A DNA stretch of 63,991 bases, filler included. It is 7 parts of 7 records of this genome, joined end to end, with 100 filler letters (N's around TTAATTAATTAA, not from the genome) between each part and the next. Parts side by side here need not be neighbours in the genome. Positions count along the whole stretch, not along the records: positions 1 to 20,984 come from DRR378314_1325; 6 more parts are not named here. One strand, 5' to 3'. The notes beneath the pieces were generated by a model that was not told the origin of the DNA, searched no databases, and saw nothing but the letters and a program-made list of their open reading frames with translations. Shown one piece after another: positions 1-63,991 of this stretch (the first letter of the stretch is position 1; the number at the start of each line of letters is the position of its first letter). The position numbers and the translations under genes are program-made.

Positions 1-87
1 ACGATACGACACTGTGTACCGCAAATAGAAATACACAGCGTACAAAACTACATCTTTCGGGAAATGGCAGCCTTTCAAAGAGATCAT
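1..87 (-). CDS. IS6-family transposase, N-terminal fragment (runs off contig start)
   Basis: Not in the ORF track. Minus strand from ATG at 87 reads MISLKGCHFPKDVVLYAVYFYLRYTVSYR, matching the IS6 transposase N-terminus pattern (KGxHFPxxVILxAVxxYxRYxxSYR). Confidence 0.9.
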   Translation of the reverse strand, partial: MISLKGCHFPKDVVLYAVYFYLRYTVSYR

Positions 88-175
88 GCTGAAACCTGTT
101 AAAGAACTATATGCTGAGAACAAACGCTGGAACCTGCGGGCTCGTCAATCCAGACAAAAAGTTTGCGACACATCC
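1..175 (-). mobile_element. IS6-family insertion sequence, left end with terminal inverted repeat
   Basis: Minus-strand GGATGTGTCGCAAACT (175-160) resembles IS6 termini (GGxxxTGTxGCAAA). It lies 88 bp upstream of the transposase ATG, at the point where the AraC gene loses similarity. Confidence 0.8.
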
Positions 176-945
176 GTTGGCGGCAACCCGGAACGTTTAG
201 CCATTTTTGCGACTGGGTTATCGATGGCGTAATTGTCGGAAATCCATAGCTGAGCCTGTGAGATTATGGCGTCAGCATGAGGTGCCGTAGTGATCATTGA
301 ACAGAATGGTGACTGGAGTTCTCCGCGGTTGGCCATAAGCCAGACTTTTGCTGCCCGCACCGCCTTTTGCGTGCCGCCGTAATGCGCGATCAGGAACGTA
401 GCGAGTTCCTGCCACCCGGTTGTCCCGCCCGACGTCACGGGTCCGCGAGACGCATCAGCAAAGCAAAGGCCGCGGTCTATGCGAAGCCGCACATTTGGAT
501 AAAACCTTTGAAAGAGACCTTCCCAAGCCCAATGTGTCGTCGCTTCAACCCCATCCAAAATACCTATTTCCGCCAAATAGACCGCCCCTGTACAGGCTGA
601 CACGATACGAGTCTTGGCCAAGTCGCGCCTAGCAAGCCACCCCAAACAAGGATGTTGTTCGGGGTCGAGCCGGTCATGCGGTGAAAGCGTCAGTCCGGGT
701 ACGACAACAATATCAGCGTGGTCTGCGTTCTTAAATGTCTGGTCTGGCGCGATCCAGACGCCACTTCCGCAACGAAACCCCTCAATGTCCGGGCCAACGA
801 GGCTGACGTCAAACACCGGCACAGGCTCCTCGCCGCTCACCAGATGTTCCCAATCCCGCCCTGCGGCCACCAAAGTGTCATACAGGCCAAACACGCTGGA
901 GGCGCTGGTTTCTGGGCTGGCAACGACCTGAACCGAAAATGGCAT
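145..945 (-). pseudogene. GlxA-family (DJ-1/PfpI + AraC) transcriptional regulator, truncated in the HTH by IS6
   Basis: DJ-1-like motifs IVVVPG, SACTGA, ATTHW and TSGG, then HADAIISQAQLWI and the start of the HTH (VAKMAKRSGLPP). The final residues (DVSQTFCLD) are read from IS sequence. Likely start ATG 945. Confidence 0.85.
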
Positions 946-1491
946 CTCTAAAATTCCCAAAGTGGTGAATTTGCCCCCTTTTTAGCTGTTTTGCCACTCA
1001 CACCCAACGAAAAATGTCGTGCAGTCTTCAAGGGCGCGTAGTTCGCTGGAGGTGTTAGCGATGATGAACGCAGTTTGGAGATTATTTTTTGACCGTGAAA
1101 AGCCGATCTTTTTGAGGAGACTCGCGCTCGGAAAACTTAGCCGAACAGATGACCAAGGAAGAGGAACCGACAACAGCAAAGTGACGGAAGAGGTGTGGAA
1201 ATCGGTGATCTATATTGGACCAGGCTGTTCACTGGGGAGAGACCGTTAGTTTGAGCAATTTCGATGTCAACTTCGTCCGCATCTCGGAAACTGCAAAGCT
1301 TGGTTTTGGATATCCGCTTCGGGCTGAAAATAGATCGTAAGAAGAGCAAACAGACTGGAAGCTAAACGGAAGAGAAACTGCGAAAACCAAATTTCTTCAA
1401 CGTTGCTTAGCATTTGTGGCACTTCATCTCGCCAAAAGCTGATACTTTGATGCGAACCACTAAAGTTCTTGATGGGTCGGGCAAAAAGATA

Positions 1492-1692
1492 TCAACTTTG
1501 CAAGTCCGCTGGCTTATTGACAACGCGATCTTTTAGGACTGTCCAGGCTGATTGCAGGCGTTCCCATCTGTTCAGCATTGCCTCGGCCCTGCATTCTGAG
1601 ATCTTTCGGTTGGTCTCGGCTTTGGTGAGCAATTCTTGCGGATCGTGGTGCCCAACGGTCTTCATAAGGTTAAGATCAAACGGCGGTTGCAT
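1492..1692 (-). CDS. Small hypothetical protein (66 aa)
   Basis: Strong RBS (AAGGAG) upstream of the ATG; divergent from the wHTH-hydrolase regulator. Confidence 0.6.
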   Translation of the reverse strand: MQPPFDLNLMKTVGHHDPQELLTKAETNRKISECRAEAMLNRWERLQSAWTVLKDRVVNKPADLQS

Positions 1693-1829
1693 CTTCGGGT
1701 CTCCTTATTGTGTCAACTCGACGATGAAATGAAATTGAACATCGTTCTTGCAGAAACTCCTTAGAAACCCCTGTGATTTCCCTTCGATTTAGTTAGAATC
1801 CGACGAAGTTATCAAAAAGAGTAGCTTCC

Positions 1830-2999
1830 TTGATCTATCGCTTTGCCGAATGCGAATTGGATACCGCAAACCAGCGACTGACGCGTGGTGAAAGCGAAGT
1901 GGCTATCGAGCCTCAGGTATTCGACTTGCTTCGACTACTTGTCGAAAATCCGGGGCGGCTAGTGACCCGCGACGAGATTTTGGCGGAGGTTTGGGACGGA
2001 CGCATCGTTTCGGAAAGTGCTATCAGTGCGCGGATTGCATCCGCTCGCAAGGCTGTCGGCGACGATGGAAAACGTCAGGGCGTCATTCGCACGCACCACG
2101 GCAGAGGGCTGGAGTTCGTCGCCCAGGTGGATACCTCTACTGCCGTCATGCCCACTGAAAAAGATCAATCAGAGCCTCCGAAAGTCAAATATGCCTTTTC
2201 GGTCAGGGGACACTCGCTTGCCTATCTCGTGTCTGGCTCGGGACCCCCATTGTTTCAACTCGATGGTCCTCCCCTTAGCAAAGAAAAAGCGTGGCACATC
2301 CCTATTCTGCGCGACGGTTACACTGCCTATCGAGAAGGTAGAACGCTCGTGCAAATGGATTGGGCGGGAACCGGTCTGTCCGATTCATTCGATGATGCCC
2401 TCAGTATCGAGGAGAATGTAGAAGATATTATTTCGGTGGCAGATGCGGTCGGACTCGAGCAATTTGCATTGATGAGCGAATCCGGCGCCTGTTTGGAGGC
2501 CGTGACCTTGGCCGCTCTCCACCCTGAAAGGGTTAGTCGGCTGGTGATCGTCGGTGGCTATACCGAAGGCCGAACGCTGCGAGAGCCTGAGGGACGCCCA
2601 GAAGTTCTCAAGACCATGATGGAGGCTGGTTGGGATCACTTGGAAGGCGGCATAGCTACCGCCTTCATGACGGCGTATTTTCCAGAAGGCCCATCGGAGG
2701 CCATACCGCATATGGTAGGATTAATGCAGCAAAGTGCATCTCGGGATTTTGCACTGAGCATGCGAGACAGGACCAACAATGCATCGACAACGCATCTCTT
2801 AAGCGAGATTCAATGCCCGACACTAATTGTTCAGGGTCGCAACGATGCCGTGCATCCTTTGGTTCAGGCCAAAAAACTTGCAGCTGGCATCCCCAATGCC
2901 GAACTTTTGGTACTGGAAAGCGCCAACCATTTGCCATTACCAGGCCATCCAACCTGGGACCGTTACATCCCTGCACTGCGCGCCTTTCTGGACGGCTAA
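1830..2999 (+). CDS. Winged-helix (OmpR/CadC-type) DNA-binding domain fused to alpha/beta-hydrolase fold
   Basis: N-terminal IEPQVFDLLRLLVENPGRLVTRDEILAEVWDGRIVSESAISARIASARKAVGD; C-terminal DWAGTGLSD, PTLIVQGRND and SANH hydrolase-fold motifs. TTG start. Confidence 0.9.
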   Translation: MIYRFAECELDTANQRLTRGESEVAIEPQVFDLLRLLVENPGRLVTRDEILAEVWDGRIVSESAISARIASARKAVGDDGKRQGVIRTHHGRGLEFVAQVDTSTAVMPTEKDQSEPPKVKYAFSVRGHSLAYLVSGSGPPLFQLDGPPLSKEKAWHIPILRDGYTAYREGRTLVQMDWAGTGLSDSFDDALSIEENVEDIISVADAVGLEQFALMSESGACLEAVTLAALHPERVSRLVIVGGYTEGRTLREPEGRPEVLKTMMEAGWDHLEGGIATAFMTAYFPEGPSEAIPHMVGLMQQSASRDFALSMRDRTNNASTTHLLSEIQCPTLIVQGRNDAVHPLVQAKKLAAGIPNAELLVLESANHLPLPGHPTWDRYIPALRAFLDG

Positions 3000-3489
3000 G
3001 GAGACCGACATCGAGTCGCAACGAACGGCAGATCTGTTTCGCAACACGAGAATTGCAAAGTCGATTTTTGAAGGTCTGCTTCGGTCTGCGACCAGCAATT
3101 GATGCTTGCTGCGGAGAACGGCAACACCGAGCCCACTATCGCCGATGCTGCATCTTGCATAAACAGTTGTGAAACACTGAAAGCCGACATTGCTGTGTCA
3201 AGTTTGGCTCAAAGCCACTGATTGCTTCATGGTCGGCCTCTGCGATGCAGTGCGTCAGACCGGACCTTGGATGTGAGTTTATTGGTCCAGACAAGTCGAA
3301 CTCACGGTTCGCGGTCAATCCGGAAGTTGATGTTGTTAGCTTTAAGTGCACCCGCAAGCCAGTGGGACCGCAAAGCAAGTTTAGAATTTGATTAGGTCGA
3401 AAGGCAGAGCAGTGCCCGTTGTTCAAATTGGTGAGCAAAAAACGGTTGCAAAAAACATTAAAACCAAGCCAAGCGCGATGCTCCTTAAA

Positions 3490-3535
3490 GAGAGTATACT
3501 CTTTATTGACTGACTTTGATAAAGAGTATACTCTC
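3490..3535 (+). promoter_or_regulatory. Double palindromic operator overlapping a sigma70-like promoter upstream of the GntR gene
   Basis: Perfect 17-bp inverted repeat GAGAGTATACTCTTTAT (3490-3506) / ATAAAGAGTATACTCTC (3519-3535). Each arm contains the palindrome AGAGTATACTCT. TTGACT at 3506-3511 and TATACT at 3527-3532. Confidence 0.7.
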
Positions 3536-3627
3536 CTGTTTGCGCATCACTCTGTTGTCACGGATTCTGAGGCCATAGGGGCATTCGAATTGGTGATTAC
3601 CAGAGATGAGTGTTTGGGGGGGGGAGA

Positions 3628-4437
3628 ATGGATAACAATGAACTCATGAAATGGATGCGGGCCCGCTTCGAGCGGGAGCAGGCCAATCGTAATGCGCCCA
3701 AATATGAACTTCTAACTCAGGTGATTCAGTTTGCAATTCGGGAGCAGATATTAGCGCCCGGCGACCGGCTGCCACCAGAGCAACAGCTAAGCCAGAACTT
3801 GCCGATTAGCCAAATTACCGTCCGCAAAAGCTATGCTAAACTCGGGCAAACCGGAATTATTTCGCGCGAACACGGGCGCGGCACATTTGTTTCCGACGCG
3901 GAACAAAGCGTCAACGATCTCTGGCACTTCCGCTTCTATGATCCGGCGACCGACAAGCTGATGCCGATCTATAACCGTATTCTTTCGCTCGAATTGCACA
4001 GCGAAACTTCGCTCGGAAGTTCCCTGGGCAAAGTCGACGTGAAGTTGATCCGCGTTGAACGTGCCGTAAACATCGGCTCGCGCTTCAACTGTTACAGCGA
4101 GCTCTATCTGCCGGCCGACAGATTTTCCGGGATCATGGACTTGCCCTATAGCGAGTTGGAACGCGTGAACCTCAAGGACATCATGACCGAACAGTTCAAT
4201 GCGCCCACAATCCGAGTCAATCAGAACCTCAAGATTGACAACTTACCGGAACGCGCCGCCATGACGCTCGGCACGCCTGCCGGAAGCAAAGTCATGCTAC
4301 TGCGCGTCGCAGGCTTCACCTTTGATGATGAGCCGATCAGTCATCAGGACATCTGGATCCCAGAGACACAATACGAATTGAACCTCCCCGCCGCCGCCCA
4401 AGCGGGCAGCGCCTCCAAAGCGGAAGGTCAATCTTAA
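3628..4437 (+). CDS. GntR-family (HutC/UTRA) transcriptional regulator
   Basis: PKY...LAPGDRLPPEQQLSQNLPISQITVRKSY...REHGRGTFVS GntR HTH plus C-terminal UTRA-like domain. ATG 3628 follows a G-rich RBS. Confidence 0.92.
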   Translation: MDNNELMKWMRARFEREQANRNAPKYELLTQVIQFAIREQILAPGDRLPPEQQLSQNLPISQITVRKSYAKLGQTGIISREHGRGTFVSDAEQSVNDLWHFRFYDPATDKLMPIYNRILSLELHSETSLGSSLGKVDVKLIRVERAVNIGSRFNCYSELYLPADRFSGIMDLPYSELERVNLKDIMTEQFNAPTIRVNQNLKIDNLPERAAMTLGTPAGSKVMLLRVAGFTFDDEPISHQDIWIPETQYELNLPAAAQAGSASKAEGQS

Positions 4438-4527
4438 TCCTGCTGCGCTCGAGGCGTCAAACCCCGATCCGCAGCCAATAGCCAGAATGTGAAAAACATC
4501 AAATGCCAACCGACAAGGAGACAACAA

Positions 4528-5412
4528 ATGATGAAACAATTGATCGCAAGCGCAGTTGCTGCTGGGACAATCCTCAGCGCTTTGCCAGCCGTTGCGCAGG
4601 ACGCAAGCTCACCGGTGCTCGACCGAATCAAAGAGCGGGGCGTGATCAACATGGGGCACCGCGAAACCTCAGTTCCATTCTCTTATCTGGACAAAGACGG
4701 CAATCCGACCGGATACCACGTTGAAATCTGTGAACGTTTCATTGATGAAGTCAAGGCAGCGATTGGCGTTGAAGACTTAGAAGTCAACCACGTTCCGATA
4801 ACTTCTCAGACCCGTATCCCACTGATTGCAAACGGTACTTTGGACATAGCTTGTGGATCGGCGTCAAACACTCTGACGCGCCAGCAACAGGTCGACTATC
4901 TGCCGGTGACCTATATTGGCGGCACCCGCCTGGTGAATCGGGTTGGCGACGACATCACCGAGATCGAAGATCTGGAAGGTAAGGTGCTGGCGCTGGCTTC
5001 AGGCACCACCGATGAGCGCAACGTTAAGGCGCTGATCGCGGAAACGGGTCTTGATATCAAGATCACCCAAGTCAAAGACCACGCCCAAGCTTGGGTCTCG
5101 CTGGAGACCGGGCGGGTCGATGCTTATGCCAATGACGGCGTCATCCTGGCCGGGCTGATCAATTCTTCGAAATCGCCAGCGGATTATGAAATCTCAGGCC
5201 GACTGCTATCTTATGACCCCTATGGCATCATGGTGCCGCGCAATGACTCCACCTTCCGCCTGATCGGCACACGGATGATTGCGAACATGATGCGCAGCGG
5301 TGAACTGAAGGCTTTGTACGAGAAATGGTACAACTCTGACCACACCGGCCTGAAAGTACCAATGAGTCCGCTGCTCGAAAACGCCATTAAAATTCAGACG
5401 CTTCCGGAATAA
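4528..5412 (+). CDS. gltI: Polar amino acid ABC transporter substrate-binding protein (Glu/Asp GltI-like)
   Basis: Signal peptide; GHRETSVPFSY, TSQTRIPLIANGTLDIACGS, RQQQV, GTTDE and PYGIM motifs. RBS AAGGAG before ATG 4528. Actual ligand unknown. Confidence 0.9.
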   Translation: MMKQLIASAVAAGTILSALPAVAQDASSPVLDRIKERGVINMGHRETSVPFSYLDKDGNPTGYHVEICERFIDEVKAAIGVEDLEVNHVPITSQTRIPLIANGTLDIACGSASNTLTRQQQVDYLPVTYIGGTRLVNRVGDDITEIEDLEGKVLALASGTTDERNVKALIAETGLDIKITQVKDHAQAWVSLETGRVDAYANDGVILAGLINSSKSPADYEISGRLLSYDPYGIMVPRNDSTFRLIGTRMIANMMRSGELKALYEKWYNSDHTGLKVPMSPLLENAIKIQTLPE

Positions 5413-5428
5413 CACCGGCTCTCCCAAG

Positions 5429-5466
5429 GCTCCCCGTTTGGCGCGTCAGTGCGCTGGCCGGGGGGC
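5429..5466 (+). other. GC-rich intergenic stem-loop between binding-protein and permease genes
   Basis: GCTCCCCG-TTTGGCGC...GCGCTGGC-CGGGGGGC imperfect hairpin with no U-tract, so more likely mRNA-stabilising than a terminator. Confidence 0.5.
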
Positions 5467-5496
5467 TGAAAACAAACTTTTCAGGGTACAGGTTCG

Positions 5497-6249
5497 ATGG
5501 ACTATAACTGGAACTGGGAAATTCTCCTTTGCACAACGGCTGGGTCGTCGCTGAGCTGCCAGCAGCCTTACCTCTTGTGGATCCTTAGCGGCCTTGGCTG
5601 GACAGTTGCGGTGGCGCTCAGCGCTTGGGTGATCGCCTTTCCGCTGGGGTCGGTGATCGGCATCATGCGAACATTGGACCACCCGGTACCGCGCTGGATT
5701 GCCGCCGCCTATATCTCAGTGTTTCGCAACATTCCGCTGCTGGTGCAGATGTTTCTGTGGTTCTTCGTGGTGCCCGAGATCGTCTCGGAACGCGCAGGCT
5801 ACTGGCTCAAACGCGAACTGCCGCTGCCGGAATTCTGGACTGCTGTTGTCTGTCTGGGCACCTATACTGGGGCGCGTGTCAGTGAACAGATTCGGGCGGG
5901 TATCAGCTCAATCTCCCAGGGCCAGCGCTATGCCGCCATGGCCATCGGCCTGCGACCGTTTCAGGTCTACCGCTACATTCTGCTTCCGGTGGGTTACCGC
6001 ATCATCATTCCGCCAATGACCAGCGAATTCATGGGCGTGTTCAAGAACTCTTCACTGGCGCTGACCATCGGCGTGATCGAACTGACCGCCCAGGCGCGGC
6101 AGATCGAGGAATATACCTTTCAGGGCTTTGAAGCCTTCACCGCCGCTACCGTGCTGTACATCCTGCTCACAACTTTCGTGCTGCTGATCATGCGGACGAT
6201 CGAGGCACGGTTCACATTGCCTGGCATGGTCTCACTGGGAGCAAAATGA
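5497..6249 (+). CDS. gltJ: Amino acid ABC transporter permease (GltJ-like)
   Basis: MDYNWNW start; FRNIPLLVQMFLWFFVVPE and PPMTSEFMGVFKNSS motifs. Confidence 0.92.
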   Translation: MDYNWNWEILLCTTAGSSLSCQQPYLLWILSGLGWTVAVALSAWVIAFPLGSVIGIMRTLDHPVPRWIAAAYISVFRNIPLLVQMFLWFFVVPEIVSERAGYWLKRELPLPEFWTAVVCLGTYTGARVSEQIRAGISSISQGQRYAAMAIGLRPFQVYRYILLPVGYRIIIPPMTSEFMGVFKNSSLALTIGVIELTAQARQIEEYTFQGFEAFTAATVLYILLTTFVLLIMRTIEARFTLPGMVSLGAK

Positions 6250-6911
6250 TGTTCAGCAATTTCGACTACTCCTCTGTTGTCGGCGCGATCCCCTTCCTGT
6301 GGGAAGGCATGAAACTGACGCTGCTGCTGACCGTTCTAGCCATTCTTGGCGGGCTTGCCTTGGGAACGCTGTTGGCGCTGGCACGACTGTCGCCCTACAA
6401 GTTGATCTCTTACCCGGCGGGCGCCTATGTGAATGTGTTCCGCTCGGTGCCGCTAATCCTGGTGATCTTCTGGTTCTATTTCCTAGTGCCGCTGATCCTG
6501 GGCCGTCCGATCGGCGCCTTCTATTCGGTGCTGATCGCTTTTGTCCTGTTTGAGGCCGCCTATTACTGTGAAATCATGCGGGCGGGTTTGCAAAGCGTGC
6601 GCGCAGGCCAGGTGCAGGCGGGCAAGGCGCTGGGGCTGACCTATACCCAGAACATGCGCTATGTGGTGCTGCCCCAGGCATTCCGCGCCATGGTGCCAGT
6701 GCTGCTGACCCAAGGGATTATCCTGTTTCAGGATACCTCGCTGGTCTATGTGGTGGGCTTGCGCGACTTCCTTGTTGCCGCCGAGATCGTCGCCCACCGC
6801 GACAATCGGCTGATCGAAATGTTCGCCACCGTTGCGGTTGTATATTTCGTTCTCTGCCTCCTGGGCACCTTCTGGGTCCAGAAACTCCAGCAAAAACTGA
6901 AAACCGACTGA
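6246..6911 (+). CDS. gltK: Amino acid ABC transporter permease (GltK-like)
   Basis: FRSVPLILVIFWFYF, FEAAYYCEIMRAG and FQDTSLVYV motifs; ATGA overlap with the upstream gene. Confidence 0.92.
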   Translation: MMFSNFDYSSVVGAIPFLWEGMKLTLLLTVLAILGGLALGTLLALARLSPYKLISYPAGAYVNVFRSVPLILVIFWFYFLVPLILGRPIGAFYSVLIAFVLFEAAYYCEIMRAGLQSVRAGQVQAGKALGLTYTQNMRYVVLPQAFRAMVPVLLTQGIILFQDTSLVYVVGLRDFLVAAEIVAHRDNRLIEMFATVAVVYFVLCLLGTFWVQKLQQKLKTD

Positions 6912-6924
6912 GGAAACGAGCGGC

Positions 6925-7659
6925 ATGCCCATCATTGAAATGAAAAACGTCAGCAAGTGGTATGGAAGCTTCCAGGTGCTCGACGACTGTAGTGTCTCAG
7001 TTGAAAAAGGCGAAGTAATCGTGGTCTGCGGCCCCTCGGGTTCCGGCAAGAGCACGCTGATCAAAACCATCAACGGGCTGGAGCCCTTCCAGAAGGGCAG
7101 CATTGATTTCGAAGGCACCCAGGTAGGGGGCAAAGGTACGGATCTGGCCAAGCTGCGCTCGAAAATCGGCATGGTGTTCCAAAACTTCGAGCTCTTCCCT
7201 CACCTTGCCATTCTGGACAACATCTCGCTTGGACAGGAAAAGGTTCTGAACCGTAACTCGGAGGAATCCCGAAAGCGCGGTGTAGAACTTCTCAAACGCA
7301 TGGACCTGAGTGAGCACGGAGAAAAGTATCCTGCGCAACTTTCGGGTGGACAGCAACAACGGATTGCCATTGCACGTGCCTTGGCTATGGACCCGTCGGC
7401 GATGCTGTTTGACGAGCCGACCTCGGCGCTGGATCCCGAAATGATCAACGAGGTGCTCGACGTGATGACCGAGTTGGCACAGTCGGGCATGACCATGATG
7501 GTGGTGACCCACGAGATGGGTTTTGCTCGCCGCGTCGCCGACCGGATCATCTTTATGGACAAGGGCAGGATCGAGGAAGACTGCTCGAAGCGGGAGTTCT
7601 TTGAAACCCAGCGCGGCCCGCGCGCGCAAGAATTCCTCTCCAAGATTCTCACACACTGA
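6925..7659 (+). CDS. gltL: Amino acid ABC transporter ATP-binding protein (GltL-like)
   Basis: Walker A GPSGSGKST, signature LSGGQQQR, Walker B MLFDEPTSALDPE. Confidence 0.95.
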   Translation: MPIIEMKNVSKWYGSFQVLDDCSVSVEKGEVIVVCGPSGSGKSTLIKTINGLEPFQKGSIDFEGTQVGGKGTDLAKLRSKIGMVFQNFELFPHLAILDNISLGQEKVLNRNSEESRKRGVELLKRMDLSEHGEKYPAQLSGGQQQRIAIARALAMDPSAMLFDEPTSALDPEMINEVLDVMTELAQSGMTMMVVTHEMGFARRVADRIIFMDKGRIEEDCSKREFFETQRGPRAQEFLSKILTH

Positions 7660-7684
7660 ACACCCAAAGACAGAGGGAATGCAA

Positions 7685-8047
7685 ATGGATAAGATTGACC
7701 AAGACCGGCTTTATGCGCAGATCGTCGGCCATGTGCCAAAAGAAATTTCCGACCGGATCGAGGTTGGCATGGAGGCCGACCCCAAGCTGACCAAGATGTT
7801 CGAGGAGATTCGCCTGCACATCATGGAAAACGACGTGCTGGACGCCAAGACGGTGCAAATGATGCTGTTTGGCATGATGGCCTCGAAACTGATCGGTCCG
7901 CCGACCCGCTATCATGCCCACGCTTCCAAGATGCTGGGTGCCACCAAGGAAGAGCTTTACGCCGTAGCGGGTATCACCCTGCTGGTTGGCGGTATGCGCT
8001 CTTACAACACCGCCGGCGCCGCGATCAAAGAAGTCTTCGACGCTTGA
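7685..8047 (+). CDS. Carboxymuconolactone decarboxylase (CMD/AhpD-like) family protein, no CxxC
   Basis: LDAKTVQMMLFG...HAHASKMLGATKEEL CMD pattern. RBS GAGGGA before ATG 7685 (or 7679). No Cys pair. Confidence 0.8.
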   Translation: MDKIDQDRLYAQIVGHVPKEISDRIEVGMEADPKLTKMFEEIRLHIMENDVLDAKTVQMMLFGMMASKLIGPPTRYHAHASKMLGATKEELYAVAGITLLVGGMRSYNTAGAAIKEVFDA

Positions 8048-8080
8048 ACGACCTCCCTCCCTTTTTGGAAAGGATTTGAA

Positions 8081-8884
8081 ATGGCTGGCTATTCAGCTTT
8101 CGACTTTGTACACGTATCCCCCGCCCGCAGCCGCCAGAAACCGCGCAGCAGCGGCCTGACCTCAATGATCGACTACGGCATTCCTCTGGGCAAACAGGCC
8201 GGTCTGCTGGAAATGTCCGGTCATTTGATCGACATCGCTAAACTGGCTACCGCAACGCCGCTGGCCTATGAGAAGACGTTTCTGCACCGCAAGATCGACA
8301 TGTACCGTCAGGCGGGCGTAAACGTTCAAATGGGTGGCCAGTTCGCTGAGTATCTTTATGCCACTGCCGGTCTGGACGGCGTGCGCCGCTTGTTCAGCGA
8401 GGGTTGCGAGTTGGGATTTGAGATCGTCGAGATTTCCGACACCTGTATTTCGCTTTCCGAAGATCAGCGCGCAGCACTGATTGCCGAGGCCAAAGCGTCC
8501 GGCCTGCGCGTGGTCTGCGAGGTGGGCCTGTACGAAGGCAACACCGAAGGTGAGCAGATTGTGCAAGAGATCAAATTCGCCCTGGCCAATAAGGTCGAAT
8601 ATGTGATCGTCGAAGGTGCCGAGCTGGTCAACACCGATGGCTTCAAGAAAGACGTGATCGACATGATCCGCGCCGCCGTAAGCATCGAAAGGCTGATCTT
8701 TGAAATGCCGGGACCTGGGATTAGCGAAGCTTCTGATGCGCAGCTGGAGGCCCTGAAGCGCGGGCTGATCCTGGAATTCGGTTCGGACGTAAACCTAGGC
8801 AATATCTCGCCCGATGAGATTGTCGAAACCGAAATTGTCCGACTTGGCATCGAAGACAAGAACGGCTGGCCAAAAAGCTCCTGA
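8081..8884 (+). CDS. comA: Phosphosulfolactate synthase (ComA)-like protein, divergent
   Basis: KPRxxGLTxxIDxG, IDIAK, GGQFAE, GFEIVEISD, EVG, IFE and GSDVNLGNI motifs of the ComA family. Confidence 0.88.
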   Translation: MAGYSAFDFVHVSPARSRQKPRSSGLTSMIDYGIPLGKQAGLLEMSGHLIDIAKLATATPLAYEKTFLHRKIDMYRQAGVNVQMGGQFAEYLYATAGLDGVRRLFSEGCELGFEIVEISDTCISLSEDQRAALIAEAKASGLRVVCEVGLYEGNTEGEQIVQEIKFALANKVEYVIVEGAELVNTDGFKKDVIDMIRAAVSIERLIFEMPGPGISEASDAQLEALKRGLILEFGSDVNLGNISPDEIVETEIVRLGIEDKNGWPKSS

Positions 8885-8911
8885 TCTGAAAACTCCTGAT
8901 AAGATATTGCA

Positions 8912-10324
8912 ATGACTCAGACCATCGCCCGACAGCTGGCGCAATTTGCCTGTGGCTGCGACTTAAAAACCCTGCCACCCGAAGTGGTAGAGCGTACCAA
9001 GCTATACATTCTCGACACGCTTGGCGCTGTTCAGGTCGGCGTCGGCGAAACCTCGACCATGATCATCGCCGATGTTGTGCTGCGACCGTCCCGATCGGCA
9101 GCTTGCACGGTTGTTGGCCGCGATGAGGCGGCTGATCCCTTGGCTGCGGCGATGGTCAACGGGGCTGCCGCACATGCGGTTGAGCTCGATGACGACCATC
9201 GCGAGTCCGCGCTGCATCCCGGTGCCGTGGTGGTTCCCGCAGTCCTGGCGGCGGCAGAGGACGCCGGCTCCGATGGTCAGACTCTGATCGCAGCGGTGGC
9301 CGTTGGCTATGAAGTCGCCGTCCGCGTCGGAATGGCGATGGGCGGCACCCAGGACCGCGTCGGATTTCACTCCACCTCAACCTGCGGCGTCTTTGGCGCC
9401 GCTGCAGCGGCGGGCGTCGTACTCGGCCTCTCGGAACCACAGATGACCTCTGCTCTGGGGCTTGCCGGTAGCCAGGCCTGCGGTTTGCAGGAATGGAAAG
9501 CGGACGGGTCCTGGACCAAACGCATGCATTCTGGAAAGGCCGCCGAAGCTGGCGTGCTGTCAGCCATGATGGCCGCACGCGGTTATACTGCACCAAATAC
9601 GGTGTTTGAGGGCAACTACGGGTTTCTGAAAGCCTTCTCGGGCATTCAGAAAAATTATCCAGAGGAAATCACGCGCGATCTGGGCACGCGTTATCTGGGG
9701 GCGGAAACCGCCTTTAAACCCTATGCCTGCTGCCGGTTCTCACATCAGCTTATTGATGCTGTTCGGGATCTGAAGGCGGAACACGGATTTCAAGCCGAAG
9801 ACCTGGAACGCGCTGATGTTCGAATTTACCGAACTGGTTTTCGTGCGTTATTTGAACCTCAAGGCCGCACCTATCGTCCCGAAACTATCGTCGATGCCCA
9901 GTTCAGCATCCCCTATCTGATCGCCATCACGCTATTGCATAATACAGCGCTGCCACATCATTTCACAGACGCGCTGATTGCCGATGAAATGGTGCTGGCA
10001 TTGATGGACCGGGTGCATGGTGAACCCGATGACGTCTTTGAGGCCCACTACCCGGAAAAATACGGCACTGATCTCACGATAACGCTGAAGTCCGGCAAAA
10101 CCGTGCACCAATATGCCGACGTGCCCACAGGCGATCCCGCTAAGGATATCTACCAGAACAACCCATCACTGTTCGGCGAAGAGATCATTGCCAAATACCG
10201 CGCACTCATGGCGCAGACGTCAATCCCAAGCAAAGCGGTAGATGAGTTGATCGAAGAAGTATCTTCGCTTGATCAATCAAAGAACCTCCATAACCTGTCT
10301 CGCCTGTTGAAATTGACGTTCTAG
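8912..10324 (+). CDS. MmgE/PrpD family protein
   Basis: AHAVELDDDH, HPGAVVVP, GYEV, GFHSTSTCG, KRMHSGKAA, FKPYACCRFSH and AQFSIPY motifs. Confidence 0.93.
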   Translation: MTQTIARQLAQFACGCDLKTLPPEVVERTKLYILDTLGAVQVGVGETSTMIIADVVLRPSRSAACTVVGRDEAADPLAAAMVNGAAAHAVELDDDHRESALHPGAVVVPAVLAAAEDAGSDGQTLIAAVAVGYEVAVRVGMAMGGTQDRVGFHSTSTCGVFGAAAAAGVVLGLSEPQMTSALGLAGSQACGLQEWKADGSWTKRMHSGKAAEAGVLSAMMAARGYTAPNTVFEGNYGFLKAFSGIQKNYPEEITRDLGTRYLGAETAFKPYACCRFSHQLIDAVRDLKAEHGFQAEDLERADVRIYRTGFRALFEPQGRTYRPETIVDAQFSIPYLIAITLLHNTALPHHFTDALIADEMVLALMDRVHGEPDDVFEAHYPEKYGTDLTITLKSGKTVHQYADVPTGDPAKDIYQNNPSLFGEEIIAKYRALMAQTSIPSKAVDELIEEVSSLDQSKNLHNLSRLLKLTF

Positions 10325-10375
10325 CCAGGAATACTCCGCCTCCGGCGAGCCCTTTCCAGACAAGGAGTTTCGGGT

Positions 10376-11098
10376 TTGGATCCATTGCTCATCTATGTGA
10401 TCGCTGGCGCCTTTGCGGCAGCTTTCGCTATCGGCTCTGTCGGCTTTGCCGACGCGCTGATCCTGAATGCAATCTGGTTGCACTTTTTGCCGCCGACTCT
10501 CGCCATTCCTTTGGTGGTTTGCTGTGGGTTCTCCATGCATATTGTGCCGCTCTACAAGTTACGCGGCACACTTGATTTTTCATACCTTCCGCCCTTTGTG
10601 CTGGCTGGCCTGTTTGGGGTACCGCTCGGTATATGGGCGCTGGTTTATGTTGATCCGGACGCCTTGAAGCTGGGGATGGGGCTGTTTCTCGCGCTCTATG
10701 TCGCTTGGTCATTGTTGATGCCCGGGTTCAAAATCCAAAGTTGGGGCGGCAGATATGCTGACGCCATGGTTGGTCTGAGTGGTGGCATCCTTGGAGGTCT
10801 GGCCGGTCTATCTGGAGTCTTGCCGACCCTTTGGACAAATCTTCGCGGTTGGTCAAAACAGCGGCAGCGTGGTACATTCCAGCCGTTTGTCCTTGCAATG
10901 CATACCGTGAGTGTCGTCCTTTTTGCATCTCAGGGTATGATCTCCTCGCAAGTGCTTAGCTACCTGGGATGGAGTCTGCCAGCCATAGTGATTGGTTCCT
11001 GGGCCGGCACCCAGGTTTATCCGTACTTCAGCGACTTGCTATTCCGACGCATTATCTTGGGCCTAATCCTTACGTCTGCGATTGCACTGATTTCCTAG
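10376..11098 (+). CDS. tauE: Sulfite exporter TauE/SafE family membrane protein
   Basis: About 8 hydrophobic helices; GFA, GVPLG, GLSGGILGGLAGLSG and IGSWAG patterns; TTG start with AAGGAG RBS. Confidence 0.85.
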   Translation: MDPLLIYVIAGAFAAAFAIGSVGFADALILNAIWLHFLPPTLAIPLVVCCGFSMHIVPLYKLRGTLDFSYLPPFVLAGLFGVPLGIWALVYVDPDALKLGMGLFLALYVAWSLLMPGFKIQSWGGRYADAMVGLSGGILGGLAGLSGVLPTLWTNLRGWSKQRQRGTFQPFVLAMHTVSVVLFASQGMISSQVLSYLGWSLPAIVIGSWAGTQVYPYFSDLLFRRIILGLILTSAIALIS

Positions 11099-11580
11099 CC
11101 TCAAATACGATGCAACATAACACGAACTGGATCTACCCTGCTTCTTTGCAGGCCACTCCATCACCCGCTGATGTCTCAAGTGATTTTGATTTTGCTATGT
11201 TCGTTTGCCAGCTGTTGCAACCAATTTGCTAACCGCTGCGCCCTTCGACTTGGCTCCAGAGATGCCAAAGGGCAGCGCCAGAATGTCTCGTGTTAAACAA
11301 TTGTTCGGCGACTTAAAGTTTGGTGCGTTTGATACATAAGGCCGGGCTGGACCACCAAGCGGACTTTCGCTGCGGTTGCGGCATCAAGCACTGCGAATGA
11401 CAGCTGTGGTGCAGAAACCGGACTTCTGTAATGGAGGCCCTTGTGTCAAGTGCCTTTACCCATGAAAAAGCGACCTCCTGCAACAGTGGCGTGGAGGCAC
11501 AGCGGATCGATTATATGTGCTTTTTTGCCCGACAACTTGGGTTTTCCTTGTAGGATCGATTCAGTTGAGGAGATACGGGA

Positions 11581-13893
11581 ATGCGGAGAAAAGTAGTTTT
11601 TGTTTTTTTTGTGCTGCCATTGTTGGTTATTTCGACCACTTCAGCCGTAGGCCAACACGAGCTCTCTAACGATCAGATTGGACGCGCTGCGACAACACTT
11701 CTAGAGCGCGTAAAAGAGGTTGAGGAAGCACACACAAATTACTTTGATCTGACAGCGGTCGCAAAAACGTTGCCATCTGATCCGATTGCCATTCGTGATT
11801 GGGTCGCAACTAACACCAGACTTGTTCCGTACTTGGGCAGCCTGAAAGGCGGCGAAGGCGTTTTGGTGGACAGGGAGGGTAATAGCCTCGACCGCGCCCT
11901 TTTGCTCGCTGCATTACTGGCTGAGAACGATTTTCAAGTCCGCCTTTCATCAGCAACCCTGACTGAGGAAGACGCGCGTTTGCTCTATGGCGGTGCTGGA
12001 TCATTTGAAATATTCTGGCCACCACAAGCGCAACGCCTGGATCCACAGTCTTTGGAGGACCTGCTAATAGTCTCGGGGGGCTTGCCTCCAGAATTTTCCA
12101 AGTCGTTGATCAAAAATAGTTTCGCCGAAATCGATGATGCGCACGCTAGAATCAAATCTCGATTTGCGTCCGTCTTGCCCGCGGTAAAAGAGGCTACCGA
12201 CAACCTGGCGAGATCGGCTGCCGAAGATTCATTCCCAAGGCGGTATTGGTGGGTTGAGATGCGCGAAGGTGAAAATTGGGTTGCTTTAGACCTCTCGCAG
12301 CCTGTGTTGGATAGGCATCTTGAATCACAGGCGACGTTCGCTCCGAATGCCGTGCCAGCCGAGATGTATCATAAAGTGACTCTGTCTGTCGTTGTTGAAG
12401 TGACTAGTGGCAAAAATGTTGAAGAGACGGTTCTCGTTTCTCATGACCAACCCGCATCAAAATTGGCAAATTCCACACTCGCAGTATCATTTTTCCCTGA
12501 GGGATTGGAAGATTTGTCGACTTATTCGAGCCTTGAAGACGTTCTTTTGTCCATTCAGAGCTGGGTTCCGGTTATCAATACCGAAGAAAAAGAGGTCGTT
12601 GACCTCGGATTTAGTATTGAAGGCGGAACACAAGACGGGTCGGGAATAAAATCCGAAAACGGGCTTTCTGGCGCTGCCGGTTCTCTTGGGGGGGTGTTGG
12701 GTGGCCTCAATTCAGAAATTGGCGGCGGGTTAGGGCAGCCGACGGACTCAACACCATCTGCGGACCGCGTAACTGGCATTTGGCTTCGTCTTGATATCGA
12801 ATTACCGGGTCGCGAGGACGAGCAATACTTAAGGGCAGTCTTTGATGCGGTACCAATGACACCTCCGGGACATCTCGATCGTCCGTCAGCGTTGGCCGAG
12901 TTGCCACGAGAAGACAACGAAATGCGTATTGAGAGATCGTTAGCAATGTTGGGATTGCACAAGATGGGTGTTGCGACGACCCGCTGGTCCGAGGCCTATC
13001 ATGCGATGAAGTCGGCGAGGTCGCTGGCATATCAGATGCCTGTAATGCAAGCGATCAGAGACGGATCGACTCTTTCAGAGAGTGATGCGAACGACATTGC
13101 GAAAACCGCTCAGAGAACCAGTTCCAAGATCCTCGAGTACAACTTTCAAAGATGGGCCATCAATCCGTCGGCAGACAATCTTTACCTTGATGGACCGTCG
13201 ATCGCGTTCGAGCATTTGTTTTATTCCTCTGAGCCCGACGGAATTAACATTCTCAGCTCGTTCGATATTGTCCGCAACCAGGTTGCTGTGCACGCGAACC
13301 AGGGTATCGACGCGTTTTCTGAACGCCTGGCACAGGGCGTATCTGACACAGTTGCGGAGTCGGTGTTTGAGGGACAAGACCGGCCAATTCGAAACACCGC
13401 GCGCCTTCACGAGCAATTTGCGGGCACCGATTGGCGTTTGTTAATGCCCGGAGATGCAATTCCAGAAGACAGCTCACCACAGTTGTCTATGGCACTTCAA
13501 CGGGGACAAGCCGTTTTGTTACCAACGCGGGAGTTCGAGCCTGATCTCTGGTGGGAAGTCAACTTGTCCAACGGGACAACTCTTGGGGTTTCGGAAAACG
13601 GTCGCGGCGAAGCGGTGGAATTTGTCTTAGAAACGGCAGTTACAAATTTTCTTTATTGCGGAATCGGCACACTGGCCGTTGGTACAGTTTATGTAATAAA
13701 GACGGGCGTACCAATAAGCGAAAGGTTTGATCAAACTGGACGAGAGGTCCTTATAGAGGGATGTACCTTGATGACACTTGGCGTACCCGGGCTCGGTTGG
13801 TTACTAAAACTTGAAACGACCACTATGACGCATTTTCAATTGATTTCCAACATTATCATTACTGTAGTGGGTGCCGCCATTCTCTTGGATTGA
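11581..13893 (+). CDS. Exported transglutaminase-like protein with degenerate catalytic site and hydrophobic C-terminal tail
   Basis: Signal peptide; PYLGSLKGGEGVL...GNSLDRALLLAALL and YWWVE...WVALD transglutaminase-like core; Gly-rich linker; RBS GAGGAG. Confidence 0.7.
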   Translation: MRRKVVFVFFVLPLLVISTTSAVGQHELSNDQIGRAATTLLERVKEVEEAHTNYFDLTAVAKTLPSDPIAIRDWVATNTRLVPYLGSLKGGEGVLVDREGNSLDRALLLAALLAENDFQVRLSSATLTEEDARLLYGGAGSFEIFWPPQAQRLDPQSLEDLLIVSGGLPPEFSKSLIKNSFAEIDDAHARIKSRFASVLPAVKEATDNLARSAAEDSFPRRYWWVEMREGENWVALDLSQPVLDRHLESQATFAPNAVPAEMYHKVTLSVVVEVTSGKNVEETVLVSHDQPASKLANSTLAVSFFPEGLEDLSTYSSLEDVLLSIQSWVPVINTEEKEVVDLGFSIEGGTQDGSGIKSENGLSGAAGSLGGVLGGLNSEIGGGLGQPTDSTPSADRVTGIWLRLDIELPGREDEQYLRAVFDAVPMTPPGHLDRPSALAELPREDNEMRIERSLAMLGLHKMGVATTRWSEAYHAMKSARSLAYQMPVMQAIRDGSTLSESDANDIAKTAQRTSSKILEYNFQRWAINPSADNLYLDGPSIAFEHLFYSSEPDGINILSSFDIVRNQVAVHANQGIDAFSERLAQGVSDTVAESVFEGQDRPIRNTARLHEQFAGTDWRLLMPGDAIPEDSSPQLSMALQRGQAVLLPTREFEPDLWWEVNLSNGTTLGVSENGRGEAVEFVLETAVTNFLYCGIGTLAVGTVYVIKTGVPISERFDQTGREVLIEGCTLMTLGVPGLGWLLKLETTTMTHFQLISNIIITVVGAAILLD

Positions 13894-13912
13894 ATGATGC
13901 TGCATGAAAGAC

Positions 13913-16900
13913 CTACCGTTCAGCTATCGAATAAGGTTCGCCAAACGAAATAACACAATCCAGATGTTGCTCGATACGCATCGAAACCTCTGGTTTCTCG
14001 TCGATTGCATGCTCCGCCAAGAAAGCCTCGATACTGCGTTGGGTGGCTAGACCTGCCACGTTGTCGGGGGGGCCAACATCAATGCCCAGCACAGCCAGCT
14101 TGGTTTGAATGCGTTTTACCAACTCTTCAACTGGCCGATCTGCGGCTGCAATTCCGCAGCTTTCACTTGGGTCAAAAGCCTCTGGTGGCACAACAGTCGC
14201 CTCGACAATGTCACCCGTCTTCTTCAAGTTAATTCGTGTCGCGGCACCGTCGACTATTCTTACTTCCCTCAAGACCAGAGCCCCGTTTGCTTTTGCAATC
14301 TCGACCAGATAGCTGCCCGAACTTAACGCAATCCAACCGCCATCAACTTTTTCTCGTGCGATGACTCGCTGCGCGGAATCGCGCACCAGTACGGATGCTG
14401 CAAAGGCGTTCTTCATCGCTTCAGACACCGCGGCAGCATTCGACGCGTCATAAAAAGTCCCACCGCCTGCTTTCGCCATACCACTAATCGAGTCCAACGC
14501 GACCTTGTCGCGCAGATCAAACCCAATGAGACTAAAATCCAGGCGGTTCAATTCAACGTCGCGCATTTTGGCTAGGGCAGCAATCGGATCGTCGACACAT
14601 TCCTCGACTCCGTCTGTTATGACGACAAGATTGGAACCCTTTGGTAGGCCGCCATTGCCTGCGACAGCGGCGATACTCTCGACCAGAGGGGTCGTCCCGC
14701 CTATTGGCTCCATGCCGGCAATCAGGGAACCAAGTTCATCGCGGTTCAGAGGACTGACCGGAACAAGTGTCTCGATATCCCGACACGCCACGTCCTTTCC
14801 ACGTTTTTCGGGGATTTGGGCGCCATAGACGGTCAGCCCAAACGATGCGTTGTCAGGGATACTGTCGAGCAGATCCTGAAACGCGTTTTTGGCCGCAGCA
14901 ATCTTGGTTTGCCCGTTTGCCAAACGTTGCGACATAGATCCGGACAAATCCATGATTACATGCGTCTGGGGCATCGTTTCAGGCGGCAAATCTTCACCGC
15001 TGGTTTCCACGATCAAATATCCTGTTCCGTGACCGTATCGAAAGGCGATATCATAGTAAGCAGGCGCCTCCAGATCTTGCGAAATTGCGGCAAAATAGGT
15101 GTCCAGGCTTTTGCTATCGTTTGCAAAGTAACTGCGGCCATTGGTTTCTCGTGCAAGCGCATCGAATAATTGCGTTCCTGTGCCAGCCAACCTTGATGAG
15201 AACGAGGCAAAATCAGACCCCATTCCAATCGTGTATAACTTTGCAGTCGTATTGCGAATTTCAGACCAGAAATCACCGTATGAGATGTCGCTGGCGGAAT
15301 CTATGCCGTCGCCAAACAGAATAAGCCCGCGTCTTCCTGCGCTGCTGTCCAATAGGTCGAGACCAGTTTTGATCGCATCATGCAGGCGCGTTGCCCCGTC
15401 GGGCTCGAACTTGCCCTCTAGCGCTTTGATTAGAACCTCTTTGTTGGACGTAAATTCAGTCGTTAATATCTCGACGTCTTTGGAGAACCGGATGAGCTGG
15501 ACTCTATGCCACTCGGGTAAGGTTAAAATGAAATTTCTGACCGCACCTTCTAACTCCTGCTCGGAACCGTCCATACTACCGCTGGTATCCCAAATGAGAA
15601 CCGACGTAACGCCACTGGGTCGAAGCGAGATGGCGCTGATCGGCTGGTCCAGATCGAAAGTCAGTTCGGATTGAGCACCACGTACTTCGGCCGGAGTAAA
15701 GGTTGCAAGCACTGCGCCATTCCCATCTAGCAGATCGAGCGCGTGGCGCATATCTGGCAGGCCCTTCAAGTCCAGCGATAGCACGGTTGCATCTTTTGAT
15801 GCAGCCGGCAGCGCGAAGACATCGGCATCTGAAAAACTCGCAGCGGCCCCGACGATCCTTTGGTTTTCCGCAAGTCTTTGCGCTGTATGTAGCGTGTTAT
15901 TCGGTTCTTGCTCTGTCAGTGTTGGTTGTAGTGTACTTGAAGAATCTGAAGCGAAGCTCTGGTCCAGAAGTGGTCTGAACGCCATCGGAACATAGTCAGC
16001 TCGGCGGCCTTCTAGAAGCTGTACACTACCAAGAACCGTTTTTCTCGCCTCCGGATCGTTGCGGTCAAGGATGCGAATGCGCAGAAGTCGCGCATCTGTT
16101 TTCAGTGGGATTTCAAAATTGTCGCCACGGCTATCTATTGGACCTTCAAAGACTGTCCGCATGTTCGTGACACGATCTTGATCGGTTACCTCAACCGCTA
16201 TCCTCGCCGGGCGTTCGCCGATTGGCGCGGCCGATGGGAAATGCAGGCGTAAGTCTTCGACAAATACGTTTTCATAATCGCCGAACGCAAAGACCATTTC
16301 TTGGGGCAGATGGTTCCCTTTGGATTCCCAAATCTTAGGGTAATCCGCAAGCAATAGTGCATTTGGACCTTCACGACCCGAACTGGTGAAAGAGATCAAG
16401 CGTCCACCCAAAGTTGGCGAAAGCAGGTTTGCGGGAATATCCTTTACCAGCGAGTCATTGATGTTCTCAAAAGCCTCCCACACCTCGACCTCGGCAAGTG
16501 CGGGAGCATGATCAAGATGGGTTCCAAGAATATCGATCCTGATCGCTTGCGCGATCAACCCGTCGGGGAGGGGTATAAGGTTTCGCCGCCCTTCTTTCGG
16601 AATAATGGCTTTCGAGACCAACGCAAACTGCGCGCTCTGGGCTTCCCGCGCGAAAATGCTGACCTGAGTTGGTGTATAGAAGAATGGAAAGGGCGAGAAC
16701 TCAACCAAAGCAGTGTCGATCACGACCGCACTCACCGCAGATGCTCGTTCTCCAGAAAAGGTCACTTGCAAGCTGCTGAGGGGAGAGTTTTCTCCCGACA
16801 TCCAGCCGCAAATGTTACACCCGCCCAAACCGGTATGGCCGATTGTCGTTGGCATTCCATCATTCAAATAAGCCGGGCTAAGTGTTCCATTTTCACGGCT

Positions 16901-19900
16901 TGATTTTGGTGTGACCCGACCGCCAAACGCGGATGCTGCAAGATTGACCTTAACGGCAGGAGAATCCCAACCGGAATAACCGTCTCGGTCAAGCCAAGCC
17001 TTGAGAAATTTGGGTACCGCCTCCAGATCATCCGCGTCAAGGGTATCCAGCGGGCCGCTGGGACGTTCGGGCGGAGGAGCCAGAGCCGCCTCATCCGCTT
17101 TGGATTGCGCATATCGCCGATTGTTCTCCAGTAGCGAGCTTTTACCCACATCTTCAAGCCCCTGATCGTAGATTTCTACTGCGCGTTGCCAACCATCATT
17201 ATTGAAATACAGCCTCGCCCAATTCTCGTAGGCGTATACTTTGATATCGTGGGTCGTGTCAGGATCAAGAACCACCGCAACATCGTCAGTAAGTTTCAGG
17301 GCGGCGTCTGGCCTGTCATCATTGATCATCCCTTCAATCCGACCAGACAGAACGTTGTCCAAAACATCTGACAGGGATTTCTTGTCAGGAAAGGTCTGTT
17401 CCATCTCTCCGATGGCAACGATCAACCCAGCCGCGCCAGCCGCGTTGAGGGCAGATTTGGACCATTCTTGAAAGGTATAGGGAACATTGCGCCGCAAGTC
17501 TCGCGAGTCGGGAACCAGCTCCAGCCCGGCGGCATAGGCAAGCAGAGCGCCTTGCCAATCACTTTGCTCCAATCGCGTGTTGCCCCAGTCGCGGTAAAGC
17601 ACAACGGTGCTGCTTTCGAAATCCTTGGGTGAAAGAAACGGCCTTGCGCTTGCCAATTGTGTCTTTGCAAGGTCAATCTCGCCGGATCGAACGGCTTCGG
17701 AAATCAGTTTCTGAATTGTTCGCGTGCCCATTTTTGCGACCTTGTTGTCGCCCGGAAACAAGATACCCAGATTTTCTGCCGCGGTGGCCACGCCCTGAGC
17801 GCCCGTTTCAGCTCCAGCTGAGCGCGTCCACTCCTGCGCCACGTAGGCCACGTTATTTGAAAACAGTTGAGCGTCGTCCAATTCACTGCGGCCATTAGAA
17901 TAAAGTGTTGCGGCAGCTTCCCAGTCTTTACCATTCATCGCGAGTTGCGCCCGGCGATCGATGATTAGGACCCTGAGTTTGTGAAAGCTGGCGGGCGATA
18001 GCAGTAGCTGTGCGCTTGTCAAAAAGCTCTCAGCACCGTCATAGTCTCCATCGCGCATTTGCGCGTTCACTTTTCTGATAATCTCATTCTCTTCAAAACC
18101 CGGGTCTATCGCAAAACTCGGAAGCAACTTGCGAAGTGCTGCGTTCACTGCCTCCAGGCCGGCAGTTCCCCCGTCTGATAACGCAGCGGCCTGCCACCTC
18201 TGTGCTACGTAGCGCGCATTCCTGGACAAGTAATAATCATCGGGGTGTGCTGACAGCCCGTTTGAATGTAGTTCAGCAGCGGCTTGCCAATCTTCTCCGT
18301 CGATCAGCGCTCGGCCATAAACATTATAGGCATGTGCTCCAGCGTCGAAATCGGAACCTGCCCTAGCAATCAACGGCTGAACTTCTTGTGCTAACGCCAT
18401 TGTTTCCTCAAGCGTGCGCGTAGCGAGCCCCATATTGATTTGGTTTATGGCGAAGCTTTCGGCCACACCATCAAGTTGCGCGAGGGATGCAAATCGGTCT
18501 GATAAATCTGCGATCCTTGAAAGCCCTTCGACAATTCCACTGCTATCTTTGGCCCATTCCTGCGCAAGGTAACGTGCCAGTCGCTGAACGCTTTTTGGGT
18601 CGGCGTCCGCGTCGAGACCCTGCATCAGCAAATCCGCGGTGACCTCATAGTCTTTTACGTCAATCAACGACCGCGCCTGTCTAAGATAAAGGTTTGACCG
18701 CCACTGACCAACTTCGGACTGTGCCGGACCCTCCAGAAGGTCGAGCGCCCGGTTCGATATCGCAAGGGCTTGTTCCCATTCGCCGCGAGATATGGCTGCC
18801 TCTGCCGGTCTAAGAAAGACAGCAACGCGGTCAGGATCGAAGTTTTGGTCCGGGCTCTCTTGCGTTGCCCGTTCAAGTACCTCAAGCGCTGCAACATAGT
18901 CCCCTGAAGCTGACAGCGAGTCCGCCCATTTGCTCCATACCGCGCGCTGATTTGCTGCAAGAATCTCGTCATCCGCAGACAATCTTCGGCCCAAAGCAGC
19001 AACGGCCGTGGCCTGCTCCCATTCACCGGCCTGCCCTAGCGACCTTGCCCATCCGCTTAGCGCCGCCAGCCCATTTGTGACGGCGGATGAGAATTCCGGG
19101 TCAAGGCTCATGGCGCGGAAATTGGCAAGCAGAGCTTCGCGAAATTTGCCATCACGATGAAACTCTACACCGTGATTGTAGTAGATCAGCGCGGCTGTTC
19201 CGTTGCGATCAATCTCGCGTCGAAGATCTTTGTTCGACTGGGGGATGTAATTGAACCCCGTGAGTTCGCGAAATTCATCGATTTGTTCACGCGCGGGCGC
19301 AAACCCACGCTTTGTCGTCGTCTCGACGTCCACATGGTCAATCCCGTCATAGAGTATTGAAAAAGCATGGTCGGGAACTTCAATGGTTCGTAGATCCAAA
19401 CCTAAGCGCCAACCAAGAATATTATACAGCGCTGCTGAAGAGACGCAGTTGAAAATTCCTTGGTCAAGAACCGTTGATACGTCCGTTTGCTGCAACCTGT
19501 ACCCGTTGGCAAACGTGTTCTCGTGCAACCAATTGAGAAGGCTTGCACCCAGCTCAATTGGGGGTGCTTTCACATCTAGATCCGCTCGAATTTGGGTTTC
19601 GACTTCATCAAGCTCTGCGCGGTAGGCATCGCGATCGGCTGGTATGACGATACCCGAAGCCAATAGCGCAATTTCTTCAAGCTCGCGCGTTTCGAGCGTC
19701 TCAGTTTTCGCTCGCTCAAAAATGTCCTGCTCAGCCGATGTCAGTGCAAATCCGATTTCACCAAAAGCTTCCAGTTCCTCGATCATGGTTATCGCTGTCG
19801 CCGGAGCTTCGCCAAACGCGTATAGCGGCTCTGCTGGGCCGTCCAAGCCCATCAACCACATATCGGTAAGGGCAAAACTGTTCTGATCAGTCGCTGGAAA

Positions 19901-20356
19901 AAGGCGGATCAACGCCCACGAAGAAGAGGTGGGTGCGAGCTTAAAGACCTGTACAGGTTTCAAAGCATCTATGCGTTCTTCGAACAACGACTTAAATCCA
20001 GAAGTCGGAGAATAGGTCGAAACCAGAACATCTACCCGGGCTGGCGGCGTGTCTGATGGATTGTTTGACAGCGCAAGCACAAGCTCTGTAGCGTTTGCAA
20101 CACTCCCTCCGAAACTAATCACTATATCTACAGGCTCGTCGTCAAAGATGTCGAATCGAGCGATCGTGCTTGCATCGCCGTCCAATAAGTCGGCAATGGA
20201 CGACAAATGTTCTGGGGCGGTTAGATCGTATTCAACTCCGGCATTCTGGAGCGTCAAAAGCGACTTCGCATCTTCTTGAGCGGACGCAGAGCGGTAGAAA
20301 ACTGTACCAGCGAAAAATACGATAAGAAGTAAACAAGAGATACGTGCAGAACACAT
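13913..20356 (-). CDS. Giant exported multidomain protein (~2147 aa): discoidin-like, transglutaminase-like, TPR-like, EPNN-type, 2x VWA, peptidoglycan-binding
   Basis: Likely start ATG 20356 with signal peptide ending ASA-QE; FNCVSS/DHAFS/DVETT triad; long helical repeats; EQEPNNT; MIDAS motifs DTSGS and DLSGS; C-terminal IQTKLAVLGIDVGPPDNVAGLATQRSI. Confidence 0.85.
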   Translation of the reverse strand: MCSARISCLLLIVFFAGTVFYRSASAQEDAKSLLTLQNAGVEYDLTAPEHLSSIADLLDGDASTIARFDIFDDEPVDIVISFGGSVANATELVLALSNNPSDTPPARVDVLVSTYSPTSGFKSLFEERIDALKPVQVFKLAPTSSSWALIRLFPATDQNSFALTDMWLMGLDGPAEPLYAFGEAPATAITMIEELEAFGEIGFALTSAEQDIFERAKTETLETRELEEIALLASGIVIPADRDAYRAELDEVETQIRADLDVKAPPIELGASLLNWLHENTFANGYRLQQTDVSTVLDQGIFNCVSSAALYNILGWRLGLDLRTIEVPDHAFSILYDGIDHVDVETTTKRGFAPAREQIDEFRELTGFNYIPQSNKDLRREIDRNGTAALIYYNHGVEFHRDGKFREALLANFRAMSLDPEFSSAVTNGLAALSGWARSLGQAGEWEQATAVAALGRRLSADDEILAANQRAVWSKWADSLSASGDYVAALEVLERATQESPDQNFDPDRVAVFLRPAEAAISRGEWEQALAISNRALDLLEGPAQSEVGQWRSNLYLRQARSLIDVKDYEVTADLLMQGLDADADPKSVQRLARYLAQEWAKDSSGIVEGLSRIADLSDRFASLAQLDGVAESFAINQINMGLATRTLEETMALAQEVQPLIARAGSDFDAGAHAYNVYGRALIDGEDWQAAAELHSNGLSAHPDDYYLSRNARYVAQRWQAAALSDGGTAGLEAVNAALRKLLPSFAIDPGFEENEIIRKVNAQMRDGDYDGAESFLTSAQLLLSPASFHKLRVLIIDRRAQLAMNGKDWEAAATLYSNGRSELDDAQLFSNNVAYVAQEWTRSAGAETGAQGVATAAENLGILFPGDNKVAKMGTRTIQKLISEAVRSGEIDLAKTQLASARPFLSPKDFESSTVVLYRDWGNTRLEQSDWQGALLAYAAGLELVPDSRDLRRNVPYTFQEWSKSALNAAGAAGLIVAIGEMEQTFPDKKSLSDVLDNVLSGRIEGMINDDRPDAALKLTDDVAVVLDPDTTHDIKVYAYENWARLYFNNDGWQRAVEIYDQGLEDVGKSSLLENNRRYAQSKADEAALAPPPERPSGPLDTLDADDLEAVPKFLKAWLDRDGYSGWDSPAVKVNLAASAFGGRVTPKSSRENGTLSPAYLNDGMPTTIGHTGLGGCNICGWMSGENSPLSSLQVTFSGERASAVSAVVIDTALVEFSPFPFFYTPTQVSIFAREAQSAQFALVSKAIIPKEGRRNLIPLPDGLIAQAIRIDILGTHLDHAPALAEVEVWEAFENINDSLVKDIPANLLSPTLGGRLISFTSSGREGPNALLLADYPKIWESKGNHLPQEMVFAFGDYENVFVEDLRLHFPSAAPIGERPARIAVEVTDQDRVTNMRTVFEGPIDSRGDNFEIPLKTDARLLRIRILDRNDPEARKTVLGSVQLLEGRRADYVPMAFRPLLDQSFASDSSSTLQPTLTEQEPNNTLHTAQRLAENQRIVGAAASFSDADVFALPAASKDATVLSLDLKGLPDMRHALDLLDGNGAVLATFTPAEVRGAQSELTFDLDQPISAISLRPSGVTSVLIWDTSGSMDGSEQELEGAVRNFILTLPEWHRVQLIRFSKDVEILTTEFTSNKEVLIKALEGKFEPDGATRLHDAIKTGLDLLDSSAGRRGLILFGDGIDSASDISYGDFWSEIRNTTAKLYTIGMGSDFASFSSRLAGTGTQLFDALARETNGRSYFANDSKSLDTYFAAISQDLEAPAYYDIAFRYGHGTGYLIVETSGEDLPPETMPQTHVIMDLSGSMSQRLANGQTKIAAAKNAFQDLLDSIPDNASFGLTVYGAQIPEKRGKDVACRDIETLVPVSPLNRDELGSLIAGMEPIGGTTPLVESIAAVAGNGGLPKGSNLVVITDGVEECVDDPIAALAKMRDVELNRLDFSLIGFDLRDKVALDSISGMAKAGGGTFYDASNAAAVSEAMKNAFAASVLVRDSAQRVIAREKVDGGWIALSSGSYLVEIAKANGALVLREVRIVDGAATRINLKKTGDIVEATVVPPEAFDPSESCGIAAADRPVEELVKRIQTKLAVLGIDVGPPDNVAGLATQRSIEAFLAEHAIDEKPEVSMRIEQHLDCVISFGEPYSIAER

Positions 20357-20984
20357 TGACCTATACCCCTTGATTAGAGGCGCTGTGTGCTTGATCAGAA
20401 AGTTTGAATTAAACCTGACATCGTCCGGCTCTGAGCGTCGTTCCCGGAAGCCGGTCGGAGAATTGCGCGCCCTACTCAGAAGTTGTTCAAGTCCTTCGCA
20501 GTATTCGTTCAAACTCTGATAAAATTTCATTTCGTCCGCCCTCAGATGAACTGCAATGCGCTCAAGTGTTTACCGCCTCATCTACTTCGGAACCAAACAG
20601 GCGACCCCTTGATACTATGCGTGTTCGATATATTACGTCCAGTTTGTCACCGAAACTTACAACTTGGCCTAATGCGCAGTGAAATGTTTCGTGTGGAAAG
20701 GGTTTCACAGCTATGCTTGCAAACGCTGCAAGAAGCCATCAGTGCACCATATACCGCGCAATCAAAGGCCGGTTGGGATTCTTCCTTGCCATTTGATCGT
20801 TAGCGAATGTCGGTTCTTGTTAACACTACAATGTAGATTGCTCACCCACAGCGAGGTTAGACTTTCCGAGCAACTTGTAGATCGACTTGTCCGCTTTCAG
20901 ACTTAAACAGCCGAATGTACCTGTGGCACTCAGGCAGCCCAACAGCTGCAGGTAAGGGCTCATCTGACCGAGACCTTTCAAGGC

Positions 20985-21084
20985 NNNNNNNNNNNNNNNN
21001 NNNNNNNNNNNNNNNNNNNNNNNNNNNNTTAATTAATTAANNNNNNNNNNNNNNNNNNNNNNNNNNNNNNNNNNNNNNNNNNNN
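20985..21084. other. Artificial contig-joining spacer; identical spacers at 26270-26369, 31723-31822, 45233-45332, 53262-53361 and 58603-58702
   Basis: N44 + TTAATTAATTAA (stops in all six frames) + N44. Confidence 0.99.
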
Positions 21085-21108
21085 TCTCTCTCTCTCTCTC
21101 TCTCTCTC
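21085..21108. repeat. (TC)n microsatellite at contig end
   Basis: Directly visible; likely cause of the assembly break. Confidence 0.95.
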
Positions 21109-21806
21109 ATGCACGGGTGCACACAGGTACCCAAGGAAATGAGACTGCTTCTTGCAGCTTGTCACACTCGTTGCTCTCTCATGCTGCTTCTAAGGCACGC
21201 TTCTCTCTGTGCGGTGTGGGGTCCAATACCGTACGTAAACTTTCGATGGGTTCGTGTGACAGAATCTACGTCGTAGGAGGAGTTGTAGCAAACTTCATCT
21301 GCGCTAGCATAGACGAGGCCTTGTACATGTACTCAAGGATAATGATCGAGTAGCATGTAAGCGCGAGATAATGTTCTTCTTCTTCGGAAGCTAGGGCGTG
21401 AGGGTGCCGCTGTGGAACCACACCACGCTCCCCTTTGGTGTGCATTCGTCGGCTCCAGAACGTAGAATGGAGAGTGGAATGCACAGGTGCAATCTATTAG
21501 ACAAACTGCAAAGTGCGCAATAGGTTGAACAAGTTTGGGAACGGGTGCTTGGGGAATCGGCTGGATGAAAGCGGAAATTAAGCCACCTGGGCACCAACGC
21601 TCTCTTGCCAGGTATACACACTATCGAAAAGGTCTACACTGGGGTGCTACTTCACCTGTTCGGAGTCTGGGTATGGACACGACGTGCAATTGCAGAACTT
21701 TAAGTTCGTCAGCACAGCGCACATTCGTTTTAACTTTTTTGCTCGACAACTCACCGGTTGACACACATGCTTACCAAATACTCCTCGTTTTCGTTTTGTT
21801 TTGCAG

Positions 21807-24800
21807 CCATTGCTTGCGAAAGCGGGACTTGTGTGTGCATTTTCCAGCAGACTACGGGAGGGACATGCGAGCACAGTCTACAGTCGCCGCCGGTCGAGAC
21901 AACAGGCTGCTCTCGTACGTTGCATTGCAATAGAATCTTCGTTCACAGGGCTGGGCAAGGAACAGAAAGGTTTCTCTTCGAAATTGTGTGATTCCTCTTT
22001 ATCCAATCTATTCTGATTACGAACAGATCAGGACGGTAATACGTTCTTCTATGCGGACACTTGTGTTGCTGGATGAAATGGCCTGTGCTTACCTTGTATC
22101 TCGAAAGTTGGAGTAGGCCGACTGTGGTCACACATCGCAACAGCTTTCCATGGCAACGTGATCCGCAGTTTGCACAAGACAATCTGTAGGGTTGGTTTTA
22201 TGTCGCTTGGTTATGAATAATGCGATCAGTAAGGAACTGAAACTATTGCAGTTGCACAGCAGTATGTTGCGGCAGCTCCACCTCTATTGTAAAAATCGTG
22301 CGCCGGGCCAGCCTGGACTTTTGCCTCCTCTCCTCCCAAGGACCATGTACCAGCCCGTTTCCCCGAAAATAACGTGATTTCCGGTGGCAGAACACATAGT
22401 GTCATTTTGGAACTGCGATTCATATTTTGATCGAGGCCACTTTGTGGCTCTCATCCTGATCTGTTGTGTAGTCCCGCCCAGAATAGGACTTGCTGTCGTA
22501 CCTCGAAGGCTGGATGCGAGCGAGGCACCAGGGTCAGTATGGCGTACAGACCCACCAGGTTCTTACCCAGCGCTTTACTTCGCTCCTCGTACCAAGCTGC
22601 AGCGGAATCTAAGTATTGGTTTTGCAAGGAAACGATGCATTTGATGTAGTGTGAGAAGTTCTACGAAGGACGCCCTAACGAATGCAAAACCATTTGGCGC
22701 ACACTGGTGGCAAAGGAGAGTATGCTTGCGATGCACCCCGGCTCTCTTGCGCGCGCCCGTGCTGCGGGCAAAGGTGCTGCATCATTGTAAAATTTTTGCA
22801 CTGCCGCTCAGTCCTCGCCTTTATGAGCGTTATGTAGCTGTGATAAATTTAATGCATGTAGACAGTGGGAAACAGTATGCTACAAAAGTGTCTACATGAT
22901 GCATAGCCTTGTGTCGGCATACACATCGTACATTGCGGACCTGTGTTTCGCCCTTCGTTCACCTGCGCACGCTCCTGGGTTTGGCTATGAATGTATGTAA
23001 GGTGTGCAGTGATATCAGTTGCTCCCTTTCCTGTGCTCACTTCTGCATGCCGTTTTGCACGCTGCAGCTGGATGCTCCGCAAACGCTGTTTGCGTGCAGA
23101 GTGTTGGAGGCGAGCCAGTCTGCGCTTGTGTGGTACGTGTTTCCGTCTCCTTTCCCGGGTGAAGAATGCCGCGAATCTGTTCAACGACACGTGCTCAACG
23201 AGCGTGATTGCAGGCCATTCATTTTGCCTTGATCTTGGAGAATTTTCTACGGGTAGAGCCCGATTGGTTCTTAGCCACACAATTGTAAAAATTTCCAGAC
23301 TCTCATACGTTTAGCGGTTGAGGCTGCCCTTGCAAACCTCTCCTGTTCAGCCCGCCACATGCGACGCGCGTGTCTTGCCGCCTTGTAAGATCTTGGGCAC
23401 GGGAACTGTACTGTTCTGCAACGTCTTCTGTTCACCGTCACTGCTGGCGCAGTCAGGATACACAGGAGAGGATTGCGACGTAAGCGTGGACCCTGTCGTA
23501 TTTGGCATGCCACCTCGTGGGACGTCACCTGTGGCTGCGGCGTCGGGGAGTGCGTCAACGGACGGAACTGGAACCAGCAGTCCGCCAACGCCTGATCAGG
23601 GCGTCGCCACATGTCCTGGCGTCCCGCCGTGCTCTGGGCATGGAGATTGCTACGGGGTAGGTCTGCAACATGAGAACGGGATGCACTGCTTTGCAGCGTT
23701 CACCAGTACGGGGCCAAAAGGGTGTGTGTGAAACGACTATAGCACATTCTGTTTTGGTTAGGTGAAATACTGCAGCTATGGAGTCTAGTCCCTGTTCGCC
23801 AAGCGTGTGCGACAAAGCGGCTGGTGCGCGCTCGTGTGCCGCGGGCTCTGTGCGTGCGGCACACGACGGGGTGCGGCGACTTGCCGATGGGCAGCATACG
23901 CATACAGCTGTACACGCATATAGCTGTATTCACCCTTTACTTGTTAAGTTCCCTTGGTCAATATGCGGTACCCGGTTCTTGGCCGCGACATACTATAGCG
24001 GACACAGCCAGCCAGGCAGATTTAGTATTTGGGGCTGGCGCTCACCAGTGCACATCCTGCACTGCGCGATTCCAGGGCTCCTGTTTCTGTCATACAGGAT
24101 ACTCTGGAGCGGACTGTGCAATGTCGAATCCGAACGCCGGCCAAACTGCTAACTGCCCCGGAACTCCAGCGTACGTTGGCACATGATCATACAGGAGCAC
24201 GATCTATAGATACCGGACATCTTGTAAATTGTGGTGGTTCGGCGAGAACAAGCCATGGCTGGCTTCTTCGAGATTGTTGGATTCGCTGCGTCTTTCCGTT
24301 GCGTGATCAGTGGGCGGCGGATTCCTTCATCTGGCCAGGACGTGAAGCGAAAAATAGGAATCATCATATTGGACAAACGAAAGAGTTTTGATACATAGAT
24401 GCAATCTACAAACGTCCGGAATGTAGCCGACGGCCGTGGGCGCGCACTGCACAATGTCGCCCCACCGGACTATTGCGTGGCCACTCTTGAACCCAGCGTG
24501 CTCTTCCCCCTTCCATTTCAATATTATTTAAATTTGAGAGTAATTGTGTGGTTTACACTGCACCAATTGGTGATTCGTGCAGATGCTCGGGACAAGGAAC
24601 TTGTTTGAGCTCCGGGTGCCAGTGCTTTGCGCGGTACTCCGGAGCAGCGTGCGACCAGTTTGTTCCTTGCCCAGGTACGCGCCGTCCCAAGGACCACTGC
24701 CGCCAGTGCCAAGGGCGTGCATCTGCCAAGCTGGCTCAGTATTCGTACATTCTTTGGTGTGACGGAAAATGCACCAATGAATACCAGAATTTCCCCCCTC

Positions 24801-26076
24801 TTGCGATAGCGCGTGTAATGTGCTTGCACTTTGATAGTACGGCGTTGGAAACTTGTGTCTTCGCATCGTTTGCGGCTGAGGAAGTGCGTCGGCGAGCGTG
24901 TTGGGAGCTGGCTGGCTCACGGTGCAGATCACCCTATCCTTCATGCGGCGTCTTTGTATCGACCTTGATGGCATGATGTAGGGACACCACCGTGCAACGG
25001 ACATGGTACCTGTAGTGCTGATGGCTTCTGCGAATGCACCGGAGGTTGGTATGGGGAGCAGTGCAATGTGCCTCCTGTCGCAGCCCCATCCTCTGGCTCG
25101 CAGGCTCCCGATGTCCCCACGTCTCCTCGATACTGCACAGGAGACCCGGTAAGTTGCAAGGGAGAGTAACCGCATGTCCATACAGGTTTTACGTACATGG
25201 TGTTGGATTCGTGTGAATGTTGCTGGCGAAGAGGAGTTTTGGAGCTTTGGAGCTTTGGAGTGATTCGCAACCTGTTGCGTCGAGGAACTCGAGCGCGCCG
25301 CGCAACTTTGGGCCCCCCGTTCTCGCTGTGCAAAATGACCTACGCACAGTGCAGGGCGGGCACCGACCCTTGCGTCGCGTCCTCTCTGTGTCATGGTTTG
25401 GTAAAGTAGCACATGCATCTGCGACCATACAACGTTGACCGAGTTTGTGCGGTTTGCAAGTGATATGTGGAGCGGATGAGTGCATGTGCGCCTTGTCTTG
25501 CTCTCCGCGCTTTGCAGGTCTGTTCTGGGCGCGGAACATGCGTGGAAGGAAAGTGCAGCTGTGTTACAGATTTTTTTGGGCTGGATTGCTCGTTATTCCG
25601 CGGTCCCATTACATACACTTCGCAGGTAAGTAGATGATAGGAAAACTCCCCAACGTCTTTCGCTATGTGATGGCTGATCCTTGGGAAGGACAGGGTGGGC
25701 GGCCATTGGATGTGCAAAGCTGGCGCGAGCCAAGAATCTACTGCCGCAGCCGCTTGTGGCGTCCTCCGCGACTAAATGCACCATGCAGCTATCGTTGCAC
25801 ACGGCTCGGGCTGTATGACGACGAGATCTCGCAGTGGAGCTGCATTGTATGCAACTTAGGGTTCCAGTTTGCAGCCGAGCTTTATAAGGCGATTTCATGA
25901 AAAGCGCACTGCTGAGCACCAGACCTGCGTGCTGTGCTGTGCAGAACCAACCAACGATTCGCACCGTCGCCTTTGAGCAGTGGCACTACTATGGATTCTA
26001 CGTACCGGAAACAATGTCCAACCCTCTGTTTCTTGAGGTTCGCATTGTGCAACGGCAGTCATCAACCTCTCCGCAG
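21807..26076 (+). CDS. Eukaryotic EGF-like (tenascin-type) repeat protein, spliced, partial
   Basis: Phase-consistent GT-AG exons 23453-23656, 24076-24170, 24583-24674, 24982-25148, 25518-25625 and 25945-26076 give CPGxPxCSGHGxC..G.C.C..GY.GxxC repeats. An additional EGF-like exon lies at 21807-21914. Both ends unresolved. Confidence 0.85.
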
Positions 26077-26802
26077 GTGAGCTTGAGCGCATTTTTGGTG
26101 CTGTAAATTACGGCGGATTTTGACGGTCCACTCCCACTGTTGCCGGTCAGCACCGTGGGCGGAAATTCTCGCAAGGAAATGCACAAACGTACCGAGGCGG
26201 CAGCGACCCCACGAGAAGTGCACAAGCCGAATGTTTAGACGCGTGTAATTGGTTCTTACACGCAGATGANNNNNNNNNNNNNNNNNNNNNNNNNNNNNNN
26301 NNNNNNNNNNNNNTTAATTAATTAANNNNNNNNNNNNNNNNNNNNNNNNNNNNNNNNNNNNNNNNNNNNAAATGGTCAGACAGAGGCAAAAAGCCTTCTA
26401 TCCTACACTTTAGAAAAGGAGCTCTCTCCACACCTTACAATGTGCGCTGCTCTCCCTTCCCCCCCCCGTACCAGACGGTAGCACAACTGAGCGTGTCTTC
26501 CAGCACACTGCAGTGAAAACGGGATACCTGCCTTCCGAGAATCAAACCGACCCAGTGTCAGTCATGTATGCTAATTTCTAGGTGGACGATCGCCACACGC
26601 GCAGGCAGTGGGCGGGAGTTGGTCAGCGCGGCCTTCCGACCACATCTCCAAATAGGCTGTGCTTGCCGCTTGCGTCCGCAATTGCCCGCCAGCGATCTAC
26701 GGATTAGATTCTCCTACTTTCCGGAAGAAGCTATTACATTACGTCACAACACAACAATTTTAATCGGACTAGCGGTACTGCGGGAATTCGTCATGGACGT
26801 AC

Positions 26803-29800
26803 GAGTTTCGTTTTCATGTTTCTTTCGCGCTCCTTGCGCTGGCGTTCCCGTTCTGCCTGTTCGAATTCCTCGGCTTGCTTGCGAAACAGCTCGGCCTGCC
26901 GGCGCTCCTCCTCGCGCTCAGCCTGTCGCTGCTGTTCCTTGAGCATCATCTGGCGATCTAAGAACGAGCGTGTTTCTTTTTGCGCCTGCTCCCGCGCTTG
27001 TTCACGCAGGAGAAGTTGTCTGAACAAACACAATGTTTCATGCGAAGACAGCATATCAGCATTGTGACGCAACGCGACCACGCTCGCGCTGTCGACTGAA
27101 GTTTAGCTTCGCAGAATCGCTCCAGCAATGACTCACTTGTGGCATACTTTCCGTCGCATGACGAAAACGAAGCCAGGATTGGCTGGATCTTTGCTCAGAA
27201 AGAAACATGCCGCTGTCGTGAATCCTTTTGCTCTGGCTCTGCTTCTCAGTTGCAAACGCGGGTGTCCAGCACGCGATTGTCTGTGCGCGAATATTGGCAC
27301 AGCAAATGTACGACGTAGGGCGACGGCGCGTTGCACGCCTTCTGCGATTTGGGGTCAGATGAACAGATATCAGGCCTGCTACAGCGGCGACGGGGTTCCC
27401 GGTTCTGTGCCACTTTCAACGCAAAAGCATGCTTTGAACGCACCGCAAGCGCTCTTCCTCGGCAGCGCGCTGGGCCGCAGCGGCGCGCTCTTCATCCTCT
27501 TTCGCTTTTTGCTCAACTATATTCTGCGTCTTCTCTCCCATGGCCACAAGTCGCTGCTGTCGAGAATATATTTTTTGAAGTGCTTCCGCGCGTTGTTTTT
27601 CTTCCTTCTCAAGGCGTTCCAGGTATTCGGCCTGTTCCAGCGAAGCCCCACAAAACGCAGCCGTGTTGAGGAAGGGGCCAGGCAAAGCGGCAGGTACTGC
27701 CCTGTACACACTGGCACAATCCTATGCCTACGCGGACTGAATACCCAATATCCGTGGTCGAAATCGCAGTCAAGAAGCCATTGACGCAAACAATATGGTA
27801 CGGCTAAACGAAAGGAGAGCCTACGTACGCGGCGGCACAAGGTGGCGTGCAGAGTAACTGGCACTGTATTGCACGTACCTGTAGCCTACGATCCTCTTCA
27901 GCCTCTTTTTGCTTTTGAAGAGCCCGTATTCTCTGGTTCTCTTCATTTGCTTTCATCACTTTTTGCATTTCTTTTGCCTTTGCTTCCCTGACGGCCCGCT
28001 CCTTTTGACGTATGTTGATACAGTGCAACGAGCAACGGCAAGCGGCACAAGAACGCGTACCAAGAGGTGGGCAAGTGTGCGAGCAGGAGTGCGAAATGCT
28101 GGCATGGATAACTTACCATGCAAACGCGAAGAGTTGCGCCACTGAATCACCTTACACAGCGGGATATTATACGCATATGCACTGTGATATATAAAACAAT
28201 CCTGAACCCCGCATCTCAAGATTAGTTGCTTGCAATCCCGTGACTTGCGAGGAGAGCGCACACGGTGCCAGGAGCGCCATGGCCGTGCAAGCCACAGCAG
28301 GGAACCCATCTGCACAGGTGCACCACACACACGTCAGAATTCACCGGTGCGGATAGCGCCAAGGGAGCAACGCGCGCTCGTTGTGAGAATATCGCAAACC
28401 TTTTCTTTCGCTTTCAGCAATTCTTTCCGAATTTTTTCAAGTTCATCTTCCTCCTTTTTCCGCTGCTTCTCCCTTTCTGCACGGCGAAGCTCTTCGCGCA
28501 CTCGAAGTTGCCGATCTCGTTCTCTCTGGACGCGATTGGTACAGGAGGCAGAGCGTGGTGTGTCAGAGTGCATTGGAGACCGCCTTCAAGCGGGCTGCAT
28601 GCGTGTGCTGGTGCCAAGAGGGAGTGACTCGACAAAATAAGGAGACACAAAAGGAGCAGGTCCGCACGGAGAGACTTGTCGAGATCGACCTCCGAAAGAA
28701 TCGTCATTGTGAAGCGCGAACCTTTTCCTCAATGTGGCGCTTCATTGTCGACTGCTGCATCTCCTCGACCTCGCGTTTCCATTGTTGCACATCCTGGGTC
28801 ACAGAGGCACCATACTGCGCTTGTTGTTCTTTCTGTCTTTGCCGCAGTGCTTCAGCTTCCTTGATCTGCAGCGACAGAGACAGAAGAGCGGAATCAGAAG
28901 TTCGCCTACACGCGCTGGAGCGATGCGCCATCCGAGATAATGGCAGATGGACTCTAGGAACAGCGTGCGACGCGCCGTGAGTGCGCGTGAGCGAGCGCTC
29001 TGGAATGAAAAGACACAGTGATCCTCTCCAAGTAGCTCGCGCAGGCTGTCAATACACCCGCCTCGGCGGCATTGACGGCAGAATTGCGCTCAGAATGACG
29101 TTGCATGTGCTGCAGTGGGTCTTGATCTGCGTCTGAGCTTCTCGCGGAAGTACGCAGAAGGCCGTGTGGACACCGCAGCACCCCGCCCTGCTGACACCAT
29201 CCAAACATTCTCGCACGATCGTTTCATATCAACTGTCAATGAGCTTATCGCCAGGATGTAGACTACAGATACTGAAAGACGACCCGCGCCTGCGTTCCCT
29301 CGATCCCGCACAAGCTCTCTTGCTCGCGCTACGTGTACCGCAGTGGTAAAGAAATTACGAATGCCAGAGCCCCCAGCCTACACTGTACATCATCTTCATG
29401 CAACGCATGGCTGGTACAAAGTGTAAATCATTATCATCAAGATAATCAGAGAGGCAGTATTTCAAGAAGCGCAAACGCAATAGGTATCAACAGCGCCCGG
29501 AACTCACGCGCGACGACACACTGAGCAGCTACATCTTTGTACACGAGTACCACAACCTTCTCAGCAAGAAGCGTCTCCCGCAGTTGATATCAATGGCGAT
29601 TATATTTTCCTATTCTGCGCAAAATAAATGCATCAAATGGATTTATGAGTACCCAAGAGATTTACCTTGCAGCAAATAAGCACACGCTACGCAAAATTAT
29701 GCAGGGAGTAGCAGGCGCATGGACATGCAGCAGTACTTGAACTCTAGTGTCCTGCTCTGTAGTATCGTGCAGCACGTATCCGAGAGTGCTAGTCCGGACC

Positions 29801-30501
29801 ACTTCGTAGGTGAAATAGAACCGGTGTCTACTGTGAGTTCAAGTCGCAATCGCGCCTGTGCCGTATGCGAGAATTGAATATATCCTAAGGAAATTCGCTT
29901 CTGTCAGAGACTGCAGTAATGTCCGTATGCAAGACCTACGGCGGCGGCACAAGAATCTGGCACGTCAGCGCAAAGGCGCCGGTGCGTTCATGCGGCGTCG
30001 CGCGTCCGGGCATACCTGTTCATCCAGCGTCTTCCGCCACTGTTCCTGCATCTGCGCGTGCGTTTGCTTTTCACGTTTCAATCTCTCATAGTGCTCATTT
30101 ACCATTGCCTCTGTGATTTGAGACCATTTGTCGTCGGCATCGTGTTCCTGGCGCGGCCTCGCGTGCTGCTCTTTGCCGGAACGGAGCTCCCGCAGCGCTG
30201 TTTCGCGGACGCGCTCTTCCAGCGCAACAAGAGCGCCGGGGGTAACTTTGTCCTCCTTCAGTAAGCGCTCCACTTCCGAAACTATAAACCGTCCAGTTTC
30301 TGTGGACTGGGTAGTTTCTACAACGCAGTACTTGCTCTTCAGTTTGCGAATGAGCTGTGCCTTGAGTCGCTCCCTGCGAATATGCTCGCGGTTACGAGCT
30401 ACCTCGAGCTCGCGGCGTGTTGGTTTGCGGCGGCGCGAGCCGCGCACTTTGGTACCCGGAGGCACGTACTGCGTGGGTTTGATTGAACTTTTCTTTAACA
30501 T
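26803..30501 (-). CDS. Eukaryotic E/K/R/Q-rich coiled-coil protein (trichoplein/CFAP-like), spliced, 3' end unresolved
   Basis: Phase-consistent exons 30501-30016, 28865-28722, 28525-28400, 28001-27879, 27631-27444 and 27019-26803; DKW...LDEQIKE and LDRQM motifs resemble ciliary coiled-coil proteins. Confidence 0.75.
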
Positions 30502-31822
30502 GACGGAGGTCTCCCGGAAAACACTGCAACGCGTTCGAACGAATGCACAGTAAAACGCACTCCGGCCGCTCCGACAGAATCTCTCAACCGAGGTGCTCCA
30601 GCCGCACTGTTTCTGTAAATGTCGATTGTGGCGTTCCCGTCGACGATCCAGAGCCAAGGAGCGTTGCAGAGCACTCAGCGGTCGCTGGAAAGCTGGTTGG
30701 CAAGCATACGCGTACAGGAGGGATCGTGGACTGTTCCTAAGTCAAGAGTTTCAGACCGTTTGGCTGGCGTGTCGGGCGACTCCGCTGCACCCGCTCCTCG
30801 AGCAAGCACAAATCGCAGCGAGCCGCCGTGCGCTCGAACTCGCCCGCTCGACGTGGAGGGCGGTATCGCACACAGATCGCTTTACAGCCGCACTAATCTG
30901 ATTTCGAAACTCGCCGCAGGGCGCGCAAGCGAATGCACCGCAGCGTACGAATACTTCGTTTCTGCAGTGAATCTCTTACCGAATCACCCCAACGAGCGAA
31001 AGGCTCTCTGTACATGCAATGCTTGGTACCTGCACACAGTACGATGCGTGTGCTTCATGGGGAACCTCGCACTGGGCGAAACAATGTCACCATGACTGAC
31101 AGTCAATATGAGTCACATACAAGAGAATTGTACGTTTGGCGTGGTCCACTCTTTTCATTCGTACCTTGCGGAAGAAGCACAAGGAAAACGTGATCGGTGC
31201 AGTGGCCGAAGAATGGAACACGCTTCCCCGACACGCGCAGGCAAGGTCAAGGGGAAAAGGATTCAATGCACGGCGGAGTGCATGAAGCAGTGTGCAGGTG
31301 TCACAAGCCAGATTCCCTCCAAGCCAACGGAAGCAACCTCGAAAGTGATGTGCGGAAGTTAGCAAGTCGAGGGCAACACTTGGAGGACAGTAGGGGCTCA
31401 GACATCGTCCGCAGCAATCCGTGCAGAGGTGACCCATGGCATCGCGAGTGCGCGTCCAACTACCCCTAGTCCGCGCTGCACACCCGTGCCAACGGCGTGG
31501 AAAACGCGAATGACGTCGCTCCGATTCTGTTCCTGTCGCAAACGATCGACCAGACACTTCTAAGCTGACCGAGATTTACACTCATTTTACCGGAACTTTG
31601 AATACGAGCGTGCCTGCCACGGTTTCTCTCGAGATTTGCGCGGGGATCAAGTAAAGGCGCGCGCCCGCAGAAACTGCAATGCTTGGGCAAGCATCCAGGT
31701 GGCCCACGCCCGAATATTTTGGNNNNNNNNNNNNNNNNNNNNNNNNNNNNNNNNNNNNNNNNNNNNTTAATTAATTAANNNNNNNNNNNNNNNNNNNNNN
31801 NNNNNNNNNNNNNNNNNNNNNN

Positions 31823-31844
31823 GAGAGAGAGAGAGAGAGAGAGA
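31823..31844. repeat. (GA)n microsatellite at contig end
   Basis: Directly visible. Confidence 0.95.
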
Positions 31845-32113
31845 CATCGCGCGTGCACGATTTGAGCTGCGAAACACCGTTCGTCGCCTCATTCGCTTTC
31901 TTCGTGCGTGTAGCTGAGCACAGCACGGATTCTTCGTCAGACATGGTACTGTGAATACGCATCAAAGTATTGGGTTCGTCATTCCTGCGCTGACGCTTGT
32001 CGTGTCCGACGTCTCGTATTCTCTCCGTTCCGTCACGTTCGTATCTGCTGCGCCGTCTCTCTCACCCTCACCATCGTTCTCCCGCTCCCACGCTTCCTGC
32101 TGCCGATGGGTAG

Positions 32114-35100
32114 CGAATGCCTCGGAGGATATTAAGCACAAGTCGATTGTTGCCGGATGGTGCATTGAGTGGACGCAGGCGTTCTTCCTTGTGGCGGATG
32201 ATATCATGGACTCGGTACGATCGCGTGGGAACGATGAGCCTCTGTGTTTGTCGGTCGTGCGGCGGAATGGGAGCGGTGCGGAGTGTGTGCTGGTATAGTT
32301 GCGCTTCGTACATGCGGGAGAAGCGACGAGGGAAGGCGTTTACGGTGCATGTGCGGGGAGGCGAGAGCGAGAGAGGGGGAGGAGGGGGCTGAATCGGTGA
32401 GCGGTCCACACACACATCGATGGCGCAAGATCTACCGGGAAGTGATGGACTACGAGAAGAATACTCCATGCGGTTGCTGTCGTTCTCGATCGCGGCGTAC
32501 CTCGTAGTTGAAACTCTCCCTTTCGCTCCTCAGCGCACGAGCGAGGAGTTCCTGACTCTGCTCAGTGTCGGAGAGGAATGCCATGTGTCTGGAGGACGCG
32601 GTTGCATCATTCATCCCTGGATTTCTGTTTATGTGGGCGATAAAAGCCGTGTAACGCTGCAGGTATTGATCGTATTGCTGAGCGACGTGGAATTGTGTGT
32701 ACCATTTGCTTCTTGATGATCCTTGTGCTTCGTTAGTCCGTTGAACCGCGCGATACGTTGGTGTTTCTGTGTTTCTATGTCTTTTCTTCTGTTTGGCGTT
32801 CTATTCCGTTGATTCTCAGTCAATCACGCGTCGTGGTCAACCTTGCTGGTACAAGAGAGAAGAAGTGGGAAACATTGCGCTGAACGACTATCTTATTCTC
32901 GAGGTTCGTGCGAAAACAGGAGTAGCGGAAGAAGGAAGCGGGATCAACGTCGGATGGTGGGAGAGTGTGTGATCGATCGTGTAGTGATTGATCTTCTTCC
33001 AGCGTATCGCGTTTTCCACACGCACGAATGAATCGCAGAGAAGGCAATTCTCGAAAGGGATAGAATGAAAGCACATCGATTCGTTATTCTTTGTGCGCAC
33101 GATTTCTCGCTCGTGGAAGAAAGAAGGAACATACGAGTGTATTCGTTATTATGGTTGGGTGTAGGGTGAATTAAATATCCCCACTCCCTTGTCGTGCTCT
33201 CCTTTCTCTGGTTCATTCACTTTGTTCGCGTTTCCTTGTTCCTGCCTATTGCTTTATTCTCGTTTTTCCGTCACAGGCACACGTTCTTCGTATTCTTAAG
33301 CGCCATTTCAAGAGCGAAGAGTACTACGTCCCGCTTGTGGAGCTGTTCTCTGAGGTGATTTATCGAACGGAACTTGGTCAACTTCTCGATACGAAAACGG
33401 CTATGCAAGGAGGAATCGACATCAATCGCTTCAATATTGATCTGTACGTATCCATGTTAGAGGAGAACGTGACAGTTAGTCTTGTATCCAATCACAAAAA
33501 GTAACGTTTAAAGTACAGAGATTCAAAGTGCGGAAAAATCGAGGAAGAAAGCAACAGGATTGGCAAAGATGAAGACGAATCGGTGATTGTGACTCGTCGT
33601 TGGTTTCTCCTTCTCGTCGTTGACATTTCACTTTTTCATACGATTCTGCATTTCTGAAGCGTAAATGACAGTGATCTGCTCATGCTCGTCGTTTCTCTCC
33701 GTTGCATGAAGTGTGAAGTACTTTTCGTTTCACGATTGGAATCTCATCTTCGATCTTGTTTGATTCCTATTTGTGCACTTGACACTGAGATTTGTGTTTT
33801 GCTTCGTGTTGTATCGTTTAGTTGTAGATTAATTCTTTTACTTTCGTCGCAAAACAATTTTTTCTTCGTGTATTCCGTTCATCTCCATTCTGCTCTTTGG
33901 AATATATCTCAACTTTTTGTCCTTTCTTTACCTCTTGTTTATCTCTCTTTTCCTTCCAGGTACTACGATATCGTAACGTACAAAACGGCGTTTTACACGT
34001 TTTATCTCTCTATTGCTTCTGCGTACGTTGATTTACCTGCACAATTGAGGTACATCCGAGAGAAAAGTTCTGCAATGTATCAACTGACGACAAGAGAATT
34101 CATTCATCGTGATTTGGATTTGTTTGTTTTGTGTTTATAATTTTGCTGATAATCAATTAGTTCACTTTCAAATATTGTCAATGTAGATGGAAAATCGCGT
34201 ATTGTTCTCGCAAGTGAGTTGTAGTTTCGATTCGTTATTGTTTATCGAGAGTCATTGCAATGATTCAGCGCGAAAACTCTTCGGATGACTGATTTTCATC
34301 ATCTACTACAGATCTTCTTCTTCGTGTCCCGTTTCTTATTTACGTATTTATTTACTCCTTTTCAACGTTTCTTCTTCTATGTTCCTCATGGTTTGTGTAG
34401 TCTTCGGATTGCGGGAGAATCTCGTGACGAGATCTACCAAAAGGTCGAAGAAATCAGCATTACGATCGGAAGATATTTCCAGATTCAGGTAACAAATATC
34501 GCAAATGTCACAACAACTTGCTGGTTTTGTATATTTTCGGGAGCATGTGGCGGTTTTGCGCAACCAAACGCCGAATCGAGTTTGACATGGAAGAACAGAC
34601 GTACTCGGAAGACGAAACAGTCGAGAAGAGAGATTCGAGTACTCTTTTCTTGAGCACCATTGAATTTCCGACGTATATAAGATTCTTCTTTTTGCACTCT
34701 CCTTCGTGACTTTGATGTTGTATTGTTAAGGATGATGATTTCTTTCTTCTACTTTTCGTGTTCTGTTCTTTGGTTCGTGTTTCACTCGATCTCGTTGTCT
34801 GATCGTTTCTTCTCTCACAACGTGAATGATATGGATTTCTTCCCTGTCGTTTCTCTCTTCCCTCTTATTCCTACGTGAATGTAGTCGCACTGGCATGAAG
34901 AACCTCTTTTTCTTTCTCTTCTCCGGAATATCTATGTCGTCAGCGTTGTTCACTGTGTTGATTGTTAGTTTCTTCCCGTTTTTCCCTTTTTCACCGTATT
35001 TTGATCTTTGTTACGTTGGTTCAGTGTTTCGCGTTTTGATCATAATGAAGTTTGCAGCGTTTCTGTTCGTTGCGGTTGTTACTACTCTGTCTCATTGCGT

Positions 35101-35800
35101 CATATTCCTCAATATCTGTTTGTTTTCTAACCTTTCTCTCGTTCTCGTTGACCGTTCCTGCAGGACGATTATCTCGATTGCTTTGGTGTCGATATTGGTA
35201 AAATCGGGACTGATATCCAAGATAACAAGTGCTCTTGGCTCATCGTTCAGGTGAGGAATTCTCGTTTGCTCGTTGGCTCATAGATTCGAATACAGTCCAA
35301 GTGACAGCGTTGTGGACGATGTGGTGCATGTAGCTGTTATCGCACTGTAACATCCTTTTTTGTATGTAGACCGATGCAAATGCCCCATACTATCTCGTGA
35401 TTGTGATCCGTGAAGACACGCGTGTTATTTCCGCTGCTTGTGCTTCGCAGCGGAATCGCTCACACAGAGACCTCCCTCTTGCTAACTCGTATACTTTCAA
35501 TCATGCCCTATCGCGCTAACTCGTTTCTTCTATGATACAAACTTTGTTATTCGGCAGGCGAAAGATCTCGCTTCGGAGGAGCAGAAAAAGGTTCTGCAGG
35601 AGAACTACGGTCGTGACAAGGAAGAGCACATTGAGGCAGTGAAGCAGGTGTATCGCGATCTCAATCTCCCCGCCGTGTACGAGAAGTACGAGCAAGAGAC
35701 GTACGAGAAGATCTGCGGGATGATTCAGGAGATGGACGGAAAGATCAATACTGCGGCGATTCAGCAGCTGGTGGACAAAGTGTACAAGCGCAGCAAGTAA
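32114..35800 (+). CDS. FDPS: Farnesyl diphosphate synthase, spliced, 5' part missing
   Basis: Exons 32114-32214, 32820-32903, 33277-33443, 33960-34022, 34401-34488, 35164-35250 and 35558-35800. Motifs [57 protein letters not shown] and YKRSK-stop. Confidence 0.96.
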
Positions 35801-36284
35801 CTTGGATACGCAGTGGTGGTGAATCCGCGCAGAGCGATGTTTGCCCGGGTTCCGCGGACGCGTTGCCGCGATATGCCGTCTGCACTCGTACTACCTCGCT
35901 ACGCGTGTGGTAGCATAAAGTAGAGCGCGTGAGAGCGTGTACGGGAGCGCGATGTGGCGGTGGACCGAGGGAGCGCTTCTCCTGCAGGCGCGCAGCACGT
36001 GAAGGAGTATCCAGCGCTGCGTTGCTGCCAATACACATCCTCTCCATTCCAATGCGCGCCACACTACCTGCTATTGCGCGCAGACGGGGAAACGTGGGCG
36101 GCACAGAGCGATCGAGATGCGCATGATGCTCTCGTACATCACAGCACCGCACGATACGCGCGTGCGAAAGAGAGAGGGGGAGAGGGAAGACGCATCACAA
36201 CCACACTAGGAGTTCTCCGTCCAGGCACGCGTTCCTCGCTGTCTTGTGCGTACACGCCTGTGCGTTTGCCCGGAGTGGGTAAGT

Positions 36285-38297
36285 TTATTTGTGCGGTGTG
36301 CTCTTCTCCGATGCCCATTGGAAGTGATTACATCGCGCTGCGACGTTTCCTGGCGGTCCAGCAGGACGACTGCAGACCCAGAACTCGCGATTCCAGTTCA
36401 CGCCGGGTTTCCCGGAACGCCTGCATAAGCATCGTATTCATCACCATCGTAGCCACATACACACCGTACGTGAGTGCGCTGTACCTGCGGGCAGCCGCAG
36501 TGGCAGCGGGTACAACGAGCCCTCGCTCCCACCAACCCATCATACACCCCAATCCATTTGCGCACACCCTGTGTCTACCCCATCACGCAATATAGTCCCA
36601 AACACTCGCTCGCACTGCGCATATGCAAGGAGAGTGCGGGAGGAGGAGACGAACGCGGCCAGGTTGGGGAGACGCAGAGCGATCCAGCGTATCCCAGTCA
36701 GTGCTGCTCCACACGTCGAACCGTCGGGGCTTCGTGCGAAACGCAAGCGCGTGCGCAATCAGTGCATACGTGGGTGTGTCTTTCTTTCGTGAGAGAGCAT
36801 TGGGATGCACACATACCGCAGCACGCACGGTTCGCGGTGTCCCTGGCACAGAGGTGCTGTGCGTTTCCCGGGGAGGAGACTTCGCCACACCGCAGCTACA
36901 CCGGAAGCGCCAGAACCAGAGCCATCGCCATTACTAGCCCCAGAGCCATTCCCAGAGCCATTGCCATTCCCAGAGTCATCACCAGAGCCAAAACCAGCCC
37001 CATCACTTGCCCGATCGCTAGCTGTATCGCACCGTTCTGGCACGGTCGCTGCCGGCGCCGCTCGACTCGCCGGTGGGCCTCGAGAGCGCTCTGCGGCGCC
37101 GCGCGCCTGCACCGCATCACTCGTGCACGGCAGAGCGGGCGCTCCCTGACGGAACGCCGCCACGATCGTGAGCGGCGGCGCGCGCGTGCGAGATCGCTTA
37201 CGCGCGGGAGTGTCCGCGGGCGCGCACCGGTCGCTGTGCGCCGCAGAATCACGCGTGGTGCCGGAGAGCGCGCCGGTGGGCGCAATGTCATTGGCGCCCG
37301 GCGCACGACGCCGGAAGAACGCCAGCATATGGGTTTGTTTCCCTTGGAACTCGGGGAGATTCTCGGCGGCATGCGGAAGTGGCGAGGTGAATCGCGGCAG
37401 TTCCACATCGAGGTCGCAAGATAGTGGACAGTGATCGGAGCCAAAGACCTTGGGATGGATATCGCACGCATGTAAGGCGGCACGCAGTTCACGGTCGACG
37501 AGGCACAGGTCGATGCGCGCGCCGTAGTTCAGTGCACGTGCGCCGGTTTTCGTGTTCCAGCACGTGTACGCGCGCTCGCGAGTCGGGTGCAGCGCGCGAA
37601 ACGCGTCGAACAGGTGCTCACCGGACGCCATGTGGCGCACAAGCGCGCGGCATTCGTCCGCGTCAAGGTCGTCCTCTGATACATCGGCAAGAAAGGCAGA
37701 GTCGTCACGACCGAGCGCGACATTGAAATCGCCAACAATGATCACTCTTTGCCCACAACTGCGCAGGCTCTGTGTGCGCTCCGAGAGTGCGCGGAGGCAG
37801 CGCATCTTGTACGCCCGGCGCTCCTCGCGCGTGCTGTCGTCGGGGAGATTCGGCACGTAAACATTGAAAAGAACAAAGGCTCCGTGATCCGTGATAACAC
37901 ATCGACCTTCCTCGTCGAGAGATGCACCTGCCCACTCCTGAACCGCAGCGTGCGAGAGGTCAGCACAGTCGTCTGCGCCGCTCTGCAGCGGCAGAGCAAA
38001 TCCGTGCGCAGACGCGCGCGGACGGCACGCCCGGCGCACAAAGGTCGCAACACCAGAGTACCCGCCGCGCCTCTTGCAGCACGAAAAGAACCCTATGTAT
38101 CCTTCCACATGAGCAAGGGTAGAATCCATCATACTCCTAGATATTTTCGTTTCTTGAACACATATGATGTCTGCACGACACGAGTCCAACAGGCCGCGAA
38201 GACCGCCGGTGCGCCGCGGTTTGCCGTGCAAGAACCCCGCCGCTTCATTCGTGGCAATGGCGCGTATGCCATTGACGTTCCACACAACGATACGCAT
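36285..38297 (-). CDS. APEX2: AP endonuclease 2 (EEP domain, PIP box, Zf-GRF), two exons
   Basis: Exon 38297-36817 has WNVNG, QETK, GYSGVA, GDFN, YTCW, GARID, GSDHCP, PIP box QTHMLAFF and PLCQGHREPC. Exon 36420-36285 completes the Zf-GRF (GVNWNREFWVCSRP...RCNHFQW). Confidence 0.95.
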
Positions 38298-39372
38298 ACA
38301 CAACAACGAACAGAAAGATTGGTAGCGGTAATTACAACGATCAAATTCTATGCATATAATAGCCTAAACCGCTGAAAGGGAAGCGCTGAGCCGTATTCTG
38401 CGTGGCGTAGCAACGCGGCAGTCAAGCGCCGAAGCGCCCAGCAGCTTCGCTGCAGTGAAGCGCGAGGAGCACGCGCAAGCAGGCGAGCGACCACGGCAAG
38501 CGCACAGTCTTCGGCCCGAGCACCGAGACCAGCCTCACCGCCCTCGAATGAGCTGGTATTACAGATTATACAAGATCAAGATATAGAGATGATATTTTCT
38601 GCGTACGCTCGGATTAGGCGACGCTAAGCATCGAGCAGAAACGAGCTTTGTTCGCTTTTCGCTTCCCACAGCGGACAGCGCTGCGAGCCCGCGAAGCAGC
38701 GGATGTGGCCAACGGTTACCCACCTACTCGAATGCAGTGTCTCGCGCTGCGACTTTATCCGGATGTCGTGTTTTGGTAAGCAATGTATATCGTTGAGACA
38801 AACATGGAAACGCGAAAAATCGCAAACGCACAGCACTCGCGCCGCTCCTCTACGAACGAACGCGCCATGCAAACGCGGCAGCGCGCAAGCGACCGCCCAA
38901 GGAACCGAGCCACCAGAAACAAGGGTTCACCAACAAGGGTTTGTTCACATGGACGGGGTATTGCGAACCCTACTGGTTGACCGTCAAAGCTCTGGGTCCC
39001 TTTCCATTTTCGAGACGCAGCACGCAGGCAGTACGCGAGAGTGCGCCAGACGCGCTCTCCACGCTGCCGCGTCGACCTTGCCCCGTAACACGCGCACAAT
39101 CCACCGGTGTTTAGAATTGACAGATATACGAACTATTGTTTCCATGCAAAGCTTGGAGACACGCAGTGGGGGGAGAACATACTTGTGAACTTGGGCGCCG
39201 AGACACGGAAAGATTCCCTCTGGCGCTACGCGATCATCCACCAAGGCACAGGGCAGCAGTGACCCTGGCGACGCTCGCTTCCGCCCTCAACGCCTGCATC
39301 GCTGACGGTTGCTTTCAAAAGAGGGGTATCGTTGCGTTCATTGATCATTCACCGTGAGAAACGTGTGGCCTC

Positions 39373-42300
39373 TATGGAAGACGCTGGCGCACGAGGGATG
39401 CAGAGAGACGCGGAACGAAGCGCTTCGCCTCGGCGCAGCGCGTTGGCAACAAAGGCGGCGACCTTTGCGAGTGCGGCTGCAGCACCAGCAGCAATGCCCA
39501 CGCGTGTGGCTCCTGATGCTATCACAGCACTGACCCGTAAATTTACGGTAAGAATCGTGGGATGGTGCTGGGCTGTGTGGGCACGCGCCAGCTACAGATG
39601 CAGCACGGCGCCTGCACCTTGTGTTCCCCCATGGAACCATCCGGCTTCGACAACGCGTGGTTGCTCAGTGACAGCACGTCCGCGTTTGTACACCTGACCT
39701 TCTTTGCTTCGCCCGCCGGTAATGCAACGTACAGGAAGAATTTGGTGTAGACCGTGAGCTACGACAGGAAATACTAGAGCAGGAGCGTCAAGCTGGTATG
39801 GCGCGCCTGCGCGACATCAAGGAGCGGCACGCGCAGCAGCTGCAAGACGAGGAGCGACTGCGGAAGATGCAGAGCGTGCTTGACCGTCTCGAGGCGGAGA
39901 AGGAGGAGGAACTGCGCGCTAAATTGGAAGAAGGTACTTCGGAGATACTAAAATTCCCAGATAATATAGCAAAACACGTCTCTACAGACATATCCACGGT
40001 GGCAGCGCGAGCGTGCACAAAACTTGTCCTGCTCCTCCGCTCCACGCTTTCTCTGCGCTAAACTCGCCACTCCGCACACTCATAATGTCCTGGGCGTAAC
40101 AGCTCGTGCGCGCCAACTTCTCCAAGCGATTGACGCGTCTGAGTACGAATCCATCGAAAAGGAGAAACAAGCAGAACTTGAGGCGCTCCAGCAGTCCCGG
40201 GCAGCACTGGAAGAGAGTGAGCGAGCGCTGTTGGACGAAATCGAGCAGCTGCGCGCGAAAATGGCGCAAAAAGAGGACGCAGTGCCAACGCAGCCTGACC
40301 GGACAAATTACCGACTAGGTCAGTGGCTGGGAAAACGCAAGAGAATTTACATTATTACACATGCATGCGCACTACTTGCAAGCATCTACCTCCTCAAAAA
40401 TATTATTCGTTCTTCGACGGCAGTTTAGGATAGCGACTTTTGGAACATGAGCTGAATCTGTTCCACCGACGTGTTGCCCTGCGTGACATGCGCCGAGCAC
40501 TACCCGTCCCGCGCATCCCACACGGGGATGAATCATATCACAGCGCCCCCATAATCGAGCTCACTCAATGCCAAATGCGCGCGTGTCCGCGCACAAAGGT
40601 TCCTTTGCGCGGACTTGGTAATCTCACCGCCTTGACTCACTCTCGCCAGACGGCGGAGCGACGCAGCGAAAGAGTACCGACGGGCACGGTCGAGTACTTG
40701 GGCAGAGTCAACGCGGTCCACTTTCTGGCCTTCACGTGACTTGCACTGTACTATTTGTAATGCTTTAAGGCCGGATCGCTTGATTTGTACGTACCATAAC
40801 AGGGCAAGCGCCTGCACTGTTCTGCGGTATATGCTGTGTCGCGCAGATCGCAAGAAAACCGCTGCAGAAGAGCAGCGCGGCGCTATTCTTGTCCAAGCGG
40901 AGCGCCTCGCCGCTCTCCGAGCCAATCACGAGCGTCTCCTTCGGGTACGCCCCAACCGAGCGGAACCCACCCCGATTCGTCTCCCCGTGATTTGTTGTAC
41001 AATTGAGATACACTCCGGAGATTGTAGTACCGCAACATTTTCACTCTTCGCTACGAGTTACTCGGCAGATAACAATACGTTCCTACGCATCGTGGGAGGC
41101 AGCAGTACGAAACTGCGTCGATAGAAGTTGTGGTGTTGGACGCGCCAACTCCAGCACGTACACCAGTGCTCTGCGCTAACACGTTCAGGAAACCAAGCTC
41201 ATTCCACAATGGTTCTATGTGCAAGAAGAGATCCGGTAGCAGCCGGAGCAGCATCAGTGCGCAGCACGCGCACGGACAAGTGATCGTCTTGGTGTCGAGG
41301 TAGCGTGCACAACGCTCATAACACGCGTTGCCGCGCATACAGGGAGAAAGAAAGAAACGTAGAGACAAACAGTGACGCCCATGCACGTACACGTACGCGC
41401 ATTTGCTCGCCTATAAACGATCTACTCATGTGCTAAAAATAGCACGGGAGTCTTTCATTTGCAACTGGGAGGAGGGAAGGTGCGGGTCCATACTGCACGG
41501 TAACCACGTGATCTCGTTCACGTACATTTTGCGAGCTAATGACGCACGCATGCGGCCTTCGCGTGCTCTCTTGCGCTCTCTGCACGTGTTGTAGGAGCGT
41601 AGCGACATGGAAGAGAAGATGGAGAAGATGATGAGTCCTCGGGGCGATCGCGCGCTTGCACGAGAGGGCGACGCAGCGCGTCACCCCGTATCCTCCTCGC
41701 CCAGTACTGACGCGCAGCGCCACACGGCGCTGATCCGCACGCGACTCGCTGCCATTCGCCGCGCGAAAGCAGAGGCGGCGGCGCGCGACGCGGCGGCGCT
41801 GGATGAGCTGAGCGATCATCTCGGCGAAGCGGTCCCGGCGGGTACGCGCGGGGGCGACTGCGACACGCCTTCGTCCCCCGATACGCGCGAGTACCTCTCC
41901 GCGCAGTGGGAATCGCTGCTGCAGCAGGACGAGACCGGTGCCGGAGACGTCGCGGCGTCCCCGCTGCGTGGACCATCGGGCGTCGTCGAGGCGCCCTCGC
42001 CGCCGCCAAGCCGCGAGAAAGCGCCGCGCAGCTGGTCGCCTCCGCCGCCGGAGCGCGCCGAGGCGGTGGCGACACCGCGCTCACCAACTCCACATCGCAG
42101 CGCGACGCCGAGCGACACGCCTGGACGTGCAGTCGCCGCGGAGGCGGACGACGACGACGAGCCGGAGCGACCGGGTGCCGCTTCGCCGGAGTGCGACGCG
42201 CGCGGAGATCGAGCGCGGGCAGACGACGAGGCGGTCGCGGATCTGCGCGCAGAGTACGCCAGTCTCGGCATACACGACGAGGAGCTCCTCCGCGAGATCG

Positions 42301-45060
42301 AGGAGCTCGAGGCGGTGGAGCGCGCGAGGCGCCCGACCAACGGCAACGCGGCGCACACAGCCGCTGCACCGCCGCCGCCGCGTGACGCGCCGGTGTTTTC
42401 CGCCCACGCGCCGCATTCGCACCGCGGCGCTGCGCACACGGCGGCACGTGAGCGCGCCGCGCCGCACGCGCCGACCGGCTCCGGCGCGCCACCGGCGTGG
42501 GGCGGACCCACGTACCCCACAGATCCGACGCACGCAGTGATAGCACGACACATGGCGTGGCAGCGATCACTGGAGGAACAGCTGCGCGAAACGCGAGCAC
42601 AGGCTGAGCTTACGCGCGTCATGCACCAGCAGGAGCAGCAGATGGCGATGATGCAGGAGCTCACGCGGGCGCTCGCGGGTCAGGCGGGCGCTGCGGGCTC
42701 CGGCCCGCCAGCGGGGTCCGCGGTGCCGCCACCGTCCACCGAAGATGCCATCCAACAGGAAATCGCCCGATTAGCACGACAGCGAGAGCTCCAGACCCTA
42801 CGCCACGAGTTGGAAGCTACGGAGAAGGAACACAAGCGCCGCATGTGGATCGAGGAACAGCGCCAGCAGCTCCTGGAGGCGCGCTTTCGGAAGCAGCTGC
42901 GCGTTGAGGGTGTATCGCACGAGGCGGCGACGCGTCCGCAGCCGCAGCGCGTCACGCAGTCACCTCCGTCGCCTCCTGCTCCGGACGCACAGCACGCGGA
43001 AGTGTACGCATTCATTGATTTTGTCGAAGGGCTACCGTCGCGGATCAAGCGCTGCAGCGTGCTCCTCGGCGATGCGGCGCTGCAGCGCGGGAAGCAGCTC
43101 GCGGTGGCGGACGCCGAGGACCCGGGCCAGTTTGTGTTCGCGTGCGAGGCGTCCGTGCCCGTCGACAGCGGCGGCGCAGCTCCGGTGGGCGCGAGCACTG
43201 CCACGCAATCCGCGCAGCGCCAGGTGCGCGTGCTCGAGTTCCGCGGCGTGGACGCGCAGGGCAGGACCGGGCCGCTGTGCTGGACGGTGCTCCCCGCGCA
43301 CCTGGCGCTCTCCGCACCGCAGCGACTCGCGCTGCCGCTGCTCCGCCTCCCGGTGGCGCGGGAGAGTTTCCGCCGGTACGGCACGCAGTCTGCCGCGGCA
43401 TTCGTACGCCTGGTACAGCGGAACACCTCGCATGACATAGACTTTCGCGCAGAGGCTGTTGAACCGGATGCGCTGCGCGATACATTTGTGCCGGTTTCCA
43501 CTGAGGAGCTGTTCAGTGCGGCGATCGGTACTCGGGGAGGAAGCGGCGCAGCGGGCGCGGAGAGCGCGCAGGAGCGGTCCGCGCGCGATGTGGACCCCGA
43601 CGACGCGCCTGCGCCGCCCTCGGCACCCGCGTCACCCTCCTCGCCCGCTGCGGCTGTGTCGGTACGTGCGAATGACGTAGGCGACTCGCCGGCGACGCGC
43701 AGTGTGCCGCCTGTGAGCGCGCGCAGTACGCCTGCGCCGGACGCGAGCCCCAGCGTTGCGCCGGCAGAGGAGGACCGCACCGCACCGCCATCGCCGGCAG
43801 GGGAGGACCGCACCGCACCGCCATCGCCATCGCCATCGCCACCGCCATCGCCACCGCCGCCGTCGCGCCGCATGAGCCCCCGGAACGGCGTACAAGCGCA
43901 TGAGGAGCCTGCAATGGTGCGGGAGCCGCCAGAAGCACCCGCGGACGACCCCGCCCCAGCGCCCTCCGAGCGTGACGAACACGCGGACGACGGCGGCACC
44001 GTGGTTCCGGCGGCGGTGTATCGGCCCGTGGCGCAGCGTTCCGCGTACACGGAGCGTTTCGCGCAGGATGACGGGTGCGATGTTGTTCTCGACGGGTTCC
44101 GGCATCTACCGTTTGACTGTGGGCTCAGCGTGGTCCGCGTGTATGCGGTGCGTTCCTCGGGGAACCTCGTGCCGATCGGCGGGACGGACGACAGCGCCGC
44201 GTACACGGAGGGCGACGCAGCGACAAAGCGCTGGCGTGATGCGCAGCGAGCGCCGCTGCGCATTGCACCTGCACTCGATAGCACAACGACTTTTCCACGC
44301 ACGGAGGCGCTGATAGAGATCCGTGAAGATCGCTACGATCCACGCACACTACTCGTTGTGGAGCTTCTGAGTATCCGAGACGGTGCAGTGCAGTCGCTCG
44401 GGTACTGCTGCTTCCCGCTCTTTGTCCCCGTAGGCGGCACATCCGCGAGCCCACGGCCGCCGCGCGCCGCCGACACCGCGTACGCCCTACGCGAGGGAGC
44501 ATTCCAGTGCGCTATATACTGGGGAGTTCTCCCGCGAATGGAGACTGTCGTGGCAATGGACGGGATTGCCGTGGCGGCGTCCCCGGCGCGCGTCCCCGGT
44601 GCGTCTGCGCTCGTACGCGTCCGCCGCGCGCCGCGCACCGAGGACGGCCTCGAGGTCGCGTCGCGCGCCAGCGAGCGGCGTGCGGTGCTCGAGGGCGCCG
44701 TGTCGGTGCGCGCACCGCCGTACGAAGATGGCGTGTACGACACAGCGGCGTTTTTCGCGCCGTCGGAAGCAGAGGTGGCGCTGCTCGCAAACCGCGCGGC
44801 GAGCGAGCCTGCACGCGCGATCTCGGACGCGTACCGCGCGGAACGCATCGCAGCGACGCGCACCAGCGGCGACGGCGATGCGGCGGCGCTGCGGACAGAC
44901 GCGGAGAAGCGTGAATGGATTGTGCGCGCCGCTGAACGCGACGAACTCGACAACGCAGTGGCGCTACCGCTGCGCCGTGTCTCGCCGTACGCACCGGGGC
45001 GCGGGTTCCTCTTCCGCGCTGTGAGGCTCCTCCAAGCGCCGAAAGCCGCCTTCTACACCG
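39373..45060 (+). CDS. Large coiled-coil / Pro-rich protein with CCDC17-like C-terminal region, spliced, partial
   Basis: Coiled-coil exons near 39735-39933, 40103-40318 and 40847-40944; the last splices in phase to a large exon 41595-45060. C-terminal DGCDVVLDGFRHLP, DPRTLL, GYCCFPLF, EGAFQ and PYEDGVY recall CCDC17-like proteins. The 5' exon structure is uncertain. Confidence 0.6.
43760..43860 (+). repeat. In-frame 33-bp tandem duplication (PAxEDRTAPPS x2) followed by a CCATCG/CCACCG (Pro/Ser) run
   Basis: Directly visible in DNA and protein. Confidence 0.85.
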
Positions 45061-45206
45061 GTACGCAGCCATGTAGGCGCACTTGTATCCGTACGCGGTA
45101 CAGAGGAAGGATGTGCATTTATGTGTACATACGAGAAATGATTCCCCTGTACTCACCCCAACTGCATCGTCTACGGCACTGTGGATGGAAGGACTCGGGC
45201 ACCTAC

Positions 45207-45232
45207 GAGAGAGAGAGAGAGAGAGAGAGAGA
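45207..45232. repeat. (GA)n microsatellite at contig end
   Basis: Directly visible. Confidence 0.95.
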
Positions 45233-45332
45233 NNNNNNNNNNNNNNNNNNNNNNNNNNNNNNNNNNNNNNNNNNNNTTAATTAATTAANNNNNNNNNNNN
45301 NNNNNNNNNNNNNNNNNNNNNNNNNNNNNNNN

Positions 45333-45899
45333 AGCACCCAACACAGCGTTAGGCAACGGTCCGCAGCTACCACCTATGGTTGTTGCGCCGCCGCACGCGA
45401 TGCCGCCGCACGCGTGGCCCGGCGCGCCGATGCCCGCACACGCGCCGCAGTGGAGCGCGCCCATGCCGCCGCCGCACGCGTGGCCCGGCGCGCCGCCACT
45501 ACCGCCGCCGCCAGGGCACGGCGCACCGGCATGGACGCCGCACGCTGCGGAAGCGACGCCATTGCAGTACTTTCAGGTTCCGAACGCGAGTGCTTCTGCT
45601 GCCCCCGCTATCCCAGGTACGGGAAACGAACGAGCTGACGCGTGCGCCTGCGTTGGGGACTCGCGCCGGTCTTGCGCTCAGCAGCGAAGCGCAGCCGTAT
45701 CTGCATCCCGTGGACTGTACTCATTCGTAAGCATCTCACTTCATCGCACTTACGTTGTGTGTGGTGCGTACGCCTCTTTGTACGTGTGTGTGTTGTAGTG
45801 CTCCCCGTGATGCCGCCACCTGGTCAGCCGGGTCACCCATATCAAGCTCCGCCGCACGGCGGACCGCAAGCCCGCTCGCAGGCGCCACCGAGCCAGTAA
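45333..45899 (+). CDS. 3' end of a proline-rich protein (two exons)
   Basis: Exon ending 45616 (PPHAWPGAP x2), GT-AG intron, then exon 45799-45899 ending TAA; phases match. Confidence 0.65.
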
Positions 45900-46485
45900 G
45901 TCGCGCGCGGCGCACGCGCGCAGCCATCCTTCCCACTACGCGATTGCAACGAAGCCAGTTCGCCCTTTCCCCGATGCCATGTGCTTATTTCAATGAAAAT
46001 ATGCGAAGGAGGATTCTCGCTATGGAATAAAGAGAAATTGGCCGTGATTTTGCGCGCACTGACTGGTGCAACGATCTTGATGCCGTCGAAACGGGTCGGG
46101 AAAGTGGCGCGTGGGCGGCAGCGGCGCGCGCCTGCCTACTGCTATCGCTTTCCCTCGCCCGAAGCACTGTCTACGGCGCGGAGAGAGCGTTTCATCGCCA
46201 ATCCTCGGCCGATTCCGCATGAAGCGATCTCCCCCATGTTCACACGATCACCCTTGTTCCGGTCATTTCGGACTCGTCGGCAAACGCTAGGCCATTCGCG
46301 CGAGAACGCCACGAAACAGGGTCGAGCGCGACCACAAGATGTATTCCCCTGAAAGCACTGTATTTCGCATAAGACCATGATTCGGTTTCTTGTCGGTGCT
46401 TCTCTAGCGCGCGTCCGCCGGCGGCTCGCTTCCCTCGCTCGCCGCACGGTGCGCCCGCGACTCTCCGCGCGACTTCCAGCGCGCC

Positions 46486-49400
46486 ATGCTAACCGCGCTG
46501 CGATGCGCTCGTGCGGTGGTGTTTGTCAAGGTGCGTACTGTTGAATGGCAAAGTGCGCGCAGCAAAAGAGCTCTGCGTCCAAGGCCTTCGATTTCGCGTG
46601 GCAGAGTGCGCTGCACGCGAACAACTGCGCTCGCTGCTGACCCGCTGATGTGCCGCCGCTGAACTCACCTGCGCTCGTAGCGTAACCTCTCTCGTGTTCA
46701 TGAGAGCCCTTTACCGTTTATGAGCCTACGTGGAGCTCGAGATGGCCTCGCATCGGGAGAATTCACGGTGTGTTTGCGCCCGGCGCGCTCGCGAGCCCTG
46801 GCAACGTTGCTCGCACACGCGCACGTTTCCCTCGCCGCCAAGAACGCGCGAGGTTCAACACTTTCCCCTCAGCCCTCTTCTCCCGTTTCTTGTTATGGCT
46901 CGCATGGTTAACGCACTCTTTGTTGTGATCTGCTATACATACAGGCTGTTGATCTTGTGGATGCTGCACTAGGTCGCATGGATGACATTCGGCCCACAAA
47001 CGCCTTCACGCAGGTACGCTGGTCGCCCGAGGGAGAGGAGCGCGGCAGAAGCTCGCGCACGAGCAAGCGAGAAAGCTGAGTGCTGCTTTCCACGCGCCAA
47101 CGTCTTGGCGCCACTGCATGTGAGACTGTGCGCAAAAAAAAACTTATGCACACACACACCATATTGTTCATATATACTTCTTCCTTCACATTGCCTCGGG
47201 AACTACGTGCAGAATTTCGGTGATGCTGCGGAAGCCGCAGCAGAGGCAAGCGATGCGCGTCGAGCAAAGTCGCAGTCGCTCTCTCCTTTTGACGGTACGC
47301 TTGCCAGGTGCCGCCACGCGCCCAGCGGGCAGCTGGAAAGCGGCTTCTGGGAGCACGCAATCATCAGGCGCGGAATTTCGATTCTCTACGACACCTCGAT
47401 CGTGTCCATAACGCACGGGGGCGCCGGTCCATTTGTGATGTTGCAGGGATTCCGCTGGCGGTCAAAGACAACTTCTGTACCGAACGCGGCGTAACGACGG
47501 CGGGCAGCGCAATGCTGCAGTCGTTTTCCGCCCTATACGACGCAACTGTGGTAGAGTCACTAGAAAAGCAAGCAGGCATGGTAAGCCTCGTTGAGAAATT
47601 CGATCAACACTTCCCTTTGCAGCAAAGTTTCGGCGGATTGTTTGCAGTAGCCGTCAGCGAATGAAACGCAGTTAGTCGCCTTGACAGCGTAAAACTTGTT
47701 TCCTCAACCCTATCTTCAAGTTACTTTTCTTTTGATATACTGATGGTATTCTCATATCACCCTATCGATATTGAACGCTGCTGCTTTGTCCTGTCCTTTG
47801 GGCTTTCCTCTTTGGCTTTCCTCCTTCCTGCTTCGCTTCTCTCTAACATCTGGAAGGTGGTCGTCGGAAAAACGAATATGGATGAGTTTGGTATGGGTAG
47901 TACCGGGAACCACTCTAGGTTTGGAGTTATCCGTACTATGGATGGAAGATCGCCCGGCGGTTCCTCCGGCGGCTCTGCTGTCGCGGTGATGGAAGGCGCT
48001 GCGTTCGCCGCTCTCGGATCCGACACGGGAGGAAGTGTTCGTCTTCCAGCGGCGAAATGCGGTATTGTCGGGTACAAGGTATGCGTAGAGATACGCATGA
48101 AGCAGCACATGCAAGGCCAACTTCTCCACTTTCCACAAAACCAATGTGTCTGATGCGGAAAGAAAGCGCCGTTTGTCCAACTCGAGGACAATCGATAGTG
48201 CGGAGAAATCGAGCACCGAGTCAAACCCCAATACCACAGATTTCACTGAAACAATGCGTAGGAATCGCAACAGTGTCGCTTCGCGCTTCTTCTCGCGGTT
48301 CTCTGCCCTCACACAATCTCGATAGTGTGACAATCATGAATGTTGATGGATCTCTGTTGCGCGTTTCCGTCGTCTGTGTATTGCTGTGAACGTGAACAGC
48401 CAACGTACGGTCTCTTCTCGCGCCACGGACTCGTTACCTACGCGAGTTCCCTCGACTGTCCTGCGCTCTTGACCCGTAATGGTACGGTTTCTGAACGCTC
48501 CAAGTAGCACCATGCGCGAGCAGGGAAGTTAGGGAAGAAACACGTACATCTCTATCACAAACATCAAACACGGATCTCTCTGTGTATGATTCTACAATGC
48601 TCGGTACACAGATCTTTCTTCCTCTCTCCATTAGTGTATCTTTCTTTTCTCCTTTGCACTGATTTACTCATAGGCAAGTAGGGCAATCTTCTTATTTTTC
48701 AACGTATTGTAGTATATTCGGTTCTCAATAGCACTGGAACCTCGTACCAGAACGAGAAAGTAGGACCATGTACTCACTGTGTTCACGCAATGAGAACATT
48801 CTCGGTTCACATCGACGTTTTCTCCGAGAAAAGTTCTTTGTCTCGCAGAGTGATGTTGTGGCTTTCTGCAAGTCGTTTCTCTATTTCTCGCATTGTACGG
48901 CGTTCATCTTTGTGATTTTTGCGATATGATGTGCACTTGTATTTGTTTTTGATTAGGTTAGTTTCTGAGCTTTCCTTCGTTCCCATCGTTTCTCTTGTAC
49001 TACATTTCTCTCTTCAAGTCTGATCGCTTTCTTTGCCCGCTTATATATTTTATTATGTACCTATGTATCGTGTGTCCCTTTCTGTAATTGTAGTTCGCGA
49101 TATTGCTGCAATTGTTCCGCATTTGAACGTTTATGATACGAGAGATCCAACGAGTATCAACCTACCTTCGCAGCGCGAAAGAATCTCTTCCGAGTGTCGT
49201 ATGATTGACCAGAACAATGACATAGGTACGAGTTTTTCCCCATGAATGAAAATATTTACGACTTTGATAGAATATTGTACCGCCATGATCAGTGGTGACA
49301 AAGTATATGGAGGTATTGTGCTTCATTATCTCCGCAAGTTCACAAAAATATCGTATCATGTATGGTGTAGTTCATCGTCCAGCCGTGTCTTCTTTTCGAC

Positions 49401-51204
49401 GTTTATTGCCAAAAGGCTTTCCTATTGAACGTGCAGAGCAACAATATTCCAACGATACTCCCTTGTTTCCTTTGTTGGTGGTATGAATACGATGCAGATC
49501 TCTCGGATTTTCGCGTTGGAATAGTTCGCGAAAGTATCGAAGATGCAGGGGAAGCTGCTACTTCCGCTGCTGCGAGTCAGCTCGCTGAAAAAGGCGCCAA
49601 AATCTCCCTGCAAAGCATTCCTCACTACGGTATGTGCGTCAATGAGATGATGGACAGCACCGTGTCGCAGTAAAGGAAGCTTCCGTGTACTATCAAATAA
49701 TGTTTCGCGCGGAAGAGCGTCTTCTACGAAAGATGGTCGTGAAAGAGACTTTGTCAGTGACTTCCTGATTTCACTGGTTCTGTTTGATGTTACTTTTTCG
49801 GTTTGTTTTTTGGATAATTTTGTGATTCCGAGTTTACAGTTTCGACCTTTAGATACATCGTAGAGTCATAAACCCGAAATGGTTTCCGCAGTATAGCCCA
49901 CAGGAACTCCATTGCGAGTATTGCGAACCAATGTAGTGCGTTTGATCGTACAATTGTGCTGCTTTGTTGAATTCCGTTGTCTATTCTCCAGTTTCTGGTT
50001 GTGATTTCAGAATGCTTGCACAGCTCCAATTTTCCTCGTTTACCCACCAAGGCAATCGTGCCAAAGAAATGGTTCCTCTTACACCCGAACCACACTTTCT
50101 TCGCATTATTCGTATCGGTTGTCCATATGCTTCTCGTCAACATGTTGCAACGGGACAGGTATTTCTCTTGCGACGTATTACATCATTGCAACAGCCGAAG
50201 CATCATCGAATCTCGCGCGATATGACGGACTGCGATACGGTGGAAGCAAAGTCTACGGTAAGAGATCCGAAGAAATGAGCTACGTATTCTTTGGAGAAAG
50301 AAAAGAAACAGCATCATCATCTCTGAGAAAATCACTGTAGAGTTCGACGAGTCTCTATCGAGGACCTTCTCGTTCCTATCGCACGTTTTCCAGACTCGCT
50401 TTCCGTCGCAATCGATGGTATCTGTGCGCTTTCCTCCGCCATAGAGCTCGTAACACAGACATTATGATCGTTTTTGCGGCTGTATATTCGCAATCTCCAT
50501 GTACAATAGAAGAGAACAGCTTCCATGAAACACTTTCGCAGTGTCGAGCAAACGATTTCGGTGATGAGGTGAAGAGGAGAATTCTCACAGGAACATTCAC
50601 TCTCTCCCAAGAGCATCGAGCTGCGTTCTTCGACAAGGTACGTGCAAGAGAGGGAAGAATACGTGCACATTTCGTGACAAGGAGAAAAGTTGTGTAGAAA
50701 AGACGGAGTGCGTGGGTCCGCGAAGAGTTGGATTCTGTCTTTACTTCTCATTTCTGAACGAATTGTTTCCTCTCTCTCTCTAAGCGGATGATCGTTCGGA
50801 AGAGTCACATTCCCATTTCATCGTTGCGAACGTTTCGTCTGCATTGTGCAATGTGTGTACTTGCTCTGATGATTCGTGGATCAATTGCTACGATATCGCT
50901 TCGTTCCCGTTTCTTCTCTTCGAGTCTGCAGGCAACACAGTGTCGTAGACTGATCGCCAATGATTTCCAACGCGTTTTTGAGGAAGTTGATGCGCTACTG
51001 CTTCCTTCGTTCGCGGAAAGTGGAATTGTTGATTCGGATCCTGTCAATGAGTACCGAACGGATTCGTGTACGGTTCCCGCGTCACTGGCCGGTATTCCAG
51101 CCGTTACAGTACCTGGGAGTAACGGCCCCGTGCAGATCCTCGCCCCACTGCTCCGTGACCACCGCGCCTTGCAAATTGCTACGGTGTTGAGCGAAACGAG
51201 ATAA
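46486..51204 (+). CDS. QRSL1: Mitochondrial glutamyl-tRNA(Gln) amidotransferase subunit A (GatA), 12 exons, apparently complete
   Basis: Exons 46486-46530, 46681-46767, 46945-47013, 47213-47294, 47447-47580, 47857-48078, 48400-48481, 49094-49225, 49498-49629, 50159-50257, 50510-50637 and 50932-51204. Motifs [41 protein letters not shown] and EVKRRI. Presequence-like N-terminus [19 protein letters not shown]. Confidence 0.95.
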
Positions 51205-51869
51205 TGATAAAACGATGAAGTGATGAAATAAAAGCTGCTGTGGAAGTGCAGAGCGTTTGTGACTCTCCTCCTCTCCTCTTCTCCTCGTCAATCGAACACA
51301 ACGCGACCTTCTACGACTGTATCCGCTTCACAATCGTATAATAACGTAGTACGAGGTGCAACAGGATACTTGCACTCGCTTCCGCTCTGCAAAAAAGTGA
51401 TGAAAATCACTGTATTTCACTATCGCGCTTCCCAACCAGTGACAAAGCGCAGAGAAGCGGGATCGGTGAAGAAGGAAAACACAGCGAGAACGACCAGGAG
51501 AACCACAAGGAAACAAGAGCGGCGACCACAATGAAACAGGGGAGAGAAATGCTGCTGTGGCCGTGGTAGAGGCAGCACAAACAGCAACAAAGAAACGAAG
51601 AATACACCTGTACTCTTGTTCCTCGCGCAACAGAGTTACGACAGCGAGAGGAACAGGTCTTCTGCGGATCATTTGGCAAAGCAACGGTAGAGCGACGCGG
51701 AAAGCAGCGATTCGCTCGTGGTTCCGCGCGCACCATTCGCAGAGAAGCGGGAGAGCTTGACGCTCGTCTGCGAAGATAAGAGCGCGGTCATACAGCCCAC
51801 AAGGCAAATGTGGCGCCCTACAACACAAGAGGAGTGGCGGGCGCTGCGTTTTTTTGTGCAACGAGGTTC

Positions 51870-52500
51870 TTAGATTTCCTCAGCAAACAGCTCCTTGGTG
51901 TCGACGCGGAAGAACGGCCGATCGTACGCCTTGATCTGGACATCGCACGACGAAGCGAACCAGCGGAGATGTGAGAGAGCGCCTCTCCCGCCGCCTCTAG
52001 GCCACCACGGGCGCAGCAAAGCAACGCAGATCCGCCTTTCTACTTAGCAGAGACACTAGGGATGATTGCCACTACACTACATATCGAATCCGACGAAGCG
52101 TCACGACCGCAACCCAACATGCGCTCGACGAACACGGCACATTGATATGCTTCCAAATAGGGTCAAGGTATAGACGAGCGTCAAAGTATGGGGATTTACG
52201 ATTCATGTTGCAAGGGTTTCGTAAATAGTAGCGGTGAACGGCACCAAGCGAACGCAGCACGCGATACAGAGGCGGTTCGCTACTGTGTTCGCATCGAATC
52301 CTGGACAATACCGGTGCCGTCACCTCGACGCACACAGACCCGTTTCTATTACGGCACACGCTGCTACGGCACCAGCCGCCCGTGCGCGCTGGTCGGTGCG
52401 TTCCTGCAGCCAAAACGTACCGTTTTCCCAGCACTGTCAGTGTGCGCGACCGAGACGTGCATAAGACCAGTGGAAAGGTCGTACACGGCAGCGTGAAGAT
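51870..52500 (-). CDS. C-terminal exons of a dcd1-like / peptidase C45 (Ntn-hydrolase) protein
   Basis: Exons 52500-52421 and 51935-51870 splice to (D)LHAAVYDLSTGLMHVSVAHTDSAGKT|IKAYDRPFFRVDTKELFAEEI-stop, resembling protist dcd1-like C-termini as recalled. Upstream exons not resolved. Confidence 0.55.
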
Positions 52501-53190
52501 CTGCAGGATCACAGCACAGGGGAGATTTCGCACGAGGGTTCAAAGAGAAGCAGACGCCACAGGTAGCACTACGTGCAGACGCATCCCCGATTCAATGCGT
52601 ATTTGCCTGTGCGGACGAGGTGCATCTTGCCACTTGGCGCAAGAAAAGCGAGAGCATCTTCGCAAGGACAGCCAGCAGTCCAGCAAGCACCCCCGACGCG
52701 TACAGCTACCGCAGAACCGTGAGCACTCACTCGTACACACGGCGGTTGGAGCCGCAATGGCCGGTTTGACACAGCGACAGGAAAAGTGGTGAATCGAAGT
52801 GTGAGTCCTCGCTATGCTGCGTGCTCCCGTGGGGAATACACGGAGCAGGAATTAGCAAGGCAAAGGCAAACAAGAAAGAAATCGATGACGACATCCTCCA
52901 CGTCGCTCTCGCATAGTCAGTTGCCTACACATACTCTGTATCTCGCTCAGCTTTTACAAAGCGTTCGTAGCAATCTCTGTGACTATCGCTGTGTCTACGT
53001 ATGCTGGCGATACATTGTACGAGTATTGGCGGGACGGTGTAGCGCAAAGAGCGCACAATCAACAGCACAACCGCGATATCATCCGCACGAATCCGCTACT
53101 GCCCAACAAGCGCCGCAACAATCAGCGACTACCATCCTTTATCCGCAATCGTCAGCGATCAACCGCTACTCTCCGTAACCGCCACGAATC

Positions 53191-53261
53191 GTCCACTACT
53201 CTCCACTACTCTCAACGACTCTCAACGACTTTCAACGACTCTCGAATACTCTCAACGACTC
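53191..53261. repeat. 10-bp minisatellite (CTCAACGACT-like) at contig end
   Basis: About 7 degenerate tandem copies. Confidence 0.85.
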
Positions 53262-53361
53262 NNNNNNNNNNNNNNNNNNNNNNNNNNNNNNNNNNNNNNN
53301 NNNNNTTAATTAATTAANNNNNNNNNNNNNNNNNNNNNNNNNNNNNNNNNNNNNNNNNNNN

Positions 53362-53955
53362 GGAGGAGGAAGAGGAGGAGAGAGAGGAGGAAGAGGAGGA
53401 GGAGGAAGAGGGCATGTCGTTGATCACGTATATTCTGAAAGCTTCAACACGGGCATTAGTGCTGCTGAAGCGTTTGCATTGGTCCAGCAGGAACGCATGC
53501 AGCGTGAGGAGCGGTCTAACCGGTCGCGCGGCGATCGCGGCGGACGAGGCCGCGGTGCTCCGCCGACTGAACCGTCGATCCACCATGCGCAGAATCCACC
53601 GCAGCAACACAACGCTGTGACTTCAATTCCCGCAGCACAACCTCCAAATTACCGTGATAATGCATCGCGAGGCGGCCATCGTGGCGGTCGGGGCTCATCG
53701 CGTGAGAGCGGGAATCGTGGTGCTTATGCCGCGCGATCCGAAGCGGCTGCGCCAATGCTCAGTGCCGCCGAGGCTTTCGCGCTTGTGCAGCAGCAAAAAC
53801 GAGGCGATTCTCGGGCATATTCCCGTACAACACAGAGCGAAGAGCAGCACGTAGAGCAGCACGTAGACAAACCGAGTACGCAACGCTCGATCCGCAGTGG
53901 TGCGGAACCGTACGAACCGCCGCGAAGGCGGAAGAAGCGATGGATGGCACAGTAG
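53362..53955 (+). CDS. 3' end of an RGG-rich low-complexity protein with a duplicated SAAEAFALVQQ motif
   Basis: Open frame from the contig start (GGA repeats = GGGRGG) to TAG at 53955; motif copies at ~53458 and ~53761. Confidence 0.6.
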   Translation, partial: GGGRGGERGGRGGGGRGHVVDHVYSESFNTGISAAEAFALVQQERMQREERSNRSRGDRGGRGRGAPPTEPSIHHAQNPPQQHNAVTSIPAAQPPNYRDNASRGGHRGGRGSSRESGNRGAYAARSEAAAPMLSAAEAFALVQQQKRGDSRAYSRTTQSEEQHVEQHVDKPSTQRSIRSGAEPYEPPRRRKKRWMAQ

Positions 53956-56842
53956 GACGTGAATTCGACGCGAATACATGCGATATTGTCCAGGAACGCG
54001 CTATCTGATCCTATTATTGCACAGAAGTTTCATTCTCGCGCGTAAACCAATATGCATTTGTCCACGTTTACCATCTCCCTCTATCGCCCTCACGCACTCT
54101 CTCTTCATCGTGATACGCACCTCATTTGGGTGGGAATGCGCCCCCTAATCCTTCGTTTCTAGTGGCATTTCAATATGCATATGGGGAAAATAGTGTGTGG
54201 GGGGGAGAAATGCACTTCTTGTAGTTGATTTGTGCGCAGAGCGACGAGCGGACGAGGTGACGCTGAACGAAGTCGCATTCTCGCGTTGTCTCTCGCACAC
54301 GTTCTCTACCCGAACCAACGACGTGCTAACCCTTTTTTCCCACACTTTCTTTGTGTAAACATTTGAGATTCCACATCTGTGATGGATAGGATGGTTGTGG
54401 AGGAAATGGCGACGCTGCAGAACAGTGTGGCGCGTTTGCGTAATTTCAGTTTCTTCTGCTTTCGACCTGCGAACCGCAGAGGTCACGAATCGCCGGCTAC
54501 AGTTGTTATTTTTCCCTATATCCGAGTACCAAAAAGCTCTCGAGTTTTTCTCGCTTTACAGGTGTCTTTTCGTAGAGGACGGGGTGCACTTCTTGCATGG
54601 TGGCGTCGCTTCACGACACTTCGCACAGGCGAGAGTCCCTTGCGCGAGCTTTTCCTTTGTCCCCTACCAGGTCAGAAGGGGACAGGCTCTCGCTGCTTTC
54701 AGAAAGAGATTAGTTAGAATACTGAACAAAGTAAAAATGAAACAGAATATCAAACGGTAGTATAGGTGTCAGTGCAAGAATGATAGAGCAGGGGAAATGA
54801 TTTGAAAACCTCCAGCACGGTGACCTCCATCACCATGCAATCGTGATTTTTGAAACAACCCTATTGAAAAGCAACGAACCGTATAGTACTTTGATGTAGC
54901 CCAATTCACAGGCACTGGTGAGACCGGGCGTGGCGTGCTCTATCGCTTCGTCGTGCCACTCGGTGCTCGTGAGCGAGCCGCGTTTCCTGGTCGACGGTGC
55001 TGCTCCAAGCAGATTGTCCCTTTTGTGTTTGTACCATCTTCGGGCCGCATCTCCCTCAGGTTTCGGCTAATTTCGTGATTAAAGCAAAAGTTTAGAAGCG
55101 ATAAGTGCACAGGTGCGTGGAAATCTCGTTGTCGACGAAGAGCGCATCGGTGTGACTGTGGCGGGGTTTCAGTGGCTTTGGCTGCTCGCACGCAGCTCGC
55201 GCGCCGGAGTGTCGTTCGGTAGACTTTGCTTTCAAACAGATTCTTGCAACATCGTACTTGTAATGCCGTGGCGGACACCCGGTGAGAAGCTTCAAGGCTA
55301 TTCTTGTCACTTATTGCCGAGTAGTTGATGGATTCCTCGCTGCCGCGTCGCTGTTGGCCGCTTGTGGCTGGTTGCGAGTGCTCGTGCTTGCGCTCTTTGA
55401 CCTGGTGCGCTCCGAGCTGGCGGCATTGCGTTGTAGCGGAGAGGAGCGGGCGCTCCAGTTCTCTTTGGCGCTGGTCGAGTCGCACGCTGTCTGTGGCTCC
55501 GGATTTCTTTGGTTTGCAACCGTAGCGCTATTAAGGACACAAAGAAACTGTATAGATACCTACGGTGGTCGATAAAGTCGCGGAATGGCTTTGCAGCCCT
55601 GTGCGCTGAGCTACTCTGTGCACCGCCTTTGTAGTGGAGCTCTGGTTCCCCTTCCCCGTGCTCGCTCTGCGGCGGCGTCCGTCCGCGTTGCGCCACCCAA
55701 GATAGCTCGCCACCTTGTCTTTGCGAAGGCCTTGCAGGCCCTGTTCCCGCGTAGCTTTCCCTATTCCATATATAGTAGGTAACCGTTGGTGCTATAGGTA
55801 GCCCTACAAACGCTTCGTGGTGTCGCTGAACGAGAAAATGTTTGCGTATGTGTGGGAGATAGGTATGGCAGTGACGACGCGCGGTCGCCTGGGGCTCCAG
55901 CGCGCGACCGAGGACCTGCCGCGGCGGACCAGGTGGAAGCGCGCCGTGCCCGCCGCTGTTCGCAGCGCCGGAGATCCGCTCGCACCTGGCGCCTTGCCAC
56001 GGCTTTCTGTTTCGAAGAGCCTGAAGTAGTACAAAGATTAGATAGCGTATTCCCTGCGTCTGGTTCTTGATCGATGGTTGTGTAAGAGGAATGTCTTGCT
56101 GCTTGGCGAGCGCGCAATGCGAGCGGCTGTGCCTTTGCACTCGCGCGCTGTGCTCGTTGCGGCCGCCGCGCGCGCACCAGGTTCGACCGCGAACACCTTT
56201 TCCTCCGTCCTGCCGCCTCGCGGGAAGCGCATCGTTGCCAATCGTCCGCGCGCGCTTTTAGGATTATAGCAACCAATTATTAGCGTCGAGAATGAAATAT
56301 TTGTAGCTTTTCTGGTTTGGGTGTGGATGCTGCGCTCCATCGTTTCTGCTGCGTTGCGAGCGTGTACGTCTGGGTTTGCGTCGTCCCCGGGCTGCAGCGC
56401 GCGGTCTCCGCGCGGCTTCTGGGCCGGACGCGCGGATAAGGCTCGCGGCGAGCGCGCGAACGGCGCCAGCGGCGACACAGCGCACGCTGTCCTCATCTCC
56501 TGTCCCCACTGCGCCCGGCGGAGCTCACAATGCACCACCTTCATTCCCTCAATGCTTCCCACACATCGCCATTTTGCTCTATACACAGCGTGGGAAAGGT
56601 GCCGGGGGCGGGCTGGAAGATGGTGGAGCGGAGGCGTGCGACCTGTTTAGGGGGGAATCCCTGGTTTCGCGTGTTAGCGCTGCGCCTCCTCCTCAGCACT
56701 CCCGCTTGACTGCACTCCCGCGCTCTCCGCCACACCTCCCGCAGGGTACTCAGCGGGGCCACGACGAACCCCGCTCGCGCCGCTACAATTGCAAGCTAGC
56801 GTATCCGCATCGATTATCTGCAATAATTCTCAGTAGCTGGTG

Positions 56843-58555
56843 ATGTCGCTTGGAAGTCGCTTGAGCGCGAAAGCCGCGGAAAAGAAGCGTGCGGGGCCGA
56901 ATTCGTCGTCCGCAGGCGAGCAGGCGAGCACGCGCGGCGGCGCGCCGTCCGCGGCGAGCAGCCGCAAGCGCGACGCGCGACCCGATGCAGACGACACGGA
57001 CACCTACGAGGTCGAGCTGTCGGAGATGGTCGGCCCGATGTCTCCAGAACCAGAGGCTGACGATAGTGAAGGAACGATGTCGTGGGAACGTGCGTCGGAT
57101 ATTTCGCGCGAACAGCGGCAGCAAGATACAGCGAGCAGGCGCGTCATCTCCCCTGCGCCGCGTCCGAAGCGCGGCGAGCTGGGCGACGTGCTCGGCGCGC
57201 AGCAGAGCCTGGGTGTCGATCTCTTGCGCGTTGCGAAAGAATTCCGAACCGCATTTACTGAAACTCCCGAAGAGCGAGAGAAGCGACGCAGTATTCGAAG
57301 GCAGTCACTAACGAAAGAGGAAGAGGATGCTTCGGATATCCAGGATGTGGTACGAAGGAGCTTGGCAAGGTTTGGCGCGTAGAGAGCGCTCTGCGCCAAA
57401 GTTGGTCGTGGTGGCTCGGAGCGCTCTTCTGCTTCCAGCGCGTGTTCTTGCAGGAAATTTCCCAACGATGAATTTTCAGTGCGAGCTGTTAGTATGAAGT
57501 CAAATTTGAATGACAACACGTGCCTCTTTTTAACGATATCCTGTACCCCCTTTCTTCCTTTGCGCGTTGATAGGATGCGGACAAGCTCCGGCTTGCTGGA
57601 GCGTATGTGCGGGACGCGCTCGCGGGTCGCCTCGACCACGGAGAAGCCTCGATGCTCGACGCGGATGTCATTACGCGGCGCGCGTTTTATATTCAAATTT
57701 CTCCGCTGTGGGGAAAATTTGTATATATCACTGCGTTGGTCCAGCTTCTGTCTGTCTTCACGGAGCCGGCTTGTTATCGTGAGGCTAAGGACATGCCGGA
57801 TGGTCGAGTTTACCACGTCTTCTGGTCGGCTTGGTCGGAGAAGGTTCGCTCTTACGCCTGAGTGCGACTTCGCTGCGCGTGTGTAGGTTCTCGTTATGCT
57901 CCGAAATGCAAAAGAAAAAATGCTCATAGTGTTTCCTATTTATCATGTCAGTGCTCTGTTCTTAACTACGAGAAAAAATCACAGCTTGTCGCATCGTGAT
58001 AAATTTTGCTTTCCAAGCGTATCTGTTGCCCAAGGTAGTCGGTTCTGTGCTCTGCGATTATTGCGCAGAACCAGTTTGATTCTTTTCTCTTTTCCACGCA
58101 AAGACGACGCGATACTGGCAACCCTTTACCATATGCGCAAGTGCTTTCGGTATTACTTTCCTGTCGCTACACAGTGAAACACTAGGCAGGGGTATTTTCA
58201 CCCGCTTTTTTATCTTTGTAAACAGTAGGCGATACGAGAGGCGAAAGGGGATGAGACCTGTGCTGCTTCCCGAGCTGGAGTTGTCCTTCGCTGCGCTGCG
58301 AAACGCAATGAACCTGCTTCCTATGTCGTCTCTACTCTTCCTTTTCTCATGGGTTTCTTTTTTCTTTTTTTTATGCAGCCATGGCACGAAATTGTGTTTT
58401 TGTCGGTGTTTTACGTGGATACGTTTATGAAGATGCGGTACCTTGGAGGATTACGATCATACATCTCGAAAAAGTGGCACTTCCGCCTCTTCTTAGTGAT
58501 TGTGATTATGACGATTGATGTGCTTCAGAATTTCCTCTTCGACACGAGATTGCAA
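56843..58555 (+). CDS. Two-pore-channel-like voltage-gated cation channel, N-terminal part, spliced
   Basis: Phase-0 exons 56843-57349, 57574-57843 and 58379-58555 give LRLAGAYVRDALAGR, S1 ending FTEP, S2 EIVFLSVFYVDTFMK and S3 W...MTID. Truncated by the contig end. Confidence 0.7.
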
Positions 58556-59043
58556 GTACGTTTTTCCAAATTCGCTCAACGTAAGGGTATTCGTGCGCCT
58601 TTNNNNNNNNNNNNNNNNNNNNNNNNNNNNNNNNNNNNNNNNNNNNTTAATTAATTAANNNNNNNNNNNNNNNNNNNNNNNNNNNNNNNNNNNNNNNNNN
58701 NNCGTATATGCGCGAGACACATGAATGATTATACAGTTAGCACGTCCTATCGCCGGCTGCAAGTGATCGGGCCGCGGTCGGAGCGCAAGCGTAGGTGCAG
58801 TTGCGCGCACAACGCGCGCGTCGCGAGCAGCCCAACGTGCCCCGTGCAGGGATGAGCCGGCTTCAGCAAGCGCAAGCGAATTCGTCGGGCAGCATAAGAT
58901 ACATGAGGGGAAACCGGTGTCCCAGAGACGCCATAATTGCACGCACTCACATTATAATAGTAGTCGAAGCGGTGAGCCATCGGAAGCGCCCGTGCCTGCG
59001 TCCGCGGGAGCGCCAACGGGAGGCGGCGGCGGCGGCAGCGTAC

Positions 59044-59747
59044 CTTGCTGAGCTCCTGCTGCCACGGGGCCAGCGGGGGTAGCGCGCGGGGCATTCGCTC
59101 CACAAACGCCGACACGAGGACTTTCCACGGCGTGCTATGCTTCGCCGCCCGTGCGTGTATATCGGAGAGGTAGTTTTTCGGCAGAGGTTCCGCCGCCTCG
59201 ATTTCACCCTGCACGCAAACCATCCACATAGAAACACATCCACCAGCGGGCGCGCGGGCGCAGAGGCGGAAACTGTCAAGGCGGACGGAAACGAGCGGAC
59301 GGGCGCGCACGTGCGCGCCAGCTGTGCGCGTCGACGTCGTGGCTGCAGTTCTTCGGGGCAAGCAACAGGAACCATTCCGCAGAACTCGCATCGAGCGACC
59401 CAGCCTTTGCCTCGGCAACGATGTCACAGATTATGCGAATACACAGATCTACTTGCCGCTGAACAAGCCATGCTCATCGGGCCTGTGCTTGGTTATTAGT
59501 ATTCTATTCCCGAGAGGGAGAAGCGGCGTTGGCAACGCCGCGGAGGGAGCACGGGCGGTGGCAAACAGCGACGAGAGCGCCTGTGCGGCGCACGCACCTG
59601 CTTCCAGTGCGCTGGCCACTGCCGCGCTTTTCGAACCAGCCGACGCGGCCGGGGGTGGCGTAGAGCATCTTGTGCTGGAATAAATGCGCTGGCAGCACGC
59701 ACGCTGCTCCTGTGGAGAGCACGGGCGGCCAGGAGGCGGGAGTGCAT
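59044..59747 (-). CDS. Mitochondrial ribosomal protein mL46-like, N-terminal exons
   Basis: Exon 59747-59598 with Arg-rich presequence MHSRLLAARALHRSSVRA; exon 59208-59044 with PWKVLVSAFVERMP...PWQQE, which resembles mL46. Confidence 0.55.
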
Positions 59748-60263
59748 CGCAATTCCTTCCTGCGTGCAGCGGCCAGGGCGGTGCTGACTGGAAAAAAGCC
59801 GCTCGCGCTCACACGCAGCGTCGGCGGTGTGTTGCTGGTGCGGGTGCAGGTGGCTGGTTTACTTTAGGGTTAGCGAAACAATGTAAATTCATGCACCCTA
59901 ACACGCAAACCACCTGATAGCTGCTGCGGCGCGGCAGAGTGTGCTGCACGTGTTTGACCTGTCGAGCCGAGCTTCGCGCGGGGACCAGTGCAGCTTGCGA
60001 GGATAGAAATAGAGGAGTGTGGCAGCAGAGTCAGGACCAGCGCGGCAGAACGCGAGAAACCATGCGAATGCAAGAAATGCAGGGGAGAGCGTCAGCGCGA
60101 GAAGCCATGCATTTTATTTCTTTCGCCTCTTCTTTTGCGTACTGCTACGCAGTCGGCCTCGGAGTGCCGAGGCGACGATCTTGGCAGACCGCTTTGGGCA
60201 GCAGGGACCGTGGCGCACACCCGTGCTAGCGGCGCCAAGCCCTGCGCGTTGGGCTGCGACGAC

Positions 60264-61601
60264 CTATTTCTTTCCTCCAACCACGACGCCTCCCTTTCGC
60301 ACGACTTTCTTGATGACACCGACGGCAACGGTTTGCCTCATGTCGCGCAGAGCGAACCTGCCGAGCGCGGGGTACTCGCTGTACGGCTCCACGCAGACGG
60401 GCTTCGTTGGGCGGAGAGTGACGAGCGCGGCGTCGCCTGCTTTGATGAACGAGGGGTTTTCCACCACGTTCTTCCCGGTCTTGCTATCCATCTTTTTCAG
60501 TATTGCTTCCATACGGCAGGCAACATGCGCCGTGCCACAGTCGATGACGGGTGCGTAGCCCACGCCTATCTCGCCCGGGTGGTTGAGGACAATGATTTGT
60601 GCGTCAAACGCCTCGGTTGGCAGTGGCGGGTCTGTCTTCGCGTCGCCGACCACCATGCCGCGGGTGATTGATTTTCCATCGCGCGCCTTGATATTGAAGC
60701 CGATGATGTCTCCCGGTACAGCCTTTTTGAGGACTTGCCGGTGCATCTCGATGGATTTTACCTCGGCGGCCACGCCTGCGGGAGCGACGACAATAGACTG
60801 GCCGGGCTCCAGCGAGCCTGACTCGACACGGCCCAAGATCACAGTTCCGACGCCTGCAACTTGCATGGCCTGCTGCACAGGGATTCGCAGCGGGCGATGC
60901 ACGGCGCGCTGCGGCGGATCGATCGTGTCGATGGCCTCGATGAGCGTAGACCCCTTGTACCATGGCATATTCGCGGACTTTTCAAAGATGTTGTCGCCAG
61001 TCCACCCAGAGATGGGAACTACTGTGACATTGGCTTCTTGGTAGCCGACCTTTTTCAGAAAGGCAAGCGTTTGCGCACGGACGTCTTCGTATCGCTGCTG
61101 AGCGAAAGCGACGGTCTTGTCGTCCATTTTGTTGATGGCAACCACCAGTTTCGAGATCCCAAGCGTAAAGGCGAGTAGCGCATGCTCTCGCGTCTGCCCC
61201 TGCGGCGACATTCCAGCTTCGAAGCCGCCCTGTGAGGCGTTGACGACGAGGATTCCCGCGTCAGCCTGCGCCACGCCGGTCATCATATTCTTGATGAAGT
61301 CGCGATGGCCGGGGGCATCGATGACGGTTACGCTGTGGCGCGGTGTCTGGAATTGCCACGAAGAGATGTCAATGGTAATACCGCGCTCACGCTCAGATTT
61401 GAGCTTGTCGAGGATCCAGGCGTACTTGAAGGAGCCCTTGCCGGACTCGGTGGCCTCCTTCTCGAACCGCTCCAGCACGTGCGGGTCGACCGCGCCACAC
61501 TTGTACAGCAGGTGCCCGGTTGTAGTGGACTTGCCCGAGTCGACATGGCCGATGACGACAACGGACACCGTCGTTTTGGAGCTCGATGAAGACCCGCTCA
61601 T
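60264..61601 (-). CDS. EEF1A: Translation elongation factor 1-alpha, divergent, intronless (445 aa)
   Basis: [30 protein letters not shown] and [16 protein letters not shown]; no opisthokont insertion after PWYKG. Confidence 0.95.
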
Positions 61602-63991
61602 TACTGCGCCAGAATGCAAGCGATGCCAGAGGCTATGATTGGGCGATGGGGAACGACGAACCGGTCGAAATGCTGCGCGCGGGGTGGACACAGGAAAACA
61701 TAGGGGTGGACGCTTAGCCAACGGTGGAGCACGCAGGCAGCGCAATACGTTCTTGCGCTAGAGAGCGCGCGTCAGCGCACGCGCCGCCGAAACACACATT
61801 TCGCTTCCGCAAGGGGGCGTATGAGATCCTCTGACCAGCAGCACTTGTGTTGTGCACGAGATTCTACGCGACCGCCTCACTGCGATGCAACTGCCGTGAC
61901 TATACGCGAATGTTCGGGTGGCTAACGCACACGAGGCACGCACGGTGCGCGGCGCTTCTTCGCAGCTGCACACAAAGCACGGGCACCTACCGCACAGCGT
62001 ATTGAGGGAAGGAGGCGGGTTAAGCACGGACGAGAGACCCTGCAGAATTTACAGCAGATAATTCCCATTCCAAGCGCCCACGGGGTGCACACAAATCCGC
62101 GCGCTCTGCGTAGAGCACGCGTGCGCAGAGGTCCGCGCTTGGAATCAGCGCCCAAAAGCACAGCGCCGCCGATGCCGCCCGTCCCGCTCCAGGCGACCTG
62201 ACGTACGCCGTGCCGCGCCGAGGCATAGCTCCCCGCCCAGAACCTTGTGCGCATCGTACGCATCGCGTTTTCTACAGGCTTGTGATTTTGATGAAGCTAC
62301 AGATGTGTTCTGTACTAGCGGACGTGCTCTGAACGTAGTTTACTCGCGTCGCTGCAGGCAGCAAAGCCGTCTGGACAAGTACGCTGGCTCCAGCAGCACA
62401 CAGTGGCTGAGGCAAAGCTGGTCTTGCACGCTACGGCCGTTCGTGCACGCACGGGATAGAGAGGATATCGCGCAGCGCACGAGGATCTCTTCGCATGAAA
62501 AGTGCTCCGACGTGCAGCATGTGGAAGGTTGCACTGAGGCTCACGCACCCGGTCGTGCAAAGCAGAGTTGGGTTCGCGTCCGCACAAACGATGCGCTCAG
62601 CAGAAGCCACACAGAGGCTCGCGAAGCGTAGCACGGTTCCACAAGCCGGGACCCAGCGCAGGAAACGACGGGACGCACCACGGCGGCAGGCAAGAGATGA
62701 GGCTGCCGAGATACGATGCCGAATCTCTGTACACAGAAACACAATGTATGCAATCTCCGTGCACCTGAAAGCGCACGCTATTCCTTGATGACGTCGATGG
62801 AGAAGCGAGCTACTGCGACGGCAGTGGCTTTCGCAGCCTTGCTAGCGGCGTGAGCTCGCGGGGGAGCGGCCCCTTGCATGCACGGCAAGAACATAGGTTC
62901 CCAGCATAGGGGTATAATTTGTTTCCCCGCGTGGTTCAGGCGTTGCGCGCGTGCGGAGGTTGGCTTGCCAGGGTCGTCTGCTGCGGGCGCCGCAGCTCGC
63001 AGTTTGAGCTGTTGCTTGTTGCCCGCCCTCGATCGGCGGTGCGGGCGACGAAAAATCTTCCTTCTGCGCCCCGGTACGAAGCGAACCACCAGGCGACCTT
63101 TTTTCTGTACGAGGGAGGCTTGTTGGTGGGGTGAAGCTCTCGCATTGCTGCATCAGAGTTGCACACAGACAGCTACAAACAGCTCCCACGGCGCGCGCTC
63201 TCCGTTCGCGGTGCACAGCCGACCGCAACGCCAGGCGGCACTCCGCGCAATAGCCAGCGCCGCCTCGCATGCAAGCTGCTGCCAGGTGGATGCCGGACTT
63301 GTCTCACGCGCGAATTGCGTAGTATCGCAGAAAGGTGTCGTTCGAAATCACTCGATCGAGGCAATACGCGAGAATCAATTTCCTCCCTCTTTGTCCTTTG
63401 GGTTTTCCTTGGCGGCGCAGAACAGAACCCACTGCTCACAGACTGCCGTAGCGACCCCGTCGGCTCCTCTCGCGTGCGCCTCCTCAAGCTCGTCCGGCCT
63501 GCACTCGTCTACGTCTTGAGGAATATCCTACGGCCCAGATGTCCATTTTGCTACATGTATTGCAATGATCAAACGTCTTCTGTTTCTCACCACGGGGCAT
63601 TCGTAGGATAGGCTTGTAGTGCCAGTCCTCCTCCCGCACTTTCCTGGCGGGCCTGTTTGACGTCCTGAATATCGCAGCCGAGTTTGTTTCCTGAGGCGCT
63701 TTGAATTCTATAAACAACTGCCGATATTGCATCTGGAACGAAGCTATTTTTCCCGCTTTCAACTGTCCCATTTTGAAATTTGATCTATTAGGATCTATAG
63801 GCGTACCATGTATTCCTGTTGTTGTGACTTGCTTGCTTGCTTGCTGTACGTAATGGTCAGGGTGGAGGGGTGCCGTGAAGAAGCAGGTCTTGCCATGTCC
63901 GCCTGCCGCCGCTCTCCCGAGAGTGACTTGTACGGAGGCCTTGAGATATTCTCCTGTAGCTTCGCAGCCCATTAGGAAGCGGGGCGTCCTC

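Follow-up and report, generated by a model that had tools for sequence, protein, structure and literature searches.

Known desulfonation of cysteate and sulfolactate proceeds through CuyA, SuyAB, and Xsc, with CuyZ, SuyZ, and TauE as exporters, and the TauE family also includes SafE-type members that export sulfoacetate. ComA canonically works in the direction of synthesis; the chemistry of its family, as reportedly set out by Graham in 2002, is C-S bond formation between sulfite and the C-beta of a 2-substituted acrylate, and we know of no member with a function other than sulfite addition. To our knowledge, the PrpD and CMD families have no role in sulfonate metabolism. For SAR11 ComA homologues that flank a TTT transporter, a catabolic, reverse role is proposed in passing in the accessible part of one study (PMC11796062), and an excerpt of another mentions TauE, SuyAB, and SlcC/ComC (bioRxiv 10.1101/2023.08.01.551581). 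The Bacillus subtilis yxe operon, a sulfur-related catabolic operon, resembles the locus described here in that it, too, encodes a PrpD-fold protein together with an ABC importer for polar amino acids. According to the available portion of its description (PMC9706529), YxeQ is a conserved member of this 2SC operon whose function is unknown, both known cleavage enzymes are missing from 11 of 102 yxe loci, and no ComA-like or CMD-like genes are named among its members. The locus described here differs further in lacking equivalents of YxeK/2SL, YxeL, and YxeP.

The window analyzed here is a stretch of 63,991 nucleotides in which separate contigs are joined by N-TTAATTAATTAA-N linkers, and only positions 1-20984 are physically linked to the operon. 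ORF calling yielded nine co-oriented ORFs on the + strand (3610-11098), and all Pfam matches of these genes exceeded the gathering score:

3491..3534, no strand: presumed operator, two 12-base palindromes (exact AGAGTATACTCT at 3491-3502 and 3523-3534)
3610..4437, + strand: HutC-type GntR/UTRA regulator combining a winged helix with a UTRA effector domain (Pfam GntR 51.8 bits, UTRA 31.7 bits)
4489..5412, + strand: GltI-type (Glu/Asp) ABC importer, periplasmic binding protein (SBP_bac_3 84.5 bits)
5497-6249 and 6246-6911, + strand: two ABC permeases with a 4-base overlap (BPD_transp_1 74.4 and 70.6 bits)
6925..7659, + strand: ABC ATPase, polar-amino-acid type (ABC_tran 121.2 bits)
7679..8047, + strand: CMD/AhpD-fold protein, 122 aa, Cys-less (Pfam CMD 25.7 bits, cutoff 23)
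8081..8884, + strand: divergent ComA-family TIM-barrel protein P0001, 267 aa (PF02679 180.8 bits)
8912..10324, + strand: MmgE/PrpD-family protein P0002, 470 aa (MmgE_PrpD_N 236.4 bits, MmgE_PrpD_C 112.8 bits)
10376..11098, + strand: TauE/SafE-family (TSUP) permease, last operon gene (PF01925 84 bits)

The ORFs, Pfam matches, gaps, and two AGAGTATACTCT copies confirmed the initial annotation's description of nine co-oriented, tightly spaced genes behind a palindromic operator. In operon order, the intergene gaps were 51, 84, -4, 13, 19, 33, 27, and 51 bases, and the 12 terminator-like sites found (9.8 expected from shuffles) included no convincing internal terminator. Given this and importer gaps of ≤84 bases, co-transcription is likely. 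The locus, which lies on a proteobacterial contig of 21 kb, is best explained as a catabolic operon induced by its substrate. The earlier report that comB/comC, xcb, cuyA, suyAB, and xsc are absent holds for the scanned ORFs of the 20,984-base operon contig and no further. Unlike in the CuyA, SuyAB, and Xsc routes, a cleavage enzyme here would have another fold and be PLP independent.

The two palindromes are presumed to be the operator of the GntR repressor. The stretch contains only one further match to AGAGTATACTCT, which has 2 mismatches and falls on another of the joined contigs; at the same tolerance of 2 mismatches, shuffled sequence yielded 0.8 matches on average. Among the species-representative genomes scanned, the GntR-CMD-ComA-PrpD set and the operator recurred in one Rhodospirillales MAG only (L001), where the orthologous GntR gene is preceded by two near-identical sites, each carrying 1 mismatch. 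In this 3.9-Mb genome, AGAKTATWCTCT had 2 matches, both upstream of GntR, and the reversed-pattern control had 0; retention of the operator in a second genome bears out the proposal of a regulated operon. The regulator, which matched no NCBIfam equivalog at cutoff, has an uncertain start codon (GTG 3610 or in-frame ATG 3628).

The order of these four genes is the same in both genomes, and identity to the L001 proteins is 53% for GntR, 77% for CMD (the most conserved core member), 63% for ComA, and 55% for PrpD. The four genes are contiguous in L001, and the comparison shows that a three-protein core of CMD-fold protein, ComA-like TIM barrel, and PrpD-fold protein travels with the regulator as one inherited set. 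The core genes at the L001 locus have neither an ABC importer nor a TauE gene beside them, its TauE homologues are on another contig than the core, and no SBP homologue was found in the L001 genome with the operon's binding protein as query. The ABC importer and the TauE-family permease are outside the conserved unit, and TauE is accessory. A ComA fragment (P0006) and a PrpD protein (P0057) are each recorded on a 4383-base contig, as is a TauE homologue with 85% identity (P0179); the members of another ComA and PrpD pair are each recorded on an 87,701-base contig. Judged by these equal lengths, ComA and PrpD are contig neighbors in both cases.

P0001 shares its Pfam family with ComA of Methanocaldococcus jannaschii (1qwg; E 6e-24, alignable residues 24-258) and B. 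subtilis YitD (1u83) and retains the Asp/Glu/Lys/Asn/Arg core that is invariant in 20 family members (D31, D51, K54, E90, E117, S119, E147, E178, E181, N241, and R254). It differs from both in lacking the canonical Lys-32 after D31, the GWGT motif, Arg-180 with the following 7-residue loop, and Lys-151; in carrying an 11-residue insertion after FE(A/M)P; and in being encoded within an importer operon. P0001 belongs to a 14-sequence, Lys-less ComA clade, and its TIGR03849 equivalog score (143.5 bits, cutoff 280) upholds the earlier label of a divergent ComA. The pattern of residues fits the loss of a phosphate-binding site. What we take to be the Lys proposed as the ComA general acid is a Tyr in P0001, so the chemistry may differ as well. 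Related divergent ComA-like genes adjoin TTT carboxylate transporter, CoA-transferase III, and HpcH lyase/MaoC hydratase genes, and known sulfonate genes, TauE and Xsc included, were not seen adjacent to them. The TPP enzyme that adjoins this branch was ruled out as Xsc (217 bits versus a cutoff of 676).

The best solved relatives of P0002 are B. subtilis “IRG1” (7bra; 1e-43), presumably YxeQ, and iminodisuccinate (IDS) epimerase (2hp0/2hp3; 4e-41), with profile matches of about 1e-56 to 1e-57; CAD (∼1e-25) and 2-methylcitrate dehydratase (5e-07) follow. These matches place P0002 closest to the IDS-epimerase/“IRG1” branch, not to 2-methylcitrate dehydratase, and support its membership of the epimerase/decarboxylase branch. 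P0002 retains residues common to CAD, IDS epimerase, and methylcitrate dehydratase, namely, E91 (for Asp93), H102, H153, K203, and K269 (mapped from the accessible text of PMC6789909); His-102, His-153, Lys-203, and Lys-269 are shared with IDS epimerase and “IRG1,” as is the Cys at the hCAD His277 position. In contrast to these two, P0002 carries a WKADGSW insertion motif and has Asp-148 in place of Tyr145/146, the proposed second base of IDS epimerase; the four ComA-linked PrpD proteins fall in a sub-clade of 8, every member of which has Asp-148.

The importer has the gene set of GltIJKL, and the binding protein aligns without gaps to DEBP/GltI (2ia4/2vha; E 4e-54), its best solved relative. 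Eleven of the 14 checked GltI/DEBP positions are identical (R24, E25, Y32, S72, R75, S90, R97, T139, T140, H164, and D182, which we take to be glutamate contacts), in line with the Glu/Asp-like binding protein of the initial annotation. The differences from GltIJKL are that the window importer is embedded in an enzyme operon, that the changes T91A, T92S, and A184V lie in or near the pocket, and that all components fall below their NCBIfam cutoffs (binding protein, NF008063 207.5 bits versus 375; second permease, GltK model 230 versus 318; ATPase, GlnQ model 300.2 versus 379). The CMD-fold protein has IGPP in place of the CxxC of AhpD (5dik) and retains the following His. Its longest ORF begins at 7523, overlapping the ATPase gene; the likely start is ATG 7679, behind AGAGGGAA, giving 122 aa, compared with 124 aa in L001.

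The single most likely mechanism, which we put forward tentatively, is that an acidic amino acid resembling cysteate is imported and then loses sulfite by PLP-independent beta-elimination. The importer would take up an acidic alpha-amino acid whose C-beta bears a leaving group, with L- or D-cysteate as the leading candidate. The ComA-like enzyme, with its metal/enolate core kept and the cationic residues expected to hold the PEP phosphate lost, would abstract the C-alpha proton and expel sulfite, in effect a reversal of the canonical ComA reaction in which NH3+ takes the place of the phosphate. The product, 2-aminoacrylate, would decay to pyruvate and ammonium. P0002 may contribute a proton-abstraction step, either epimerizing the other stereoisomer or isomerizing an intermediate, the CMD-like protein may be an accessory subunit or a tautomerase/decarboxylase, and the TauE-family permease may export sulfite in the window's organism. 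The mechanism draws support from the only chemistry known to us for the ComA family, from the P0001 core retained while Lys, GWGT, Arg-180, and Lys-151 are absent, and from the operator and core order kept in L001 together with the matching GltI positions. The structure of the operon, the ComA and PrpD pairs on contigs of equal length (one with the TauE homologue), and the reverse ComA role proposed for SAR11 also speak for it. Using the ComA fold in reverse as a sulfo-lyase would be chemically sensible, if purely inferred, and it is reasonable to guess that a sulfonated amino acid is what the operon breaks down. The initial interpretation as a whole is partly supported.

Its argument that an importer plus a sulfite exporter indicates sulfonate catabolism is not supported, since neither transporter is in the conserved unit. 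Also counting against the sulfonate mechanism, no detectable homologue of the operon's TauE occurred within 9 kb of 80 ComA-family loci, no known sulfonate or sulfite gene was among 24 representative neighbor families of the related divergent ComA clade, and no known sulfonate gene turned up in the flanks of 14 TauE homologues (36 to 44% identity), whose neighbors include SdhB-like, aldolase, and AcnX genes. Membership of the TauE family says little about function. The Tyr that P0001 has at the presumed general-acid Lys of ComA also counts against the mechanism. The operon has no kinase, aminotransferase, RidA, or sulfite dehydrogenase gene, and the PrpD and CMD families bring no known sulfonate role.

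About as likely as cysteate-like sulfite elimination, and likewise no more than possible, is that the operon serves to break down an acidic amino acid or a di/tricarboxylate that bears no sulfonate group, for instance an aspartate substituted at the beta position or a glutamate analogue that is carboxylated. ComA would then work as a Mg-enolate lyase whose leaving group is ammonia, water, or something else, isomerization or vinylogous decarboxylation (as in CAD and 4-carboxymuconolactone decarboxylase) would fall to the PrpD-like and CMD-like proteins, and the TauE-family protein would act as a general permease for organic anions. The carboxylate-related neighbors of the divergent ComA branch, the TauE flanks, and the lack of TauE conservation with the core favor this reading, as do the P0002 residues shared with CAD, IDS epimerase, and methylcitrate dehydratase, all of which act on polycarboxylates. 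Against it, no specific substrate can be named, and a TauE-family gene ends the operon both in the window and in its close relative. No ComA-family member is known to catalyze anything but sulfite addition, which also stands against this reading.

It is improbable that the operon breaks down or repairs a succino adduct of the form X-CH(COO-)-CH2-COO-, be it S-(2-succino)cysteine, sulfosuccinate, or an amino acid with an N-succino group. In that case the succinyl stereocenter would be epimerized by the PrpD-like protein, in the manner of IDS epimerase, and elimination of X by the ComA-like enzyme would yield fumarate. The solved structures nearest to P0002 are in keeping with this, as are the yxe loci that lack both known cleavage enzymes and the conservation of YxeQ alongside a polar-amino-acid ABC importer in the 2SC operon, per the same partial description (PMC9706529). 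However, only two of five yxe components are in the operon (the importer and a YxeQ-like protein), the acetyltransferase and deacetylase were not found there, Asp-148 replaces the second-base Tyr, and the binding-protein pocket looks suited to a plain Glu/Asp-sized ligand.

Equally doubtful is a mosaic, in which a GntR-CMD-ComA-PrpD unit for some endogenous or otherwise-imported metabolite would have received a generic permease and an ordinary Glu/Asp importer by insertion; the transporters would then say nothing about the enzyme substrate. L001 is compatible with such an insertion in its contiguous core without adjacent transporters, its operator sites confined to the core locus, and the SBP search result, but in the window the importer lies between regulator and enzymes in what is likely one transcript. 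Biosynthesis, in which imported Asp/Glu would give rise to an acrylate-type acceptor for sulfite addition by the ComA-like enzyme and a TauE/SafE-type permease would export the sulfonate, would suit the canonical ComA direction and SafE-type export but is very unlikely, as a HutC-type repressor with a high-affinity importer is the usual catabolic layout and comB/comC-like follow-up enzymes were not found on the contig. At the upstream edge of the operon, the first palindrome (3491-3502) runs into TTTATTGAC, a possible -35 element.

The nine plus-strand ORFs at 3610-11098, with successive gaps of 51, 84, -4, 13, 19, 33, 27, and 51 bases, form a regulated catabolic operon made up of known folds whose specificities are unassigned. 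All nine genes were assigned by Pfam above the gathering score, in the following order.

GntR and UTRA, regulator
SBP_bac_3, GltI-like binding protein
BPD_transp_1, twice, two permeases
ABC_tran, ATPase
CMD, CMD-like protein
ComA, 8081-8884 (plus strand), ComA-like protein, 267 aa
MmgE_PrpD N and C, 8912-10324 (plus strand), PrpD-like protein, 470 aa
TauE, TauE-family protein

None of the operon proteins reached the cutoff of an NCBIfam functional model (the ATPase scored 300 bits against a GlnQ cutoff of 379). The palindrome AGAGTATACTCT occurs 5' of the regulator gene in two exact copies, at 3491-3502 and 3523-3534, and the GntR winged helix, UTRA domain, and palindromic operator together place the regulator in the GntR/HutC subfamily. 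The ORFs, the Pfam assignments, and the two exact palindromes thus confirm the initial annotation's description of nine co-oriented, tightly spaced genes behind a palindromic operator. Its statement that comB/comC, cuyA, suyAB, and xsc are missing holds for the operon contig of 20,984 bases as far as its ORFs were scanned; among these we found no member of the ComB, ComC, CuyA, SuyAB, or Xsc families and no comB/comC or other coenzyme M or sulfolactate synthesis gene linked to the ComA-like gene. The operon is contained in one public DNA sequencing run, and no RNA run is listed.

The window contains six 100-base linkers, each made up of 44 N, TTAATTAATTAA, and 44 N. It is therefore a concatenation of separate contigs, and neighborhood arguments across the linkers are invalid; operon context is confined to the piece at 1-20984, and nothing past 20984 is usable. 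A reading of the window as a eukaryotic scaffold with a bacterial insert was dropped after the N linkers were seen. The linkers and two eukaryote-looking features on the later pieces are as follows.

20985-21084, linker
26270-26369, linker
31723-31822, linker
36759-38306 (minus strand), ExoIII/APE-type nuclease
45233-45332, linker
53262-53361, linker
58603-58702, linker
60264-61745 (minus strand), EF-1alpha

The EF-1alpha gene scored 615.6 bits against TIGR00483 (cutoff, 540), and the nuclease, on another piece, has a long low-complexity Gly/Ser/Asn-rich tail. The later pieces, whose GC content swings between 44 and 72% and which contain few long ORFs, look eukaryote-like, and their presence beside the operon piece indicates that the assembly mixes a eukaryote and at least one bacterium. 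The operon piece is spanned by two Logan contigs of 10,107 and 10,894 bases, which share positions 10091-10107 and differ little in word depth (10.7 and 10.1); because the window may itself derive from their run, these contigs are not independent support for the piece.

A word-based search returned 54 relatives of the ComA-like protein, 10 at 54 to 97% identity and all others at ≤41%. Scanning one genome per prokaryotic species for a pattern gave 408 ComA-family stretches, and among the best 80 of the 408 only L001, a locus in a Rhodospirillales metagenome-assembled genome, exceeded 41% identity to the window protein (63%). Based on tblastn of all nine window proteins against these 80 loci, L001 has the same gene order as the window, with identities of 53% for GntR, 77% for CMD, 63% for ComA, and 55% for PrpD; the other 79 of the best 80 loci had no PrpD, CMD, TauE, or binding protein match. 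The four core genes of L001 are contiguous; upstream of them is an ABM-domain gene, and downstream is a HAD hydrolase gene in convergent orientation. At L001, neither an ABC importer nor TauE adjoins the GntR-CMD-ComA-PrpD core. The L001 regulator gene is preceded by AGATTATACTCT and AGAGTATTCTCT, the second of which is followed by TTTATTGAC, as in the window. Across the 3.9-Mb L001 genome, AGAKTATWCTCT has only two matches, both 5' of the regulator gene, and a reversed-pattern control gave 0. Two TauE homologs in this genome (42% and 38% identity) sit on a contig other than that of the core, and the window binding protein as a query found no homolog in it at an E value of 1e-20. L001 also carries, upstream of the core on the opposite strand (3157-6518), two polysaccharide-deacetylase-family genes and a gene for a 508-aa amidohydrolase; further downstream it encodes an AstE/AspA-type desuccinylase and an ABC importer of the DppA type.

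Protein records from other contigs whose recorded lengths coincide suggest two more instances of the cluster. A ComA fragment (P0006), a PrpD relative (P0057, 87%), and a TauE relative (P0179, 85%) are each recorded on a 4383-base contig, which is from a close relative of the window's organism. The records of a second ComA relative (P0005, 78%) and PrpD relative (P0059, 67%) each give a contig of 87,701 bases, with no TauE from that contig among the best 120 TauE matches listed. Based on the layout of L001 and these two inferred instances, the conserved unit is operator-GntR-CMD-ComA-PrpD. Two further components are accessories: the ABC importer, seen only in the window, and TauE, seen in the window and the close relative. 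A search of genome contigs with a single ComA protein as the query found no close relatives, and a metagenome scan with the close-clade ComA alignment gave 22 pattern matches and zero relatives. At 80 metagenome loci of PrpD homologs (32 to 49% identity), we found no ComA, CMD, TauE, or binding protein neighbor; these loci are other paralogs and are uninformative on the operon cluster. The cluster is rare: besides the window, it was seen in a single species-representative genome and a few metagenomic contigs.

The ComA-like protein scored 180.8 bits against PF02679 (cutoff, 25.2; model positions 4 to 240 of 243) and 143.5 bits against TIGR03849, the archaeal ComA equivalog, which is below the cutoff of 280. 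ComA from M. jannaschii aligns with residues 24 to 258 of the window protein (E value, 6e-24), and the residues invariant in a 20-sequence family alignment (D31, D51, K54, G85-G86, E90, E117, S119, E147, E178, E181, N241, and R254) are kept. Unlike canonical ComA, as defined by motifs common to the archaeal and Bacillus-type proteins (D-K, KLGWGT, EVG-x-K, and E-G/A-R-E plus a loop), the window protein has D-Y for D-K, KLATAT for KLGWGT, EISDTC for EISDG, CEVGLY for SEVGSK, and EGAE plus 8 residues for E-G/A-R-E and its 14- to 15-residue loop. It also has an 11-residue insertion after FE(A/M)P, and by its motif residues it falls outside canonical ComA. By hand count on the pairwise alignment, the M. 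jannaschii counterparts of positions 151 and 180 are Lys137 and Arg170, respectively. Lys137 is reportedly the general acid proposed by Wise et al. in their 2003 work on the ComA structure, and our guess is that Arg170 binds phosphate. On our reading of the sequence, the metal/enolate machinery appears to be kept and the site that receives the C-alpha substituent, phosphate in the case of PEP, would be rebuilt without cationic residues. The AlphaFold2 model of the protein, made from a 10-sequence alignment, was poor (mean pLDDT, 64), and we drew no conclusion from it.

A full HMMER search of 1.84 billion cluster representatives returned 771 relatives at an E value of ≤1e-3, 24 of which reach 1e-30 and only one of which exceeds 50% identity to the window protein. 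We aligned 169 sequences of 225 to 360 aa, dropping shorter and longer ones, and distinguished 61 canonical sequences, 85 long-insert sequences without Arg-180, and 23 others; the noncanonical branch therefore makes up about half of the aligned ComA family (85/169). Lys-151 is retained in 64 of the 85 long-insert sequences and is Tyr in the nine-sequence clade of the window protein, which together with five representatives (Leu, Val, Pro, Val, and Gln at 151) forms a clade of 14 (FastTree support, 0.993). Among 78 ComA ORFs from species-representative genomes, only that of L001 shares Tyr-151 with the window.

Wider divergent ComA-like loci (L002 to L027; 32 to 41% identity), from SAR116, Rhodospirillales, Ruegeria, and Betaproteobacteria, keep Lys-151 and have lost Arg-180. 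Two examples are as follows.

L024, 6906-11042, divergent ComA-like locus
L003, 7865-10688, divergent ComA-like locus

Recurring neighbors at these loci are TctC/TctA, MBL-fold hydrolases, LysR, CoA-transferase III, DAO, and sarcosine-oxidase-like proteins, joined by a TPP enzyme, MFS transporters, an HpcH lyase, and a MaoC hydratase. This gene content suggests that imported organic acids are broken down and makes no explicit connection to sulfur. The TPP enzyme beside some of the divergent ComA genes was rejected as Xsc (217 bits against a cutoff of 676). In the SAR11 pangenome, two "phosphosulfolactate synthases" flank a TTT paralog, for which phosphosulfolactate is proposed as the substrate (PMC11796062). 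A literature search, which most subscription-journal papers lay outside, found nothing on a noncanonical ComA function or a ComA-PrpD-CMD cluster.

Both MmgE/PrpD family domains are present in the PrpD-like protein (N, 236.4 bits; C, 112.8 bits). Its best solved relatives are Bacillus subtilis "IRG1" (7bra, 1e-43) and iminodisuccinate (IDS) epimerase (4e-41), followed by cis-aconitate decarboxylase (∼1e-25), a ranking unchanged with a profile of 18 clade members. The hCAD residues described as essential or family-wide in PMC6789909, Asp93, His103, His159, Lys207, and Lys272, correspond to E91 (a conservative change), H102, H153, K203, and K269, all invariant in 18/18 clade sequences. The hCAD residue His277 is replaced by C274, as it is by Cys in IDS epimerase and bsIRG1. 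The two-base pair of IDS epimerase, His99/Tyr145, the second base of which equals bsIRG1 Tyr146 as cited in PMC7347537, is not complete: the His is kept (H102), and the Tyr position is Asp-148. This Asp is found in 8 of the 18 clade sequences, including all 4 ComA-linked ones, and the other 10 have Tyr. Based on the residue mapping and the relatives, the protein is not 2-methylcitrate dehydratase PrpD (at most 48.6 bits, where the equivalog cutoff is 950; PDB 1szq at an E value of only 5e-07) and looks catalytically competent, acting on a polycarboxylate-like anion. Epimerase, isomerase, and decarboxylase would be its candidate activities, among which the sequence does not discriminate.

The CMD-like gene most likely starts at ATG 7679, giving 122 aa; the longest ORF, from 7523, overlaps the ATPase gene. 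The match to the CMD family domain is marginal (25.7 bits; cutoff, 23), and Atlas features match CMD clusters at 0.94. The protein has zero cysteines and is missing the CxxC redox motif of AhpD-type peroxidases; the CPGC of the 121-aa AhpD 5dik aligns with IGPP, and the subsequent His is common to both. Being Cys-less, it is therefore not a thiol peroxidase. Of the four core proteins it shows the highest identity between the window and L001 (77%), which would fit a role as a subunit.

The binding protein aligns without gaps to DEBP, the GltI Glu/Asp-binding protein (E value, 4e-54). We checked 14 DEBP positions that reportedly line the glutamate pocket according to the DEBP structure paper and glutamate-sensor engineering; 11 are identical (R24, E25, Y32, S72, R75, S90, R97, T139, T140, H164, and D182) and 3 differ (T91A, T92S, and A184V). 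Based on these identities, the ligand is predicted to be an alpha-amino acid whose side chain is anionic and whose size matches Asp or Glu. The importer scored below the GltIJKL NCBIfam cutoffs (binding protein, 207.5 against 375; GltK, 230 against 318).

The TauE/SafE family domain of the last operon protein scored 84 bits (cutoff, 32.6), and of 401 genomes sampled from the class to which L001 belongs, 25 contain homologs at 36 to 44% identity. The 1.5-kb flanks of 14 loci in this identity range, a set that does not include closer homologs at 55 to 62%, encode SdhB-like Fe-S proteins (4), HpcH aldolases (2), AcnX, GNAT, a class-V aminotransferase, and others, with no known sulfonate gene among them, which makes membership of the TauE family a weak pointer to sulfite. 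No known desulfonating enzyme accompanies the TauE gene on the operon contig. At L165, L169, L174, and L175, 4 of the 14 alphaproteobacterial loci, TauE genes of ∼40% identity adjoin SdhB-like 2Fe-2S/4Fe-4S proteins.

From the observed gene order, conserved operator, conserved four-gene core, and residue patterns, we infer a leading single model, put forward tentatively as one possibility, in which an acidic amino acid analog is imported and the ComA-like enzyme expels sulfite from it. The analog or its product would bind the UTRA domain and take the GntR repressor off the palindromes. The best candidate for the imported analog would be cysteate, O3S-CH2-CH(NH3+)-COO-, which is isosteric with phosphosulfolactate, NH3+ taking the place of the phosphate. 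The ComA-like enzyme would form a Mg-stabilized enolate and expel sulfite, the aminoacrylate would hydrolyze to pyruvate and ammonium, the PrpD-like protein could supply a proton-transfer step such as D/L interconversion, and TauE would remove the sulfite. That the Lys-less ComA clade is a new PLP-independent sulfo-lyase for cysteate or another beta-sulfonated acid, assisted by an epimerase of the PrpD fold and a CMD-fold partner devoid of Cys, seems unlikely; if true, bacteria would have a new enzymatic way to desulfonate, and the ComA fold would gain its first catabolic function. The initial annotation had the anatomy right. Its sulfonate interpretation rests on two family names, with TauE outside the conserved unit; we regard that interpretation as a fair hypothesis.

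A nonsulfonate substrate processed by lyase, isomerase, and decarboxylase steps is, as a class, about equally likely as the sulfite-expelling model. A succino-adduct route like that of 2SC (PMC9706529) appears quite improbable: the operon has an ABC importer and a YxeQ-like protein, two of the five yxe components, whereas that paper defines a yxe (2SC) locus by three or more out of five, namely YxeK, YxeL, YxeMNO, YxeP, and YxeQ. The recurring core and its accessories could also be read as a mosaic operon, which we consider about as improbable as the succino-adduct route. The operon is the clearest handle on the noncanonical ComA branch, because it has a regulator of its own, a defined operator, a binding protein whose ligand can be screened for, and no more than three soluble enzymes. 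Should the substrate prove to be a sulfonate, as the leading model proposes, the sulfonate cycle would gain a new enzyme of C-S cleavage; if not, the operon would reveal a second chemistry for the ComA fold. Either way, a possible role for YxeQ/IDS-epimerase-like PrpD proteins could emerge.

The operon is flanked on the same contig by the following genes.

DJ-1/PfpI-type regulator fragment, flank of the operon
1830-2999 (plus strand), OmpR/CadC-type winged-helix and alpha/beta-hydrolase fusion (Trans_reg_C, 53.5 bits; Abhydrolase_1, 37.9 bits)
11581-13893 (plus strand), 770-aa protein with no Pfam match, downstream of the operon
13913-20530 (minus strand), 2205-aa VWA/TPR protein, downstream of the operon

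The genes for the 770-aa and 2205-aa proteins probably have no connection with the operon. In the Atlas, the 770-aa protein resembles Pseudomonadota hypothetical proteins, and 15 to 28% of the members of the Atlas clusters resembling it have a transglutaminase core.
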